The notes: generated by a model from the sequence alone, not told the origin. Positions 1 to 61,042 are shown, counted from the first letter of the whole stretch. The stretch: DNA of 61,042 nucleotides, filler included, from Candidatus Lindowbacteria bacterium RIFCSPLOWO2_12_FULL_62_27 (GCA_001784175.1; 2 parts of 2 records of this genome joined end to end with filler, not necessarily neighbours in it); one strand, 5' to 3'. Numbers and translations: made by a program.

Positions 1-70
1 CGACGTCGGACTGACCTTCCACGGCGAGGACGTTCTTATTTCCGGCCGCCATTCCGAGGAGGAACAGTGG

Positions 71-769
71 GTGAAATCTGCCCGCGAAAAAGTCCGCAAC
101 GCCATCGAAACCACCGGCACCCCGCCCCTGAGCGAAATGCTGGACCTGGCCCACGGCGAGGGTCTGTGCCACAATGAGACCTCCTTCCGAAAATCCCACG
201 AGATCCTCGATCATGTTATCGAACAGCATCCCAAAAATGCCCGTGCCTGGAATATCCTCGGTCTTGTGCGGTGGAACGAAAGCGACCTCCCCGGCGCCGA
301 ACGCGCATTTCGTAAGGCCATGTCCCTCGATCCGGACACCCGCGTCCATCGGGCGAATCTCGGCCATGTCCTTCACGAAATGGGCCGCCCCGATGATGCC
401 ATCCACGTCCTGCGCGCCGCCCATACCAGATGGCCAGATTATCCATGTGCCGCGGAACTCTACGCTCGCACCTTGGAGGCCGCAGGCCAGTATCAGGAGG
501 CGCACGCGGTCCGGACAAAAACCATCGCCACATTCTGCCCAAATGGCGTCATCCCCGCCGATGTCCAGCGATATGACATCGCCTGGTTGCTCCGCCTCTA
601 CGAGGGTACCGGCGACTCGGCCAAAGTTGACGAGCTGTACAAACACAAAAACCTCAGCGCCACTCCGCCGACCGACACCTCCGCCCAGCCGTACCGCGAG
701 GCCCTGCTGGCCGGGCCGGAATCTCCGGCGCCGTCCGGGCAGGCGGTCCAGGGACGCCTGATGCCATGA
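71..769 (+). CDS. Tetratricopeptide repeat protein
   Basis: TPR-like repeats (ARAWNILGLVRW...AERAFRKAMSLDP, HRANLGHVLHEMG); GAGGAGG upstream of GTG start. Confidence 0.75.
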   Translation: MKSAREKVRNAIETTGTPPLSEMLDLAHGEGLCHNETSFRKSHEILDHVIEQHPKNARAWNILGLVRWNESDLPGAERAFRKAMSLDPDTRVHRANLGHVLHEMGRPDDAIHVLRAAHTRWPDYPCAAELYARTLEAAGQYQEAHAVRTKTIATFCPNGVIPADVQRYDIAWLLRLYEGTGDSAKVDELYKHKNLSATPPTDTSAQPYREALLAGPESPAPSGQAVQGRLMP

Positions 770-1035
770 AACAGAGGGAAAGATGAGGATGAGGAGGTCG
801 AGGATTGAATATATGCAAACTACAGTCCGAGCTATTGAAATTCTCACTCAACTTCTTCCCTTGTCAGCTTCGTATTTCAAAAGTAGTCTACACCTTACTG
901 AGAGGGGATATCGAATAGCGTGGGCTATTCACAGCATGGAGGACTTTGTTTGATGACTACCTCTCAGACCCAACCAATTTCGACGATGGATATTTCTGTA
1001 GCCGGGCGGGCTTCACGCGGTACTGCGGGCTAACT

Positions 1036-2565
1036 ATGGAAATCTCCGTCACCCACGTCGTCTTCCTGGCAATCGGGTTGTCTGTGGGCGCATTCATCGC
1101 TTGGCTCATATTTAAGAACAAGATCGCTCTTGCCGAAGCGACTGGCCGCGCTGCCGGCGAAGTCGAACGGACATCACTCTCGGAACAACTTAAAGCCGCC
1201 CTGCAGGAAATCGCGGGCATTCAGAACAGGCTCACGGTAAGTGAAGACCGGGCTCAGAAACTTCAGGCCGAGCTGGATAAGACCGGTCGAGAGAGCGCGC
1301 AGTTTGCCGAGAGAGCCAATCGGCTGGCTGATGTTGAAGCCGCACACGATGGGCTTCTGAAGAAGTGTGCGGAATTTCAAGCCAAGATTGCTGAACTAAA
1401 TACCGCACTGGAACACGAGCGGACTCAGTCGGCGGAAAAACTTTCTCTTCTCAACGACGCGCGGGAGGAGTTGAGCAATCGTTTCAAGGCGCTCGCGAAT
1501 GAAATCCTGGATGAGAAAAGCAAAAAATTTGCCGACCAGAATCAGTCCAACCTCAACCAACTCCTCGATCCGCTCAAACAACAGTTGACCGACTTCAAAT
1601 CGAAAGTTGAGGAGGTCTACGTCAACGAAGGCAAGGACCGCAGCGCGCTGACGGAGCAGGTCAATCAGCTGATTCGGCTCAACAACGCGCTGAGCCAGGA
1701 TGCGCAGAACCTCACGCTTGCTCTGAAAGGCGACCGCAAAGCCCAGGGCAACTGGGGCGAAATCATTCTCGACGACGTTCTGGAGAAGGCCGGCTTGGTT
1801 GAAGGCCAGCATTACGAGCGTCAAGGCGGCATCAAGAGCGAGGACGGGCAGTCACACGTCATCCCGGACGTGGTCGTTCACCTGCCGGGCGATCGCCATC
1901 TTGTCATGGACTCAAAGATGACATTGCCTGACTACAGGGCGTTTGCAGACGCCGAGCGGGATGAGGATCGGGAAGCCGCGCTCAAACGACACCTGACGTC
2001 GATCCGAAACCACATCAAAGGATTGTCCGAGAAGAATTATCAGTCGCTCTATGGCCTGAAATCTCTTGATTTTGTTGTCATGTTCATTCCGCTTGAGCCT
2101 GCCTTCATGCTCGCCGTCACCAACGACCGCGAGCTTTTCCACCATGCTTGGGAAAGAAACGTCCTTCTTGTCAGTCCCAGCACGTTGCTGTTTGTTGTTC
2201 GGACCGTCGCGTATCTCTGGCGCCAGGAGGATCTCAGCCGAAACGCGAAGGAGATCTCAAACCGCGGCGCAGAGCTGTACGATAAGCTCGTCGGATTTGT
2301 CGCCGATCTGCAGGACGTCGGCAAGCGCATCCAACAGGCGCAGGACAGCTACAATGACGCGCGCAAGAAATTGAACGAAGGTACCGGCAACGTCATCCGT
2401 CAGGCCGAACTGCTCAAAAAGCTGGGCGTCAAACCGAGCAAAGCCCTCCCCGCCCAGTGGGTGGAGCCGGCGATGGAACAATCTCTTCCGGAAATCCGCA
2501 CCCTACGCGAGCGACCCGTCGCGCAGGATTCTGGCGGGAAGGCCATCGATGACCGAAGCGAATAG
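1036..2565 (+). CDS. rmuC: DNA recombination protein RmuC (N-terminal TM, coiled coil, PD-(D/E)XK-like domain)
   Basis: KAQGNWGEIIL, IPDVVVHLP..HLVMDSK, DFVVMFIPLEPAF, VSPSTLL motifs typical of RmuC; ATG at 1036 preferred over TTG at 946 because the TM helix follows directly. Confidence 0.92.
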   Translation: MEISVTHVVFLAIGLSVGAFIAWLIFKNKIALAEATGRAAGEVERTSLSEQLKAALQEIAGIQNRLTVSEDRAQKLQAELDKTGRESAQFAERANRLADVEAAHDGLLKKCAEFQAKIAELNTALEHERTQSAEKLSLLNDAREELSNRFKALANEILDEKSKKFADQNQSNLNQLLDPLKQQLTDFKSKVEEVYVNEGKDRSALTEQVNQLIRLNNALSQDAQNLTLALKGDRKAQGNWGEIILDDVLEKAGLVEGQHYERQGGIKSEDGQSHVIPDVVVHLPGDRHLVMDSKMTLPDYRAFADAERDEDREAALKRHLTSIRNHIKGLSEKNYQSLYGLKSLDFVVMFIPLEPAFMLAVTNDRELFHHAWERNVLLVSPSTLLFVVRTVAYLWRQEDLSRNAKEISNRGAELYDKLVGFVADLQDVGKRIQQAQDSYNDARKKLNEGTGNVIRQAELLKKLGVKPSKALPAQWVEPAMEQSLPEIRTLRERPVAQDSGGKAIDDRSE

Positions 2566-5500
2566 TTCCGTATCCCCGGCGGCCACCCTCCCCCGGACCG
2601 GCATGGTCGCCACCGTTCGCAATCGGCGGGGCGTCATCGGCGGGGTGCGGCCGTTTGACGGGCCGCAGGGGGTGCTCCATGTCGTCGATATCGATTATAA
2701 TGACGGCGGCAGTCCTCTGCAGGAAACGCTCCTCTGGGAGCGGGAGGCCTTTGCGCGCCTCCTGCCGCCGGCCGCCCTGCCCGAACCGCAGGCAAGTACG
2801 CCCATGTCGGAGGAGGACCTGACGGCGCTGGTTCGCGCGTGCCGGTGGTCGGCGCGCACGCCCTATATCGATCCCGACGCCGACGGGCCGCTGGACCGCC
2901 TGCCGGTCTCGGCTCCCTTCCACGGAGCGGTTCAGGTCGAGGATTTCCAGCTCGTTCCTCTGCTCAAGGCCCTCCGGATGCCGCGCGTGTCGCTTCTGAT
3001 CGCCGATGACGTGGGGCTCGGCAAGACCATCGAGGCGGGCCTGATTCTCAGCGAACTTTTGCTTCGCCGCCGCATCCGGCGTGTTCTGATCCTCACGCCG
3101 GCTGCCCTGCGCCTGCAGTGGCGGGACGAGCTCTGGACCAAATTCGCGCTCGCGTTCAACGTCGTCGACGCCGACGCCACCGTCAAGCTCCGCCGGCAGA
3201 TCGGCCTTGACGCCAATCCGTGGCGCAGCCACGCGCGCATCATCGCCAGCTACCACTATCTGAAACAGCCCGACGTCCTCGAAGAATTTCGCGCAGCCGG
3301 CCGCGCCGACCCGAACGAGGCCCGCCTGCCCTGGGACCTTCTGATCGTCGACGAGGCGCACAATCTGACGCCTCCGCCCCTCGGCGACGAAAGCGACCTC
3401 TGCAAAATGCTCCGCCATATTTCCCCGCTGTTCGAGCATCGCGTCTTTCTCACCGCCACGCCCCACAACGGCCACACGCGGTCGTTTACGGGCCTGCTTG
3501 AAATGCTCGACCCCGTCCGGTTCAGCCAGACGCACGAACTGAAGTCCGTCGAACGCGCGCGCATTCAGGATGTCCTCGTCCGGCGGCTCAAACGAGAAAT
3601 CAACGCGCGATCCGCAACCAAAAAATTCTGCGACCGCCTTCCGCCCCAGGCCCTCACCATCGCCCTCCGGCGGAAAGAAAAGGCGCTATCGGCCGCATTC
3701 GAAAAATTCCGGGAAAAACTTCATACGCTCATCCGCACCCAGAGCCGCCGTCGCCGGATCGCCGGAAACTTTGCCGTCGAAATCCTCGGCAAACGCATGC
3801 TCTCCTGTTCCGCCGCCTTCGCCGAAAGCTGGCGGCGATGCCGGGCCGGCATGGCCGAACCGGACGAGGTGACCGACGCGGAGGTCCTGGCCGCGCAAAA
3901 ATCGCTCGAAGATGAGACCGTTGATGACCGGGAGGCGGAGAGCCGCCGGGGCGCCGCATCATCGGTGGTCGGCGCATGGCTTCGACCCTTCGCCGGCGAC
4001 CTCGCCGATGTTTCGTCGGCGCTCGATCAGGCCATCGAGGAGCTTGGTTTCAGATCCGCCTCCGACCCCGCCGCCCAGGATCCCGACGAAGACGCGCGAT
4101 TTGCGGCGCTCAAATCCCTCATCGAATCGAAACTGCGCGCCGGAGGGGAATGGCGGGCTGATGAGCGGCTGGTCGTGTTTACGGAATACAAGACCACGCT
4201 CGATTATCTCCTGCGCCGCCTTCGGGAGGAATTCGAGCCGCACCGGATCCTCTGTCTCTTCGGCGGAATGGACGACCCTCAGCGCGAGCAGATCAAACGC
4301 GCGTTCAACGATCCCGACAATCCCGTCCGCGTCCTCGTCGCGACCGACGCGGCATCCGAGGGGCTCAACCTTCAGGAGACCGCGCGGTATCTTCTGCATT
4401 TCGACATCCCTTGGAATCCGGCGCGGCTCGAACAGCGCAACGGGCGGCTCGACCGGCACGGCCAGGCGCGGGACGTGTCGACGTGGCATTTCGTGAGCCA
4501 GGACGACCGCGACCTCGCGTTTCTGGATTATGTGGTCCGCAAGGTCGACGCGATCCGCGAGGATCTGGGCGCGACGGGCGACGTGTTCGACGAGGCGCTT
4601 CAGCGGCGGCTCATCGCGGGCGAGGACAACGCCGAGGTTCTGCGCGATCTCGACCGGCGGCTGGTCGAGGCGGCAAAACTCGTCGACATCCCGAGAGATG
4701 ACCGCGCCGTCCCGGCAATCCGGCCGGAGGAAAAAGATCCGGCGGGGGATCTTAAGGCGATCGCGGCCGAACTCGATCTTGATCCCGAATCGATGCGCGT
4801 CACACTCGACGCCGCCATGGCCGTCGGCGCGGGCCGGCCGCGCATCAGCAACCCGGACGATCACGGCATATCCAGAATCCTCCAGCCCCATCCGCCCGCT
4901 TGGGGTCCGATCCTGGACGATTATGTACGCCTGCCGGCCGGAAACGCGGCCGCGGGCGCCTTGCCCGGTCTGGCGTTCGATCCCAACGCCTTTATCGTGA
5001 CCATCGGCGGCGGCCTGCCGGTATTCCGGCCGCGGCCCGACGCGCTCCTCATGCATCTGGCCCATCCGCTGATCCACCACGCCCTGACGGCCCTGACGCG
5101 TCTTCGGTTTCCGGGCGCGTCCGACCGCGTTGTCTCGCGCTGGACGGCGCGGCGGAGCGAAATCCCGTCGGGCGCCGAAGCCGTGATCGCCCTCCATGTC
5201 GAAGAACTCGCCGTCAATGAACTTCGCGAAACGTTCCACCACTGGGTGCGGACCCTGCGGTTGCCGGTCAGAAAGGGCAAACTCGGCGCGCCCCTTTCTC
5301 ATTCCCCGGCAATGGATCTTCGAACCCCGCCCGCGCCGTTGGACGCCGCCGCATCCCGCGAGGCGGGCGATCTCTGGCTCGACATCGAGCCGGATGTCCG
5401 CGATTTCCTGAAACGGTTTTCGGCGGAACTCACCGCCACGGTCAAATCCCAGATCGAGTTCGACAGAAAAAAGGCGCTCAAAGACGAGCAGGATCGATAC

Positions 5501-5869
5501 CAGAGCCGGCAGGGTGAAATCTCCGCGCTGATCGAATCCAACACCGTTGCCCGGCTCGCGCGCGAGATCGAGGACCTCAAGCGCAAACGCGAGCAGGGCG
5601 TCCTCTTCGATCAGGAACGGCGGCTTGACGAACTCGACCGCGACCTGGAGCTTCGCGAGGAGGAACTCCGGCGCCGCCGGGTTCATTACGAGGAACTCCG
5701 CGCGGAATTGGCCAAAGAACGCGACCGCATCCTGAAAAATCTGATTCCGAAGCGGTTCGCCCTCCGCTCCGACGTCCAGATCATGCCCATCGCCGTGGAG
5801 ATCATCCTTCCGGCATCGGCCCGGCCCGTCACGCGCGCCGCTGCCGGCGGGCGAAAAAAATCCCGCTGA
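2549..5869 (+). CDS. drmD: SNF2-family helicase, DISARM DrmD-like
   Basis: LIADDVGLGKT, DEAH, TATPHNG, ATDAASEGLNLQ, PWNPARLEQRNGRLDRHGQ; immediately upstream of an adenine methyltransferase. Confidence 0.85.
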   Translation: MTEANSSVSPAATLPRTGMVATVRNRRGVIGGVRPFDGPQGVLHVVDIDYNDGGSPLQETLLWEREAFARLLPPAALPEPQASTPMSEEDLTALVRACRWSARTPYIDPDADGPLDRLPVSAPFHGAVQVEDFQLVPLLKALRMPRVSLLIADDVGLGKTIEAGLILSELLLRRRIRRVLILTPAALRLQWRDELWTKFALAFNVVDADATVKLRRQIGLDANPWRSHARIIASYHYLKQPDVLEEFRAAGRADPNEARLPWDLLIVDEAHNLTPPPLGDESDLCKMLRHISPLFEHRVFLTATPHNGHTRSFTGLLEMLDPVRFSQTHELKSVERARIQDVLVRRLKREINARSATKKFCDRLPPQALTIALRRKEKALSAAFEKFREKLHTLIRTQSRRRRIAGNFAVEILGKRMLSCSAAFAESWRRCRAGMAEPDEVTDAEVLAAQKSLEDETVDDREAESRRGAASSVVGAWLRPFAGDLADVSSALDQAIEELGFRSASDPAAQDPDEDARFAALKSLIESKLRAGGEWRADERLVVFTEYKTTLDYLLRRLREEFEPHRILCLFGGMDDPQREQIKRAFNDPDNPVRVLVATDAASEGLNLQETARYLLHFDIPWNPARLEQRNGRLDRHGQARDVSTWHFVSQDDRDLAFLDYVVRKVDAIREDLGATGDVFDEALQRRLIAGEDNAEVLRDLDRRLVEAAKLVDIPRDDRAVPAIRPEEKDPAGDLKAIAAELDLDPESMRVTLDAAMAVGAGRPRISNPDDHGISRILQPHPPAWGPILDDYVRLPAGNAAAGALPGLAFDPNAFIVTIGGGLPVFRPRPDALLMHLAHPLIHHALTALTRLRFPGASDRVVSRWTARRSEIPSGAEAVIALHVEELAVNELRETFHHWVRTLRLPVRKGKLGAPLSHSPAMDLRTPPAPLDAAASREAGDLWLDIEPDVRDFLKRFSAELTATVKSQIEFDRKKALKDEQDRYQSRQGEISALIESNTVARLAREIEDLKRKREQGVLFDQERRLDELDRDLELREEELRRRRVHYEELRAELAKERDRILKNLIPKRFALRSDVQIMPIAVEIILPASARPVTRAAAGGRKKSR

Positions 5870-8800
5870 TGCCCCCGAACGCCCCGGCCGCGCCCGCCAT
5901 GTCGTGGTGGGAGTCCCTCCGGCATTTCGGCTTTCTGCTCGGTCCGGGCCAAGTCTCGGACTTGGAGCGCTCGTTCTCCCCGCCGGATCTTGCGCCGTAC
6001 CGGGCCGACCAGCTCCGCCGCGAGATCACGCGCCGCGACGCCGGCGACATCACGGCCGCCGATTTCGCCGCCTGGGCGCTCGATAAAATTTGCGGGTTTG
6101 CCGACGCCCCAGGCACGTGGCGGCGCGGCCGCGATGTCTCGACCGAATACAGCCGCACGCTGGTGTCGGGCGAAACCGCCAAACCGCGGCACATCTGGTC
6201 CGGCTTGAACGGCGGCCGGCTCCCAGTGTTTTTCGACGAGGCCAAAACGATCGGCGTCGGCCGGAGCCGCAAAATCGTCAGCGATGTCGTCCAATGGATG
6301 CGGCTGGCCCGCCGGCCCCTCGCGCTGATCACCAACGGCCGACAATGGCGTCTCATCTATGCCGGACTCGACTACACCGCCGCCTGCGAATGGGACACCG
6401 ACCTGTGGTTTGCGGAAGGGCAACCCGGTCCGCAGATCGCCGCCCTGCGGATGATCCTTCAGGCGAAATTGTTTGATCCCTCCGATCCGGCCGCCGAGTC
6501 GGCACTGGTCGCCGCCATTCTCGCCGGGCGCAAAGGCCAATCGGAATTGTCGGCCATCCTGGGCGAACGCGTCCGCGAGGCCGTCGAATGCCTCGTCCGC
6601 TCGCACGGCCCGGCTCTGGACCGCGCCGCCGCCGTCGCCCCGCCGGATATTTACCGCGGCGCCGTGCGGACGGTCATGCGGCTGGTCGTCGTACTGTTCG
6701 CAGAAAGCCGCGAACTTCTGCCGCTTGGCAATCCCCTGTATTACGCGTCCTACAGCCTGCGCGGCATTTTCGAGCGACTGCAGAAATCAGCCGTCCGCGG
6801 CCGCGCGCGGCTGGATCACCGATTCAGCGCCTGGCCCGCGGTCCTCGCGCTCTTTCGGCTCATCCATGACGGATCGCATCACGAATCGGTCGTTCTTCCG
6901 GCCTACGGCGGCGAGCTGTTTCAGCCCGGCGATCCGAATTCGCCCGACGGCGTCACCCGCGCGCTTGTTCTGTTCGAGTCCGCCTGTTTCGATCCCGGCC
7001 TGCAGATCATGCCCGACGGCGTCGTCTACCGCATGCTGGAACTCCTGACCCGCACGACCGTCCGAATCCGGCAGGGCCGCGCCGCCGCCACGGTGGCGAT
7101 GCCGGTCGATTTTTCCGGCCTGTCGTCCGAATACATCGGCATCCTCTATGAGGGCCTCATGGATTACGAGCTTCGAAAGGCGCCCCCGGCCGATCCGGTC
7201 GTTTTTCTGAATGTCGGCAACCAGCCGGCCCTGCCTCTTTCCCGGCTGGAACAGATGGACGACCGGCAGATCAAGGACCTGTTCGAAAAAATGAAAAAAA
7301 CGGATGCGGCCGATGAGGAGACGGAGGAGGAGTCGGAGGAAACGGATGAGGCGGAGGCCCGCGAGGCGGAACCGGAGGCCGACGAATCCGACGCGTCCGA
7401 GACCGATGGCGCGCCGGAGGAGGACGCGGCCGCCGAACCTTCAGCGTCGGAATCGTCCCGCGGCCGGGCGATGGCATGGGCGCGACGCGTGTGTCTCGCC
7501 GCCGGGCTGGTCCGCAATCCCCGCGGGCGCATGACGCCGGAACTGCGGATGCAGTTCGACCGCCGGCTCGATGCGGCCGCCCGACAGCTCACCGCGCGCG
7601 TCGTCCTTCCCGGCGAATGGTTTCTCGTCCGCTGGGGCGGAACACGAAAAGGTGGGGGAACATTCTACACCCGTCCGGCGCTGGCTGTTCCCACCGCCCA
7701 CCGTACGCTCGCCCCGCTGGCATTCACGCCCGCTCAACCTTCCGGGCCGCCGGACACGCCGAAAAAGCCGGAGGAGATTCTGTCGATCAAGGTCTGCGAT
7801 CCCGCGTGCGGATCCGGATCCTTTCTCGTCGCGGCTCTGCGGTTTCTCACCGACGCGCTCTACGCGTCGCTTTTCGCCCATCGGCGTCTGGCCGGCGAAC
7901 AGGACCGGACGATCGTCAATCTTTTCAATGGCGCGGCCGGCCCGGCCCGGCTCGGCGACGAATGGATTCCCTGCCGCGTCGAGGATGCGGACTTCGAGTC
8001 CCGGCTGAAGGCCCGCTTGCGCCGGCATGTGGTCGAACGGTGCGTCTACGGCGTCGATCTCGACCCGCTGGCCATCGAGCTCTGCCGCCTCGCGCTCTGG
8101 ATCGAGACGATGGACCGCGATCTTCCGTTCTCGTTCCTCGATCACAAGATCAAATGCGGCAACTCGCTCGTCGGATGCTGGCTCGACCGGTTCCGGCATT
8201 ATCCCGTTCTCGCCTGGAACCGGGAGGGAGGCGACAAAGGGCACGGCAACGGCGTTCACTTCGAGAAGGAAACGCGGACGCGCGCGATCAAGGCGTTCAA
8301 GTCCGAAGCCGTGAAGGATGACCTCGCGCAGTTTCTCGGCGCGCCGTCGCTCTTTCGAAAGGACGCGATCACCGAAGCCGAAACGGCGCACGCGGCGGCG
8401 ACGAAGGTCATCGACGCCATCCACGAGATCCCGCTTGCGGATCACGAGGAACGCGCGCGGATCTATCGCGAGGAGTATGCCGGAAGCGCGGCGCTCCGCG
8501 CGATCCGCGAGTCGCTCGACCGCTGGTGCGCCATCTGGTTCTGGCCGGCGGATGCGCTCGAGGATGCGCCGCTCCCGTCGAATCTCCATAAGCCGTCCGA
8601 GCGAACAGCCGCGATCGCGCGCGCGGTCGCCGCGGAGAAGCGTTTCTTCCATTGGGAGATCGAGTTTCCAGATGCCTTCAATTCCCGCAGGGCCGGATTC
8701 GATGCGATCCTTGGAAATCCGCCGTGGGATATCGCCAAGCCGAACTCCAAGGAGTTCTTCTCGAATATCGATCCGCTTTATCGATCCTATGGAAAACAGG

Positions 8801-10989
8801 AAGCGGTCCGCAAACAGACCGACTACTTCGCGGACGATACCGCGGAACGGGAATGGCTCGACTACAACGCGGATTTCAAGGCGCAGTCGAATTTCGTGAA
8901 GTTTGCGGCATCGCCGTGGGGAGATCCGAAAGAGAGCGACGAGCGCTTCTCGATCGCCCGCGGCGGGCTTAACGATGCGCTGCACGACGAATGGCGATCG
9001 CGCCGCGCCGGTGCGCGCGGCTACGCCGATCCGGAGCACTCGTTTCGGCATCAGGGATCGGCCGACATCAATCTCTACAAACTCTTCCTCGAACTCGGCC
9101 ATTCGCTTCTCCGCTCCGGCGGTCGCCTCGGCTTCATCGTCCCGTCGGGACTTTACTCCGATCACGGTTCCGGCGCGCTCCGGGAGCTCTTCCTGAACCG
9201 CTGCCGCTGGGAATGGATCTTCGGCTTCGAGAACCGCGAAAAAATCTTCGATATCGACGGACGCTTCAAATTCAATCCCGTCATCATCGAGAAGGGCGGT
9301 ACAACCGAGGCGATCAAGACCGCATTCATGCGCCGCAAGCTCGAGGACTGGGAGAACGGCGAGACTTTCGCAACGCTCTACACCCGCGAGCGCGTCACGC
9401 GCTTCTCGCCGAAGTCGAAGGCGATCCTCGAGATCCAGTCCGACCGCGACCTCGAGATCCTCGAGAAAATCTACGCCAACTCCGTCCTCCTCGGCGCCGA
9501 CGGGCCGGACGGCTGGGGCATCAAGTACGCGACCGAGTTCCATATGACCAACGACTCAAAGCTCTTCCCGCCGCGCCCGTGGTGGGAGGAGCGCGGCTAC
9601 CAGCCCGACGAATACAGCCGCTGGCAGAAAGGCGAATGGCGCCCGATCGCGGATCTATGGCGGACGCTGAAGGTAAAGGCCCTCCCTGACGGTGAACGCC
9701 GCTGCGCGCAACCTCCCTACGACACGCTTCCGATCCCAAGAGCCGACATCCCCGCAGGCACCATCCTGTCGCGCGATGCCAGCCACTGGATCGCGGAGGA
9801 TGAGATAGACGATACGGCGTTGCCGCTCTATGAAGGCCGAATGATCGGACAGTTTGATTTCAGTCAGAAAGGGTGGGTCAGCGGCAAAGGCCGAAGCGCC
9901 GAGTGGCGCGAGATTCCATGGGATTCGAAGCAGATCGAGCCACAGTTCTGCATGGGGAGAGAGACTTTTCTGAGTGAACGGCCGAAATACGCCAATCGCA
10001 TCAAGTTCAGCTTCATGGATGTGAGTTCAGCAACCAATTCACGAACGATGATTGGGTCGGTCGTTTACCGAAACCCGTGCGGAAACAAAGTCCCCGCACT
10101 TCACAATCGCTTTGATACGAGTGGCGCCCTATCACTTTGTGCGATCGCTAATTCATTCCTTTACGATTTCCAGCTTCGCTGCCGCTTCGGCGGCCTTTCG
10201 TTGAACTACTACATTATTGAGGAAACCGAGTTGCCGCATGCACGCGATGGGTTCAATTCACACCTGCAAGCAAACGCAGTGAGCCTGATGCTTCCTTCGC
10301 GAGTATTCGCGCCAATCTGGCTATCTCTTGGAGCGACGCCGGTGCGTGTGCGGTGGCAACAATCTTGGGCCGTATCAGAACACGAACGCATCCGGCGACT
10401 CTGCAGTCTTGATTCTATCGTTGCTCTCAACTACGGAATGGACACGGTCCTGCTTCGTTCTGTCCTTACAGACTGCGACCATCCCGCCACGGCGATCAGT
10501 TCTCTCTCCCTCAACCCCAAAGGCTTCTGGCGCGTCGACAAGGAGAAGGACCCCGAGCTCCGCCACACCGTCCTCACGCTCGTCGCCTTTCATGACCTCC
10601 AGCAAAAGATCGCCGCCGCCGGCGACCGCGACAAAGGCATCGAGGCATTCTGCAACCAGAATGCGGGCGAAGGCTGGATGCTCCCCGAAACCCTCCGCCT
10701 CGCCGATTACGGTCTTGGCCACGACGACCGCGCGAAAATCGCCCAACCCGTCGCCGGCCGACTCGGCCCCAGATTCCTCGACTGGCAGCTCGCCCAGTCC
10801 CCCGAAGAATCCTGGCGCGAATGCGAACTCCACGCGCGAAATCTCCTCGGCGAGGCCGGATTCAAACAGCTCCAATCCGGCATCGACTCCGATCCCCGCG
10901 CCGCCCGCCCGTCCGCCATCAAGCAAGAGCCGGCGAAACCCGCCCGAAAAAAAGCCAAATTGGCGCCGAATCAAGCTACACTTCTGTGA
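5869..10989 (+). CDS. N6-adenine DNA methyltransferase, type IIG-like / DISARM DrmMI-like
   Basis: GTFYT, DPACGSGSF (motif I), GNPPW (motif IV), FHWEIEFP, N-terminal LITNGRQWRL; TGATG overlap with drmD. Confidence 0.88.
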   Translation: MPPNAPAAPAMSWWESLRHFGFLLGPGQVSDLERSFSPPDLAPYRADQLRREITRRDAGDITAADFAAWALDKICGFADAPGTWRRGRDVSTEYSRTLVSGETAKPRHIWSGLNGGRLPVFFDEAKTIGVGRSRKIVSDVVQWMRLARRPLALITNGRQWRLIYAGLDYTAACEWDTDLWFAEGQPGPQIAALRMILQAKLFDPSDPAAESALVAAILAGRKGQSELSAILGERVREAVECLVRSHGPALDRAAAVAPPDIYRGAVRTVMRLVVVLFAESRELLPLGNPLYYASYSLRGIFERLQKSAVRGRARLDHRFSAWPAVLALFRLIHDGSHHESVVLPAYGGELFQPGDPNSPDGVTRALVLFESACFDPGLQIMPDGVVYRMLELLTRTTVRIRQGRAAATVAMPVDFSGLSSEYIGILYEGLMDYELRKAPPADPVVFLNVGNQPALPLSRLEQMDDRQIKDLFEKMKKTDAADEETEEESEETDEAEAREAEPEADESDASETDGAPEEDAAAEPSASESSRGRAMAWARRVCLAAGLVRNPRGRMTPELRMQFDRRLDAAARQLTARVVLPGEWFLVRWGGTRKGGGTFYTRPALAVPTAHRTLAPLAFTPAQPSGPPDTPKKPEEILSIKVCDPACGSGSFLVAALRFLTDALYASLFAHRRLAGEQDRTIVNLFNGAAGPARLGDEWIPCRVEDADFESRLKARLRRHVVERCVYGVDLDPLAIELCRLALWIETMDRDLPFSFLDHKIKCGNSLVGCWLDRFRHYPVLAWNREGGDKGHGNGVHFEKETRTRAIKAFKSEAVKDDLAQFLGAPSLFRKDAITEAETAHAAATKVIDAIHEIPLADHEERARIYREEYAGSAALRAIRESLDRWCAIWFWPADALEDAPLPSNLHKPSERTAAIARAVAAEKRFFHWEIEFPDAFNSRRAGFDAILGNPPWDIAKPNSKEFFSNIDPLYRSYGKQEAVRKQTDYFADDTAEREWLDYNADFKAQSNFVKFAASPWGDPKESDERFSIARGGLNDALHDEWRSRRAGARGYADPEHSFRHQGSADINLYKLFLELGHSLLRSGGRLGFIVPSGLYSDHGSGALRELFLNRCRWEWIFGFENREKIFDIDGRFKFNPVIIEKGGTTEAIKTAFMRRKLEDWENGETFATLYTRERVTRFSPKSKAILEIQSDRDLEILEKIYANSVLLGADGPDGWGIKYATEFHMTNDSKLFPPRPWWEERGYQPDEYSRWQKGEWRPIADLWRTLKVKALPDGERRCAQPPYDTLPIPRADIPAGTILSRDASHWIAEDEIDDTALPLYEGRMIGQFDFSQKGWVSGKGRSAEWREIPWDSKQIEPQFCMGRETFLSERPKYANRIKFSFMDVSSATNSRTMIGSVVYRNPCGNKVPALHNRFDTSGALSLCAIANSFLYDFQLRCRFGGLSLNYYIIEETELPHARDGFNSHLQANAVSLMLPSRVFAPIWLSLGATPVRVRWQQSWAVSEHERIRRLCSLDSIVALNYGMDTVLLRSVLTDCDHPATAISSLSLNPKGFWRVDKEKDPELRHTVLTLVAFHDLQQKIAAAGDRDKGIEAFCNQNAGEGWMLPETLRLADYGLGHDDRAKIAQPVAGRLGPRFLDWQLAQSPEESWRECELHARNLLGEAGFKQLQSGIDSDPRAARPSAIKQEPAKPARKKAKLAPNQATLL

Positions 10990-11031
10990 AATGCACGCCC
11001 GTTACTACTCCGCTGAACAAGCAGGAGTGGG

Positions 11032-11067
11032 AATCTTTAAGGTTCCAAATTGGAACTTTAAGAGATT
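11032..11067. promoter_or_regulatory. Imperfect inverted repeat upstream of the UvrD/TPR gene (possible operator or hairpin)
   Basis: AATCTTTAAGGTTCCAA-A-TTGGAACTTTAAGAGATT, with perfect core GTTCCAA/TTGGAAC, in an AT-rich intergenic patch. Confidence 0.35.
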
Positions 11068-11158
11068 GCGGCGATCATCGAGGTGATCCGGCAACTCATG
11101 CGGCCGCCGGAGAAACTCAAAAGGAAGATCGGATATTAAGCGCGGAGGGTGAAACACG

Positions 11159-14100
11159 ATGGCCATCTATGTTTATGTGACGGACCGATGCAAGCGTGAG
11201 GCAGAAGAGAGCGGCATGTCGGAGGCATTAACCCGATTTGCCGATCGGATTCAAAAATCTCAACAACTGAATGCCTTTGATCCATTCCCCGCCGGATTCT
11301 ATGTCAAAAAGAAATTCCATGGCCGACAGGGACGGCTCGTCGGGAAATCCTTCAAACACGGCGACCATCTCGTTCTCTGTCTGTTCTCCATATTGACCCA
11401 GCACGACACATACAATAATCGATTTGTGGCCGATCCGGAAGGATATGCCCGGCAGTGTCTCTATAACGAGGTCACCAAGGAACAGATGGAGTTATTTGCC
11501 GACGAGAAGGCAAAACTGGCGATTCCCGCAAGAACTGCAATGCAGGATTCGGAGTACGAGTACCTGTATTCCTCTCCGGGCGCTGCGACTCAGAGCGACG
11601 ATGATTTTTCGGTCTTTGAAACCGCGGAGTGGACACGGGTTGTCGGGCGTCCTGAGATCAAGGAGCGTTTGTTTGTGATCGGGGAGAAGATGCATGAACT
11701 GCAGACGGAAGGCGGTGCGCCGGCGATGCGAAGCCATGACTGCGGACGGGGACTGATCGTCGATTATGCGGTTTTCCCGGATATCCGAATGCTGGTCCTG
11801 CTTCGGCTCCGTCATCCCGGCGGCGCCCCAGCGGAAATTCCCGATTTCTGGACGACGGCGGTCACACGCGGCTCCGTGGACAAGGCGGAATTACTTCGTC
11901 GGTGCCGGCGTTCCTATCCCCACCTCGTGTTGTTCGATGACGATCTCTGGCGGCAAATTCAGAAAGAGACGGAGGGCAATCTGGCGTTGTCCCCGGAGGA
12001 GGCGGACATTCTGGCCATGGCCCGGTCGATGGGCGCCTTTCCGCTGTTTATCAATGGCCGGGCGGGCAGCGGCAAGTCCACGATCCTTCAATACCTTTTC
12101 GCCGATCACATCCACGCGCATCTGTCCCGTCAATGGGTGGGACTGGCGCCGCCATTCTATTTCACGTGCAGTGAAGGACTGCTTTTGAGGGCGCGGTCGA
12201 CGGTCGAAAGCATCTTGAAATGCCGCGTGGACGATCCGGCCGCCGGAGGCGATAGGAAGCTGTCCGAACGCGCGGCGGGATTATTGGCCGGCGCGTTCAA
12301 GGAATTTCACAAATATCTGTACAGCCTGTTGACGGAGGCTGAACAACGCGACAAGTTCCCATGGCCGATGCGCATTGGACTTTCCCGGTACAAGCAAATG
12401 TGGCACAAGCGGTTTGGGCGGGAGCCGCGGGCGATCGAGGAATACGGTCCGGATCTTTCATGGCACATCATCCGGACCTACATCAAGGGATTGTGTCCAG
12501 ACGACCTGACAAACGCCGACGAATATGAATTGATCGACCGAAGACAGAGGACTGTGACGAAAGAGGCGTACCGGACTGTCCACGAGAAAGTGTGGCAGAG
12601 GTGGTATGAGGATATCTGCACGAGCGGGCGGTTCTGGGATGATCAGGACCTCGTCAGATATCTCATCGAGAATGACCGGATCCGCCCGGTCGCGTCCGGA
12701 ATTTTCTGTGACGAAGTCCAGGATTTCTCGAGACTTGAGCTTGAAGTTCTTCTGCGGCTTTCAGTCTACAGCGACCGGGAACTGGATCCGCGGGATATCG
12801 ACAAGGTGCCGTTCGTTTTTGCGGGCGACCAGTTCCAAACGCTGAATCCGACGGGGTTTCGGTGGCAGTCCATCAAGGCGACATTTGTGGAGAAGTTCGT
12901 CCACGCTCTGGACCCGTCCGAAAAGTCCGGCAAGACCGACTTGAAATACAAGGAATTGACGTACAACTACCGTTCGTGCGGCAACATCGTCCGTTTGTCC
13001 AATTACGCGCAGTTGATTCGATGCCGTTTGTTTCATATTAGCGACAAGGAAATCCAGCCGCAGGTTCCATGGGCGCCGGACAGCGGCATGCCGGCGATTT
13101 GGTACAAGGCGACGGACTCTCAGTTCTGGGAGAACGTGACGAAGGAAGAGGATGTCGTGATCATCGTTCCCTGCGAGGAGGGAGAGGAGGCGCAGTACGT
13201 CGGGAGTCAGGCGAGTCTCAAGCATTATGTCAAGGTCGAGGAGGGCGTTCCACGGAACGTGTTCAGTGCGGCGCGGGCCAAGGGGCTCGAGTTTGGGCGC
13301 GTCATTGTTTACGGATTCGGCGAGGCCGCTCCGGCGGCGCTGATGGATCCGCTGACGAACGGCACGGAGCACACCTCCGATCTCGACCGAGCTTTGCCGA
13401 TGGAGTATTTCTTCAACCGTCTTTACGTGGCGGTGAGCCGGGCCAAGCGCCGGCTGTTCGTCGTGGACACGAACGACGGCTTTCAACAATTATGGAAGCA
13501 CTTTGGGGATGACGCGTCGGCCCGGCGGATCCTGGAATGGATGCCTGCCGACGCTCCGGCGTGGCGGGATGAGGTCGGGTATCTGACGGAAGGCGTCGAG
13601 TACGATCTGTCCGGCGACCGGAACATTGACAGCCTTGAAAACGCGCGCGTGTTCGAGGAGGCCGGCCGGGAGCGTCGCGATCCCATGTTTCTTAGAAACG
13701 CGGCCCTGTCGTACAAGAGCGCCGGGGACATCAATAAGTATCGCGACTGTATGATCGAGGCACTTCTGATCGAAGATCGATTTGTGGACGCCGGAAACCT
13801 GTACGCCGAAGCCGGCGAGACGATCAAGGCCGTGGACTGTTTCTGGTCCGGCGGCCGGACATGCTGGGACAGGATTTTGCAGGCGGCATCGAAGGATCCG
13901 AAGATCGTTCAGACGCTTGAATACAGGTTTGTCTCCAGCATCAAGCAGAGCGAGCCGGCCGCGAACGTGCTGAAGAATATTCAGGAATTGAAACGGCGGT
14001 TGGACGACGAAAGCACCCGTGATAAATATCTGGGGGATCCGGCGTGGCCGGCCGCATTTAACGAAACCGTCGGGCAGATTCTGAACCGGACGTTAAAGGA

Positions 14101-15466
14101 CGTTCCGTGGGTGTCGATCGCGTCGGCGGTTGACGGCGTGGTGAAGCATGGATTTGGCATCGAGGCCGAGCGGCTCGGGCATCTGTACCGGAAAGCGAGC
14201 CGGTTTGAGGATGCCCTGCGGGTGTGGGAGGAGGCGGGGATCAAGCCCAAGGAGTACTCGGCCGTCGCCGCGTCGGGCAAGAGGTATCCTGACAATTTGA
14301 TTTATCTGTCTGAGCTTGGCCGGCACGACGAGATTCTGAATCAGTATGATTCGAATCGGGATGTGGCGCTCGCAAATGAAATCCGAAAGATTGTCGGAGC
14401 GGCCTACCTGCGCAAGGGCAGATTGCGTGAAGCGATACCCCTGTATGCGGGGTCGGCGGACGCCGAGGGCCTGATGGAGGTCGCGCAGGTCGCGTTCAAC
14501 AAAAGCATGCGCGGTGTTGCGTCTCACGCGGTGGGCATTATTCCCGCCGCGCTGATTCTTGGAGGCCGCTGGGAGCCGATTATCAATTATGTCAATGGTG
14601 GAAATTTTGTCGCGGTGTCCGACCGGGCGGCTCGATTTAGGAAATGGTTCGGCCTTCAGGAACAGATGATCCGGGACCGGTTCGTCAGAGCCTTCGCCCG
14701 TTACGAGGCGTCGGCGGAATTAACGGTGAAACAGTCAAGTCGTCTGTCTGATTTCCTGAAGGAACATTATATTGACAGGATGGCGCGGGTCAGCCCGGAT
14801 GTGGCTCTTGAGATCGGCGTGGCCATCGAGCGCGCCGGACGCGTCATCGATGCGCTTGAATATTACGAGAAAGTCCAGAAGTTGGATATGCCGGATGATG
14901 GCCGGCGGCAGGCGGCCATGAGATGGATCAAATGCAAAGAGCGACAAATTGAGTATGAAGAGAGGCAGGGCCGCAGAAATGTGGTCCTGCGTTATACGCA
15001 GGAGGTGGTAGCCCGCCGCCGCGATATTGGCATGAGGCGCGACGAAGCGATACAGGACCTACCGACGTTAAGTCCGTTGGACGAATTGTTCACAGGCTAT
15101 CTGCGTGCGCCAGTGGAGGAATCGGACCCGGCGTCCAGCAGGCAAGCTGCGGCTGAAACACCTGCGACGGCCGGCAGAACGGACTTGGGCGACAGGACGG
15201 AGTACTGGCTTGGCTCCCTCAAGATTCGCGTCTTCAAGAAAAAACGCAGAATCAATATTGAACATCAGGAGACAGGCGACACGATGTCATATGATCTCGT
15301 CCGCGAGGAAGCGCACTCCGCCGATATGACGGTCCAGAAACGATTGGGAAGTAAATGGTATTGCGAGGAATGGAATTTAACCTTGGATACTGAAAAATAT
15401 GTTGGCGACCGGCGGATCGATTTCATCGTTGGCCCGACGAACGAAAAACTGACGTTGAAGTTGTAA
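11159..15466 (+). CDS. Superfamily 1 (UvrD-like) helicase with possible RelE-like N-terminus and C-terminal TPR-like repeats
   Basis: GRAGSGKS, DEVQD, GDQFQ, NYRS, AKGLEF, LYVAVSRAK; helical repeats in the C-terminal half (AGNLYAEAGETIKAVDCF). Confidence 0.8.
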   Translation: MAIYVYVTDRCKREAEESGMSEALTRFADRIQKSQQLNAFDPFPAGFYVKKKFHGRQGRLVGKSFKHGDHLVLCLFSILTQHDTYNNRFVADPEGYARQCLYNEVTKEQMELFADEKAKLAIPARTAMQDSEYEYLYSSPGAATQSDDDFSVFETAEWTRVVGRPEIKERLFVIGEKMHELQTEGGAPAMRSHDCGRGLIVDYAVFPDIRMLVLLRLRHPGGAPAEIPDFWTTAVTRGSVDKAELLRRCRRSYPHLVLFDDDLWRQIQKETEGNLALSPEEADILAMARSMGAFPLFINGRAGSGKSTILQYLFADHIHAHLSRQWVGLAPPFYFTCSEGLLLRARSTVESILKCRVDDPAAGGDRKLSERAAGLLAGAFKEFHKYLYSLLTEAEQRDKFPWPMRIGLSRYKQMWHKRFGREPRAIEEYGPDLSWHIIRTYIKGLCPDDLTNADEYELIDRRQRTVTKEAYRTVHEKVWQRWYEDICTSGRFWDDQDLVRYLIENDRIRPVASGIFCDEVQDFSRLELEVLLRLSVYSDRELDPRDIDKVPFVFAGDQFQTLNPTGFRWQSIKATFVEKFVHALDPSEKSGKTDLKYKELTYNYRSCGNIVRLSNYAQLIRCRLFHISDKEIQPQVPWAPDSGMPAIWYKATDSQFWENVTKEEDVVIIVPCEEGEEAQYVGSQASLKHYVKVEEGVPRNVFSAARAKGLEFGRVIVYGFGEAAPAALMDPLTNGTEHTSDLDRALPMEYFFNRLYVAVSRAKRRLFVVDTNDGFQQLWKHFGDDASARRILEWMPADAPAWRDEVGYLTEGVEYDLSGDRNIDSLENARVFEEAGRERRDPMFLRNAALSYKSAGDINKYRDCMIEALLIEDRFVDAGNLYAEAGETIKAVDCFWSGGRTCWDRILQAASKDPKIVQTLEYRFVSSIKQSEPAANVLKNIQELKRRLDDESTRDKYLGDPAWPAAFNETVGQILNRTLKDVPWVSIASAVDGVVKHGFGIEAERLGHLYRKASRFEDALRVWEEAGIKPKEYSAVAASGKRYPDNLIYLSELGRHDEILNQYDSNRDVALANEIRKIVGAAYLRKGRLREAIPLYAGSADAEGLMEVAQVAFNKSMRGVASHAVGIIPAALILGGRWEPIINYVNGGNFVAVSDRAARFRKWFGLQEQMIRDRFVRAFARYEASAELTVKQSSRLSDFLKEHYIDRMARVSPDVALEIGVAIERAGRVIDALEYYEKVQKLDMPDDGRRQAAMRWIKCKERQIEYEERQGRRNVVLRYTQEVVARRRDIGMRRDEAIQDLPTLSPLDELFTGYLRAPVEESDPASSRQAAAETPATAGRTDLGDRTEYWLGSLKIRVFKKKRRINIEHQETGDTMSYDLVREEAHSADMTVQKRLGSKWYCEEWNLTLDTEKYVGDRRIDFIVGPTNEKLTLKL

Positions 15467-15482
15467 GCCACATCGAGCGCCG

Positions 15483-18400
15483 ATGGCCCTAAACCCCCTC
15501 GCCTACACCGAGAAGGTCGTTCGCTCATTCCTCCGCTATCAACTCACGGCCTATCCGTTCGCGGATGAGCGGCTCAACCGGCAGATGCGGCGGCTGTTGT
15601 CGCTTGACACTGTCCGGCAGACGCCGCTCTTGAAAGGCCCCTATGTGAGCCTCTCGCGGGCGTTTCGGCCGGGCGCGGCGGTGGAACAACTGGTGTCGGA
15701 AGGCGTTCTGCATCCGCACATGCGGCAGATCATCCCGTTTCCGGCCGTGTTCGGCCATCAGGAGCAGGCCATCCGGGCCGTCTGTTCCGGCAAGACCACG
15801 CTGATTTCGACCGGCACGGGATCCGGCAAAAGCGAATGTTTTCTGTATCCCATCATCAGCCGGTGTCTCGAACTGCGGGATCAAAACGCGCCCTCCGGCG
15901 TCTCCGCCGTCATTGTCTATCCCATGAACGCGCTGGCCGAGGATCAGCTCGGCCGACTGCGCGATCTTCTGGCCGGAACCGGCATCCCGTTCGGGATGTA
16001 CATCGGCAAGACGCCGGACTACGAGTCGGAAGTGCGCGGACGGCGGCTCAACGCTGGATCGTCCCGCGCGGACTATCAGGCGGCGCTCAAGCAGTCCCGC
16101 GCGCGCGGCGAGGGCGCGGCGATCCATCCGGTGGAGGAGGTCTGCAGCCGCGAGAAGATGCGGGCGGCGGGCGGACAGCCCCGGATTCTGCTGACGAACG
16201 TCAAACAGCTCGAGCTTCTTTTGACCCGGCAGAGCGATGTGGAGCTGTTCGACCGCGCCCGGTTGGATTATCTGGTGTTTGACGAAGCCCACACGTTTAC
16301 CGGCGCCCAGGGAGCGGAGGCGGCGTGCTTGATCCGCCGTCTTCGAAGTTTTTGCGGGCGCAATCCAGAAGAGTCGGTTGCGGTCGCGACATCCGCCACG
16401 ATCGTGGACGCGGGGAATCCGGATGCCGCCCGGGACTTTGCGAGCCGTTTTTTCGGCGTCGCCAGAGAGGCCGTCGAAACCGTTCAGGAAATCTACGCCG
16501 ATGAGATGTGGGCCGCGCACCGGACGGTTCCGCCGGCGCCCGATCATCCGTCCGAACGATTGGCGGAAGTTTTGGCGGCAGTAGACGCGCCAGACCCGGA
16601 ACCGGCCGTCCGGCAGTCTTGGCGGAATTTGACGGGCACGGAATTGCCCGCCGGCGACTGGCAGGCGGTTTTGTATCAGGCGCTGGCCGGTAACGAACTT
16701 GTCTATCAAGTTTCAAAACTGCTTGAATTGCCCCGCGCGCTTGGCGACCTGTTGGGCGAACTCGAGGGCAAGATCGGCCGGGTGGTGACGGAGGAGGAAC
16801 TGATCGCGTGGCTGACCCTGGGCGCCGCGTCCCGTATGGACAATCGGCCGCTGGTTCGGCCGGTCTCGCACGGATATCTTCGCGGCGTTCCCGGAGCGGT
16901 GGTGACGTTCGATGAGAATCAAACGGATCCAGTTCTGCATTTGTCGGCTGAGGACGACCCCGGCGGCGGAGTTCCCAAATTGCGTCTGCGCGTGAGCACC
17001 TGCACCACCTGCGGCCAGCATTATTTCGAGCACGCGCTGGCCGATTTTGACTACACCGGCGACATACCCGGCGGCGGTCGCGCGGCCGGGGGAGCTGTTT
17101 ATTGGGAGCCGCTGGATGAATCGCGCGGCGGCATTCGCATGCTGTTGGTGGACCGGCTGATTTCGGAGGAAGACGGCGACGGGGATGATCATCCGCGGTT
17201 GACGGCTCTGTATTTTTGCCGCAAATGCGGCGCGGCCCATGCGGACGAAACCGAGCATTGCCTCGCCTGCGGCAAGGGCGGCCGCCCCGTCGCTCTCATG
17301 GCCGTGCAACAGCGGGATGGCCATCGCGGACAGCTTCGGACGTGCCTGAGCTGCGGCGCGGCGGGCCGGACGACGGCCGGAAGATTCCGTGAACCGGCCA
17401 GGCCGGTCCGGGCGACTCCCGTCGCGGACGTTCACGTTCTGGCGCAGGACATGGTCCATCACGCCGAGCGCAAGCGTCTGCTGGTTTTCGCGGACAACCG
17501 TCAGGATGCGGCCTTTCAGGCGGGCTGGATGCGCGACCATGCGCGGCGATTCCGCCTGCGCGCCATCATGGCGCAGGCCATCGCCGGCCGGCCGATGTCC
17601 GTTGGCGACCTGGCGCACACGCTGGACCAGATTCTGGAACAGGACGACGCGCTGTCCATGGCGCTTCTGCCCGAAGTGTGGGCCGTCGCGCCGAAGGAGA
17701 CCGGCGGGGCGGTTCATCGGGAGGAGCGAAAATATTTGCTTCGGATATTGATTCTTCTCGAGATCACCATGGGCGCGCGTCAGCAGGTGGGGCTTGAGCC
17801 GTGGGGGCGTCTTTCCGTTCGATATCTGGGATTGGACGCGGGCGCGGAATTTATTCAAACGTGGTCGAAACGGCTGGGATTTACTCCCGATGTTCTGTCC
17901 GAAGGCACGACCGCGCTGTTGGACGTCATCCGCCGGAAAAAAAATCTTCTGGACCGGACCGGCGACATCTTTTCGAAAATCTGGGGCGACGGCGATCGAG
18001 AATTGCAGAACGGGTATATGCCGGAACTTTCCGGCATTCCCAAAGGCCTGAAGCTAACCCGACAGGGACAGGACGACGACCGCTGGATCGACCAGTGGGT
18101 GTCCTCGTCCGGCCGGCAGACCCTGGCGAGCGAGATCGCGAAAAAATGGGGAGTGGCACCGGACCAGATCCAGACGTTCCTGACCGGGCTGTGGGATTAT
18201 CTGACGTCCGAGCCGGTCGGTCTTCTTGCGCCGGTCACGCTCAAAGGCCAGCGGGGAAATGCGCTGCCCCGCTGTCACGGCGCCCGGCAGATCGACGCGG
18301 ACAAACTGCTCCTGGCCGCCCACCGGGGCGTCTACCGGTGCCGCGCGTGCCGCCGCCGGACCGTGTCGCGGCCGCCGCTCGATCGCTGTCTGGCGTGGCG

Positions 18401-21400
18401 ATGCGACGGGCAATTGGAATTTGTTCAGGAAGATCCCGAGAATTACGACCTTCAGCTCATCGACCAGCAATACGCGATGCTTCGGCCCCGCGAACACACC
18501 GCCATGGTGCCGCAGGACGAGCGGGAGCATATTGAGCACATCTTCAAGGGCGAAAACGACGTGATCAACACGCTGGTCTGTACGCAGACGCTCGAGCTTG
18601 GCGTGGACATCGGCTCGCTCGATGCGGTGTTGATGAGAAACATGCCGCCCCGGCCGGCCAATTACTGGCAGCGCGCAGGCCGGGCTGGCCGCCGGCATCG
18701 GATGGCCGTGAATCTCGCCTACTGCCGGCCGGTCAGCCACGACCGGGCGTATTTTGCCGAGCCGGTGAAAATGCTCGGCGGACGCATCGATCCGCCCGCA
18801 TTTAATCTGTCCAACGATCTGATGATCGCCAAACATGTCCATGCGTCGATTTTGACCCGATTGCATCAGATGTCGCGCGAGGGGTTTGGACTTTCAGCGC
18901 CGGACCGGGAAGAGATCTTGGAGGCGCTGAAGACCGCGTTTCCGACGAGAATCTGCGATTACCTGTTTGACGAGCGTGGAGACGTGCGGCCGCGGCCGCG
19001 GGATGTTACCGCTCTGCACACGGTCATCACCAAACATCAGCAGGCCATCGAGCAGGCGGTGACCGCGGCGTTCCGGCAGGGCTGGCCGGCGGAGGATATG
19101 ACCGCCGTGTCACAGACCAAACTGGCCGGGCATGTGCTGAACATGACGGCCGAGTTGGAAGCCGTCGTCCAACGCCTCCATCGTCGGCTCCGATGGGCCA
19201 TGGATCAGATGGAAAAAATCGAGACGCTTAGGCGGCGGGTTGGCGTGCCGGACGAGGAACAGCAGGCATTTTATGACCGATGCCGCCGCCTGGTTAAAAA
19301 GCTGAAAGGCCGGGCGCCGCGCCGTCGGGCGCAGTCGGAAGGCGTGGACGACATCCTGACGTACGGTGTTCTGGCGGCGGAAGGATTTCTTCCCGGATAC
19401 GGGCTTGAAACGGGGTCCATCGTCGGGATGGCGGAGGTTCCGAAGTCGATTCGCGGCGCTCGGGATTTCGACCTGCCGCGACCGCCAACCATCGCCGTTC
19501 GGGAATATGTTCCGGGCAACCTGATCTACGCCAACGGTCAACGATTCGTGCCGAGGCGGTTCACGCGCGAGGTGGAGGAGGGGCAGGATCAGTCCATCGT
19601 GTTTGAAGTGAATCCGGCCCGGCAGGCCGTGCGGCAAACGACAACGGCTGCGACGGGGGATCCGTCGGCCGCGGTGATCCGAAGCATCCCGATTTCGGAC
19701 GCGACGCTTGTCCACGTGTCCCGGATTTCAGATGAGGAAGAGAACCGGTTCCAGATGGCCGTGACCCTGTTTATTCGAGAGCTCGATCAGCACAGCGGAG
19801 GCATGGCCTACCGGTGGGGTGAGAAGGAGATTCAGCTCCGGAAGGGCGTGCGGATGCAGATGGTCAATGTCGGCTCGGCGTCTCTCATCCGATCCCGGAA
19901 CCGGTATGGCTATCCGGTCTGTCTCGGATGCGGCCAGAGCGTGTCGCCGCTCTCCTCGGACGCCCAGATCGACGACTTCAGGCGAAAACATGAGGAGTGG
20001 TGCGGCATGCGGCCGGAGTCGATCGGATTTCACTGTGAAATGGCGGTGGACGCGCTGACGATTTCGGATTGTCAGGACTGGGAGGAGGCCTATTCCGTGG
20101 CCGAAGCCATCCGATTCGCCGCGGTGGAACTTCTGGACATGCACATCGAGGATCTTCAGGTGACGGTGATGGGCAAATACGATTCGGACCGGCCCAACGC
20201 CGTTTTGTACGACCCCATGCCGGGCGGGTCCGGACTCTTGGAGCAGATCTGCGCGCGGTTCGGCGAGATCGCGGCGGTAGCCCGGCGATTGGCCGAAACC
20301 TGTCCCTCCGTCTGTGATACGAGCTGTATCGATTGCTTTCAGACTTATAGAAACGCGTTTTATCACCGGTTTCTAAACCGTCATGCAATGTCGGACAGAT
20401 TCACGCGGTGGGGAGACAGCCTGTCGGACACGCGGCCGATTCCGCAGAGGCTTCCGGCGCAGGAACCGGCGGGGGCGGAACAGCCGGTCAACGAGGGCGA
20501 GCGAAAACTGCGGCGGATGCTGGCGGCGGCGAATTTTTCGGAGGGCCGGTGGCAAGAGAGCGTCTCTCTGCCAAGGCCGCTGAACTCGACCACGCCCGAC
20601 GTGACGTTCGCGCATCCGGACGAAGAGGACCGGAAAATATTCATCTACCTGGACGGACTGTCCGGCCATCTGCATGGCAATCCCGAGACGCGAGCGCGGG
20701 ACATCCAGATTCGCGCGGAACTGCGTGCGCAGGGGCATGACGTCCTCGAAATCACGCGGGTGGATTTAGATGACCGCGAGGCGATGACGCGGCATTTGAA
20801 GCGTTTGGCGCGGCTCTTGATCGGCCGGGATGCGGTGGATCGCGTGGCGGGCGAGGCGGATCAGTGGTTCGCGGCGCGGCAGGACCAGCCCGCCACTGCG
20901 CCGGTGGTTGTCCCGCCGCCGCCGGTTGATCTGTTGCCGTTCTACCGGGTTGACCCTCAGCCGCGGGACAGATGGACGACGGCTGTGCCGTTCATTGAAC
21001 TGGAAGTCGCGGCCGGGTGGTTTAGTGACGATCAGGTGGTCGATCACAAGCTGGAGGAGGCCGAACAGTGGGTGGCCCCTCACACGGATCGAAAGATCGC
21101 GGAGGGAATGTTCGTCGCGCGGGTCAAAGGCAAGTCCATGGAACCGCTGATCCCAGACGGCTCGTTTTGCCTGTTTCAGACGCACAAGGGCGGCGGCCGG
21201 GATGGCCGCATTGTCTTCGTCCAGCACCGAGACATCCACGACGCGGAATGGGGCGGAAATTACACGTTGAAACGCTATGCGAAAAGCATCAAGGAGACAT
21301 TCGACGACGAGACATGGCGGCACAAGGAAATCCATCTGGCGCCGATCAATCCGGATTACGAGACTATCATCCTCCGCGACGTGCGGGACGAGCATTTTGC

Positions 21401-21443
21401 GACGATCGCGGATTGGGTGGAAGTCTTGAGGCGGAGAGTGTGA
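15483..21443 (+). CDS. DEAD/DEAH helicase fused to DUF1998, a Vsr/DUF559-like nuclease and an S24 peptidase domain (DrmA+DrmB-like fusion)
   Basis: TGTGSGKS, YPMNALAEDQ, DEAH, TQTLELGVDIG, QRAGRAGR; YDPMPGGSG...C..CDTSCIDC (DUF1998); TTPD..IYLDG...HG...RD; VAAG, GKSMEP, TLKRY. Confidence 0.85.
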   Translation: MALNPLAYTEKVVRSFLRYQLTAYPFADERLNRQMRRLLSLDTVRQTPLLKGPYVSLSRAFRPGAAVEQLVSEGVLHPHMRQIIPFPAVFGHQEQAIRAVCSGKTTLISTGTGSGKSECFLYPIISRCLELRDQNAPSGVSAVIVYPMNALAEDQLGRLRDLLAGTGIPFGMYIGKTPDYESEVRGRRLNAGSSRADYQAALKQSRARGEGAAIHPVEEVCSREKMRAAGGQPRILLTNVKQLELLLTRQSDVELFDRARLDYLVFDEAHTFTGAQGAEAACLIRRLRSFCGRNPEESVAVATSATIVDAGNPDAARDFASRFFGVAREAVETVQEIYADEMWAAHRTVPPAPDHPSERLAEVLAAVDAPDPEPAVRQSWRNLTGTELPAGDWQAVLYQALAGNELVYQVSKLLELPRALGDLLGELEGKIGRVVTEEELIAWLTLGAASRMDNRPLVRPVSHGYLRGVPGAVVTFDENQTDPVLHLSAEDDPGGGVPKLRLRVSTCTTCGQHYFEHALADFDYTGDIPGGGRAAGGAVYWEPLDESRGGIRMLLVDRLISEEDGDGDDHPRLTALYFCRKCGAAHADETEHCLACGKGGRPVALMAVQQRDGHRGQLRTCLSCGAAGRTTAGRFREPARPVRATPVADVHVLAQDMVHHAERKRLLVFADNRQDAAFQAGWMRDHARRFRLRAIMAQAIAGRPMSVGDLAHTLDQILEQDDALSMALLPEVWAVAPKETGGAVHREERKYLLRILILLEITMGARQQVGLEPWGRLSVRYLGLDAGAEFIQTWSKRLGFTPDVLSEGTTALLDVIRRKKNLLDRTGDIFSKIWGDGDRELQNGYMPELSGIPKGLKLTRQGQDDDRWIDQWVSSSGRQTLASEIAKKWGVAPDQIQTFLTGLWDYLTSEPVGLLAPVTLKGQRGNALPRCHGARQIDADKLLLAAHRGVYRCRACRRRTVSRPPLDRCLAWRCDGQLEFVQEDPENYDLQLIDQQYAMLRPREHTAMVPQDEREHIEHIFKGENDVINTLVCTQTLELGVDIGSLDAVLMRNMPPRPANYWQRAGRAGRRHRMAVNLAYCRPVSHDRAYFAEPVKMLGGRIDPPAFNLSNDLMIAKHVHASILTRLHQMSREGFGLSAPDREEILEALKTAFPTRICDYLFDERGDVRPRPRDVTALHTVITKHQQAIEQAVTAAFRQGWPAEDMTAVSQTKLAGHVLNMTAELEAVVQRLHRRLRWAMDQMEKIETLRRRVGVPDEEQQAFYDRCRRLVKKLKGRAPRRRAQSEGVDDILTYGVLAAEGFLPGYGLETGSIVGMAEVPKSIRGARDFDLPRPPTIAVREYVPGNLIYANGQRFVPRRFTREVEEGQDQSIVFEVNPARQAVRQTTTAATGDPSAAVIRSIPISDATLVHVSRISDEEENRFQMAVTLFIRELDQHSGGMAYRWGEKEIQLRKGVRMQMVNVGSASLIRSRNRYGYPVCLGCGQSVSPLSSDAQIDDFRRKHEEWCGMRPESIGFHCEMAVDALTISDCQDWEEAYSVAEAIRFAAVELLDMHIEDLQVTVMGKYDSDRPNAVLYDPMPGGSGLLEQICARFGEIAAVARRLAETCPSVCDTSCIDCFQTYRNAFYHRFLNRHAMSDRFTRWGDSLSDTRPIPQRLPAQEPAGAEQPVNEGERKLRRMLAAANFSEGRWQESVSLPRPLNSTTPDVTFAHPDEEDRKIFIYLDGLSGHLHGNPETRARDIQIRAELRAQGHDVLEITRVDLDDREAMTRHLKRLARLLIGRDAVDRVAGEADQWFAARQDQPATAPVVVPPPPVDLLPFYRVDPQPRDRWTTAVPFIELEVAAGWFSDDQVVDHKLEEAEQWVAPHTDRKIAEGMFVARVKGKSMEPLIPDGSFCLFQTHKGGGRDGRIVFVQHRDIHDAEWGGNYTLKRYAKSIKETFDDETWRHKEIHLAPINPDYETIILRDVRDEHFATIADWVEVLRRRV

Positions 21444-22027
21444 TGGCGGCGGTCCGTGTCAGGCGCTGTCCGCGATGTGCCGTGAAACTGGGAGTCGACA
21501 AGCTGGTTTGCAGGGTATGTGGCTATCATCTGGCGCCCTTTCTCAATATCAAGTCAGACACGAAGCAGTGCTCCATGTGTAGGAAAATCAAGGCCGTTGC
21601 GTCATTCAATCTGGATAAAAAGTGCATAGATGGATATGACATTGTTTGTACTGTGTGCCGTCAAGCCAAAATTGATTCATTGAAGGCTTTGTCAGACGCG
21701 ATCGCGTTGATACGGGAAACTCCCGGCGCACTGAACGATCGGCAAGTTTTTGTATTGGCCAAAGAAGCGCATCGGCTCAACCCTTCCGACACGCAGACGG
21801 CCGAAACGTTCGAGAAATACAGAGAGGTCATGCAGCAGCATGAGAGGAAGGCCGCCGCCAGTTCGAAGATGTCAAAGGCATCGCGGGAGACCAGAAAGAA
21901 ACTCAGACAAAAAAAACTTGCCGCCAAAAAATTCCGCATGTCGAAAAAGAAATTCAGCGTCTCAGAACTGTACTGGGGCGGAGCATCGCTTCGAACTATC
22001 AGCTCGAACAGATATTGGCGCGGTTGA
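21443..22027 (+). CDS. Cys-rich (zinc-finger) basic protein
   Basis: ATG overlaps the helicase stop (TGATG); CPRC, CRVC, CSMC, CTVC pairs; Lys-rich tail. Confidence 0.6.
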   Translation: MAAVRVRRCPRCAVKLGVDKLVCRVCGYHLAPFLNIKSDTKQCSMCRKIKAVASFNLDKKCIDGYDIVCTVCRQAKIDSLKALSDAIALIRETPGALNDRQVFVLAKEAHRLNPSDTQTAETFEKYREVMQQHERKAAASSKMSKASRETRKKLRQKKLAAKKFRMSKKKFSVSELYWGGASLRTISSNRYWRG

Positions 22028-22077
22028 GTGTGACCTATAATCTACATATGGGGATGATCGGAAAGGGGTATTGACGC

Positions 22078-22656
22078 TTGTTTCCTGACCCGGCGGAAAA
22101 AAGAGTTCGATTAGATGTCACGATTGAAAGATCCAGCCTCAAACTTCTGAGTGGAGAACCGATTCCGGTTGTCAGGGACGGCACACTTGGCCAATTGACC
22201 ATTCCAGCGTCTGCGATAACAGATGACGCACAACGGCGCCGGTTTACAATGACCCGATATGAGGGAATGCTTGGTCAAGGGACAACAGTGTTGGTCGAAA
22301 TACAAACGAACAAGGGAATTCCGGACCGGCTTGCGGCCGGCGCAATTGTTCGGGATGACGGAGATCGTCGGTTAAGGCCGACAACCCGATATGTGAAAGT
22401 ACGGATAGAAGAACCATTGCGTTTAGAAATCATCGGTGAGAATTTGGGCCGGCTGCTGGACTGCAAGTGCAAGATCGAGAGTTTGAACCAGGAAGCCGAT
22501 AGCGTCAATCATGCCTATACGCTCATCTCGACCGCATTCGAACCAGAACGGAAAAGTCATACCGGCAACGTATTTTCCAAAGTTTTCGTACAGCGGCATG
22601 ACAAGAAGTGGGTGACGTTGGATGCATTGAGGCAAACCATCCTATGTGGGGTTTGA
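22078..22656 (+). CDS. Hypothetical protein
   Basis: 192-aa ORF with ordinary protein composition; no motif recognised. Confidence 0.55.
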   Translation: MFPDPAEKRVRLDVTIERSSLKLLSGEPIPVVRDGTLGQLTIPASAITDDAQRRRFTMTRYEGMLGQGTTVLVEIQTNKGIPDRLAAGAIVRDDGDRRLRPTTRYVKVRIEEPLRLEIIGENLGRLLDCKCKIESLNQEADSVNHAYTLISTAFEPERKSHTGNVFSKVFVQRHDKKWVTLDALRQTILCGV

Positions 22657-22681
22657 TTCACTATAAAAATACATTGGCGAG

Positions 22682-22718
22682 GTTCGCTTTCACCGGCATC
22701 GTTCGTTTACCGAAATAG
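22682..22718 (+). repeat. 37-bp imperfect direct repeat, copy 1 (candidate ECF promoter)
   Basis: GTTCGCTTTCACCGGCATCGTTCGTTTACCGAAATAG; 31/37 identical to 24551-24587; ends 32 nt before the nuclease ATG. Confidence 0.7.
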
Positions 22719-22750
22719 CGGGGCCAATTCGGAGGTGGAGGAAATCCATC

Positions 22751-24541
22751 ATGTTTGACGAGGCACTTTGGGCCGGCGCGCATGCGACGCGGAATTTTGT
22801 CCTGAACGATCCTGTCCTGGACTGGCTAAACCTTTACGGCGAGCAAAAAGGATTTATCAGGGATACCGGGCTGCCGGGGTACGATCCGCGTACGGACATG
22901 TCCGCGTTTCTGTTCAAGAAAGGCATTGAATTCGAACAGGCTGTGATTGGGCACCTTAAAACGCGGGCGGCTGTGGTCACCATTGCGGTTGAGCCGGGGC
23001 AAATACGTGATCCGCAGATGGCCGAACAGACAGTGGATGCCATGGCGCGGGGCGCTCCGATTATCTACAAGGGGGTGCTGCATGACGATCGGCATCAAAC
23101 GTATGGCAGTCCGGACCTGATGGTGAGAAGTAATATTTTACATGAGTTGTTTCCCGCCGCGTTGTCAGCGGGAGACGCCGCCGTTTCCGCGCCGGCGGTG
23201 AAGGGCGGGTCATTTCATTACAGAATTGTCGATATCAAGTTCACGACTCTTGATCTGCTGGTCAGCGGCGAACTCGGCAACTCCGATTCCGGACCCGCTT
23301 ATAAGGCTCAACTGTTCATCTACAATCGCGCCCTGGCGCAGATTCAGGGGTACCTCCCGCCTGTCTCCTATCTCCTGGGCCGGGGCTGGAAGCAGACCAT
23401 CAAGGGTGAGACTCGCAGGGGAGTCAACGCGATGGAACTGCTTGCGCCCGTTTCGCAGACCGGCATGGTCAGCAGGGAAAAAACAATTGCCGCCGTCGTC
23501 GACGCCGCTTGCGATTGGGTCCGGCGGGTCCGATCGGACGGCATGAACTGGACTGTCTGCCCTCATCCGTCCGTGCCGGAACTACGACCCAATATGGGAA
23601 ATAAAGAGGACGCGCCATGGGCTGAGGCGAAGAAGGCTATCGTCGATGAGCTGGATGACCTGACGGTTCTATGGCAGGTGGGAGCGGGAAAACGCGACGC
23701 GGCCTGCCGACAGGGGATTCGTTCCTGGAGAGACAAGAGATGCACAGCCGAGGCCGTCGGCATCACCGGCGCCAAGCAGCAGCCGATCTTGCAGGCCATT
23801 CTCGATATCAACCAGAGAGAGGACGGCCCGACGCTCTCACCCGATCGTGTCACCGCCTGCCGCGAAATATGGGGCCCGGATCCCCCGCTGGAATTTTTCG
23901 TCGATTTCGAAACGGTCACCGACCTGAACGACGATTTCTCCGATTTCCCCCGCCGCGGCGGCCAGCCCATGATTTTCATGATCGGGTGCGGCCATATGGA
24001 AAACGATGCATGGACATTCAAATGTTTTACCGCAACTTCGCTGACGCCGTCGGCCGAAGCCGTCATCATCGACGACTGGATCGACCACATGGGGCAAATC
24101 CGTTTGAAGACCGGCAACGGCATTGAACGACCGGTGGTTTACCATTGGTCTCACGCCGAAACCACAAATCTCTCTACCGCCTATAACGCCTCAGTCCAGC
24201 GCCATCCGGACAAGGCCGGCAAATGGTCCTCCCCACACTGGTTTGATTTTCTCAAAGAGGTCATGAGAGCGGAGCCGGTCGTGGTCCGGGGCGCGCTGGG
24301 GTTCGGCCTGAAAATGATCGCCCGCGCCATGCACCGGCACGGACTGATACAAACCCTCTGGGGGGAAGGCTCCATGGACGGCCTGGGCGCCATGGTCGGC
24401 GCCTGGTGGTGTTGCGAAGAGGCTGCGAAAAATGGGCTCCGGTCATGCGATATCAGCCTGATGAAAGAGATCGAGCATTACAACGAAATCGACTGCAGAG
24501 TCATGATGGAAATCGTCCACCACTTGAGAAAGAATCACTGA
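22751..24541 (+). CDS. TM0106-like RecB-family nuclease with C-terminal RNase H-like domain
   Basis: GSPDL...IVDIKF (PD-(D/E)XK), QLFIY, FFVDFET, FDFL, GFGLK, YNEIDC. Confidence 0.8.
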   Translation: MFDEALWAGAHATRNFVLNDPVLDWLNLYGEQKGFIRDTGLPGYDPRTDMSAFLFKKGIEFEQAVIGHLKTRAAVVTIAVEPGQIRDPQMAEQTVDAMARGAPIIYKGVLHDDRHQTYGSPDLMVRSNILHELFPAALSAGDAAVSAPAVKGGSFHYRIVDIKFTTLDLLVSGELGNSDSGPAYKAQLFIYNRALAQIQGYLPPVSYLLGRGWKQTIKGETRRGVNAMELLAPVSQTGMVSREKTIAAVVDAACDWVRRVRSDGMNWTVCPHPSVPELRPNMGNKEDAPWAEAKKAIVDELDDLTVLWQVGAGKRDAACRQGIRSWRDKRCTAEAVGITGAKQQPILQAILDINQREDGPTLSPDRVTACREIWGPDPPLEFFVDFETVTDLNDDFSDFPRRGGQPMIFMIGCGHMENDAWTFKCFTATSLTPSAEAVIIDDWIDHMGQIRLKTGNGIERPVVYHWSHAETTNLSTAYNASVQRHPDKAGKWSSPHWFDFLKEVMRAEPVVVRGALGFGLKMIARAMHRHGLIQTLWGEGSMDGLGAMVGAWWCCEEAAKNGLRSCDISLMKEIEHYNEIDCRVMMEIVHHLRKNH

Positions 24542-24550
24542 TTCCTTCCT

Positions 24551-24587
24551 GTTCGCTTTCGCGGGCATTTCTCGTTTACTGAAATAG
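24551..24587 (+). repeat. 37-bp imperfect direct repeat, copy 2 (candidate ECF promoter)
   Basis: GTTCGCTTTCGCGGGCATTTCTCGTTTACTGAAATAG; starts about 10 nt after the nuclease stop and ends about 40 nt before the next start. Confidence 0.7.
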
Positions 24588-24627
24588 AAAGACACAAAAG
24601 CAGATCCGAGTCCTCAGGGAGGCGGTC

Positions 24628-24879
24628 GTGATGGGCTGGAGATGGAGCAAGATCAAAAATTTCGGGCCGTTCCGGGTGATATTCAGCCGAGGCGGGGTTG
24701 GAGGCAGTTTCGGGATTCCCGGGTGCCGGGTGGGGGTGTCTGCGTCAGGACGGCGGTATCTATCGCTTGGGATTCCGGGGACCGGATTGTATTGGACGCA
24801 TTATTTTGGGAAAGATCCGGGCGAGACAGGGACGGCGGATTCGCCGACAGATCTGGAGCACCGGGATGGATCCGTTTAA
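24628..24879 (+). CDS. DUF4236 domain protein
   Basis: MGWRWSKIKNFGPFRVIFSRGGVGGSFG...GIPGTGLYW matches the DUF4236 pattern; GGGAGG RBS. Confidence 0.75.
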   Translation: MMGWRWSKIKNFGPFRVIFSRGGVGGSFGIPGCRVGVSASGRRYLSLGIPGTGLYWTHYFGKDPGETGTADSPTDLEHRDGSV

Positions 24880-25141
24880 GCTTGCGTATATTCTGATCGA
24901 GACGTTTCTATTCTGTTTGACTTTCTATTACGCCACGATGATACGCAACCTGTTCCAATCGGCGGCGGTATTTTGCGTTTTCAACGCCGTGACATGGATT
25001 GTCGGATTCGTCATGTTGATTTTGAAAAATCCCGGGACGGTGAATGGAATGATTTTGGCCAAGATGCAGTTATGTCTCATTGCCGCAGCCGGATTTCTAC
25101 TTGGGGCGTATGAGTGCATCAAGCGTGGCAAGGAGTCCTGA
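24866..25141 (+). CDS. Small membrane protein
   Basis: Three hydrophobic segments from MDPFKLAY; overlaps the upstream stop. Confidence 0.55.
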   Translation: MDPFKLAYILIETFLFCLTFYYATMIRNLFQSAAVFCVFNAVTWIVGFVMLILKNPGTVNGMILAKMQLCLIAAAGFLLGAYECIKRGKES

Positions 25142-25142
25142 C

Positions 25143-25547
25143 ATGAGCCGACGGTTGGCCGGGAGGATGAGCATGAAGGGCGACGAGATGAGCGGGGAAG
25201 CGCAGTTCTATACGGTATTCTTCCTCATCGCCGGCGCCATCGCTTTTGTCGGCACGCCTTTTTTGATCGGGAGTGATTACATCGAGAGTGACGAAGCAAA
25301 GGCGATGATTGCGCTCTTTTACACCTTCAGTGTCATCGGCATTGGCGGATGCCTGCTCCTGGGACTTGGGATACACGTTTTGCAGTCAAAACTGCCGATC
25401 TCTTCAGCAATTCTGGCATTTTTGATCAAAGCGGCCGTGGCGGTAGTCGTCGTTGCGATTGCATTGTGCTGGTTTTTTGCGATTATTCCCCTGTTTGCGT
25501 TTGTCGCGGGCGGTATAGCGGGCGTGAAAAAGGCCAATCGCCGGTGA
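25143..25547 (+). CDS. Small membrane protein
   Basis: Three to four hydrophobic segments; start uncertain (25143 or 25188). Confidence 0.55.
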   Translation: MSRRLAGRMSMKGDEMSGEAQFYTVFFLIAGAIAFVGTPFLIGSDYIESDEAKAMIALFYTFSVIGIGGCLLLGLGIHVLQSKLPISSAILAFLIKAAVAVVVVAIALCWFFAIIPLFAFVAGGIAGVKKANRR

Positions 25548-25572
25548 TAAAATCGATTCTGGAGGTGGCGTC

Positions 25573-25698
25573 ATGAAAGGTTACTGCGGCGAATGCAAGA
25601 AAGAGGTGCGGATCCGGTACGAAGAGGATGACGAGGGAAACATCACCTATCACTGCGTCGAATGCAACTGCGAGATCGACCGGCTGACCGGGAGATGA
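25573..25698 (+). CDS. 41-aa zinc-ribbon microprotein (not in ORF track)
   Basis: GGAGGT RBS; MKGYCGECKKEVRIRYEEDDEGNITYHCVECNCEIDRLTGR with two CxxC. Confidence 0.6.
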   Translation: MKGYCGECKKEVRIRYEEDDEGNITYHCVECNCEIDRLTGR

Positions 25699-25764
25699 GA
25701 ACTGTGGTCATGGAATCCATATTGCCTGCACGTCAATCCGTAGGTTATCCTTAGCTCATCGACC

Positions 25765-26301
25765 ATGTTGAAGACCATATCCGAAGAGACCGAAATTCAG
25801 CACTGCCAAAAACGCTTTGTCGAAGCCCTCAAGGGGCAGTCTTCGGATCGCCTGCCGGTCAACGTCGGACATCTCGGCGCCAGTTATGACATGGAGGCAA
25901 CCTACATCGAAAAACAAGCATTATGGTTTGTCTCAAAAAGAATAGAAAACAGCCGATACTGGAACGGATTCGGAATCGGTTATCCGGAACGAAAGACTTC
26001 CTTGTCCATCACATGCGAGATCAATTTCCCGCTGAATGGTATCAACCGCCGGGTTGCGGGTGCGTTCGCAACTGACCAAAAGGGCGAGCGTTATGTGATT
26101 CATCGCGGCAACATTGGCGGCGGACGCAAAGGCATCAGCAAAACCCTGTTCAAAAACTGCTACAAGGGTGAATGGATCGAATTGGACGATGGCGAAATCA
26201 CCTCGTCCGTCGCCCTGATAGGTGCGCTGGGATCGGATGACCTGCCCACGCGTGTCGGACGGTTCGTGCATGAAATCGATGAAATCAAAAAACGGCGATG
26301 A
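25765..26301 (+). CDS. Hypothetical protein
   Basis: 178-aa ORF; no family recognised. Confidence 0.6.
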   Translation: MLKTISEETEIQHCQKRFVEALKGQSSDRLPVNVGHLGASYDMEATYIEKQALWFVSKRIENSRYWNGFGIGYPERKTSLSITCEINFPLNGINRRVAGAFATDQKGERYVIHRGNIGGGRKGISKTLFKNCYKGEWIELDDGEITSSVALIGALGSDDLPTRVGRFVHEIDEIKKRR

Positions 26302-26324
26302 TTTCGTAACGTCTGTTTGACTTT

Positions 26325-29300
26325 TCAGGTTAATCTTAAGAGGAGATCCACAATCGCCGGTTCGCTATTGAATACGTCTCTCGCGCTCACTCGCACAACT
26401 TTGTATCCGGTCGCCTCGATTCGTTTGTCCCGGACGTTGTCGGACCGGATCTGTTCCGGGCTGTTGTGCTGTTTGCCGTCGACTTCGAGGTCGTAACGGG
26501 TTCCGAAGGGGGAGACGACGAGGAAATCGAGTTCGTCGCGGCCTTCTTTGAAGTGATGGTGAAACCAGAGTCCGGCCTTGCGAAGAAGCTCTGCCATGCG
26601 GGATTCGGAGGTTTCGCGGATGTCTGCCTCTGAGTGTCCGGCAACGTGGCCGGAAGACACGTAATCTGCGAATTCACCGATATACCCGCCCGCGTTTTTG
26701 CAGGCTTCCAGATTGCCGATGACATGAAGGGCGGCGCGGGCGCGGGTGACGGCGACATTGAGGAGCTGATCGGTTTTGGCGACCCAGCCGGCGGTCTTTT
26801 CACGGATGCCGTCGGAAATGACGGGGGAAAAAATCATGAGGTCGCACTCATCGCCCTGAAACTGGTGCGCGGTGCCGACAGTCAGCCGGCCTTTCACCTC
26901 TTCCCACCACGGTTGTTTTTGAACGGCTTCGCCCAGCTTTTCCATCTGGGCGCGAAACGGAGTGACGATGCCGAATGTCAGATCGCGGTTGGCCAAGAGT
27001 CCGGCTCCGTGCCAGAGATTCAAAAGATGGATTGCCGCCTCGATCTCGTCTTTGTTCCATGCGCCGCGTGATGTTTCCGGCACACGGCCTTTCACGTCGT
27101 GCCAGAACACACCCAGTTTCTGACCATCCACCTTTTTTTCCAGAGCAGAGACAGCGGTTCGGAGAACAAGCCGGCCCTGATAGAAGACCCGGTTGGAGAA
27201 TTCGATGACGTCGGGATGAGAGCGGTAGTGTTCCGCGAGAAAAATCGGGGGATTGTCGCGCCCAACCACCGCGGCCGCAGCGACATCATACAGAGAACAG
27301 CGGACAAACGACCAGTCCGTCAGAAGATCTTCCGCGCCCTGTTGGTGCGCCAGGTACTCTTCCCGCTGATAGCGGATCGCGCTGATATGGCGAAGCTGGT
27401 TGGGATCGCCGATGATGAGCGCGCGTTTGGCGCGAAAGAGAAGCGGGATTGCGGACGGAATATCGCACTGGCTGGCCTCGTCAATGATGACCAGATCAAA
27501 CAGGGCAGGCTCAAGCGGCATGGACCTCCGAACCGATAGATTCGTGACAATCCAGACGGGCAGAAACGGGCCGAGAGATTTGATCGTTCTGCTGAAGTCC
27601 TCCATCAGCCGCCTCGCCTGCGGGCTGTTGCCGCTTCTCGGCCGGCTGGATAGATCGAAAAACCGGCGGGCGCACTGATGGGCGACATCCCATTTGGCCC
27701 GGATCCTGCCGGTCCACTCCATCCTCAGAAAATCCCGGGACCGCGTTGATTTTTCGTGCTTCAGTTTTTGCCATTTCTGGAGAAGGCTATTCGCGGTGGG
27801 CAAAGATCCAAGTTTTTTCAGCATTAGCCGATATGTGTTCCGGGCGTTCACCCAGGATGCGTAATCGCTGAGTTTCTGAAACGCATCCGCCAGCGTGGAA
27901 AATGTCACGTCCGCTCGAACGTCGCGTAGAATCGCATCCTGAACCGCGGCGGGTAACGGGCGCGCGCATTCAGTCAGACGTTCTGTCAGCTCTCGAAGGA
28001 GGCGTTTTCTTGCGAATAGCCGCCGAATCCACAGGATAAATCCCATCAGGCCGCGGCCGGCCAGAGCGCGGGATTCGGTGACACCACGGCGTAAAGGTTC
28101 TTCCGGAATAGCCGGAAGATTTGAAAGGTCGGTCGAATCAGTCCATTCAGGAGGAACCGTTTCGGCGGCTTTGGACATTTTTTCCACGGCCGCTTGAACC
28201 TGCTCACGCATCTCACCCAACTGTTTCATTTCCTGTCGCACGGTCTGCAGTTTCTCGTCAATGCCCTTGAGTACGGCCGTGGCGTCCAGGTCGGACGTGA
28301 CATTCGGACGAGTGCCGATACTGGACAGCCGCCGGAGCATGTCTGCGGAAGTTTCCTCCATTTTGGCTTTGCTTCCCAACCGCAGTGTCCAGTCATCCTC
28401 TTCGAGGATCGCGTTCAGGCGCTCGTGGACCACGTCGACGGCCTTGTTGTTCTTGCTCGCAAACAGAACCGCTTTGCCCGCGGCGGCACAGCTCGCGAGA
28501 AGATTCACAACGACCTGGGACTTGCCGGTGCCCGGCGGGCCGGTGACGACAGTGATCGGTTTCGTGAGACCCGCCAAGGCCGCCAGTTCCTGTTGGTCAT
28601 TCAGGGGCAGAACTTCCAGAACGGGGACGGACGACTCCGTCATGGGGGGCGCCGCATGTGATTGACCCGGGGCCAGAATCGGCGCAAGCGCGGTGCCCAT
28701 CACATTCTTGAGGAGGTCATCCCGGCCGAGGAGTTCATCCATTTCTTTTTTGAGATTGTACGTGAACAAGTTTCGCTCACTGCGGAACAGGATCGGCTTG
28801 TTGACCCATCGCGATTCCACCGCGCCTCCATCGGGCAGAGGCTCCAGACGGTCATGCCGGAATGGCTGAGGGTCGACCCGCAAATGATCGAGCGCCGCGC
28901 GAAGCCGCGCCTCGAACGATCCGAAGAGGCCTTCGAGTTCGGAGAGAATAGCCGGCAGTTGTTCCGACAGATGACCGTGGGATAGAAGGACATGATGGTT
29001 GACCATCACAGCGTTGGGATCCACCGGCCGCATCGTGCAGGCGCCGCCGGAACCGACCACAAGTTCCACTTCAAGCATGAACAGCGGCGTCACAAAATCC
29101 CGGGCATCGAGGAAAATGGGATAGCCGTAGAAAAATCTCTCGGCAGGTCCCGCGCGCGCGGCCCCGCGCGTGACAAATGAGAGTTCGCCGGTGTCCACCT
29201 GAAATCGGACTTCGGGCGAGCCCGGATGCAACAAGGGTTCGGACCTTTTCCATGGAGAGATGAACGACTGGCCGTACTGCGCCCGCTCGAGCTTGAGGGC

Positions 29301-30506
29301 ATGCTTGTCCTCCTCTTCGATACAGGACTGATAAAATCGGAGCAGTCGTGCGAAGTCGGACTCGCCGCAGTCACGCCGGCCTGTCGGCTCTGCTGATTCA
29401 ACCCTTTGACGGGGGCGCCCGCCTGCTCCTGAATCAGCGACCCGTTCCAAGTCGGATTTCAACTCTTTCATGTTGCGGTATCGATCGGCCGGGTTTTTCT
29501 TGAGACAGGATTGAACGAGTTCCGCCAGCGGTGGCGGGACGTCCGGGCTGAAAGAGCGCAGATCCGGCGCCGGGGTTTCGAGAATGGAGTGGTACAGCCT
29601 GTCCAACGTTTCCTCTTCAAAAGGAACTCTCAATGCGAGGAGTTCATAGAGGACGACTCCAAGGGCGTAAACATCCGTCTGCTCGCCTATTTCTTTTTTG
29701 CGAATCATCTCAGGGCTGATGTAATACGGCGTACCAAGGACTTCGCTTGTCCGGGTGCGGACGGAACTTTCCGCCAGTTTGCTGATTCCGAAGTCCATGA
29801 GTTTGATCATGCCGTGCGTATCGTAGAGGATGTTTTGAGGCTTAACGTCACGGTGAATGACCCGCGCGCGGTGGGCGGCATCGAGGCCATCGCAGGCCTG
29901 TCGGGCGATATTGACGACGGCGTTGATGTAGTCGGCGTCCAGGATGGTGCGGACGCGGTTTTTAGGCGGCAAGTCGGCCATTCGGCCTGTCGCGACGTCG
30001 AATACATCGGAAGCGCGGGAAAATCTATTCTCCTTGATGTGTCGGACAACCTTGTCCAGCGTCAGGCCTTCGAGATATTGCATGACGTAGTAATAGAATT
30101 CGTCGGTTTCACCGTGAGAGTAGATGACCACGATGTTCGGATGTGTGAATTTGGCGAGTATCTTACTTTCTTGCTGAAATCGTTTGAGTACTTGCTCGTT
30201 GTCCATCTTCGGAATCACTTTGACCGCGACCTGCCGGTCAAGGGACGTGTCGTGGGCCAGATAGACTTTCCCCATGCCATGCCCCAGAAGACGGGTGATG
30301 TTCAGGTTCGGTATTTTTATGGAATCGGAGTCACCTGCTTTCCCGCCTCGCGCTTTTCGGAACATGTCTTCAACTTTTTGGTATTTCTTCACTTTCTCGA
30401 GGAAATGCGGATCCCCGTCATAGGGGGACTTTGAGAGGTCCGGCTCGCGCCCTTCCTGTATTTCGTCCAGGTATTTCAGGAAAAGATCTCCGGTATCAGC
30501 CTTCAT
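26325..30506 (-). CDS. Ser/Thr protein kinase fused to Upf1-like SF1 helicase (AAA_11/AAA_12 type) and Vsr/DUF559-like nuclease
   Basis: VAVK, HRDVKPQN, DFG, GTPYYISPE, DVYALG; GPPGTGKS, DEASQ, GDPNQL, HYRS, HQFQGDE, NVAVTRA; ELDFLV..LEVDGKQH...RD. Confidence 0.88.
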   Translation of the reverse strand: MKADTGDLFLKYLDEIQEGREPDLSKSPYDGDPHFLEKVKKYQKVEDMFRKARGGKAGDSDSIKIPNLNITRLLGHGMGKVYLAHDTSLDRQVAVKVIPKMDNEQVLKRFQQESKILAKFTHPNIVVIYSHGETDEFYYYVMQYLEGLTLDKVVRHIKENRFSRASDVFDVATGRMADLPPKNRVRTILDADYINAVVNIARQACDGLDAAHRARVIHRDVKPQNILYDTHGMIKLMDFGISKLAESSVRTRTSEVLGTPYYISPEMIRKKEIGEQTDVYALGVVLYELLALRVPFEEETLDRLYHSILETPAPDLRSFSPDVPPPLAELVQSCLKKNPADRYRNMKELKSDLERVADSGAGGRPRQRVESAEPTGRRDCGESDFARLLRFYQSCIEEEDKHALKLERAQYGQSFISPWKRSEPLLHPGSPEVRFQVDTGELSFVTRGAARAGPAERFFYGYPIFLDARDFVTPLFMLEVELVVGSGGACTMRPVDPNAVMVNHHVLLSHGHLSEQLPAILSELEGLFGSFEARLRAALDHLRVDPQPFRHDRLEPLPDGGAVESRWVNKPILFRSERNLFTYNLKKEMDELLGRDDLLKNVMGTALAPILAPGQSHAAPPMTESSVPVLEVLPLNDQQELAALAGLTKPITVVTGPPGTGKSQVVVNLLASCAAAGKAVLFASKNNKAVDVVHERLNAILEEDDWTLRLGSKAKMEETSADMLRRLSSIGTRPNVTSDLDATAVLKGIDEKLQTVRQEMKQLGEMREQVQAAVEKMSKAAETVPPEWTDSTDLSNLPAIPEEPLRRGVTESRALAGRGLMGFILWIRRLFARKRLLRELTERLTECARPLPAAVQDAILRDVRADVTFSTLADAFQKLSDYASWVNARNTYRLMLKKLGSLPTANSLLQKWQKLKHEKSTRSRDFLRMEWTGRIRAKWDVAHQCARRFFDLSSRPRSGNSPQARRLMEDFSRTIKSLGPFLPVWIVTNLSVRRSMPLEPALFDLVIIDEASQCDIPSAIPLLFRAKRALIIGDPNQLRHISAIRYQREEYLAHQQGAEDLLTDWSFVRCSLYDVAAAAVVGRDNPPIFLAEHYRSHPDVIEFSNRVFYQGRLVLRTAVSALEKKVDGQKLGVFWHDVKGRVPETSRGAWNKDEIEAAIHLLNLWHGAGLLANRDLTFGIVTPFRAQMEKLGEAVQKQPWWEEVKGRLTVGTAHQFQGDECDLMIFSPVISDGIREKTAGWVAKTDQLLNVAVTRARAALHVIGNLEACKNAGGYIGEFADYVSSGHVAGHSEADIRETSESRMAELLRKAGLWFHHHFKEGRDELDFLVVSPFGTRYDLEVDGKQHNSPEQIRSDNVRDKRIEATGYKVVRVSARDVFNSEPAIVDLLLRLT

Positions 30507-31116
30507 CCGGCACCAGCTTGGTCAGTTTTTCCATGATCCGATTGTGCCGCATCCGCATGCCGTCTTCCGTCTTGCCCCGTTTATGTGCCATCTCATTGAA
30601 GGAAAATCCGTAGATGTCACGCTCAATCACGATTTCGCGTTCCTCTTCGGTTAATTGGTCCAGAATAGATTCCAACAAAATCTGGTCGTCCCACTTCTTG
30701 TCCGGAGACGTCCGTTTCCCCTGATCCGCAGCTACGGCCAACCCGCCGCCGGTTGTATCCATGCGTATTTGCCGGCTGATCCGGCGCCGGTCAGCGTTGT
30801 GGTACTTGATTTGGTCGGCAATCTGGGTTTTGACGATGCTGTACAGCCAGGCAATGAATTCTCCTTCGCTTGGAAAGACTTTGGGCCGGCCATCGTTCTG
30901 TGCATTCTGTACCGACTTGAGAGCCTTCTCCATGGAATCCTGGACGATATCCATGGATTCCATTTTGCTCCGAAGTTTCTGACCCATGCGAATCCTGGCC
31001 AGGCGATGGATTTTCTCCTGATACTTCTCGAGAAGCGCGTGGATGGCGCCGATGTCACCGGCGCTCGCAGCGTGCAACAGGCGAAGTGTTTCGGAAAAGA
31101 GGCTTTTGGTGACCAT
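30496..31116 (-). CDS. ECF-type RNA polymerase sigma factor
   Basis: Region 2 (LLEKYQEKIHRLA..MDIVQD..FIAWLYSI) and region 4 (LTEEEREIVIERDIYGFSFNEMAHKRG); overlaps the kinase start. Confidence 0.85.
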   Translation of the reverse strand: MVTKSLFSETLRLLHAASAGDIGAIHALLEKYQEKIHRLARIRMGQKLRSKMESMDIVQDSMEKALKSVQNAQNDGRPKVFPSEGEFIAWLYSIVKTQIADQIKYHNADRRRISRQIRMDTTGGGLAVAADQGKRTSPDKKWDDQILLESILDQLTEEEREIVIERDIYGFSFNEMAHKRGKTEDGMRMRHNRIMEKLTKLVPDEG

Positions 31117-31151
31117 CGGATTGTCACGTTATCATGGGCTGGCCGGGGTCT

Positions 31152-31904
31152 CTACCGGGATTTACTGATCTCGACCGGCACGATCAGGACGGTCATATTG
31201 TCGGACGAACCCTTGCTATTAGCCTGCTCGATGATCCGCTGTGCGGCCTTGTTTGGATCATCGCAAGATCGAAGCAAATGGTCCATTTCCGGAATATCCA
31301 CCGCGTCGCAGACTCCGTCAGTGGTCAGGATCACATAACGGTCATGCGGTGACAGAATGTAACTTCCGATGTCCGGCATTGCATGCAGACCGACTTCACG
31401 CATCGTCCGATCGCCAAAAGCCCGAGTCGGCATGAGTCCCATCCCTTTGTGGAGATAATATGGATCCTGCACAGAAGCGCCGGCGCTTGTGACACGGGCC
31501 CTTTCGGTTGGATGGTCAATCCGATGGGACGGTGTCAGGCGGTACGTCGATTCTGAACCAGCGAGAAACACCGCGCAATCTCCGGCGTTGGCGTAAACCA
31601 TCGTCTTGCAGTTAATGAATGCGGTGGCCGCGGTTGATCCACAATCGTATTCCCACGTTTCTCGTTCGGCGGCGCGGTAGGCCATTTTCATGGCAGTTTC
31701 GTAATCGCCGGTCTGATCCAGCGCGTAGAAGAATTCAGTCGAAACTGTGTGGACAAGGACGTCCGCGACGTCCGATCCCCCATGACCATCATAAACTCCG
31801 AGAAAAATGCCCACCCCCTTCTTTTCCCGAACGCTGAACCTGTCTTCCATTGTTTTCCGGTTTCCGAGATGTTGACGAACCTGAACCCGGCTGTGCTGTT
31901 GCAT
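31152..31904 (-). CDS. PP2C/PPM-family protein phosphatase
   Basis: RKTMEDR, YDGHGG, GSTA, ANAGD, TRAFGD, TTDGV, DNMTV; GAGGAGG RBS right at the contig edge. Confidence 0.9.
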   Translation of the reverse strand: MQQHSRVQVRQHLGNRKTMEDRFSVREKKGVGIFLGVYDGHGGSDVADVLVHTVSTEFFYALDQTGDYETAMKMAYRAAERETWEYDCGSTAATAFINCKTMVYANAGDCAVFLAGSESTYRLTPSHRIDHPTERARVTSAGASVQDPYYLHKGMGLMPTRAFGDRTMREVGLHAMPDIGSYILSPHDRYVILTTDGVCDAVDIPEMDHLLRSCDDPNKAAQRIIEQANSKGSSDNMTVLIVPVEISKSR

Positions 31905-31919
31905 CCCGATTTCCTCCTC

Positions 31920-32019
31920 NNNNNNNNNNNNNNNNNNNNNNNNNNNNNNNNNNNNNNNNNNNNTTAATTAATTAANNNNNNNNNNNNNNNNNNNNNNNNN
32001 NNNNNNNNNNNNNNNNNNN
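31920..32019. other. Assembly gap / artificial contig linker
   Basis: 100-nt N run with TTAATTAATTAA (stops in all six frames) at 31964-31975. Confidence 0.95.
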
Positions 32020-32033
32020 CAAAAGTCAAACGG

Positions 32034-32615
32034 ATGTTCGGGACGCTCGACATTGAGACGCGCCGCTATTCAGTTCTTCGCGCCAAAGGGGGACTTCGCA
32101 AGGCCAACGGCAAAACAGTTGACCTCGGCTCCCGCATGGTCCTGATTGACGCGATGGGGATTGACCGCACGCTTCACGATATCCTGCTCGACATTCGGCA
32201 GACGAGCCGAAAAAACACAGACCCCAAACACGAGACGCCCGAGGACAGAGCACGCGCCGCCCGGATGCAATGGCACTACGACCCGATGACGCATTACGTC
32301 CCGCCTGAGTGTCGCGCCACGGCGTCGATGTTTCGCGATCCGGCGGACATGCCCGACCACTCGCTGAAAAAATTCGCCGACGGCACGGTCAGGGCTTTGA
32401 CGGCGGACGAAATCTGCGAGCCATACCCGGACCTGATGCCCGGCGCTGGCGAGCCTTCGCCGTTCCCGGCAGTTGCCCGAGGGGAGAGCATCGACCCCCA
32501 CGAGTTCCAGGTCGACACGGATCCAGCCCGTGAATTGAAATATGGCCACTTCGACCTGACTCCGGTTGTGCGCTTCCTGCACCGCCGTCGCTATCTGGAG
32601 TGGCTCGCCGCGTAG
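32034..32615 (+). CDS. Hypothetical protein, possibly 5'-truncated by the gap
   Basis: Frame is open back to the gap; no motif recognised. Confidence 0.5.
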   Translation: MFGTLDIETRRYSVLRAKGGLRKANGKTVDLGSRMVLIDAMGIDRTLHDILLDIRQTSRKNTDPKHETPEDRARAARMQWHYDPMTHYVPPECRATASMFRDPADMPDHSLKKFADGTVRALTADEICEPYPDLMPGAGEPSPFPAVARGESIDPHEFQVDTDPARELKYGHFDLTPVVRFLHRRRYLEWLAA

Positions 32616-33492
32616 CCCGATCCTGAGCGGTCCCACCCCGCTCCGAAATGCTGGGATAAAAAATCGGGCCCCGAACCCCTCTCCCCTGCCCTCTCCCCAA
32701 GGGAGAGGGTGCGTTGGCGGCGCGGCCGCGCCGCCTTCGCCCCGCCGGTATGCTGAGGCGGGGCGTTGCTGGACGAGAACCCCGAAGCTCAAGCGCCGCA
32801 TGGCTGAATGGGCGCGTGCGGACGCACGCGCTAAAGCATTCTGGCGCGCCGGCCAGTGGAGGTATCTGTGCGCGCCCAACAGCCAGATGGCCCTCCATGG
32901 CAGTCGGTCGGCGGTCATCCTGACCGCCGATCCTCCCCGCAGACCACACCCGACCACCGGCGATGTCAAAACATCGCCGCGAAAGCGGCTGTCACGTTGT
33001 GATCAGCCGCTTTTCATTCGCGGCAAACATTCAGTTCAAAAACAAGCAGGTCAAAAACGTCCTACCAGGGACGGCGACCCGGAAGATCACGGCAACAAGG
33101 CGTGACTCGTCGGCGTTGATTACCGCGCTTCATCCCCACATGGGTCGTGCAAATAACACAGTCCGACGGACAGGACTTGTAAAAACACTGCCAAGACGGT
33201 CGGGGTCACAGAGGCCTGACCCAGCGGTGAGCGCGGTCGGAAGTCCGCGTCGTTACAGAGCGCGTAACCTCTGAACACATATCTATCCCGAGCGAGCCCT
33301 CGCTCAAAATCGCCTCGAAGATCCCCAACCCCGGAGGGTGGGCACCCCGCACATCTCCCACCCGTGCGGCCCTCCGGAACATATACGACCCCGCGTTTGC
33401 ATCTCTCCAGATCGGCGCGCCTCACAAGCGCGGGGTCACTGCCTTATATCCATCATTCCGGTGGCGTCTCCTCCACGCCACCGGCTTTTTTT
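32616..33492 (+). ncRNA. Candidate large structured non-coding RNA (or structured ssDNA element)
   Basis: At least 13 stem-loops or helices in about 880 nt, no credible ORF, ending in an intrinsic terminator. Confidence 0.5.
33458..33492 (+). terminator. Rho-independent terminator
   Basis: CCGGTGGCGT-CTCCTCC-ACGCCACCGG followed by CTTTTTTT. Confidence 0.8.
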
Positions 33493-33524
33493 CAAACAGG
33501 GGGGCGTGCGGCAAGTCCCAACTA

Positions 33525-34627
33525 TTGACACCTGCATAATAATGTCCTAATTTCTGGGTGGGAGGTGGGAACCCATGAGATCTAAAGGAACCCCCGGGGA
33601 ATTGGAACAAAGAAGGATCAAAGCCATCCAGTTGTTGGAGGAAGGACGAAGACCCGTCGAAGTGGCCAGGGTGATCGGAGTAGATCGCCGGAGTGTGAGG
33701 CGTTGGAAATCGGCCTATCGAAAAAAGGGCATGGATGCCGTCCGATATCCAGCCAAATGGGGAAGGCCGGTGAAAATTTCGAGCAAACAGAGTCGGCAAC
33801 TGGAGCGGGATCTTCTGCGAGGAGCGAAATCCTGCGGGTTTTCGACAGATTTGTGGAGCTGCCCTCGGGTTGCCAAGCAGATTCAACGTCGATATGGAAT
33901 CAGTTATCACGTCGATCATATCGGCCGTTTGTTGCGGCGGATGGGATGGAGTCCACAACGGCCAGCCCGACGAGCCATCGAGCGAAATGAAGTGGCCATC
34001 CGGAGATGGGTAAAAGAAAAGTGGCCCCGGTGTAAAAAAAAGCCCACGACCTGAACGCTTTTCTTGTTTTCATAGACGAAAGTGGCGTGTTGATGGCGCC
34101 CTTGGTCCGCCGGACGTGGGCCCCCATCGGTCAAACGCCCATTCTTCAACAGAGAACGCGATCCCATCAAAAAGTTTCGATGATCGCCGCGCTCTGTGTT
34201 CCTCCCAAACGTGATCGAGTTCGGTTGTACTTCCGATTGCATCCGAATGCCAATCTCAATGCCATTACGATTCGCGCCTTCCTGCGTCTTTTGATGCGCC
34301 ATATCCCCGGCAACATCGTCCTGATCTGGGACAACCTTGGGGCGCATCATGGCAAGGTCATGCAAAGCCTTTTGCAAAAGACGCCTCGGCTCCATGTCTT
34401 CCGGTTTCCGCCGTATGCTCCGGAACTCGATCCGGTAGAATATTTCTGGAGTTATTTGAAAACGAAGCCGCTTGCCAACGATGCGCCGGAGGATATTGCC
34501 ACATTGGCCACGAAGGCGCGTTCTCACAGTCGTTCGATACAGAGAACGGACAGACTCCTTCGCTCGTTCGTTCAACACAGTCCTCTCTCTTTGCGCCTCA
34601 GATAGGACATTATTATACAGGTATCAA
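33525..34627 (+). mobile_element. IS630-family insertion sequence
   Basis: 25-bp terminal inverted repeats (TTGACACCTGCATAATAATGTCCTA / TAGGACATTATTATACAGGTATCAA, 2 mismatches) flanked by duplicated TA (33523-24, 34628-29). Confidence 0.93.
33575..34605 (+). CDS. IS630 transposase (HTH ORF plus DDE ORF joined by -1 frameshift)
   Basis: ORF1 33575-34054 is HTH/winged helix; A8G at 34034-34042; -1 frame reads FIDESG...IWDNLGAH...PPYAPELDPVE. Confidence 0.88.
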
Positions 34628-34721
34628 TAACGCACTGAAACCCCTCGACATAGATGAACCACTCGTTTCCACAAATCGCGCATGGCGCGAAAAACCCACA
34701 AAAACAGGAGGTTTGAGACCC

Positions 34722-35645
34722 ATGAAGGTCCACACCACCTACGCCCGCCGCGTCAACCTCGGTGACTACGGCGAGCATGCGTTTTACAGCGTATCGATCG
34801 ACAAGATGTTCGAGGGCGCGGCACTCTCGGACGCTACGAAGATCGCCCATGAACTCATGGCTGAATGTGAAAAGGCCGTCGTTCACGCGATCCATCGAAA
34901 CGAACCCTCGTCGCAGGTCGGTACACCGCCGCTCGAAGTCCAGACGCAACTGGATGATCTCGCTGCGCAGTCGAAAGCCGCGCCGGTCCAGACAGAGACG
35001 AAAACGGTAGCGGTAGCTGAAACCAAAACCGCTCCCGTTGTCCCGGCGTCACCCGCGCCGTCCCCCGCTCCGAAAGCAGCGGCTCCGGCCACCAAGCCCA
35101 ACGGCAACGGCAATGGTAACGGCAACGGCAAAAAGTCCGTCAAACGCCCGGACGATCCGGCCAGCCCCGCGCAAGTCAGCCTCTACGAAAAACTCTCGCG
35201 GCGCTACGAAAAGTCCACGGGCCAATTGCTCGACAACGCCGTCGGACTCGCCGGCGCATACTTCGCGGACATCAGCAAAGGCCACGCGTCCGAGATCATC
35301 GACAAGGCTCTGGAACTCGTCGCGAAAACCGACCGCACATCCAAGGCCGAATCGCCCAACTCCGCGCCGGGCAAGAAAGCCTTCGTCCTCGCCCAGCCTC
35401 GCCAGCTCTCCTACGCCGAGTCGCTGATCAATCAGCTCGGCCGTCTCATCGGCGAGACCAACACCCACGATTTCGTGGAGTCGACGATCAAGGAGCTTTG
35501 CAAAGGCCGGGTTTACCCCCTGCCGCAGCTCTCCAGCTTCAAAATCTCCAAGCTCATCGACGCGCTCAAAAAGAAAGTCGTCGAATCCAAAAACGGCGAG
35601 CTTGCCCACGCCGGCGTCGCCCACGACGACAACGTCCCGTTTTAA
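34722..35645 (+). CDS. Phage/MGE hypothetical protein with SSB-like acidic DDNVPF tail
   Basis: CAGGAGG RBS; Pro/Ala and NG-repeat linker; two similar short helical modules; C-terminal DDNVPF. Confidence 0.65.
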   Translation: MKVHTTYARRVNLGDYGEHAFYSVSIDKMFEGAALSDATKIAHELMAECEKAVVHAIHRNEPSSQVGTPPLEVQTQLDDLAAQSKAAPVQTETKTVAVAETKTAPVVPASPAPSPAPKAAAPATKPNGNGNGNGNGKKSVKRPDDPASPAQVSLYEKLSRRYEKSTGQLLDNAVGLAGAYFADISKGHASEIIDKALELVAKTDRTSKAESPNSAPGKKAFVLAQPRQLSYAESLINQLGRLIGETNTHDFVESTIKELCKGRVYPLPQLSSFKISKLIDALKKKVVESKNGELAHAGVAHDDNVPF

Positions 35646-35723
35646 GCAAGCACTGACCCCGCGTGGCGGGGTACACCACGCAGCCGGCGAGGTTCCACCC
35701 CTCGCATGGTTGTTTGAAAAGGA

Positions 35724-36557
35724 GTGATCGACTTGAACAATGGCAAGGTCTATCTTTCCGCGAGCAAGATCACCGCCTACCTGTCCTGCCCGCATAAGTT
35801 CCGCCTGCGCTACATCGACCAGGTGCCAACGCCGAACCAGACGTTCTTCATCGTCGGCACCGCCACCCACGCCGGCGTCGAGGCCATCCACATCGGCAAA
35901 TCCCTGCAGGACGCCCTGACGGAAGCCTCTCTCTCGGTCGACGCCGCAACCAGCAAGGAATACGACAACGCTCTGACGCCTGCCGAAATCAACGACCTGG
36001 TCCGCACGCTGGTCACGACCTATCACGAGCAGGCCATCCCGCTCAAAATAACCGCCGTTGAAACGCCGTTCCAAATCGACGGCAACAACGTGGTTCTGAC
36101 CGGCACGGTTGATGCGATGGTCGAAGGCAAGACCGTCCTCGAAATCAAAACCGCCAAACGCGCCTGGTCTCAGCCCCAAGCGGACTTGCAGATCCAGCCG
36201 AGCGTCTACGCATTCGGCTTGGCCTTCGAGAAAAAACTCCCCGGCCCGATCGAAGTCATCTACCGCGTGATCGTGAAGCCGACCAAGAAGTTCCCGAAAG
36301 GCCAGCTCATGGAGCTTCGTACGATCCGGACAAAGGAGCATTTCGACCACCTGATCGCGACGATCAACCAGGTCGGCAAAGCCGTCAGCGCCGGCATCTT
36401 CCCTCGCAACGTCACCCCGGCCTGCGGTTGGTGTGAATTTCGACGGCTCTGCCTTGGCGGCACGCTGCCCAACTACGACCGACCGGATGGAGGGAGTGTC
36501 GCGGGATACAGGGATGTATCAGGAGCGACCGCGGAGAACGGGGGTGATTCAGAATGA
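35724..36557 (+). CDS. PD-(D/E)XK RecB-like exonuclease (Cas4/AddB-like Cys pattern)
   Basis: LSASKI..YLSCP, GTATH, GTVD..EIKT, Q..VY, CGWCEFRRLC. Confidence 0.85.
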   Translation: MIDLNNGKVYLSASKITAYLSCPHKFRLRYIDQVPTPNQTFFIVGTATHAGVEAIHIGKSLQDALTEASLSVDAATSKEYDNALTPAEINDLVRTLVTTYHEQAIPLKITAVETPFQIDGNNVVLTGTVDAMVEGKTVLEIKTAKRAWSQPQADLQIQPSVYAFGLAFEKKLPGPIEVIYRVIVKPTKKFPKGQLMELRTIRTKEHFDHLIATINQVGKAVSAGIFPRNVTPACGWCEFRRLCLGGTLPNYDRPDGGSVAGYRDVSGATAENGGDSE

Positions 36558-36730
36558 GCACGGCAACTGCCACGCAGGACTTTACCCTCGAAAAGTACGA
36601 CCGATTCTGGGCGGTCTTCGACCCGGATGGAAATCTCGTGACACTGACCGTCTATAAAAAGGGTGGGTTGGAGGTGATTCGTCGTCTCAAGGGTCCCGCC
36701 GCCCAAATCCAAGACAACCCACTCGCGTAA
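36554..36730 (+). CDS. 58-aa hypothetical protein (not in ORF track)
   Basis: ATGA overlap with the nuclease stop; MSTATATQDFTLEKYDRFWAVFDPDGNLVTLTVYKKGGLEVIRRLKG... Confidence 0.6.
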   Translation: MSTATATQDFTLEKYDRFWAVFDPDGNLVTLTVYKKGGLEVIRRLKGPAAQIQDNPLA

Positions 36731-36735
36731 TTCAT

Positions 36736-36773
36736 GGCCGTCTCTGCGTTGCGGAGACGGCCGCTTTTGTTTT
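36736..36773 (+). terminator. Intrinsic terminator / attenuator before ardC
   Basis: GGCCGTCTCTGC-GTT-GCGGAGACGGCC followed by GCTTTTGTTTT. Confidence 0.65.
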
Positions 36774-36793
36774 CTAAAAGGAGGTGAGGATAA

Positions 36794-37660
36794 ATGAACA
36801 AGGTCTATCAAATCATTACCGAGCGCATCATCGACAGAATGAAACAGGGGATCATCCCGTGGCAGCGGCCGTGGCACGCGCGCCAACAGACCCCAAAAAA
36901 TCTTGTCACGAAACTGCCCTACCACGGGACAAACTTCTTTCTCCTGTGGTCGCTGGGGTATGAAAGCCCGTACTTCCTCACGATGCGGCAAGCCAACGAA
37001 CTCGGCGGCTCTATTCGGGCGGGAGAAAAGGCTTTGCCGGTCGTGTTCTGGAAGATCCTCAAATTCGACGAGGAAATTTCTTCGGATGGACAACCCAAGA
37101 AAGTACCCATGCTTCGTTACTACCATGTGTTCAATTCGTCCCAATGCGAAAATCTCGCCGGTAAAATTCCCAGCTACACGGACGTGGACAATCCATTCTC
37201 GCCAATCGAAGCCGCGGAACTCGCCGTCGATAACATGTCTGCGCGCCCGTGCATCGAACATGGCCATACGCGCGCGTACTACAGCCCCGTGAACGACTTG
37301 ATCTGTCTGCCTTCGCCCGAAAGATTCGACCGGCCGGAGGACTACTACGCAACGCTCTTCCACGAGCTCGTTCACAGCACCGGCCATGCCACAAGACTGT
37401 CCCGCCGGGATTGGCTGTCGGGCGACGACAAACACGACGCCTATTCAAAGGAAGAACTGGTCGCCGAAATGGGCGCAACGTTTCTCTGCGCCGAAACCGG
37501 CATCTTGGCCTCACAGGTTGATCGTTCGGCGGCGTATATTCAAAGCTGGATCGAAACATTCGAAAACAACCACCGCCTGATTTTCACGGCCGCAACCCAC
37601 GCCCAGAAGGCGGTTGACTTCATTTTGAACCGCATGGCGGTTCACGTAGCTTCGAATTGA
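36794..37660 (+). CDS. ardC: ArdC-family antirestriction / ssDNA-binding protein with zincin-like domain
   Basis: VYQIITERII..PWQRPW, YHGTN, LTMRQANELGG, VFNSSQ, FHELVHSTGH..RL.R, YSKEELVAE. Confidence 0.88.
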   Translation: MNKVYQIITERIIDRMKQGIIPWQRPWHARQQTPKNLVTKLPYHGTNFFLLWSLGYESPYFLTMRQANELGGSIRAGEKALPVVFWKILKFDEEISSDGQPKKVPMLRYYHVFNSSQCENLAGKIPSYTDVDNPFSPIEAAELAVDNMSARPCIEHGHTRAYYSPVNDLICLPSPERFDRPEDYYATLFHELVHSTGHATRLSRRDWLSGDDKHDAYSKEELVAEMGATFLCAETGILASQVDRSAAYIQSWIETFENNHRLIFTAATHAQKAVDFILNRMAVHVASN

Positions 37661-37680
37661 TACACGAAGGAGGGCAACCC

Positions 37681-37929
37681 ATGTCCAGCTCCATTCACCG
37701 CATCGGCAAAAGCGGCATCCCGGTCTTTTGTGATGGCCGGGACCCCGCGCTTGACAATTTCCGGCTCACGGAGTCCGACCCGCGAAAAGTCATCCTCGCC
37801 GTCGCCTTGTCCCACGCCCGGGCGGTTGCTATCGCCTACATGCGAAAACACGCACCCCATCTCCTGACCGAGATGGATAACCTGCTCCCGCCCATGGCGG
37901 AGAAGGAGCACGCACATGGCTTCCCGTAG
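37681..37929 (+). CDS. Small hypothetical protein
   Basis: AGGAGG RBS before ATG at 37681. Confidence 0.5.
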   Translation: MSSSIHRIGKSGIPVFCDGRDPALDNFRLTESDPRKVILAVALSHARAVAIAYMRKHAPHLLTEMDNLLPPMAEKEHAHGFP

Positions 37930-38125
37930 CACCACCTACGCCGGCGTCCCGGCGCTCGTCATATTTGACCGCACCCTGAACATCAGCCGCATCATCACGC
38001 CAGCCATTGCCAGAATTATTCTGGACCATGTGGACGACATCCGCGATTTCCTCTCCAAAAACGAGCCGTTTATCTCCGAGGAATTGGACAACCGTCAACT
38101 ACGTCGCGCACAACAGGGCGATTGA
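37916..38125 (+). CDS. Small hypothetical protein
   Basis: AAGGAG RBS; overlaps the previous stop. Confidence 0.5.
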   Translation: MASRSTTYAGVPALVIFDRTLNISRIITPAIARIILDHVDDIRDFLSKNEPFISEELDNRQLRRAQQGD

Positions 38126-38222
38126 CGTCCGATCCGCCTTTACACCGCACGGCCGACTCTATTAATATTCTGACTTTGATTTATAATGTGGTAGAATTAC
38201 ACAGTGAAATGAGGATGGCCAG

Positions 38223-38672
38223 ATGAAATTGCATGTATATCTCGACACGTCGATAATCAGCGCGTACTTTGATGAACACCTGAAAGAAAGACAAACGGAG
38301 ACGCGGCACTTTTGGAAACGTATCGGCGATTTCGATGTCTCGACCGCCGAAATTACTCGTCAAGAAATATTGCAAACGACCGATGGAAATTTGAAGAGTA
38401 AAATGGAGGGGTTGCTCGAAGGATTCTCGATCCACTCGCTGACGGAAGAAATGCAGGGCCTGGCACAGCGATATGTTGATTCGGGTGTCTTTACGCCAGT
38501 CATGCGCAACGATGCCTTGCATGTGGCGGCATCCGTATTGACGAGGCAGGATATTCTGCTGTCTTGGAATTTCAAGCACCTTGTCAATCGCCGCCGGAGG
38601 GCAAAGGTCAATGATGTCAATATTTCATTGGGTCTGCCGACCATTGAAATATTGTCACCGCCAGAAATTTGA
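38223..38672 (+). CDS. PIN-domain protein (VapC-like)
   Basis: VYLDTSII, EI, NDALHVA, LLSWNFKHL. Confidence 0.85.
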   Translation: MKLHVYLDTSIISAYFDEHLKERQTETRHFWKRIGDFDVSTAEITRQEILQTTDGNLKSKMEGLLEGFSIHSLTEEMQGLAQRYVDSGVFTPVMRNDALHVAASVLTRQDILLSWNFKHLVNRRRRAKVNDVNISLGLPTIEILSPPEI

Positions 38673-38682
38673 GGAGGCTGAC

Positions 38683-38889
38683 ATGAAATATTTCAACTAC
38701 AGGAAAGTGGCGCGAGAGGCAAAAATTCCGGCGGGTAAATTAGACAAACTGCGTCACTCCATTCGCGACGAGTTTCCCACCGATGATATGATGTACGAGC
38801 TCCATTTGCTCCGTGCGTGCATGGCCATAAAGGATGGCTATATCACAGTCGATGAGGCTCTAAAATCCGAATCTCCGGTTAAGGCCTAA
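38683..38889 (+). CDS. Small protein, probable antitoxin partner of the PIN gene
   Basis: GAGGAGG RBS; directly downstream of PIN; EFPTDDMMYELHLLRA. Confidence 0.55.
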   Translation: MKYFNYRKVAREAKIPAGKLDKLRHSIRDEFPTDDMMYELHLLRACMAIKDGYITVDEALKSESPVKA

Positions 38890-38916
38890 AAACTGCCAAA
38901 GCCTCCAGAGAGGAAA

Positions 38917-39246
38917 TTGAACATACCCCCGATCGTGTATGAAATGAAACACCATGGAATGATTCTGACCGGCCGCGAAGCAGGGGACGACGCCTATCCT
39001 GCGTTAAAGACGGCCATGGAAAAAGTAGCCGAACATGGAATGTTGGTCCTGTCCTTTGAAGGCGTCAAAATGATCACGACATCCTTTGGTGATTCGTGTA
39101 TCGGCCAGATCCTCGTGGATATCCGCGAAGGACGATTTGGAAATCGCAAATTGGCCGTCCGCGATGTTGGAAATGCCGCGCTTGCCGCAGCCCTTGCCAC
39201 GATTGCCGAAATTGCGGCGGCCCCCCTGCCATTGGCCCCAGCCTGA
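38917..39246 (+). CDS. STAS-like (DUF4325-type) protein
   Basis: LTGREAG...VLSFEGVKMITTSFGDSCIG pattern. Confidence 0.6.
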   Translation: MNIPPIVYEMKHHGMILTGREAGDDAYPALKTAMEKVAEHGMLVLSFEGVKMITTSFGDSCIGQILVDIREGRFGNRKLAVRDVGNAALAAALATIAEIAAAPLPLAPA

Positions 39247-39255
39247 CCGTAGAAT

Positions 39256-39525
39256 TTATTCGATCAACTTCCAGACCCCAACCGCCGACCCAATCGCGCC
39301 AACAAATCCCAGCCACACCCGCCAGTTCCAATCGAGTTGTTTGGCATGACTCGCCACCTTCTCCGTCAACACCGCGATTTTGCCGGTGAGCTTTGACTCG
39401 ATCGTATCCATCCGTCCGTCGAGTTTCGCGTTCTGGATCCGGATCTCCGTCAGAAGTTCCATCTGTTCATCCTGTTTGCCATTCAGATTATTCAGCGCCG
39501 CCAGGATTTCCTCGTTCTCGCTCAT
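39256..39525 (-). CDS. Phage lysis-cassette protein (coiled coil plus C-terminal TM)
   Basis: MSENEEILAAL... coiled coil, then VWLGFVGAIGSAVGVW; downstream of the holin. Confidence 0.6.
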   Translation of the reverse strand: MSENEEILAALNNLNGKQDEQMELLTEIRIQNAKLDGRMDTIESKLTGKIAVLTEKVASHAKQLDWNWRVWLGFVGAIGSAVGVWKLIE

Positions 39526-39989
39526 GGCCTCGTCCCCTCCGATTTGCCGAATAGCTGTGCTTTCTCCCACGTCCGCGCGCCCACATACCCCAGCATGACC
39601 GACCCGAACAGCCAGAACATCGGCTCCGGAAATTCGATGGGCGTCCGGCCAAGCAGTGGCACCACCACGTAGTTCCAAAGCAAAATAAAATTGCAGATGT
39701 AGAGAAACAACGGCCGCGCGCGGCTGGTGAATTTGTCCCCGCTCATCGTCTCGGCCCGGATGTTTTCGCCGGCCACCTTCGTGACCTCGATGTCGTGCCC
39801 CCGGACCGCCAGCTCAAATTCGTGCTGGAGGGTCATCTCCTGCATCCGAAGTTTGGCTTTGACCAAATCCGCCGCCCGCTTCTCGTCCGCCGTCTCGACA
39901 AATTTATCGATCACGTCCCCGATGGTCTTGACGACACCACCGGCGTTGCCGCCCTGAAAAAGGCCGCCGAACAATCCAAGTAAGTTCAT
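39522..39989 (-). CDS. 3TM-type holin (DUF3154 / GTA-release holin family-like)
   Basis: IGDVIDKFVETADEK..., E..SGDKFTSRARP, LGYVGARTWEK. Confidence 0.75.
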   Translation of the reverse strand: MNLLGLFGGLFQGGNAGGVVKTIGDVIDKFVETADEKRAADLVKAKLRMQEMTLQHEFELAVRGHDIEVTKVAGENIRAETMSGDKFTSRARPLFLYICNFILLWNYVVVPLLGRTPIEFPEPMFWLFGSVMLGYVGARTWEKAQLFGKSEGTRP

Positions 39990-40588
39990 GCGATCTTCAC
40001 CCCCGCCCGAATTCGAAGCTCCGTTGCCACGGTCTTCACAAATTCCTCGAACGGGAATTTCTTTCCCGGGCAATCCTTCTCCTGAAACCGGCTGTGCGGA
40101 TAAATCACATTGGCGTTCTCGTGGATTCCCTCGCGGAGCAACGCCACGCACAACCGTACCCCGCTCTCAAACGTCAGCCGTGACAATTCCTCCTCGTTGA
40201 AATTCCCCGCAAAACAAATCCCGATGCAGGATGAATTGACCCCTGCCGGCATCACGATCTTGCCGTCCAGCGATTTCGTTGCCTTGGTGTGGCTCCCCGG
40301 TCTCTGCCAGACCCATCGGGCCTTTTCCCCGGCATCCGAAATCCAAATCCCGCCATCCTCCTCGATCCCGAAGTGGTATCCCATGTCCGAGTAGCCTCTC
40401 CCGCCGTCCGCTGCCGGCTTCACATGAAAATTCGCATACGCCTGAATATCGTGCCGCTCCGTTTTCGCGTTCGCCGCGCCGTGATGAAGGACGATCCCTA
40501 CCCATTCTCGTAAATTGCCGCGGACCACTTTCCACACATCCGCAACCTCGATCTTCCGGATCGGCCAGTTACCGGATGGGGATTCCAC
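39986..40588 (-). CDS. N-acetylmuramoyl-L-alanine amidase (endolysin)
   Basis: IVLHH, GYSDMGYHF, SHTK, NSSCIGICFAGNF, HS...KDCPG; start uncertain and shorter than the track ORF. Confidence 0.85.
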   Translation of the reverse strand: MESPSGNWPIRKIEVADVWKVVRGNLREWVGIVLHHGAANAKTERHDIQAYANFHVKPAADGGRGYSDMGYHFGIEEDGGIWISDAGEKARWVWQRPGSHTKATKSLDGKIVMPAGVNSSCIGICFAGNFNEEELSRLTFESGVRLCVALLREGIHENANVIYPHSRFQEKDCPGKKFPFEEFVKTVATELRIRAGVKIA

Positions 40589-42272
40589 AGACTTTCGTCT
40601 TTCCCGTATGTGTGGGCATGTCCGTTTTCTGCTTGACCGCTCGAAGCTCCACCGTCGGCACCGCCGCATCCTGCCCTGCCGGAACCGCCGTCTCCCCTGG
40701 AAAATAATCTTTGTAGAACGCATAAGCGAGACACCGCGCCGCATCGACGATATGGTCATCCACCTTCGAATACTTCGGCCGCCCACGCGACAAATCCACC
40801 GTATGATTCCGGAACTGGTAGAGAAGATCGTCATCATCCGGCAGGCCGAGATTCCCCCGTTGCAACATTGACACGAGCGCATCCGTCGCCCAGACCTTCG
40901 AGTTCTTCCGCATCCCATCGCCCACGACGAGATTGCTCGAAAAATCAAACGGCAGAAGCTGGCAACGAAATCCCCCGCGGTATTGCAAATTCTCACACAC
41001 CGGCGCCCCCACGCCCGTCGCGTCAATGGCCATGTACCGAACCCTTATCTCCTGGTCCACCGCTTTCAGTACGTTCTCAATCTGCGGCCACGACGCCCCA
41101 ATCAGGGTGATGATTCCGATCACATCCAGATCGTCACCCGATGCCATGGATGGCATCGCACCCGTAGTCGGTGTTTCTGCGTAGCCCGGAGGGCGTAGCC
41201 GCCGACGAAGGGTGTCGGCCTCGGCAAACAAAATCTCGCACGGGCTTCCCGCCGACGTCCCAAGATCGCATCCAACCAATAGCTCTTTCGGCCGCTCCGC
41301 CACAAAATCTCGCAACCGCCGAAGGACGTCCCCTTCCAAATCCTTAGTCTCCGCTCCCACTACCCGCACCCTCAAAAACTCTCCCTCGTAAATCGCCCGG
41401 TCGATGCACTCGGCCGAAAATACGCCGGCCATGATATTGCCCCAATTCGCCCGGATCTCGCGGTCGTACCCTTCCGGTCCCAGCTCCTCCAGAAGCTCCC
41501 GCTTTTTCTCCTCCGTCATATTCGGATTTTCTTCGCCGGAAATATGGAATTCCTTGTACCCCATCTTGGGGTCCGTACACGCCCGGTAGAAATGCTCGCG
41601 CTTGCCGGTCGGCGTCGAGGACAGAATCGTTAACGCCGCCGGCGCATTGATCGACGTCGGCCCCTCGGCCGCCCAGAACGCTTTCGGCATGTAGTCCGCC
41701 TCGTCGATGATTTTCACGTCGTAAGTCTTCGACCGCGGCCCCTCGCCCTTGTCGCCTGGTCCACGAAAGTCGATGAAACTCCCGTTCGGAAGAATGATCC
41801 TTTTATATGGAGACAACCGAATCCGTATGGCCGATCTTGCAAGATCGCGCTCGGCCTTCCGGTCCATGCCTTCGTGAATCATCAGCCGCATATCCTCGTT
41901 AGATTCCATGAGCGTCCGTGTCCGATCGTAAAGCGTCTCCGCCCAGTCGTCCTTCGCCGAAGCCATCAAAATCCGCGCCCCGCGCAGGATCGCCGCCGGG
42001 CCGCGCGTGGCTGGGCACATCTTCACCCACGCAAAATAGAGCGCGATCAGCGCCATGCACTCGGTCTTCCCGAATTGACGGCCGATCCGGTAGGCGATCT
42101 TGTTGAACTGATGAATCGCCCGAAGCATCCCGTCCTGCCTTGGCCTGACCCGCCAGTCGAATTTTTCGTTCGCCCAGAGGACGATATCCGTCAGTGTCGC
42201 AATCCGATTCCGCGCTCCCTCGTCCCGAATTTTCGATAAAGGACTTTCCATGACCGCCGCCGTCCCGCTCAT
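40569..42272 (-). CDS. Terminase large subunit
   Basis: GRQFGKT, IIDEAD, SSTPTG; nuclease domain GCDLG, IDATGVG, DDHIVDA. Confidence 0.88.
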   Translation of the reverse strand: MSGTAAVMESPLSKIRDEGARNRIATLTDIVLWANEKFDWRVRPRQDGMLRAIHQFNKIAYRIGRQFGKTECMALIALYFAWVKMCPATRGPAAILRGARILMASAKDDWAETLYDRTRTLMESNEDMRLMIHEGMDRKAERDLARSAIRIRLSPYKRIILPNGSFIDFRGPGDKGEGPRSKTYDVKIIDEADYMPKAFWAAEGPTSINAPAALTILSSTPTGKREHFYRACTDPKMGYKEFHISGEENPNMTEEKKRELLEELGPEGYDREIRANWGNIMAGVFSAECIDRAIYEGEFLRVRVVGAETKDLEGDVLRRLRDFVAERPKELLVGCDLGTSAGSPCEILFAEADTLRRRLRPPGYAETPTTGAMPSMASGDDLDVIGIITLIGASWPQIENVLKAVDQEIRVRYMAIDATGVGAPVCENLQYRGGFRCQLLPFDFSSNLVVGDGMRKNSKVWATDALVSMLQRGNLGLPDDDDLLYQFRNHTVDLSRGRPKYSKVDDHIVDAARCLAYAFYKDYFPGETAVPAGQDAAVPTVELRAVKQKTDMPTHTGKTKVCGIPIR

Positions 42273-43819
42273 CCCTCATACACCCGGATCGACTTGGGCC
42301 GCGCCAGCGCCGCGCGCCTGGCGATTCCGGGAACTGGATCTACCAGAAACGGACCGAGCGTCTCGTAGGCTCGCCGTTCAAACTCACGCTTTTGGGTTTG
42401 CATGAGATCGATCCGCCTCGACCCTGCGCCGGCGGCCGCGCCAGCGGACATCGTCTGGGTCGTATTCCAAATCGCCGCGTCAAGCAAAAACGACATGGCC
42501 AGCTCCGCACCACCGCGCCGAAACCGCGGATCGCTGATGTTCGCCGATGGCTTCAGCCGTTCTTGAATGAACGCCGACGCCTTGATGAGCGATGCGATAA
42601 TGTTCTGGTCGGTGATCCTTGTCGCGCTGTGCCGGTAGGTCAATTCAATCGGCTCGGCGTTGGGCCCAAGCCACCGGAATCGCCCAAGCATATAATCGAT
42701 CTCGTATAATCCGGATGCGCTCCATGAAGGAAGAGGGTTTGGAAAGTTGAGACGCCGAACCGTTTCCGTGCCTGTTTCGATGAGGACGTGTTCCAGATTT
42801 TGGCTGAACGCAACCCCGTTGATCGCAGGGATGGTCGTCAACTGCTTTGTAATGAGCCCAGTGTCCACGCCGAAAATGATCTGCATCTCTGACTTCATCC
42901 CGTCCAGATTTATGAAAACGATGTGCAGTCCGGTAAACGCTGTCAACCTCGTCGCCCGAAACGTCCGAACCCGCACCACCATCCGAATCGGCACAATCCG
43001 CCCGACACGAATCCGCGCCTTCGCCCGCGCGATGACGTTGACCAGCCGAAGATGGGTGTTAGCCCGAACCGGTGCAACCTCTCCCGCCCGGATCCGCGTC
43101 GCCCCGCGAACGAACACCCGCGGCCCCACGCGGACTTTGGAATTTCCCCGAGTGATCCCCCGCTTGCCGATAATAAAGTCCGTGCCGCCTCGAACAAACG
43201 AATTGACCAAATGTAACGATGGCACGATCGACGTGACACGGTTCTTGAACACCGACATGAAACTTTTGCCGCGCACCTTCGTCCGAACCAAAAGCCGCGG
43301 CGCGTCAATCGCCATCGTAACCGCGGCGCCCGTCGCGGTGGGTCCGGACACGATCGGCAACTGCCTGTAATTGGGCACGGGATTCGTGTTGCTGCCTTCC
43401 AATCGAGATACCGCCCGTACCCAAACCCACTGTGCCCCGTTAGGGACGGACGTCGTAATGACGATCTGTGCGTCGACAAACCCGTACACCTGTGCCGCAA
43501 ACTGCGCTAGAATTCCAATCGACTGTCCCGGATAAATCTGGACGGACAATCCGGCCGGCCCGGGATCCGAAAAATCCTGGCCGATTGGTTTGAAATGTAG
43601 CCGCGAGAAAAAATTGGGCGTGGGCGAGCTGATATGAAACGTCCGAAGCGTCGGCCCGGCGAAATAGTGGTCTTCCGCAAAATGCAGAACGCCGGTCCAG
43701 AGATGAAAATAATTTATTTCCGAATCTTGCCGATCATCCGTAAACTGAATGACAAACGCGTGCTCCGCGCTGCCTGCAACCGGAACGCCTACGCCATACA
43801 CTTCGTCGAGCGTAGGCAT
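42269..43819 (-). CDS. Putative virion protein (beta-rich N-terminus, Arg/Val-rich middle, possible head-completion-like C-terminus)
   Basis: Located between capsid and terminase genes; composition only, family not recognised. Confidence 0.45.
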   Translation of the reverse strand: MPTLDEVYGVGVPVAGSAEHAFVIQFTDDRQDSEINYFHLWTGVLHFAEDHYFAGPTLRTFHISSPTPNFFSRLHFKPIGQDFSDPGPAGLSVQIYPGQSIGILAQFAAQVYGFVDAQIVITTSVPNGAQWVWVRAVSRLEGSNTNPVPNYRQLPIVSGPTATGAAVTMAIDAPRLLVRTKVRGKSFMSVFKNRVTSIVPSLHLVNSFVRGGTDFIIGKRGITRGNSKVRVGPRVFVRGATRIRAGEVAPVRANTHLRLVNVIARAKARIRVGRIVPIRMVVRVRTFRATRLTAFTGLHIVFINLDGMKSEMQIIFGVDTGLITKQLTTIPAINGVAFSQNLEHVLIETGTETVRRLNFPNPLPSWSASGLYEIDYMLGRFRWLGPNAEPIELTYRHSATRITDQNIIASLIKASAFIQERLKPSANISDPRFRRGGAELAMSFLLDAAIWNTTQTMSAGAAAGAGSRRIDLMQTQKREFERRAYETLGPFLVDPVPGIARRAALARPKSIRVYEG

Positions 43820-43824
43820 GGGGC

Positions 43825-44232
43825 TTAGACCGCAAGCTCAATCGAGTTGATCACCAGCTTGATGCCGACATAGTTCCCAACCGCCGTTCCGGGCGGAATC
43901 GTGACGCGAACAAACATCTGCGTCTCGCTCGGACCGGCCGCAATATTCGGCAGCGGCTGCGACGCCCCAGGCGAGGCGCTATCCAGCCCCGCCTGCGTCG
44001 TCGCCATCCGGATCATCACCGCATCAATCACCGGATCTGAATCCTCGATCGTAATCAGCAAATTTTGATATTGCTTTGTCGAATCCGCGTTTCGGACAAA
44101 CAACCCCTGGTCCCGGCTCTGTCCAGCCGTCCCGTCAAATGTCACGTCATCGAATATCGCCGCGCCCGACTGCCCGGCATCATCCGCAATCGGCCCGACC
44201 CCCCCAGCCGCCTTGAAGAAATGTAGCGCCAT
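43825..44232 (-). CDS. Putative virion protein (Ig-like beta composition)
   Basis: Downstream of the capsid gene; MFVRVTIPPGTAVGNY. Confidence 0.5.
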   Translation of the reverse strand: MALHFFKAAGGVGPIADDAGQSGAAIFDDVTFDGTAGQSRDQGLFVRNADSTKQYQNLLITIEDSDPVIDAVMIRMATTQAGLDSASPGASQPLPNIAAGPSETQMFVRVTIPPGTAVGNYVGIKLVINSIELAV

Positions 44233-44322
44233 GGTTCACCCCGAATGGAAGATGGGGGAAAAGGAGAGAGGGGCGCCGTCCCCCCCTCCCTCCCCCCTAT
44301 AACGCCAGTTCTTTACCGGCCG

Positions 44323-45369
44323 TTAAATCTGTATAACCACCCGCGCATCCTTGTACAGAATCGCAAAATCGACATTCAGCGTGATGTAGGAGCGGTCCCA
44401 CTGTTTTGAAATGAGCTTGTCGCTCTCCACCGTCACGTCGTTTTCCGTGACCTTCACGACCGCGAACGCCTTGTCCAGAATCGTCACCTGGTTGTCCGGC
44501 TGGTTTCGGAGCGCGTCGAGCGTCAGGCCCAAGGGACTCGGCGTCTTGCCCGTCCGCGCGAAATCGAACACCAGCGGGTCCTTGAACTCCGCCATGTTGA
44601 GAATCTTCCGCTTGGTCGTCGCACTGCAGAGGATGTTGGTCGGCGTGAAATTCCGATTGTCCATGAGTTCGACAAAGCCCATGGTCAGGTCCTCGTACAC
44701 GAGCGCGCCCGGCGTGATGACCGGAATCGCCGTCGGCGCCGACTCCGTGGAATTGCCCACCCGCAGAACCTCGCCGCACCGGTTGTCGAGCTGGATCCCG
44801 ACCCTCTGGCCGACCCGCTCCAGATGCACTCGGAGCATGTTGATCTTCATCCGCCGCATCGCCTCGTAGGACGCGATGATCCCACGGCCCTTCTTGCCGA
44901 TCACAACGATCCGGTCACCGTACTTGATCTCGCTCTCCGGAATGTCCGCACCCTCGGCAACGTCGAGGGCCTCCTCCTCGGCCTCGTTCTCTTTCTCGTC
45001 CACGTACGGCACCTGATACGAATTGCCCTCCGCCGTTTCCTCGCTCGCCACGAGCCGGTTGTGAATAGGCCGGTGCCGCAGGCCCGAGAGAACGCCCTCC
45101 CGCACGATGTCCGGAAAGAGCCACTTCGCGTTTGGATCCGACGAGAAAAATTTCTCGATCGTGCAGTTCGGCAGATCGATCTTGAACTGGTCCCGGCAGT
45201 AATCCCGGATGTTCGACCCCGTGACCTTGAAATACTCGCCGTACGTCGCCCCGACCCGGTTTAGCTCAAAGTACAACCGCTCGCCCCGCATGTCCTTGAG
45301 CGCCCCGACGTCCTGGGTAAAGAACTCAATCTTGTCGACCATCTTTTCCATCAGTTCCGTTGTCTTCAT
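44323..45369 (-). CDS. Major capsid protein (HK97 fold)
   Basis: LFPDIV, VAEGADIPE, KKGRGIIASYE; follows protease/scaffold and decoration genes. Confidence 0.8.
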   Translation of the reverse strand: MKTTELMEKMVDKIEFFTQDVGALKDMRGERLYFELNRVGATYGEYFKVTGSNIRDYCRDQFKIDLPNCTIEKFFSSDPNAKWLFPDIVREGVLSGLRHRPIHNRLVASEETAEGNSYQVPYVDEKENEAEEEALDVAEGADIPESEIKYGDRIVVIGKKGRGIIASYEAMRRMKINMLRVHLERVGQRVGIQLDNRCGEVLRVGNSTESAPTAIPVITPGALVYEDLTMGFVELMDNRNFTPTNILCSATTKRKILNMAEFKDPLVFDFARTGKTPSPLGLTLDALRNQPDNQVTILDKAFAVVKVTENDVTVESDKLISKQWDRSYITLNVDFAILYKDARVVIQI

Positions 45370-45380
45370 GTTCCGCCGAC

Positions 45381-45746
45381 CTACCTTTCCACGTCCACGG
45401 TCGTGCCGGCCGTGTCCACCGCAATCACCAGCCACCGGCCGGTCGGAGCTGCCTTGACCTTGCCGGCCGTCGCGCTCCCCACAACCGACTGGCCCACCAC
45501 GGGGGATGCGCCAGCGTACGAAAATCGCAGGACGCCATTCATGACGACCGCCGTCAGCGCCCCATCTTTGTTCACCAGCTTGTCCAGCACCTGCCCATGC
45601 ACTTCCGCCCCGTCCGGGCTGTGCACGACGGTGTAGCTCCCGTTGAACGACACCGCCTGTCCTTCCGACAAATTCGCCGTCCCCGCACTCGGCGCCGTCG
45701 CCGTAACGACAGGGCTTCCGCGCAAGGGGCCTCCGACTTTAGCCAT
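45381..45746 (-). CDS. Capsid decoration/cement protein (DUF2190-like)
   Basis: Small Gly/Ala/Val-rich protein between scaffold and capsid genes. Confidence 0.6.
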   Translation of the reverse strand: MAKVGGPLRGSPVVTATAPSAGTANLSEGQAVSFNGSYTVVHSPDGAEVHGQVLDKLVNKDGALTAVVMNGVLRFSYAGASPVVGQSVVGSATAGKVKAAPTGRWLVIAVDTAGTTVDVER

Positions 45747-47034
45747 TGATGTTCACCCGCCTATCCTGAAATAGTGGTGCGCCCTCATTCAGCATGTCGC
45801 GCACCTTTGCCTGCCGTTCATCGCCGGCGTGCTGGCCATCAAACGGCGCATGGATCGACTGTCCGGCCGCCGGAAACTTCTCGTCCACGCGCTTTCGAAG
45901 CCCCTCGATTTCCTTCTTGAGATCGTCCACCGTCAGCGCCGCGAGTTTGCGTTTCGTGTTGTCGGAATTGAATCCGTTGCCATCCACGAGTCCGGCTAAT
46001 CGGTGCGCCTCAAACGCGAGGTCCTCGCGGTATTTCTTCCCCGCCTCGACCTCCGGCTGTGCCTGCTCGTATTTCGCCCGCAGGTCCTCGTACGCCGCCT
46101 GCGACTCTTTCAGCGAGGCGGAGAGCCGGTCAAACTCGGCCTGAAGCCCATCCGCCTTCTCTCGAATCTTCGCCATCTCCGCATCCCTTTCCCGAAGGTC
46201 GCTCTGCAGTTTTTTGATCTGCTCGTCCTGCCGGTCCCGTTCGGCCGTGGCATCCGCCGTCGCTTTCCCAAGTTCCGCCACGCGCCCATTCAGCGCGTCG
46301 ATTTCTTTCTGCCGTTCGCCCAGCCTGGCAATCGCCTCATCCGCCTTGTCCACCGCCGTTTTCAGCGCCCGCTCATGTTCCTCCTTGAGCGCCGCCAACG
46401 CCGTCTCGTGTTCAACCTTCAGTTTCTGAATCTCATCCATATTTCCCTCCCGATTTTGTTTTTCTTCTGGCTCCTGGCTTCCGGCTTCTGGCTTCTCCAG
46501 GGATTTCACTATCGCCTCCACCCACGTCCGCGGATTCGCCGGAATCCCGACGATCGACACCTCCAGCAGTTCAATGTCATCCAGCACCCGCACCTGCCGC
46601 CCGCCGGTGTCCTCGATAAATGTCTTGAGGATCCGCCCGCCGACCGACAGCGCCAGCTTGGTCTTGCCCTTGAGCTTCGCCCAAAGTTGCCGGATCTTCG
46701 GCTGTGCCTCTTCGCCTTCAAGCTGAAACACAACCTCAAATTGTCCTTGTGGATTGATGGCCGCCTCGACTGCCCGGCCGAGAGTGTTTTCCCAGGAATG
46801 AAAATGATCTCCGAACAGCGTCAAATTCGCCTTCGCCGTCTCCGCCATCCGCGCCAGCGCATTCTTGCTGAACCGCTCCCCATGCCGATCAATCTTGTCG
46901 TCCGACGCCACCCCGCGCAGAAATCGCAGTTCATTCCCCTGCTCATCCTGCTTGGTGAAAATCTCGACCTGCCCCGTATGGAACCGAAAGTCTACACCCG
47001 CGTCCGTCTTCATGCTGGGCGCAATGCGTGACAT
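45739..47034 (-). CDS. HK97-type prohead protease fused to coiled-coil scaffold
   Basis: DRHGERFS, DH, LSVGG, LLEVSIVGIPANP; C-terminal coiled coil; start uncertain (47013-47049). Confidence 0.85.
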   Translation of the reverse strand: MSRIAPSMKTDAGVDFRFHTGQVEIFTKQDEQGNELRFLRGVASDDKIDRHGERFSKNALARMAETAKANLTLFGDHFHSWENTLGRAVEAAINPQGQFEVVFQLEGEEAQPKIRQLWAKLKGKTKLALSVGGRILKTFIEDTGGRQVRVLDDIELLEVSIVGIPANPRTWVEAIVKSLEKPEAGSQEPEEKQNREGNMDEIQKLKVEHETALAALKEEHERALKTAVDKADEAIARLGERQKEIDALNGRVAELGKATADATAERDRQDEQIKKLQSDLRERDAEMAKIREKADGLQAEFDRLSASLKESQAAYEDLRAKYEQAQPEVEAGKKYREDLAFEAHRLAGLVDGNGFNSDNTKRKLAALTVDDLKKEIEGLRKRVDEKFPAAGQSIHAPFDGQHAGDERQAKVRDMLNEGAPLFQDRRVNING

Positions 47035-47151
47035 TGAAAAGAATGTCAAGAAATATTTTTTGGCAGCGGTGTGAAAGACACAGTCGTAATTGTTACTCGA
47101 TCTTGTTGGTGGGAATGAAATTCGTATGTGAATGTGAATTCGCGCGTGATT

Positions 47152-48330
47152 TTATGCGGTGGTTAATTCCCATAAAACAATCTCGGGTGGGCAAAGAAAC
47201 CGCACGCGCGGAGAGCCACGGCCTTCAAGACCAATCCCTCTCGAAACGTACAGAATCATATCGCCCACCTGGTATCGACCCGATTCGAAGCGCTTCCCAT
47301 ATAGTGACGACGTATATAATGCGCCATAGAAGGGCAGGCAAACTTGCCCGCCATGAGTATGACCGGACAATTGAAGATCAATGGCCATCCGGGCCGCATC
47401 AGGCGCGATATCCGGCGTGTGATACAGCAATAAGGTAAATCGGTTGGACTGGCCATCTAGGACAGATTGAAGGCGAGGGGCATCTACAAAAGGTTTGTGC
47501 GTGCAATCAATACCCACGAGATTGATTATGTCGCCTCGAATGTCCACCGTAATCGTTTCGTTTCGAACCAGTTTGATCGGCAAGTCCTCGAAAAGATTTT
47601 CTACAATGTCCGCCTTGTCGACCACGGGACTGCCCGTTACGGCATAGATGCCAAACGGGGCCGAAAGCGTGCGCAGTACTTCCCTCGCGTCCTCCCATGT
47701 TTCCTGCGCGTAGATATAGGAAAGATTCAGATAATCGCCGGTGAGAACAATCAAATCGGCCGATATCGACCGAACCTCCTGGATAAGCCGCCGCTCTCGT
47801 GATGTGATACGCTCGATATGCAAATCCGAAAGATGGAGAATCCGGATCGGCATATTTGATTTCAATTTCTTTGACCGTAACATTTGGCAGCTGACTCGAA
47901 GCTGCTGTGGTTCGATCCAAAATCCATAGACAACGAGTAGTGTCCCAATGAGATGGGCAGGAATGAGAAACTGAAACGGCAAGAACGCCCACGGAATTCT
48001 GAGGCAAGCCAGCATAAGGGTTGGCGGCTTGGCCGGACCGAATGATCTCCCGGTAGCAGGAAGTGCGGCCAACAGCGCCCAGTCTGAAAGGAAAAAAACA
48101 TATGGGATGACGGCATATGGCCACTGGCCACGCGCTGGAATCCAGGCAAGGCCGAAAAGGATTGCGGCAAAAATTGCTGACGGTAACCGTTCTACCTTGT
48201 CCAGAATATCCAGAAGTGAGTTCCTCCACCCGCTGCCAGTGCCAGGGAAACTGCTGTGTTTGGAGTAGTCAGCCCTGGACATGGAGGGACCATCGGCGGA
48301 ATTGAACCGCCAACCCCCGCGCATCGTCAA
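47152..48330 (-). CDS. Membrane-anchored metallophosphoesterase (YkuE-like)
   Basis: HLSDLH, TGDY, HTPD, SGHTHGGQV, VSRGIG, R..CPPEI. Confidence 0.85.
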   Translation of the reverse strand: MTMRGGWRFNSADGPSMSRADYSKHSSFPGTGSGWRNSLLDILDKVERLPSAIFAAILFGLAWIPARGQWPYAVIPYVFFLSDWALLAALPATGRSFGPAKPPTLMLACLRIPWAFLPFQFLIPAHLIGTLLVVYGFWIEPQQLRVSCQMLRSKKLKSNMPIRILHLSDLHIERITSRERRLIQEVRSISADLIVLTGDYLNLSYIYAQETWEDAREVLRTLSAPFGIYAVTGSPVVDKADIVENLFEDLPIKLVRNETITVDIRGDIINLVGIDCTHKPFVDAPRLQSVLDGQSNRFTLLLYHTPDIAPDAARMAIDLQLSGHTHGGQVCLPFYGALYTSSLYGKRFESGRYQVGDMILYVSRGIGLEGRGSPRVRFLCPPEIVLWELTTA

Positions 48331-49076
48331 CCCCCGACAAACCCTTTTGCCATGTTCCAGACCGCTTCAAAGAAATTGCTCTGGATCTTCCGGAACAGGG
48401 CAAACGACTCTGGATTGCCGACGAAGGGCCTCAATATCCACGACATCTGGGCCCCGACAAACCCGTAGATCAATATCCAGATTCGCAGAATCGTGAGGTT
48501 CGGCTCCCGCCCACTGCGCTCCGCCAGACTTGTCATGGCTCGCCAGATCCACATCACCCCGAACGCGCCTGCAATGGCGCACATCGCCACGTTCAGCAGC
48601 GTGATAAAATCGTGGCCGCCGGCTGAGATCGCGAAAAACAGCAGGATCGGCGCAAACGACGCCAGAATCGTGGCCGTCAAATACGCCGCCATGGACAGCA
48701 CCGCCGTGCACTGGAGAAACGAGAGTTTCGACCCCAGAATCACATTGAACGTAAACAGCGCCGGCAGGCAGATCAGAAGCGACAGCACGATCAGGGTGGG
48801 CACTTTCAGGCCGGCTGCCGGAATCTGCCACCCCGCCGCGAAAAACCCTAGCCCCAGCCCATAGATCACAGAAAACGCGAGCGTCCACCGTGCAAAATAC
48901 GCGATCGTGGGTAAGAGATCCTTCCCCTCGGCGATTTGCGCATAGAGTCTCTCCGGAGCCCGCAGGACCAGCGTCCCGGGCGTGGCATTCGGCGGTATGG
49001 GTTCTTCTTCGAAATCGTCTTCCGGTTCCGGCTCCGCGGGCCGTTCACCGGCAGTGTCGGTTGAAACGGTGTCCAT
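48327..49076 (-). CDS. Multi-pass membrane protein
   Basis: Five to six TM segments; YGFVGAQMSWILRPFVG. Confidence 0.7.
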   Translation of the reverse strand: MDTVSTDTAGERPAEPEPEDDFEEEPIPPNATPGTLVLRAPERLYAQIAEGKDLLPTIAYFARWTLAFSVIYGLGLGFFAAGWQIPAAGLKVPTLIVLSLLICLPALFTFNVILGSKLSFLQCTAVLSMAAYLTATILASFAPILLFFAISAGGHDFITLLNVAMCAIAGAFGVMWIWRAMTSLAERSGREPNLTILRIWILIYGFVGAQMSWILRPFVGNPESFALFRKIQSNFFEAVWNMAKGFVGG

Positions 49077-49298
49077 CTGGCATCACCTCCTCAACGGAAT
49101 CCCTGGCCGTAGGTCAGGGCCTTGTTGATCAAGGCATCATCCGGAGGTGATACACTTCACATCTGGGCTGCGGCTTTCAATGAGGAAATATAAAGAACAA
49201 TTCCGAGCGTGCCACATCCGGTACGCTCACATGACGTCTACAAATCTATCCCGAACGATTTCGAATTGCAAGTATTTGACCAAACACCTTCCCGGTCC

Positions 49299-50399
49299 TT
49301 AATCAACATGGCCACGTATTTTACCTGCTCGTCCAAGCGGCCAGTAAATGGAAGTCACTTTTCCAACAATGTCCTTCCGCTCTACAAATCCCCAAAAGCG
49401 GCTGTCCTTTGAGAAGTCGCGGTTGTCGCCCATGACAAAATATTTGCCGGGCGGCACGGTCAACGATTTCATATCGTCCCGGTCCGGCAGATAATTTTTG
49501 TCTCTATGAATGGCGTAAGGTTCAATGACGGGAGTGTCATTCACGTAGACCTCTTTCCGGACGATCTCGATCCTGTCGCCGGGTACTCCAACAAGGCGTT
49601 TGACAAAATGTTTATGCTCCGCTTCAAACCAAAAAACAATAATATCTCCCCGTCCTGGCTCACCGACCTTATAGTGCAGCTTCGAGACCAGCATTCGATC
49701 GTCCTTGATCAAAGTATTCTCCATCGCCGCGCTGGGAATGAAGAATGCCTGGGCCACATGTTCTCGAATGGCGAGTGCCAGTGTCAGAGGCCCGACGAAC
49801 ATCTCGACAATAATAGCCACAACAAGCATTTTCACTCTATCGGGCATTTCGTTTTCCTTCCGGGAACGGCTTCGGTAGGCATCAATGAGTACCGGTATCA
49901 GGATTATGATGGAAAGAATCTCATTCAAAATCTTTTCCTCGGCCTTGGATAAATTGAGCGTTCCCTCCTCAATGTAATGCAATTGAGCATAAAACACGAA
50001 GCATATCCCAATGAGAATGCCGACGCCCTTCGCCCATTCTCTATTGAAGAATTGTCCAAGGCTGGGAAAAATCACAGACAGAAACACGGCGATCCATGGT
50101 TTGGAAGAACGATGAGGGCTTGTTTTGGATATACGGTAGGCGTCGACAAGCACATAAATCTGTGAAATCGCACAAACACAGATCAGGAAAACCGCCGCCG
50201 GTGTCAGCCCCTGAAAGAAACAGAAAAGAGCAGCGATGACCGAGAGATTAACGGCACAGAAAAATACAATTCCACGCGTTTTCTTCCCGCATAAACACTG
50301 GCCCCAACCGGCAACGAGCATGCTCCAGCAAACAAATTCCCATGGCGAACGCGCCAGAGGGGTAAGCGGCGGCGCGGTATTTTTAATCACAATACTCAC
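49299..50399 (-). CDS. lepB: Signal peptidase I-like protein with extra N-terminal TMs (catalytic Ser appears substituted)
   Basis: IPSAAMENTL, RGDIIVF, VKRLVGVPGD, GDNRDFSKDSRFWG. Confidence 0.8.
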   Translation of the reverse strand: MSIVIKNTAPPLTPLARSPWEFVCWSMLVAGWGQCLCGKKTRGIVFFCAVNLSVIAALFCFFQGLTPAAVFLICVCAISQIYVLVDAYRISKTSPHRSSKPWIAVFLSVIFPSLGQFFNREWAKGVGILIGICFVFYAQLHYIEEGTLNLSKAEEKILNEILSIIILIPVLIDAYRSRSRKENEMPDRVKMLVVAIIVEMFVGPLTLALAIREHVAQAFFIPSAAMENTLIKDDRMLVSKLHYKVGEPGRGDIIVFWFEAEHKHFVKRLVGVPGDRIEIVRKEVYVNDTPVIEPYAIHRDKNYLPDRDDMKSLTVPPGKYFVMGDNRDFSKDSRFWGFVERKDIVGKVTSIYWPLGRAGKIRGHVD

Positions 50400-50641
50400 G
50401 GCTTCCCAGGCGTTACATGATTCGATGGTTCTTTTGAATCTAACGAATCTCTTCCCTGTGGACGAATCTGTTGTTCAACTCTCTGCTTTTTGGCCGCCTC
50501 CATGGCCTTTATCAATTTGGGAATGGCCAGAGCGGTAAGAATCCCAAGAATCGTAATGAGCCATAAGATTTGGATAGTACTGTCAAAAACCACCGATCTC
50601 TTCTTCGTTTTAGGATCCTCGTCCGTATAAAAGACTGACAT
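50396..50641 (-). CDS. Small single-TM protein with pilin-like hydrophobic segment
   Basis: ITILGILTALAIPKL; stop overlaps the lepB-like start. Confidence 0.55.
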   Translation of the reverse strand: MSVFYTDEDPKTKKRSVVFDSTIQILWLITILGILTALAIPKLIKAMEAAKKQRVEQQIRPQGRDSLDSKEPSNHVTPGKP

Positions 50642-50653
50642 ATTATTTGCGGT

Positions 50654-51439
50654 TCATAGCCTTATTACAGTAATTTCAGGCCTACAGTTAAATCGAACTG
50701 GGAATGCGTAGGTCCCAATTCCAGGATTTACATATAGTGGCCCGGCTGGTGTATGAAACAATCCCTTATCGTAGTTACCCACCCCCGGCGGGAGGATCAA
50801 AGGTCCCAAGAACGGAACTCTCACCTGGCCGCCATGGGAATGGCCAGCCAGAATGAGATCGAATTTTTGCTTCAAGTAACTCAATTCGTCGGCCATTTTA
50901 GGATAATGCACCAACAAAATCCTTTTCGCGCCATCCGTTTCATCGAATCGATTTTTTGTGAAATAATCCTGAGAAAATCCATCTATCCCGATGATCTCAA
51001 TATTTTCTTCGGGAATTCGGACGCGTTCGTTAACGAGCCAATCCCCGCCCGTCCTGCCAAATGCCGCCTTCATGACATTGAAAGGCGCGTTACTCCAGTG
51101 ATCATGATTTCCCGGTACTCCATAAATCGGGCATTTTATTTTTGTCATAAAATCGAGTGCCTCGTTTAAATAATGAGCGTCTTCCACGGTGTCTCCCGTA
51201 AAACAGACAAATTTCGGGCTGATGGCGTTGATCTTTCTGACCACGCATTCGAGATATGATCCATCTCCTTTGTAGTGGAGATCCGTAATGTGGATGATTG
51301 TTCTTTCCCGGTTTGCATCAGATAACTTTATCTCTTTGACATCAATCCATTCTGACTCGATCAGAATGGGGTATGCGGTGGCCACCGCGATGGTGGAATA
51401 GACCCCGATACGGATAAAGTTACGTCTGCTGATTTTCAT
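50654..51439 (-). CDS. Metallophosphoesterase with Tat-like signal
   Basis: MKISRRNFI; HITDLH, TGD, GNHD, GHSHGGQV. Confidence 0.85.
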   Translation of the reverse strand: MKISRRNFIRIGVYSTIAVATAYPILIESEWIDVKEIKLSDANRERTIIHITDLHYKGDGSYLECVVRKINAISPKFVCFTGDTVEDAHYLNEALDFMTKIKCPIYGVPGNHDHWSNAPFNVMKAAFGRTGGDWLVNERVRIPEENIEIIGIDGFSQDYFTKNRFDETDGAKRILLVHYPKMADELSYLKQKFDLILAGHSHGGQVRVPFLGPLILPPGVGNYDKGLFHTPAGPLYVNPGIGTYAFPVRFNCRPEITVIRL

Positions 51440-51440
51440 C

Positions 51441-52406
51441 CTATTTTTCGGGTGCTGGGTTCTGACTACCGCTTTCGACAGCAGGCGGCTGTTTCCGCTC
51501 CATATCCAACTGCAACTTGGTAACCTTCCACGAAACCAAAACAACAATGGCTATAAGTGTCACGGCGAGAGAACTGAACAGTATTATTTTGAAAAGCAAA
51601 GGTTTTTTCGCGTATTCATCCGACATCGATTCTTGCTGATTGCCAGAATAATCAGAATAAAATTTATCGTCCAGGTTCGAGGGCACAGGATTGACAGTAT
51701 AACGTTCCTCGGCATCGCGCGTCATCTGTCCTTCCGCGATCAATCGTTGAGTAATTTGGATAATGCGCCGCTGAGATATCGCAATGCTTTTTTTGTCCAG
51801 TTTTCCAATATACTGAATGTCCTCCTCCATCATTTGCGCGGCTCTTTTTGACATGTTGGAGTAAATCAGCGCTTTGATCGCCGGTACCGTATCGATCAAC
51901 GCGCATGCCAGCTCTCTTGTATCGACTTCCCGCAATACACGACGAATGGCGTATTTATCCAATTTTAACAAAAAATCGAACGGTTCAGATTTGTATTCCA
52001 AGTTTCTTGAAATGCCGGGCGATATTTCATCAAGAGCGTCAAGGAACGCCTGCTCGTGAAGCGGGTGCATTTGATGTAGAACCCATGAGAAAACGGCTTG
52101 AGGTGAAGTATGCGGCGGGGTATCCGTTAATTTACCTTGTCTCCAAAATTCTTTGGATGAGCCATCGAACGGCCCTTCGTATGGATGAATGCCAAATATC
52201 GCCAAATTCAGAAGCCTGCGCGGGTCCTTATTACTTAATTGGTCAAGTATACTAGCGTCGAGTACATCGCTCGGGCTCTTCACAATCGCGTCCAGATCAT
52301 CCGCGGACACAGTGTGGGCATCTTTCCATTTTTTGCTCAGAACCTCTCTAACAGCTCGAATTAATCTGCGTTCTTTCGGTGTCAAATCGTCAAATGTTTC
52401 TGTCAT
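51441..52406 (-). CDS. FliG C-terminal-like domain protein with C-terminal TM
   Basis: IRRVLREVD..LACAL...NMSKRAAQMMEEDI...QRRIIQI. Confidence 0.7.
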   Translation of the reverse strand: MTETFDDLTPKERRLIRAVREVLSKKWKDAHTVSADDLDAIVKSPSDVLDASILDQLSNKDPRRLLNLAIFGIHPYEGPFDGSSKEFWRQGKLTDTPPHTSPQAVFSWVLHQMHPLHEQAFLDALDEISPGISRNLEYKSEPFDFLLKLDKYAIRRVLREVDTRELACALIDTVPAIKALIYSNMSKRAAQMMEEDIQYIGKLDKKSIAISQRRIIQITQRLIAEGQMTRDAEERYTVNPVPSNLDDKFYSDYSGNQQESMSDEYAKKPLLFKIILFSSLAVTLIAIVVLVSWKVTKLQLDMERKQPPAVESGSQNPAPEK

Positions 52407-52588
52407 CGCAACGGGGACCTCCCGTAGATATTGGTCATGAAAAATCTGCCGAAAAACTGAAGCATACTTTTCATATCAGCTCCCCCGGCTCTCCTGATCA
52501 AATTGACTCCGTGAACGCGATCTCTCGCCCCTTCGTACAATCTCCACGCCAGATTCACAACCCATAACTCGCCGGTCGACTGTAAAGA

Positions 52589-53479
52589 TTATCTGACGCC
52601 AAATTCAAATACCTGTCGGAGGTGATCGCTGCGGAGGGAGTATTTCAATCGATATTCATGTGCAATGACCCGCGCGCCATAAATGCACTGATCCAGCGCG
52701 TAGACAGGTATGGGCATCGGCCATGTGTATGACCACCCGCCACCCACGGCATCGTACGCATGCTGATAGGGCGTGGGCAACGGATCCAATGCCCTCGACC
52801 TGCGCGGCGAGTTGAAGTCTCCCACGACCAGGTCTGGATTGTGCTCCTTCATGGCATCAACCAGAATCCGTAGTACCGGATCTCGAACGTTTTTGATCGG
52901 GGCCGCAATGTCAACGGCAAACATTTTCAATGGCGTGCTGTCTATCACACAGTCAGCAGAAAAAATCCGAATGTCGCCAGCCTCAATGAGCCATCCTTTG
53001 TTTAGAATCTCACCACGCACGGCGATCACAATTGAACCACCCTGCGCGATGGTTGCCTGGCCCAAGGCTCTCGCCAAATCTTCAGAGGCGAATTCATTTG
53101 GCGTCTCGTTCAGTACAACGATGTCGGCGGATTCCTCTCTAAGTTGGTCGCTGATCGCTGGCCATCCCAAGCGCCCCCAGTAGACATTCCAATGAACGAG
53201 GCGGAGGGGTTTTCTGACTTCTTCTCGTGGTGGTGTGCTCCAGCGATTTTCGAGACCCACAACGACTACAAGCGAGGCGACGGCGAACACAATCGGCAAC
53301 AGGGCGCTCCATAGGAGACGGCGTCTGTAGAAGAGAAATGCGGCGACAGTATTGGCAATGAAAACCACCGGTGTGGGAATGTAGAAAAAGAGGGCCAATA
53401 TCCAGTTTGTATCCCGCGCGATTTGCCCTGTAGCCCAAGCCGCAGAAAACAGAACCACGCACAGCAATAACATCGTCAT
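52589..53479 (-). CDS. Endonuclease/exonuclease/phosphatase family membrane protein
   Basis: HWNV, LNE, VGDFN, YTWP, LDQ, SDH. Confidence 0.8.
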   Translation of the reverse strand: MTMLLLCVVLFSAAWATGQIARDTNWILALFFYIPTPVVFIANTVAAFLFYRRRLLWSALLPIVFAVASLVVVVGLENRWSTPPREEVRKPLRLVHWNVYWGRLGWPAISDQLREESADIVVLNETPNEFASEDLARALGQATIAQGGSIVIAVRGEILNKGWLIEAGDIRIFSADCVIDSTPLKMFAVDIAAPIKNVRDPVLRILVDAMKEHNPDLVVGDFNSPRRSRALDPLPTPYQHAYDAVGGGWSYTWPMPIPVYALDQCIYGARVIAHEYRLKYSLRSDHLRQVFEFGVR

Positions 53480-53513
53480 GAGATATGGGCGTACTCTTGT
53501 TTCAATTCTCTCT

Positions 53514-53819
53514 TTACTTTCCTCTCCACCAATCCACGATATTTTTTGCCATGGTGGATTCGTATTCTGACACGCCTACCTCGGCCTTAAGTCCCATGTC
53601 CTCTGTGATAAGTTTGTCCAGATGTTTTGCCAACTCATCCACCGAACAGCCCCGTTGCAGCATCGAATGGATTTTCGGCGCATAGGTGTCATATTCATCC
53701 GGTGGGTTGCCAGTCGCCTCTAGGCTGGAAATAACGTCGATTGGGTCCCAATCGCGGAGGAACTCTTTGATTTTTTCTAATTCGGCAGCCACTTCGCGCC
53801 TTTGCTCCTTTTTATTCAT
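53514..53819 (-). CDS. DUF1871-like protein
   Basis: DWDPI...DEYDTY; GGAGGAG RBS. Confidence 0.65.
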   Translation of the reverse strand: MNKKEQRREVAAELEKIKEFLRDWDPIDVISSLEATGNPPDEYDTYAPKIHSMLQRGCSVDELAKHLDKLITEDMGLKAEVGVSEYESTMAKNIVDWWRGK

Positions 53820-53840
53820 AGGCTGGCTCCTCCATGTATA

Positions 53841-54248
53841 TTATTGGAATATGGCCACGACGTGCGGGCCAAGAATGATGAAGCCTATTATTACTGCGCC
53901 GATAGCAGAAATTAAGACCGCCCCCGCGGCAACATCTTTGGCTTTCCCCGCCAGTGGGTGAAACTCTGGCGAAGCCACGTCGGTTAGAAACTCAAAGGCC
54001 GTGTTAAGCGCCTCGGCTGTCCAAACGGAAATAATTGACAAAATAATCCAGCACCACTCGGATTTTGATAAACCAAATACGAAGCCTGCTATCGTCACGG
54101 CAATTGTGGCGAAGGCATGCACCCAAGCATTCCGTTGTGTCGCCAGCATGACGGCTATGCCTTTAAGGGCGCAATAAATACTTCTGATGCGCCCTGTAAA
54201 TGTAAGCTGCTTATTATCCCTTCGTCCTTCGTTATTCATAGTATTCAA
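53841..54248 (-). CDS. dgkA: Diacylglycerol/undecaprenol kinase family protein
   Basis: ALKGI..QRNAWVH, EALNTAFE, AKDVAAGAVL. Confidence 0.85.
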   Translation of the reverse strand: MNTMNNEGRRDNKQLTFTGRIRSIYCALKGIAVMLATQRNAWVHAFATIAVTIAGFVFGLSKSEWCWIILSIISVWTAEALNTAFEFLTDVASPEFHPLAGKAKDVAAGAVLISAIGAVIIGFIILGPHVVAIFQ

Positions 54249-55467
54249 TCCATTCTATCCTCCCTCTGTAGTCTACCCGTTCAGTGCAATCTATCGGTTT
54301 ATTGAATTTACTGCACATCTCTTTGATTTCTGCGCCAAGAACGCCCGCATATGGGGACAGAACATCCGATACTTTTTCCATCGTCATAGCTGGCAATAGA
54401 TTGATGTCTGGTTTGGCATTCAGCGCGAGCCTATAATGGACCTCCCGCTCGCAGGCTCTGATCCTGATTGTACCCTCGAATGGTATGCGGTTGGACGTGG
54501 TAAACCCGGCCAGATGCAAAAAACGCAGCAATATGTTTTTGCCGTTTAATTTCTCCACCTGGAAGTGCACCACCCCACCCGATCCCCCGGCCACCTCGAT
54601 GACGGTTTTATCAGGGGAAAAACGGAAAACGATTCTGTGGACATCAGATTTGATCATTTGCATAAAAAAGGGTCTTTCGAAATCTATTAACTCGGAGGTT
54701 TTTTGACAAATAGTGTCACCCTCTTTTCTATCGTTGTACTGGCAGATATCGTGAGGGAAAAAAGCGCCATAGTCGTTCGACTCTGTCACATGAATTCTGG
54801 ACACCATCGCTTCATCCGAAAACAGTACGCGAATTTTTTCGATGGGTTCGATAATACGTGGTTTTGATGTCAGTTCTTCGAGCCTCTTCGCATTTTTGTC
54901 TGCTAGTTCCTCCTCCATGGTGACGATCTTTGTATATATCTTATCCTTATCCAGGGTCTCCGCCACCTTGGTGATGACAATCTGATGACCACCATGACCG
55001 TCGAAATTGGGCGTGGACTCTATTTCGTAGCTGACCTCCTTACGGGTATCTTTGACTCGTCCGGTCAATTTCAAAGCGCCTTTGGACTTCATGTCTGCAT
55101 CCAATGAAATCCCGCCCATCTGACGGAGTCTCTGTAAAATATTTTTGGGATTGAACCCCTTTTTGGTAATCGTCTCATTGGAATCCAGAAGAATTTTTAT
55201 CTCGGCTGGGTATATCTGGATAACAATGGAATCAAAATTGTTCTTGTATATGATGTCGCCGAATCTACTTGAAAAAAAAGTAACGTGCCCGACTATATTG
55301 TCTGCGTGCATCAACTTGGTGTATTCATCCGAGTTTCTATCGGTCGGGAGCAACCTCGAGTAGTCGTTGTCTTTAGACCAAGCAATGTCCCTCATTAAAA
55401 TGTCGTCCGACAACAATGCGCTCAATTCAGATTTCAACGAACCACAAACCTCATTGAAGTCGTTCAT
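54232..55467 (-). CDS. Hypothetical protein
   Basis: 411-aa ORF; no motif recognised. Confidence 0.6.
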   Translation of the reverse strand: MNDFNEVCGSLKSELSALLSDDILMRDIAWSKDNDYSRLLPTDRNSDEYTKLMHADNIVGHVTFFSSRFGDIIYKNNFDSIVIQIYPAEIKILLDSNETITKKGFNPKNILQRLRQMGGISLDADMKSKGALKLTGRVKDTRKEVSYEIESTPNFDGHGGHQIVITKVAETLDKDKIYTKIVTMEEELADKNAKRLEELTSKPRIIEPIEKIRVLFSDEAMVSRIHVTESNDYGAFFPHDICQYNDRKEGDTICQKTSELIDFERPFFMQMIKSDVHRIVFRFSPDKTVIEVAGGSGGVVHFQVEKLNGKNILLRFLHLAGFTTSNRIPFEGTIRIRACEREVHYRLALNAKPDINLLPAMTMEKVSDVLSPYAGVLGAEIKEMCSKFNKPIDCTERVDYRGRIEWIEYYE

Positions 55468-55576
55468 TCTGGTTTCACCTTTGCTGGACCCATCTCGGTG
55501 CCATGAAACAAATACCGCACCGGCGCATACACCGTCATCATGACAAGAACAGCAGTGTTCATTTTTTTATCACCTC

Positions 55577-58294
55577 TTAGAATTGTACAGAATCGTCAAT
55601 GGGGATGCCGTGCCGTATGCACAGGGCGGCAAGCATTGGCGCCTTTGGATGATGCCTATGAATGCTGAATGACATCTGACTGTTCTTATGAACAATCTCC
55701 CACAGACCGACATTGGCCATGCGGTGTCTTTTCAAGACCACGATGTTTGTCCAGAGGACCGAAATGCGCTGAGTGGGTCCATCATACAGGATCCCGTCCT
55801 TGCAAAATTGAAAATTTGTCGTCCGACCGAATAGTGCTGCGAAGATAAAGTGGAAAACATATATCGACAGAATTCCAAGACCAAAGCTTTCGATTGGCCC
55901 TTTGAATACAAAAAATGGCCATCCAAAGGTAGCGCCGTTGACCAGTACGAATGGAACGGCACGCAACCATTTGACGGTGACACGCTCCTCTGGGATGGGG
56001 AAATCCTCCAAGGTGTATGGCAGAACATCATCACCACGTCTGGCTTCATCAATACCTGTTATCTCCATCACCGCGGGGGTCACTTTCATGTTGATCCTCC
56101 CAAGCCTGACAAAAATATACAAAGCCAAAAATGTAGCCAGTCCGAAATTCAGGTTGTATATTTCAAACATGATCGCTGGCTTTTGCACGAACAAAAACAA
56201 TGAGAACGACAAAATGATCGATGCTCCCAATGCCAACAAAAATTTTCCGCGTGCTTGCCCTCCTAACCCTCGAAAGCGCCATTTCTGAAGGCTTGTCAAC
56301 ATGAAAAAGGGAAAGAACGAACATAGAATCCAAAAGGGGTGCAGATTTTTGGCTGTGTAGATCAACTTAGCCCCGAAAGGGAATTCCGCCTGAACAAGTC
56401 GGCCGTTTTCTATCTTGCGTGCCTCCCCCATCTCTTGGTCGATTCTGGATACAAAATAGGTGTTGTTTCCGTATGAGACAACTTCATGCGGGTATTTCAG
56501 ACAAACGGCGTCGTATATCTTGTGGGGTATGTTGTCTTTGACCTTATAAAGCGTTTCATTCCAGCAGGATTGTGAAAATATACCGTGATCGCCCGGATAT
56601 CGCATAAATATTTCGGTGATATTATCGCCGTCAAAATCCCCCATATCAATTGTTGCACCGGGTTCTCCCGGATAATAGATCTTAAATCCCTTGTCCAGCC
56701 ACGACTGAATACCTTCCGATTTGAACGAAACCGCATGGATAGGGACCGTGCCGCTTCCGACTGCCTTCGGGCCAAATGAAATCCATTTGTCGGCGACCAA
56801 CGAATTGTAGTCGAAGACCTGAGGTCTATCCCAGATATTGAGGTTCCAGCGCTCATCCCGGCGAGCAGGCAGATGGATATTCGAGTCAACGGAAAAATCC
56901 CATTTCGTGATGTCCGTATCGGCCTTCCTCGCCCAGCCTGCGCTGTAGTCGATGGGTGTAAATATCTTTATAGGTCGGTCAAGGGGCACACCGACGACTT
57001 CGAACGCGTTTCTCGATTTCTGCGCTTGGAGGGTATCGAAATGATCTGAGAAGATTTGAAAGGGTGTGGATACCAGCGCGTTGAAGAGAAAGACGCCGTT
57101 CGCGACGACCCACACTGCTGTGAGAATCGCCGGCAACATATTGATGCCTTCTTCCTTCATTTTCCCCATATATGGCTGGCGCAATTCATCAATTGATGGT
57201 CCCGCCGATTCTCGTATCTCCTCTTGCTCGATTTCTGGAAACGGTCGTCTACTGTATCGCCTGAAAATCATTCCTGATGTTTTGAACAAAATGATGAGAA
57301 GCGGGAAGAAATTAAGTTCCACAAGCCCGAACAACGCCCAGTGGCAATAGGACAGACGAATCAGCAGTAAAACCAAAGCAACCCATACGCCCGCGACTTT
57401 GCGCACGACATCGGCGTCCGTGGCCGGCAGACCCAGCAGAGATCTCACAGACCGGCCGCGCATTGACCGCTTGAATACCCACCAAGAGATGGCAGGACTT
57501 ATGGAAAACATGATCCACCAGTAGGACAAGTCGTGCAGCAGGGAGCGGATCTGGACACTGACCGGAAGAAAGACTTTCCTCGCCTTGCCGCCATTGAAAT
57601 CGATGCCGTATCCCAAGCCGGCCATGTCGGCGTTGTAGATGATGGGGAATTTTCGATCTTCCACAAATTTATATGGAGCGACCGCGCAATATTTACGAAA
57701 AAGCTGACGAGGGACATTGTTTTCGACGGCATAGATGGAGATGTTCATGCAGGTGGGTTCCATCAGTGAATCGTAATCGTACTGAAATATGACCTCCTCC
57801 CTGCCGTCTCCGTCCAGGTCGATGGGTCGAAAGGGCGCGAATTCCTCTCCACCGAAATGTTTGACTTCCGCATCCTTCCGACCACTTTTGATGTGTTTCC
57901 GAAGCTCTGCCGGCCGGAACGATATTGCCGCCAGGTCAACCTGCCCGCTGAACGAGCCGGAGCGGGCGAAAGATATTCTTCCGTCCTTTGCTGTCCCGTA
58001 ATCAAAGACGGCGGGCCTGTCCCAATGTGTAGGCCAACTGGAATAGTACGATGCCTTTGGTATGTTGTGGATGGGAACGGAGTCACTTGCAGGCACGCCC
58101 ACAATTTCGAACTTTCCAAATTGGTAGCCTTCTTCCCTGCTACCGTGGAGAGAAAGCGCCAGATCAAAGCCAAGACGTGCGACATCCATCGTGGTCAAAA
58201 AAATCCACGGCAAACTCAGAATCCCAAAAATTCCAACGATGATCGCCGAGCCCTGTCTTTTGAGTCCGGACATGCGAAGCATCCTACCATCCAT
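55577..58294 (-). CDS. Membrane protein with tandemly duplicated extracytoplasmic module
   Basis: Two copies of FE.VGVP...WDRP.VFDY...ISF...D.DGD..E.F..Y...C.N..Y.V..N.P, each followed by TMs. Confidence 0.7.
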   Translation of the reverse strand: MDGRMLRMSGLKRQGSAIIVGIFGILSLPWIFLTTMDVARLGFDLALSLHGSREEGYQFGKFEIVGVPASDSVPIHNIPKASYYSSWPTHWDRPAVFDYGTAKDGRISFARSGSFSGQVDLAAISFRPAELRKHIKSGRKDAEVKHFGGEEFAPFRPIDLDGDGREEVIFQYDYDSLMEPTCMNISIYAVENNVPRQLFRKYCAVAPYKFVEDRKFPIIYNADMAGLGYGIDFNGGKARKVFLPVSVQIRSLLHDLSYWWIMFSISPAISWWVFKRSMRGRSVRSLLGLPATDADVVRKVAGVWVALVLLLIRLSYCHWALFGLVELNFFPLLIILFKTSGMIFRRYSRRPFPEIEQEEIRESAGPSIDELRQPYMGKMKEEGINMLPAILTAVWVVANGVFLFNALVSTPFQIFSDHFDTLQAQKSRNAFEVVGVPLDRPIKIFTPIDYSAGWARKADTDITKWDFSVDSNIHLPARRDERWNLNIWDRPQVFDYNSLVADKWISFGPKAVGSGTVPIHAVSFKSEGIQSWLDKGFKIYYPGEPGATIDMGDFDGDNITEIFMRYPGDHGIFSQSCWNETLYKVKDNIPHKIYDAVCLKYPHEVVSYGNNTYFVSRIDQEMGEARKIENGRLVQAEFPFGAKLIYTAKNLHPFWILCSFFPFFMLTSLQKWRFRGLGGQARGKFLLALGASIILSFSLFLFVQKPAIMFEIYNLNFGLATFLALYIFVRLGRINMKVTPAVMEITGIDEARRGDDVLPYTLEDFPIPEERVTVKWLRAVPFVLVNGATFGWPFFVFKGPIESFGLGILSIYVFHFIFAALFGRTTNFQFCKDGILYDGPTQRISVLWTNIVVLKRHRMANVGLWEIVHKNSQMSFSIHRHHPKAPMLAALCIRHGIPIDDSVQF

Positions 58295-58331
58295 CGGCCT
58301 ACCGTTGAATTGCCAATTCTGTGGAGTAATA

Positions 58332-58526
58332 ATGTTCAGACACTATGAGGATGCGCGAATGTCTGTAAAATGCACAAGTTTTTTATGGATATGGATTCTG
58401 GTCATTGCTATCGGGGTCGCAGCGGCGATGGCAGTGCCCAAATTATTATTTTTTTTCGGAAAAACTGAAAAAGTTTCGGAAGGCAATCCTGTTCTAACAA
58501 ACCCGGCGGATACGTCGGGTACATGA
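58332..58526 (+). CDS. Small single-TM protein with pilin-like hydrophobic segment
   Basis: GGAG RBS; ILVIAIGVAAAMAVPKL. Confidence 0.5.
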   Translation: MFRHYEDARMSVKCTSFLWIWILVIAIGVAAAMAVPKLLFFFGKTEKVSEGNPVLTNPADTSGT

Positions 58527-58533
58527 AATCCAT

Positions 58534-61042
58534 ATGCGCAAACTGTTACCCTTTCTTCTAACCGCATTTCTCGTCACATTTATTGCTTCATATTTTACAG
58601 AGCGAAGTGACCGATTTGGTGGTTGGCGGCAACAGGACATTTTTCGGCGGGCCGAAGCGGATTCTTTGTGGCGCCAGCTTGCTGCATCCGAAACTGCCGA
58701 TACCCTGTATCTTTTAGCTCTCGTTGAACCGACGGAAAGCCGCGCGGCCGATGCTACGCTGAGGCTCTATCGTTTGGAACCGGGGAGTGAAAGGACCACC
58801 AAAGCGCTATTTGGTTCTCTGATGGAAGTCGAAAAAGGCCTGAGCGATGAACAACAAACCGAAATCACCAAGGCATTTTACGCCAGCAATCCCCCTGTTG
58901 TTTTCATGTCAAAATTTCATACCCGCCGTGGATTAATGGATTTGGTGAACAGCCAATTTGAATCCGCCAAATCGCATCTTGCCACAGCAGTAAAGATCGA
59001 TACGGACGTGGAGCCTGCTTACTGGGATTATCTTCTGGCGTTGCATGCAATATCATGTAAATCGCTTCATGATTTCGAGCGCGTCCCCTGGGACACGGCC
59101 ACCCTTCCCACACGCACGCGAACAGATTTCGAGCGGTTGCGGCACATCTGGAACCTGCCGCCGGAAACAACAAAAAGCATTCTGGATTCGATTCGTTATG
59201 TCATCAGACATAAGAACGAGGAAGCCTACCAGAAACTTTTCGATGCTATCGCCGTTACACCCGACAGCCACCATCTGATTCCATGGCTTCAGGCGCAGGC
59301 GATCGTCACGGGCATAAATGCGATCGATTACGACATCTCCGGTTCCCATCAGGTCCAACTCCTTCGGGGTGATTCTATTATTCAGTATTACGAAAAGTAT
59401 TCCCACCGGGACACGGAGGTTGCATTAAGTACAACCGAGAGCGTCTGGCGTGGGTTCAACATTAATCGAATATGGAACGCAAATCATCACATGTCTTTGG
59501 CGCCATACTTTGAGAGGCTGTATTCGGCAGAACCGGTCAAAAGGGCCGCATTGATGTCTCTCTCATGGGCGGCCGCAAAAAGATATGAGATGGCAGTGCG
59601 GGAAGGTGCAACGTACATAAACTCGACGGATCGAACAATTCTGCCAGATCAGTATGCCTGGTACTACATGCGTTGGCTGAATCACCTCGGCAGACACGAT
59701 GAAGTTCTCCAAATGGTCCAACAAATTCCACCAGAAAAAAGATCCTATTACGAATGGGAACCACTGTTTGACGCTCTCAAGGCTCAGATGGATATGCATG
59801 CGCTCATTTCGGGCTTGGAAGTAAAGATCAAGAACGACGTGAGTAATTTTGACGGTTACTACTACGCCCATGACACGCTGCAGTATCGAAAATGGAAAGA
59901 TCGGGCATCAAGTCAACTCTGGAAGATATGGTATTCGCGCAGGTCGCGCCTCTGGTTGTTTGCCGGTCTGTTTCTCATTGGCTGGCTTGCAGCTCTCACC
60001 CGGTCGAAAATGATTTTGAAACGGTTCGAATCCGCACAAACAGATCGCTTCACAGCAGTGAGGCAGATCATGAGCGTGAAGGCCGCGCTCTTATTTTTTT
60101 CAATGACCATTTACATTTTGTTTGATATCTACGTCCTCAGATTTTACCGCCCCCTGCAATATTTTGAGTGGATTACCCTGGATCGACTGGTTCATATCGG
60201 GCCGATGCTGTTTGTAGCCATCGTTGCCAGCACTGCGACCTACGTTTCTCTGGCGCCACTGGCGGGTCATCATGCAACAATTCCGACCTATTTTCGATTT
60301 AATGTGTCATTCATCGGTCTGTTGATCGTGGCCCCTCTGACAGTAGTTTATTTGGCTTACGATTTATTGGATCGCCTGAATCCGATTTACACATTCTCAA
60401 TGCCGACATTCATTTCCCGTTTTTCCGCGGCTTTGTGTTTCTGTGTTTTGGGCGTCCTCTCGATGAATTTGGCATGGTTATTTAAATTTCATGAAATGCC
60501 AGCCGGTGAAATGCGGAACAAACTGGAAAAACTCGCTCATAAGCTCAAGAGAAAAATAAACGCATTCTACGTCGTCGATTTTCTTGGATTAAAAATATTC
60601 AACGCCTTTGCCCAACTACGATGGTTACATAAAAGAGAAGTGGCGTTCAGCGCGGATATGCTTGTGGAGTTTACGCCAGATGAAATCGAGGCCGTGGCAG
60701 GACATGAATTCGCCCATCATGAACTAAGGCATTTGGAGATACGGCAGGGTCTTTTTGTGATTCTTGTTGCCCTTGCCATGTCGATTTCACCCCTTTTGGA
60801 ACCATTATGGGACTCTTCTTGGCAGGCCTGGATTATGGAGATCACGATCTTGTTTTATTTCCTATTTCTCGCAACTCTGCTCTCCAGAAAACACGAGATC
60901 GCAGCCGATAGGTTTAACGTACGGCACTTGGTGCACCCTTGGGCGTGGCGGAAGGCCATTTTAAAACTTCAAGTGCAAAATTTTGTATTGGCCAATGAGG
61001 ATCAAGATACACATCCCACCATACGTCAACGGCTGGTGGCGC
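58534..61042 (+). CDS. M48-family zinc metalloprotease (HtpX/Ste24-like) with long N-terminal extension; runs off the window
   Basis: Absent from the ORF track, consistent with no stop before the window end; frame reads MRKLLPFLL...NAFA...EIEAVAGHEFAH...EIAAD...THPTIRQRL. Confidence 0.8.
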   Translation, partial: MRKLLPFLLTAFLVTFIASYFTERSDRFGGWRQQDIFRRAEADSLWRQLAASETADTLYLLALVEPTESRAADATLRLYRLEPGSERTTKALFGSLMEVEKGLSDEQQTEITKAFYASNPPVVFMSKFHTRRGLMDLVNSQFESAKSHLATAVKIDTDVEPAYWDYLLALHAISCKSLHDFERVPWDTATLPTRTRTDFERLRHIWNLPPETTKSILDSIRYVIRHKNEEAYQKLFDAIAVTPDSHHLIPWLQAQAIVTGINAIDYDISGSHQVQLLRGDSIIQYYEKYSHRDTEVALSTTESVWRGFNINRIWNANHHMSLAPYFERLYSAEPVKRAALMSLSWAAAKRYEMAVREGATYINSTDRTILPDQYAWYYMRWLNHLGRHDEVLQMVQQIPPEKRSYYEWEPLFDALKAQMDMHALISGLEVKIKNDVSNFDGYYYAHDTLQYRKWKDRASSQLWKIWYSRRSRLWLFAGLFLIGWLAALTRSKMILKRFESAQTDRFTAVRQIMSVKAALLFFSMTIYILFDIYVLRFYRPLQYFEWITLDRLVHIGPMLFVAIVASTATYVSLAPLAGHHATIPTYFRFNVSFIGLLIVAPLTVVYLAYDLLDRLNPIYTFSMPTFISRFSAALCFCVLGVLSMNLAWLFKFHEMPAGEMRNKLEKLAHKLKRKINAFYVVDFLGLKIFNAFAQLRWLHKREVAFSADMLVEFTPDEIEAVAGHEFAHHELRHLEIRQGLFVILVALAMSISPLLEPLWDSSWQAWIMEITILFYFLFLATLLSRKHEIAADRFNVRHLVHPWAWRKAILKLQVQNFVLANEDQDTHPTIRQRLVA

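What the first reader, a model, noticed from the sequence alone, without database searches (positions are those of the whole stretch)
26325..31904. PP2C - ECF sigma - kinase/helicase/nuclease module: candidate phospho-switch defence system
Seen: three co-oriented, tightly spaced genes (sigma and kinase overlap by 11 nt). The 1393-aa protein joins a Hanks kinase, a complete Upf1-like helicase and a Vsr/DUF559-like nuclease, with no TM or extracellular sensor. Its N-terminal LKYLDEIQEGREPD segment resembles leaders of ECF-paired kinases. Known: some ECF sigmas are activated by a cognate kinase phosphorylating the DAED-equivalent motif (EcfP/PknT), and SF1 helicase+Vsr fusions are anti-phage effectors (Hhe type). 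Here that motif position reads ESMD, with a Ser. Inference: the helicase senses foreign nucleic acid, the kinase switches on the sigma factor and/or nuclease, and PP2C resets it. I do not recognise this as a named system.
Basis: partly seen in the sequence, partly recalled or inferred. Interest (0 to 1): 0.85.

Follow-up and report, generated by a model that had tools for sequence, protein, structure and literature searches.

The report
Sigma-kinase-phosphatase cassette with helicase-nuclease sensor
Three adjacent genes encode a phosphatase, a sigma factor and a giant protein in which a signalling kinase is fused to a complete defence-type helicase-nuclease, which suggests, so far only from genomics, that sensing of foreign nucleic acid is wired to gene expression.

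Summary
On the minus strand lie PP2C (31152-31904), an ECF sigma (30496-31116) and a 1393-aa Hanks kinase + Upf1-like helicase + DUF559/MTES_1575 nuclease (26325-30506). Sigma and kinase overlap by 11 nt. Caveat: the window is two contigs joined by Ns, and the real contig ends 15 nt upstream of PP2C.

The trio recurs at 66-75% identity, with different flanks, in a second genus of the same small candidate phylum. Contigs of four public runs bridge the gene junctions, and three bridge the fusion point.

PP2C-ECF-kinase is a reusable cassette. The same leader-bearing kinase, with the same 11-nt overlap, carries TM+DUF4384 in one relative and TM+TPR in a paralog. Here a whole member of a widespread, kinase-less, roughly 1015-aa helicase-nuclease family sits in the sensor position. 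That family often neighbours defence genes.

The phospho-switch defence idea is therefore plausible but untested.

The closest known systems are Mokosh MkoA, Hhe/CoCoNuT helicase-Vsr fusions and ECF43 sigma-kinase pairs. It is a member of none of them, so I rate it a new variant of known kinds.

The parts
31905..31919 (-). 5' leader of the operon with a GGAGG ribosome-binding site. These are the last 15 nt of the contig.
   Evidence: Read. The same 15 of 15 nt precede the PP2C ATG in L015. In L015 an intrinsic-terminator-like hairpin with a T run follows the preceding TPR gene, so the operon probably starts at PP2C.
31152..31904 (-). PP2C-type Ser/Thr phosphatase, 250 aa (P0003).
   Evidence: Pfam PP2C 2.9e-32 over 13-237. 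75% identical to the L015 copy and 64% to the L101 copy. The motifs MEDRF, DGHGG, GDCA, TDG..D and DNMTV are read. Their assignment to metal binding is recalled.
30496..31116 (-). ECF sigma factor, 206 aa (P0002).
   Evidence: Pfam Sigma70_r2, Sigma70_r4_2 and Sigma70_ECF. NCBIfam TIGR02984 at 89.6 bits, below its cut-off of 183.75, and TIGR02937 at 63.4 bits, above its cut-off of 42.9. 72% identical to the L015 sigma. Region 2.2 reads ESMDIVQD.
30312..30506 (-). N-terminal leader of the kinase (residues 1-65, LFLKYLDEIQEGREPD...).
   Evidence: Aligns with the leaders of the sigma-adjacent kinases of C43, L101 and L015, and loosely with four more distant kinases.
29451..30302 (-). Hanks-type Ser/Thr kinase domain (residues 69-352) with an insert of about 40 residues (KENRF...).
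   Evidence: Pfam Pkinase 2.4e-51. Closest PDB sequence relatives are bacterial Ser/Thr kinases, including PknB, PknA and StkP. K96, E113, HRD D220, N225 and DFG D238 are invariant. The same insert occurs in the C43 and L101 paralogs.
28617..29354 (-). N-terminal domain of the helicase-nuclease family (residues about 385-630); function unknown.
   Evidence: Conserved in all kinase-less relatives. AlphaFold2 gives pLDDT 88.4 and pTM 0.80. No PDB fold match. There is a weak DUF4011 lead only.
26709..28604 (-). Upf1-like SF1 helicase core (residues 635-1266) with a long insert between Walker A and Walker B.
   Evidence: AAA_11 and AAA_12. PDB sequence matches to Sen1, Upf1, IGHMBP2 and DNA2. GPPGTGKS 656-663, DEASQ 1009-1013 and VGTAH.FQG.E.D 1210-1222 are invariant, and LNVA.TRAR 1249-1257 is invariant but for one Val/Ile position, 1253. 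GDPNQL 1033-1038 is conserved, with only Asn1036 varying.
26337..26606 (-). Vsr/DUF559-like PD-(D/E)xK nuclease (residues 1301-1390).
   Evidence: DUF559 5.6e-05, above its cut-off, and MTES_1575 1.6e-07, below its cut-off. D1327, E1341, D1343, H1347, D1356, R1359 and D1360 are invariant in 7 sequences.

Best explanation
This is a three-gene operon that encodes a cytoplasmic ECF-sigma / Hanks-kinase / PP2C signalling cassette. The kinase's usual C-terminal sensor has been replaced by a complete, catalytically intact helicase-nuclease of a family found in defence islands.

Shown:
- the anatomy of the three genes;
- conservation of the trio in a second genus;
- a single fusion event;
- the cassette's variable sensor position;
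- the defence-island setting.

Inferred:
- The helicase-nuclease engages a foreign or aberrant nucleic acid, which it can also cut.
- This engagement activates the fused kinase, for example by clustering and trans-autophosphorylation.
- The kinase acts on the sigma factor made with it by translational coupling. Likely sites are Ser/Thr residues outside region 2.2, such as the conserved Thr122 in the linker. Release from the kinase leader is an alternative.
- The sigma factor then drives transcription of the operon and perhaps other genes.
- PP2C sets the threshold and resets the switch.
For: (1) Conservation. PP2C-ECF-KHN occurs in the same order in L015, a record titled Candidatus Lindowbacteria MAG, at 75/72/66% identity. 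Its flanks differ. Orthologues of the L015 flanks lie elsewhere in the window's genome. 2 of the 4 genomes held for the phylum have the trio.

(2) The cassette has swappable sensors.
- L101 has PP2C (64%), ECF (57%) and a kinase 51% identical over residues 1-354. That kinase has the same leader and insert, followed by a TM helix and DUF4384.
- The window's own genome, on contig C43, has FHA, ECF (47%) and a kinase (45%) followed by TM and TPR, with a PP2C 4 kb away.
- The 11-nt overlap of the form G-ATG-N7-TGA is present in 4 of 4 cassettes.

(3) The helicase-nuclease is a whole family member. More than 100 kinase-less proteins of about 1015 aa align to residues 375-1393 at 34-51% identity. 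The three fused forms make one clade (SH-aLRT 100) nested among the kinase-less proteins.

(4) The fusion is rare. Only P0004 and P0005 among the 120 best full-length hits carry it, and only those two among the 120 best kinase hits. No other fusion appears among the 150 best of 1.84 billion representatives.

(5) Defence setting.
- The same contig carries RmuC, DrmD (2.9e-193), a type IIG RM/DrmMI protein and a DruE-like helicase.
- Neighbours of the kinase-less relatives hit PADLOC models at E<=1e-15 in 13 of 21 loci examined. In 6 loci the hits are near full length: PDC-S39, DpdF, PDC-S06, IetA, ZorD and Drt1a.

(6) Precedents, seen as passages or an abstract.
- Sigma phosphorylation by a cognate Hanks kinase in ECF43, including a second site in the sigma linker (PMC13147305).
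- Control of a defence island by an ECF sigma (abstract of PMC11506125).
Against: - No experiment and no expression data exist. No RNA run was listed.
- Sigma region 2.2 keeps both acidic residues in 8 of 8 relatives. The only phospho-switch mechanism demonstrated for ECF43 is therefore not needed here, and the sigma might bind core RNA polymerase constitutively.
- No target promoter could be defined. The contig ends 15 nt upstream of PP2C, and only one upstream region (L015) is available.
- None of the other 79 genome loci of helicase-nuclease relatives has this sigma or PP2C next to it. The helicase-nuclease therefore works without them elsewhere.
- The defence-neighbour count has no background control. 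It used 21 loci that I chose for their long flanks, out of 80, and most of these are only 28-35% identical to the query.
- The trio is known from one candidate phylum only. The two genera may share it by descent, which would make this one evolutionary event.
Confidence: 0.45

Rival explanations
1. A Mokosh-type-I-like effector. The kinase belongs to the helicase-nuclease machine itself, regulating it or phosphorylating host or phage proteins to abort infection. The sigma factor only drives expression of the operon, and PP2C acts as an antidote against autoimmunity. The sigma factor is not a kinase substrate.
For: - Mokosh MkoA joins a Ser/Thr kinase to a Upf1-like helicase and defends E. coli (passage of bioRxiv 10.1101/2022.05.11.491447).
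- P0001 and P0005 match both halves of the PADLOC MkoA profile: 1.1e-88 and 3.1e-89, kinase at profile positions 18-280 and helicase at 572-1081 of 1112.
- The kinase also matches the stand-alone defence kinases PD-T4-6 and mad6 at about 1e-70.
- The sigma factor keeps canonical acidic region 2.2 residues.
Against: - The kinase is not MkoA-derived. Its closest relatives are the sigma-adjacent sensor kinases of L101 and C43, at 51% and 45% identity with a shared leader and insert.
- The 11-nt sigma/kinase overlap is kept in 4 of 4 cassettes whatever the sensor. This ties the kinase to the sigma factor rather than to the helicase.
- The PD-T4-6 and MkoA scores are what any Hanks kinase gives. 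An unrelated neighbouring kinase in L049 scores 4.5e-87.
Confidence: 0.25
2. Not immunity. An ECF-kinase pathway reports the cell's own DNA damage, replication trouble or RNA trouble. The helicase-nuclease sensor acts on host nucleic acids, and the sigma factor turns on a stress or repair regulon.
For: - Upf1-like helicases and Vsr/DUF559 nucleases also act in RNA surveillance and DNA repair. PDB relatives are Sen1, Upf1, IGHMBP2 and DNA2.
- The sister cassettes (TM+TPR, TM+DUF4384) look like ordinary envelope signalling.
- 8 of the 21 relatives' loci had no PADLOC neighbour.
Against: - The gene lies on a 32-kb contig otherwise filled with defence genes.
- The trio is patchy, in 2 of 4 genomes, and sits in different contexts, unlike a core repair function.
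- The helicase-nuclease superfamily is scattered across bacteria and archaea and often lies next to defence systems.
Confidence: 0.15
3. An accidental or decaying fusion with no integrated function. A helicase-nuclease gene landed behind a truncated sensor-kinase gene and the reading frames merged.
For: - The fusion is found in one lineage only.
- The TM and sensor part of the ancestral kinase is missing.
Against: - The 1393-1395-aa frame is open and all catalytic motifs of the three enzymes are kept at 66% identity between two genera.
- Sigma and PP2C are kept alongside at 72-75% identity.
- Several strain variants carry the full-length gene.
Confidence: 0.03

Closest known systems
Mokosh type I MkoA (Ser/Thr kinase + Upf1-like helicase, with the PLD nuclease MkoB) and type II MkoC (helicase + PLD)
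   Same: A Hanks kinase and a Upf1-like SF1 helicase lie in one polypeptide, as in MkoA. A nuclease is fused in cis, as in MkoC. PADLOC scores are MkoA 1.1e-88 and MkoC 7.7e-55.
   Different: - The nuclease is DUF559/Vsr-like, not PLD, and there is no MkoB nearby.
- The kinase comes from an ECF-paired sensor-kinase family.
- The similarity is at the level of generic domains. Kinase-less relatives give 144-162 bits to MkoA through the helicase alone.
- Mokosh has no sigma factor and no PP2C.
Hhe and other Upf1-like helicase + Vsr/DUF559 fusions (ProA, PDC-S37, CoCoNuT type III-B CnuH)
   Same: The C-terminal helicase + DUF559 module aligns to the ends of the Hhe, ProA and PDC-S37 profiles. CnuH fused to a Vsr-like effector is described in a passage of PMC10542128.
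   Different: - Scores lie far below the family cut-offs: Hhe 85.6 against 2000 and ProA 145.5 against 1500.
- The protein is about half as long.
- The N-terminal domain is not recognisably DUF4011: no Pfam hit and hhalign E 0.04-0.08.
- Pfam on the window's ORFs gave no McrBC-type match, and the ORFs next to KHN (22078-26301) matched nothing.
- None of these fusions carries a kinase, a sigma factor or a PP2C.
ECF43-type sigma / Hanks-kinase pairs (EcfP-PknT, EcfK-PknS)
   Same: An ECF sigma gene lies directly next to its kinase gene, and there is no anti-sigma factor. A Ser/Thr phosphatase has been proposed as the reset (passages of PMC13147305).
   Different: - Region 2.2 is acidic ([DE]SMD) rather than QTTA with a phospho-Thr.
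- The kinase here has no TM helix and no extracytoplasmic sensor. It carries a helicase-nuclease instead.
- The ECF group could not be assigned with the tools at hand.
ECF sigma control of defence loci (DdvS-DdvA of Myxococcus xanthus)
   Same: An ECF sigma factor is embedded in a defence island and controls it (abstract of PMC11506125).
   Different: [quoted passage not shown] It does not use a kinase, and the sensor is not a nucleic-acid enzyme.

Membership tests
Mokosh (type I / II) | Upf1-like (COG1112) helicase | tested here: met
   AAA_11 and AAA_12. PDB sequence matches to Upf1, Sen1 and IGHMBP2. PADLOC MkoA and MkoC hits.
Mokosh (type I / II) | PLD-family nuclease, either as MkoB or fused | tested here: not met
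   No PLD domain in P0001. No MkoB hit among the 10 neighbouring ORFs on the contig. The nuclease is DUF559/MTES_1575.
Mokosh type I | Ser/Thr kinase domain in the helicase protein | tested here: met
   Pkinase 2.4e-51. However, the kinase's nearest relatives are ECF-paired sensor kinases.
Hhe | Full-length match to the Hhe model, with the DUF4011 N-terminal domain | tested here: not met
   NCBIfam Hhe_antiphage 85.6 bits against a cut-off of 2000. No DUF4011 hit in Pfam at E<=0.01. The N-domain against DUF4011-protein N-termini gives hhalign E 0.08 and 0.04. An ESM feature score of 0.90 is a lead only.
Hhe | SF1 helicase followed by a Vsr/DUF559 nuclease | tested here: met
   The PADLOC Hhe profile end aligns in kinase-less relatives.
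ECF43-type phospho-regulated sigma | Hanks kinase gene next to the sigma gene, with no anti-sigma factor | tested here: met
   An 11-nt overlap with the kinase gene in 4 of 4 cassettes. No anti-sigma-like ORF lies between the genes.
ECF43-type phospho-regulated sigma | Uncharged region 2.2 motif (QTTA) with a conserved phospho-Thr in place of DxxD | tested here: not met
   [DE]-S-M-D in 8 of 8 relatives. The definition is taken from passages of PMC13147305.
ECF43-type phospho-regulated sigma | Assignment to the ECF43 group by the ECF classification models | not testable with these tools
   No ECF Hub models were on hand. Only Pfam PF07638 and NCBIfam TIGR02984, the latter below its cut-off.
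CoCoNuT type III-B | McrB/McrC (CnuB/CnuC) genes beside the CnuH helicase | tested here: not met
   Pfam on 21 of the window's ORFs gave no McrB/McrC-type match, and the ORFs next to KHN (22078-26301) matched nothing.

The most novel reading that the evidence does not exclude
A bacterial counterpart of innate-immune signalling to transcription. A cytoplasmic nucleic-acid sensor, which is itself a helicase-nuclease effector, is fused directly to a Hanks kinase. That kinase phosphorylates a dedicated ECF sigma factor, so that detection of an invader reprograms transcription, and a PP2C acts as the off-switch. The PP2C-ECF-kinase cassette would then be a plug-in module that accepts unrelated sensors: TPR, DUF4384 or a helicase-nuclease.
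Probability: 0.3. Interest if true: 0.85.

Novelty: new variant of a known kind. Interest (0 to 1): 0.62.

Why it matters
If the inferred wiring holds, this would be the first case in which an ECF-sigma/Hanks-kinase pathway takes a cytoplasmic nucleic-acid enzyme as its input. All known inputs are envelope sensors. It would also be the first defence-type helicase-nuclease with a built-in transcriptional output.

It gives a compact, testable three-gene system for two open questions. How are ECF sigmas that keep the acidic region 2.2 controlled by kinases? And can bacterial defence effectors signal to gene expression?

The comparative result, one cassette with three different sensors, is useful for ECF classification whatever the defence role turns out to be.

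Tried and rejected
- **Complex prediction** (sigma with kinase residues 1-375) was not available, so nothing was folded.
- **Fold of the N-domain** (residues 376-640). The model is confident. Foldseek against the PDB gave a best E of 8.8e-3 at TM 0.12. VIA-align wide gave a best Z of 5.6, on helical pairs only. No fold was assigned.
- **DUF4011 lead** from the ESM Atlas (score 0.90, 140 shared features). hhalign of the N-domain profile against one DUF4011-protein N-terminus gave E 0.08, and against five gave E 0.04. This is not significant and is kept only as a lead.
- **First genome-contig scan** with the single protein found nothing. The second scan, with alignment A1, gave 80 loci.
- **Metagenome scan with PP2C**. 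It gave the window's own contig, L101 and two distant PP2Cs. What lies upstream of PP2C in this organism is therefore unknown.
- **Long multi-stretch hits of the representative search.** Ten were checked. Nine are multi-kinase proteins and one is a kinase-less helicase-DUF559 protein. None is a kinase-helicase fusion.
- **Promoter search.** The sigma-70 and terminator scans of 25500-31919 were at or below shuffle expectation. Reading of the upstream regions of L015 and C43 by eye gave no shared ECF-type motif.
- **No RNA holder was listed**, so expression was not addressed.
- **Earlier findings of this scan:** three look-ups returned nothing.
- **PMC9519451** had no occurrence of Hhe, Vsr or PD-T4-6 in its main text.
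- **Literature search for this combination.** The queries 'ECF sigma' + 'anti-phage' + 'threonine kinase' + 'defense island', the Mokosh/kinase searches and the Hhe/DUF559 search listed no paper whose title or abstract describes a kinase-helicase-nuclease with a sigma factor and PP2C. Subscription journals are not covered.
Full report
**What is there**

Three co-oriented ORFs lie on the minus strand:
- 31152-31904, 250 aa, PP2C phosphatase (Pfam 2.9e-32);
- 30496-31116, 206 aa, ECF sigma factor (Sigma70_r2, Sigma70_r4_2, Sigma70_ECF);
- 26325-30506, 1393 aa, here called KHN.

KHN carries Pkinase (residues 71-347, 2.4e-51), AAA_11 and AAA_12 (635-775 and 1084-1266) and a C-terminal DUF559/MTES_1575 nuclease (1301-1390). 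The sigma and KHN genes overlap by 11 nt. PP2C and sigma are 35 nt apart.

Catalytic residues are intact in all enzymes:
- kinase K96, E113, D220, N225 and D238;
- helicase GPPGTGKS and DEASQ, with the later motifs conserved;
- nuclease D1327, E1341 and D1343.

By sequence, the closest solved helicases are Sen1, Upf1, IGHMBP2 and DNA2. 'Upf1-like' is therefore correct.

**A caveat on context**

The window is not one molecule. Positions 1-31919 are contig C16 of the assembly. Positions 31920-32019 are Ns with a ttaattaattaa linker. The rest is contig C17. PP2C therefore begins 15 nt from a contig end. The ArdC, holin and terminase genes to its right are not neighbours.

The real neighbours, to the left, form a defence island:
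- RmuC;
- a full-length DrmD (2.9e-193);
- a type IIG RM/DrmMI protein (1452 bits);
- a 1435-aa NACHT/UvrD_C/TPR protein;
- a 1986-aa DruE-like helicase with an MZB domain and an S24 peptidase domain;
- five ORFs without any Pfam or PADLOC match.

**Is the fusion real?**

Yes.
- Full-length copies of 1373-1393 aa, at 90% identity or more, lie on contigs of 31,919, 39,222, 25,191 and 12,509 bp.
- Seven DNA runs from four studies, groundwater and soil metagenomes, hold at least 68% of the sampled words.
- I laid four of them. Contigs bridge the kinase/helicase boundary in 3 of 4 runs. They bridge the sigma/KHN and PP2C/sigma junctions in 4 of 4. There are no indels or joints.
- In three runs the contigs stop 6 nt beyond the MAG contig's end. 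In the fourth, one contig runs on for 336 nt.

**Conservation**

- A scan of 185,579 species genomes with an alignment gave 80 loci. One of them, L015, has a record titled Candidatus Lindowbacteria MAG and matches over residues 1-1393 at 66% identity.
- Its upstream genes are an ECF sigma (72% identical) and a PP2C (75%), in the same order.
- The 15 nt before the PP2C start codon are identical in both. In L015 they follow a terminator-like hairpin after an unrelated TPR gene. The operon therefore most likely has three genes.
- The flanks differ. Orthologues of the L015 flanks lie on other contigs of the window's genome: HK 58%, response regulator 74% and TPR protein 61%.
- The phylum holds four genomes in one family. 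Two of them, in different genera, have the trio. The other two are 91% and 81% complete and gave no match with this query.

**Where the parts come from**

(a) The helicase-nuclease.
- Residues 375-1393 align end to end, at 34-51% identity, with more than 100 clusters of kinase-less proteins of about 1015 aa from many bacterial and archaeal lineages.
- Only P0004 (99%) and P0005 (66%, the L015 protein) carry the kinase.
- In a quick maximum-likelihood tree of 42 rows, the three fused forms make one clade (SH-aLRT 100) nested within a clade of kinase-less proteins (SH-aLRT 97). The careful search did not finish, and the root is at the midpoint only. This points to one fusion event.
- An exhaustive HMMER search of 1.84 billion representatives with residues 1-1200 listed no other kinase + helicase protein among its best 150. 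Of the ten long multi-stretch hits I checked, nine are multi-kinase proteins and one (P0164) is a kinase-less helicase-DUF559 protein. None is a kinase-helicase fusion. The fused cluster itself did not appear as its own row.

(b) The kinase, sigma factor and PP2C belong to a cassette.
- On contig C43 of the same genome lie FHA, an ECF sigma (47% identical) and a kinase (45% over residues 1-354, with the same leader and the same KENRF insert) followed by a TM helix and TPR repeats. A PP2C lies 4 kb away.
- On metagenome contig L101 lie PP2C (64%), an ECF sigma (57%) and a kinase (51%) followed by a TM helix and DUF4384.
- In all four cassettes the kinase start codon lies 11 nt inside the sigma gene, in the form G-ATG-N7-TGA.
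- Among the 120 best relatives of the kinase domain, the C-terminal parts are TPR, WD40, FGE-sulfatase and the like. Only P0004 and P0005 carry a helicase.

So the helicase-nuclease occupies the position that sister cassettes give to their sensor domain, and the TM helix is gone.

**Is it defence?**

This rests on context only.
- The contig is a defence island.
- I looked at 94 ORFs within 2.6 kb of the helicase gene in 21 of the 80 relatives' loci. I chose these loci for their long flanks.
- 13 loci had at least one PADLOC hit at E<=1e-15.
- 6 loci had near-full-length hits at E<=1e-80: PDC-S39, DpdF, PDC-S06, IetA, ZorD and Drt1a.
- 8 loci had no hit.
- There was no background control, and most of these relatives are only 28-35% identical to the query.
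- PADLOC and NCBIfam name neither KHN nor the kinase-less family. The best scores, all below or far below family cut-offs, come through generic kinase or helicase-nuclease cores: MkoA 1.1e-88, MkoC 7.7e-55, PDC-S37 1.6e-42, ProA 145.5 bits against 1500, and Hhe 85.6 bits against 2000.
- None of the other 79 loci has this sigma or PP2C nearby. Three have an unlinked kinase within 8 kb. That search used single sequences as queries.

**The sigma factor**

The residues are there. In 8 of 8 family members, however, the motif is [DE]-S-M-D-I-V-Q-[DE]. This is the acidic DxxDxxQE of sigma factors that do not depend on kinases.

According to passages of PMC13147305, ECF43 sigmas replace DxxD by uncharged QTTA, and the phospho-Thr is at the third position. 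Here that position is Met. The EcfP-type switch is therefore not indicated.

The same paper reports a second, functionally required phosphosite in the sigma2-sigma4 linker of EcfK. In this family a linker position (Thr122) is Ser or Thr in 8 of 8 members. That is a candidate site, not evidence. The family is very small: six clusters in the word-indexed search.

**The N-terminal domain of the helicase family**

Residues about 385-630 fold confidently (pLDDT 88.4) but match no solved fold. A language-model look-up pointed to DUF4011, the N-domain of Hhe (score 0.90). Profile comparison with DUF4011-protein N-termini gave E values of only 0.04-0.08. The domain's role, possibly substrate recognition, is open.

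**Most likely mechanism**

The steps below are inferred. The logic is borrowed from ECF/Hanks-kinase pairs, in which the kinase's C-terminal domain is the input and the sigma factor is the output. Applied here:
1. The helicase-nuclease engages a nucleic-acid trigger and can cut it.
2. This switches on the fused kinase.
3. The kinase acts on the translationally coupled sigma factor.
4. The sigma factor raises transcription of the operon and perhaps other genes.
5. PP2C resets the switch.

I put this at about 0.45. The rivals are:
- a Mokosh-MkoA-like effector kinase, with the sigma factor and PP2C serving only as expression and safety devices (0.25);
- a non-immune DNA- or RNA-stress pathway (0.15);
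- an inert fusion (0.03).

**Comparison and novelty**

Each pairwise combination is already known:
- kinase + Upf1-like helicase, in Mokosh type I (passage);
- Upf1-like helicase + Vsr/DUF559 nuclease, in Hhe, ProA and PDC-S37 (profile matches) and in CoCoNuT III-B (passage);
- ECF sigma + Hanks kinase, in ECF43 (passages);
- ECF sigma control of a defence island, DdvS-DdvA (abstract).

The whole is not described in the library I searched. It fails a defining feature of each family: it has no PLD, it does not reach the Hhe score and has no recognisable DUF4011, it has no QTTA motif, and it has no McrBC.

I rate it a new variant of known kinds. It is restricted so far to one candidate phylum. 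It is conceptually interesting and easy to test.

Noticed in passing
window 31920-32019: The window joins two contigs of the assembly (C16 and C17) with runs of N and a ttaattaattaa linker. Features on either side of it are not neighbours.
   Followed up: yes
window 15483-21443 (+): A 1986-aa DEAD/Helicase_C/MZB (DUF1998) helicase that matches Druantia DruE (2.4e-98) and carries a C-terminal S24 (LexA-like) peptidase domain. This is an unusual fusion inside a DrmD + type IIG RM/DrmMI island.
   Followed up: partly
window 11159-15466 (+): A 1435-aa protein between the methylase and the DruE-like helicase. It has only weak NACHT, UvrD_C and TPR matches and no PADLOC hit. It may be an unnamed STAND-type defence component.
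   Followed up: no
window 22078-26301 (+): Five ORFs of 147-596 aa between the island and KHN, with no Pfam hit (E<=0.001) and no PADLOC hit (E<=1e-15). They are absent from L015.
   Followed up: partly
window 28617-29354 (-), residues about 385-630 of P0001: The conserved N-terminal domain of the widespread helicase-DUF559 family of about 1015 aa. The fold is confidently predicted (pLDDT 88) and has no PDB match. The only DUF4011 signal is weak.
   Followed up: yes
G000 contig C33, about 63989-84758: A cluster of at least twelve Hanks-kinase genes within 21 kb of the window's genome.
   Followed up: no
window 32020-33920 (contig C17) against G000 contig C30: The start of contig C17 is repeated at 85-92% identity at two places on contig C30. 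The region with ArdC (36794-37660), holin (39522-40151) and terminase (40569-42272) looks like a prophage or a GTA-like element.
   Followed up: no
window 31919 (contig end): In three of four public runs the contigs stop 6 nt beyond the MAG contig's end. In the fourth, one contig continues for 336 nt. This may be a strain-variable junction or a repeat just upstream of the operon.
   Followed up: partly

Follow-up and report, generated by a model that had tools for sequence, protein, structure and literature searches.

The window, i.e., the whole stretch of 61,042 nucleotides that we analyzed, consists of two contigs joined at positions 31920–32019 by an artificial spacer without strand and with stops in all six frames (N44-TTAATTAATTAA-N44). 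Gene neighborhoods across this joint are not to be read as contiguous, and because the joint is artificial, the PP2C, ECF sigma factor and kinase-helicase genes to its left are not true neighbors of the region studied here. The first contig carries a dense island of defense type between 946 and 31904. It encodes RmuC, an SNF2 helicase, a 1706-aa methylase of the Eco57I/MmeI type, a 1435-aa TPR/UvrD_C protein, a 1986-aa DEAD helicase that carries an MrfA zinc domain and, at its C terminus, an S24 peptidase, and a 1393-aa fusion of Ser/Thr kinase, SF1 helicase and REase, which is encoded beside the ECF sigma factor and PP2C phosphatase genes.

The second contig opens within a YAcAr/SLOG-domain gene on the + strand, of which the contig start has left only the 3′ part (193 codons, 32020–32615). 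The 193-aa open reading frame at 32034–32615 corresponds to the C-terminal half of a protein of 373 aa. The complete form is present in the related locus L001 and carries the YAcAr/SLOG domain in its N-terminal part. A protein search with the fragment gave no match because the contig cut truncates the gene; the full 373-aa form had three matches. The SLOG/YAcAr gene lies 5′ of the RNA unit described below in four of five loci and is missing in L011.

To the right of the hairpin-rich region, the window carries an IS630-family insertion (33525–34627, + strand) with inverted ends of about 25 bp and a TA duplication at its flanks. The transposase is encoded in two pieces, an HTH ORF (33575–34054) and a DDE_3 ORF (34087–34605). 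Since the insertion is missing from all four other loci, it is judged to be recent and private to the window. The module that follows starts with the gene of a 307-aa protein (34722–35645, AGGAGG 8 nt upstream), and continues with a PD-(D/E)XK exonuclease gene (35724–36557) and an ArdC-type anti-restriction gene (36794–37660). Without the insertion, the native order hence is terminator, about 130 nt of spacer, 307-aa gene, exonuclease and ArdC, all on the + strand; the spacer ahead of the 307-aa gene is itself well conserved. The original prediction had pointed to folded ssDNA signals near ardC/ssb genes as one parallel. The ardC gene is found 3.3 kb 3′ of the RNA region, and no SSB family was present among the ORFs scanned.

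Farther rightward, genes for a holin, a large terminase, a capsid protein and a prohead protease lie on the − strand. In genome G001, a tyrosine integrase gene is found just past a RepA_C gene upstream of the RNA unit, and L001 has a RepA_C gene together with the SLOG/YAcAr gene upstream of it. Coupling protein (PF02534) and MobA-type relaxase (PF03432) had no match in the incomplete assembly of G001, and Pfam and PHROGs returned only RepA_C and the SLOG domain for the upstream genes in L011 and L001. Because an integrase and phage head genes are present and conjugation genes were not found, we read the carrier, from its gene content, as an integrative phage-like element without recognizable conjugative character. 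The element genes of G001–G003 share 83–94% DNA identity with those of the window. The RNase P RNAs of these three genomes, located elsewhere in them, are only 76–82% identical to one another. As the element is more alike than the host RNase P RNAs, it has probably moved between the three species more recently than the species diverged. Beyond the cluster of phage-like head genes, at 48286–48366 on the − strand, lies a tRNA-Val (GAC) gene, which may serve the element as attachment site.

The 307-aa protein belongs to a very rare family with five matches among 1.8 billion representatives. In its structure model, an N-terminal β-hairpin domain is connected through a disordered Asn/Gly/Pro-rich linker to two helical domains of about 70 aa. 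Foldseek gave no match at E ≤ 0.001 in two libraries; there was a weak likeness to the C-terminal domain of Red-beta (E 0.6, TM by target 0.75), and the best score in the ESM Atlas was 0.84, a lead only. The Red-beta C-terminal domain binds lambda exonuclease. From the model likeness and the gene position directly 5′ of the exonuclease gene, we propose that the 307-aa protein may be a partner of the adjoining PD-(D/E)XK exonuclease.

The stretch between the SLOG gene and the insertion (32616–33492) had been described as a single structured region of about 880 nt. It is hairpin-rich and folds beyond shuffled controls, but the element conserved in relatives comprises only 606 nt (32887–33492, + strand), and the 5′ third is variable. 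By this comparison the 877-nt region is a composite of a variable spacer and a conserved unit. Homology between the window and its relatives ends at 32709 and restarts at 32887. The spacer (32616–32886, no strand assigned) is made of GC-rich palindromes and is not conserved in L001, L003/L013 and L005. Its five stems, at 32625–32643, 32689–32709, 32716–32735, 32738–32765 and 32812–32831, had all been counted as part of the structure and are replaced by unrelated sequence in the relatives. The last ∼54 nt of the spacer (32833–32886) are common to the window and L011 only; from 32833 on, L011 shares sequence with the window, and its upstream region is wholly different and lacks the SLOG gene.

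One of the spacer hairpins (32676–32711, GGGAGAGGG type) is a dispersed repeat. We found it on dozens of unrelated metagenome contigs, on both strands, in four of four metagenome runs and with a summed depth of 80–994. It hence behaves like a REP/BoxC-type palindrome, with many copies in unrelated contexts, and the conserved unit does not. A second small hairpin (∼32785–32827) was found again elsewhere in related elements. From these comparisons, 32616–32886 is an ordinary palindromic spacer that lies outside the unit.

Our comparison set comprised five distinct sequences, i.e., the window and the loci L001, L005, L003/L013 and L011. Three loci were obtained by scanning species genomes for the flanking protein, and two more (L011 and L013) by scanning metagenomes with a gapped core pattern. 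Only these two of the 15 loci found by the pattern scan were true relatives; the other 13 were rejected as members of an unrelated AT-rich sequence family or as chance matches. Ten AT-rich loci (L009, L010, L012 and L014–L020) had an identical 43-nt match to the pattern and similar flanks, and by their sequences form a conserved family unrelated to the RNA unit. All relatives are assigned by name to uncultured bacteria of Candidatus Lindowbacteria and represent one narrow clade. Whole-genome BLAST and a covariance model found the unit as a single copy in each of G001, G002 and G003, and it is also present in L011; a covariance model of the core detected no extra copies or diverged paralogues in G001–G003 or the compared loci. 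There were no matches to the region by blastn in plasmid and phage records, and none in IMG/VR for a 22-nt core word, the SLOG fragment or a profile of the 307-aa family. Taxon-wide searches around G001 returned only the three genomes already found, and four DNA runs with a small share of matches yielded only the dispersed repeat and already known relatives. Among the 17 sequencing runs listed as containing the region, there was no RNA run. In a full-text search for literature naming Lindowbacteria, none of the listed titles and abstract openings gave non-coding RNA as a subject.

Rfam 15, in which ROOL, GOLLD, OLE, RNase P, tmRNA and group II introns are represented, had no match at gathering score in the whole window. 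A permissive scan of 32400–33700 gave nine matches up to E 10, all below the gathering score and without ROOL, GOLLD or OLE. The best of them was RF02470 Ms_IGR-8, a Mycobacterium sRNA, with 31.7 bits compared with a gathering score of 44, and this was also the sole sub-threshold family in all four relatives. The likeness is confined to one hairpin of 53 nt (32982–33034) on the − strand, i.e., opposite to the unit; most likely, any terminator-like stem with an A/U tract would score in this way.

Within the unit, an ultra-conserved core of 235 nt (32954–33188, + strand), built of predicted local hairpins and A-rich linkers, was variable at only 13 of 235 sites and was 96.6–98.3% identical in all ten pairwise comparisons of the five loci. 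The flanking genes of the same loci differed at 11.8–29.9% of third and 0.8–4.9% of second codon positions. Measured in this way, the core is constrained as tightly as second codon positions, and the alignments demonstrate strong purifying selection on this non-coding sequence. Outside the core, the unit has diverged by 13–36%. No ORF is common to all five loci; the unit has no kept reading frame, its indels include some of 1 nt, and the variable sites of the core show no third-position bias. The overlapping ORFs are not conserved in the relatives, and their earlier dismissal as spurious was correct.

Larger insertions, each in one relative, are all found at a predicted loop, at a hairpin tip or just past a hairpin. 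L011 has a 60-nt insertion of two hairpins (L011:∼811–868, − strand) in the loop 33082–33089, L013 has 74 additional nt after 33304, just past the hairpin 33291–33304, and in L005 a hairpin tip (33202–33217 in the window) is replaced by a hairpin about 21 nt longer. These hairpin-sized insertions could be expansion segments or miniature insertions. The unit is located directly upstream of the 307-aa gene in all five loci, even though the upstream region of L011 differs, and this arrangement in the compared sequences establishes a constant linkage to the downstream module that is independent of the upstream neighbor.

We analyzed folding against dinucleotide shuffles, the check that had been proposed for the region. 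With RNA parameters, the 877 nt gave z-scores of −8.03 on the + and −5.08 on the − strand, the 606-nt unit −7.58 and −3.32, respectively. A coding control, the 516 nt just upstream, gave +0.75. DNA parameters yielded the same picture for the unit (z −8.14 on the + and −3.82 on the − strand), and because of this agreement thermodynamics cannot separate an RNA from single-stranded DNA of the + strand.

The consensus fold of the five sequences is a string of local hairpins, in which seven of the stems predicted at the outset recur (32908–32930, 32958–32979, 32982–33013, 33203–33222, 33290–33305, 33331–33377 and 33387–33437); no long-range helix was supported. Fifteen of 155 consensus pairs had changed on both sides, compared with 6.2 ± 1.7 in shuffles (none of 500 reached 15) and 1–5 in slid controls. 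This count is drawn from five sequences, so that its power is low, and their relatedness can inflate it. The compensatory changes are confined to peripheral helices, i.e., 32909–32929, 33197–33222, 33231–33250, 33291–33304, 33389–33435 and the terminator, and establish by comparative criteria that the hairpins around the core have been kept. In L005, both partners have changed in two pairs of the 5′ hairpin (32909–32929, + strand). Compensatory changes were also found in the variable middle of the unit (33186–33304, + strand; hairpins 33186–33229, 33231–33250, 33252–33276 and 33291–33304). There follow a second nearly invariant hairpin (33331–33377, + strand) of 8 and 6 bp with an internal loop in the consensus fold, and an 11-bp hairpin (33389–33435, + strand) with three pairs changed on both sides. 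Covariation among the homologues thus lies around the core only; the core itself hardly varies, and its fold is a predicted one. Four of its variable sites fall on paired and nine on unpaired positions of the consensus fold (p 0.09); when the window alone is folded, the split is seven and six and gives no signal.

Two long-range helices were considered. Segments 33122–33129 and 33230–33237, described at the outset as enclosing a subdomain, are perfect 8-bp complements in the window, but they have no compensatory change and compete with the local hairpin 33231–33250, in which the pair 33234/33247 has changed on both sides. A closing helix 32897–32903/33187–33193, suggested by the single-sequence fold, was rejected as it is not kept in the relatives. 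Direct repeats or iterons were not found within the unit.

The unit closes with an intrinsic terminator, as the original prediction had stated. A terminator scan located it at 33458–33492 on the + strand, with a 10-bp stem (8 GC), a 7-nt loop and a T7 run. Three of the ten stem pairs have changed on both sides and the T-run is kept in five of five loci, so that a GC-rich stem-loop with a U-run, typical of Rho-independent termination, has been maintained in the relatives; in those without the IS630 insertion it ends about 130 nt before the next gene. Within the core, the hairpin 32984–33011 is also terminator-like and is followed by UUUUCAUU. Short U-runs also follow several of the core hairpins when these are read on the − strand. 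Sigma-70-like −35/−10 sites were not found on either strand between 31700 and 34900 (shuffle mean 1.1), where the sigma-70 consensus may not be that of the phylum. A wobble test on a structure predicted without G-U pairs, itself a weak test of strand, counted eight G-U and four A-C pairs (p 0.19). We assign the unit to the + strand because the covarying canonical terminator lies on it and the excess stability is larger there; from the sequence, transcription would run rightward and end at 33492. A terminator/anti-terminator pairing of 32953–32959 with 33458–33464 was rejected because it loses a pair in L001-type sequences, and no covarying antiterminator or alternative pairing was found in the five-sequence alignment and consensus fold.

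From the comparative evidence, the unit is probably a functional RNA of the + strand. In this respect the earlier proposal of an undescribed large non-coding RNA fits a conserved, hairpin-rich, non-coding sequence with compensatory changes in several stems and no Rfam family at gathering score, although its length is about 606 and not 880 nt. Our preferred reading, which we hold somewhat more likely than not, is that 32887–33492 is a structured RNA gene of about 0.6 kb in the early module (recombination, anti-restriction) of an integrated phage-like element of uncultured groundwater Lindowbacteria. An RNA-level gate on the early operon would be the likeliest mechanism, to which we give less than even confidence. 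We favor it because the unit always lies directly upstream of the module, is oriented like it and has a terminator at its end. Transcripts would then stop at the terminator 33458–33492, and possibly also at the hairpin 32984–33011 with its UUUUCAUU tract, and this stop would be either reinforced or lifted by the conserved core in its folded or processed form. The IS630 insertion now sits between the terminator and the operon, which shows that, at least in the window, read-through is not currently needed. In a search for exact 12-mer complementarity between the RNA and the rest of the window, seven matches were found compared with about four expected by our own estimate, none of them at a gene start.

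A less probable but serious alternative is a stand-alone large RNA, trans-acting or architectural in the manner of ROOL and GOLLD, with no regulatory tie to the operon. The terminator would then do no more than close the RNA gene, with transcription of the 307-aa gene starting from a promoter of its own within the ∼130 nt between them; the conservation of this spacer agrees with such a role. The unit's size (about 600 nt), its abundance of GC-rich hairpins separated by A-rich linkers, its invariant core, its tolerance of hairpin-sized insertions and its own strong terminator would all suit this explanation, and both terminator and operon are still intact despite the IS630 insertion that separates them. 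Yet Rfam shows no homology of the unit at gathering score, nor do ROOL, GOLLD or OLE appear up to E 10; its long-range helices are unsupported, leaving local hairpins only, and no tRNA genes were found adjoining it. According to PMC12286853, ROOL, GOLLD and OLE form homo-oligomeric complexes of RNA only.

It is unlikely that the unit acts at the DNA level, i.e., as folded single-stranded DNA or a protein-binding array (Frpo/ssi/sso, a RepA origin or a packaging site). The hairpins fold equally well with DNA parameters, compensatory changes fit RNA and single-stranded DNA alike, and a near-invariant core of only predicted fold would suit a dense protein-binding region; RepA_C and SLOG/YAcAr genes lie upstream in L001, and ardC downstream. 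Nevertheless, the folded single-stranded origin or promoter that had been offered as a second possibility fits poorly. Neither strand has a −35/−10-like pair by the sigma-70 consensus, which may not apply to this phylum, the excess folding is on the sense and not the template strand, and the unit contains no direct repeats or iterons. Moreover, it is closed by a canonical terminator with a conserved U-run. Genes for terminase, capsid, protease and integrase are present in its carrier, and neither a coupling protein nor a MobA-type relaxase was matched in the incomplete G001 assembly. The unit's ∼600 nt also exceed the regulatory regions of 50–350 bp considered in the Frpo search of PMC11541004.

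Still less likely is a pile-up of terminators and palindromes without dedicated function, the core of which was recently exchanged between elements. For the 5′ 270 nt such a description holds, as they are variable and contain the dispersed repeat and the second repeated hairpin; also, the element is mobile and more alike between genomes than RNase P RNA. The core, however, retains its identity in ten of ten pairs while both flanks have diverged by 12–30% at neutral-like sites. That these 235 nt were homogenized over and over in five lineages is unlikely; the core occurs as a single copy, and the peripheral stems have been kept by compensatory changes. Finally, hidden small protein-coding genes are very improbable: a 51–58-codon ORF with GTG start occurs in three of five loci (L011, L001 and L013), but in the window this frame has no start codon and in L005 an insertion of 1 nt disrupts it, the core itself contains 1-nt indels and its 13 variable sites are split 4/5/4 over the three phases (hand count) with no 3-base periodicity, and the 103-codon ORF 32963–33274 reads ATG-TGA in the relatives.

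Returning to the structured RNA gene as our preferred reading, we consider, with less than even confidence, that it may represent a new class of ∼0.6-kb structured RNA, so far confined to integrative phage-like Lindowbacteria elements, which would govern their early recombination and anti-restriction program. If so, the constraint on the core would be in keeping with catalysis, with a role as ribonucleoprotein scaffold or with self-assembly into an ornate RNA, and the unit might reveal a new way for mobile elements to control or protect early genes. To our knowledge, few bacterial non-coding RNAs exceed about 500 nt, and the known large ones (OLE, GOLLD, ROOL and others) are mostly biochemically unusual; a further one, from a phylum without cultured member, would add a new sequence class. 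There is also a practical lesson, as the window proved to be an artificial contig join, about one third of the structure reported for the region consists of repeat-type palindromes, and the transposase belongs to a private insertion.

Among known systems, REP/BoxC-type palindromes resemble only the hairpin 32676–32711 with its many copies on unrelated contigs and both strands; in contrast, the conserved unit is single-copy. Frpo/ssi promoters share with the unit a hairpin-rich non-coding stretch, in one orientation, upstream of an anti-defense-type gene, here ardC. As described in PMC11541004, their stem mimics a duplex −35 (TTGACA) and −10 (TATAAT) with an UP element, and the regulatory regions of 50–350 bp were taken from upstream of leading-region ORFs. 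The unit has no such promoter-mimic stem, no −35, −10 or UP elements by the sigma-70 consensus, is longer at about 600 nt compared with at most 350 bp there, and does not adjoin a conjugative leading-region ORF. It is moreover separated from the gene by a terminator and about 130 nt and folds more strongly on the sense strand, and unlike the plasmids with their leading regions its carrier was found to have genes of phage type and for an integrase, and none for conjugation.

There are parallels in principle among phage leaders. Satellite phage P4 uses RNA-based immunity (CI RNA, seqA-B-C leader) and HK022 uses put antiterminator RNAs; such leaders act on terminators farther downstream through complementary segments within the leader or a stem-loop pair that modifies the polymerase. 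With these the unit shares the arrangement of a structured non-coding leader before early genes and a terminator between leader and first gene, and the downstream genes, i.e., putative exonuclease partner, exonuclease and anti-restriction, resemble a lambda pL-type early-left operon. The likeness is limited to position and terminator. The unit differs in being several times larger, and no covarying internal repeat or complement pair was found in it.

ROOL and GOLLD are carried by phage-like mobile elements and prophages, and tRNA genes are said to be their typical neighbors. Compared with ROOL, GOLLD and OLE, the unit lacks Rfam homology, supported long-range helices and flanking tRNA genes, is narrowly distributed (one candidate phylum, five loci), and is located directly upstream of an early operon in the same direction. 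It resembles them in its size class of about 0.6 kb, its many GC-rich hairpins with A-rich linkers, its non-coding nature and its phage-like carrier. Judged by these sequence features, we would place the unit as a new candidate class among a known kind, the large structured RNAs of mobile elements.
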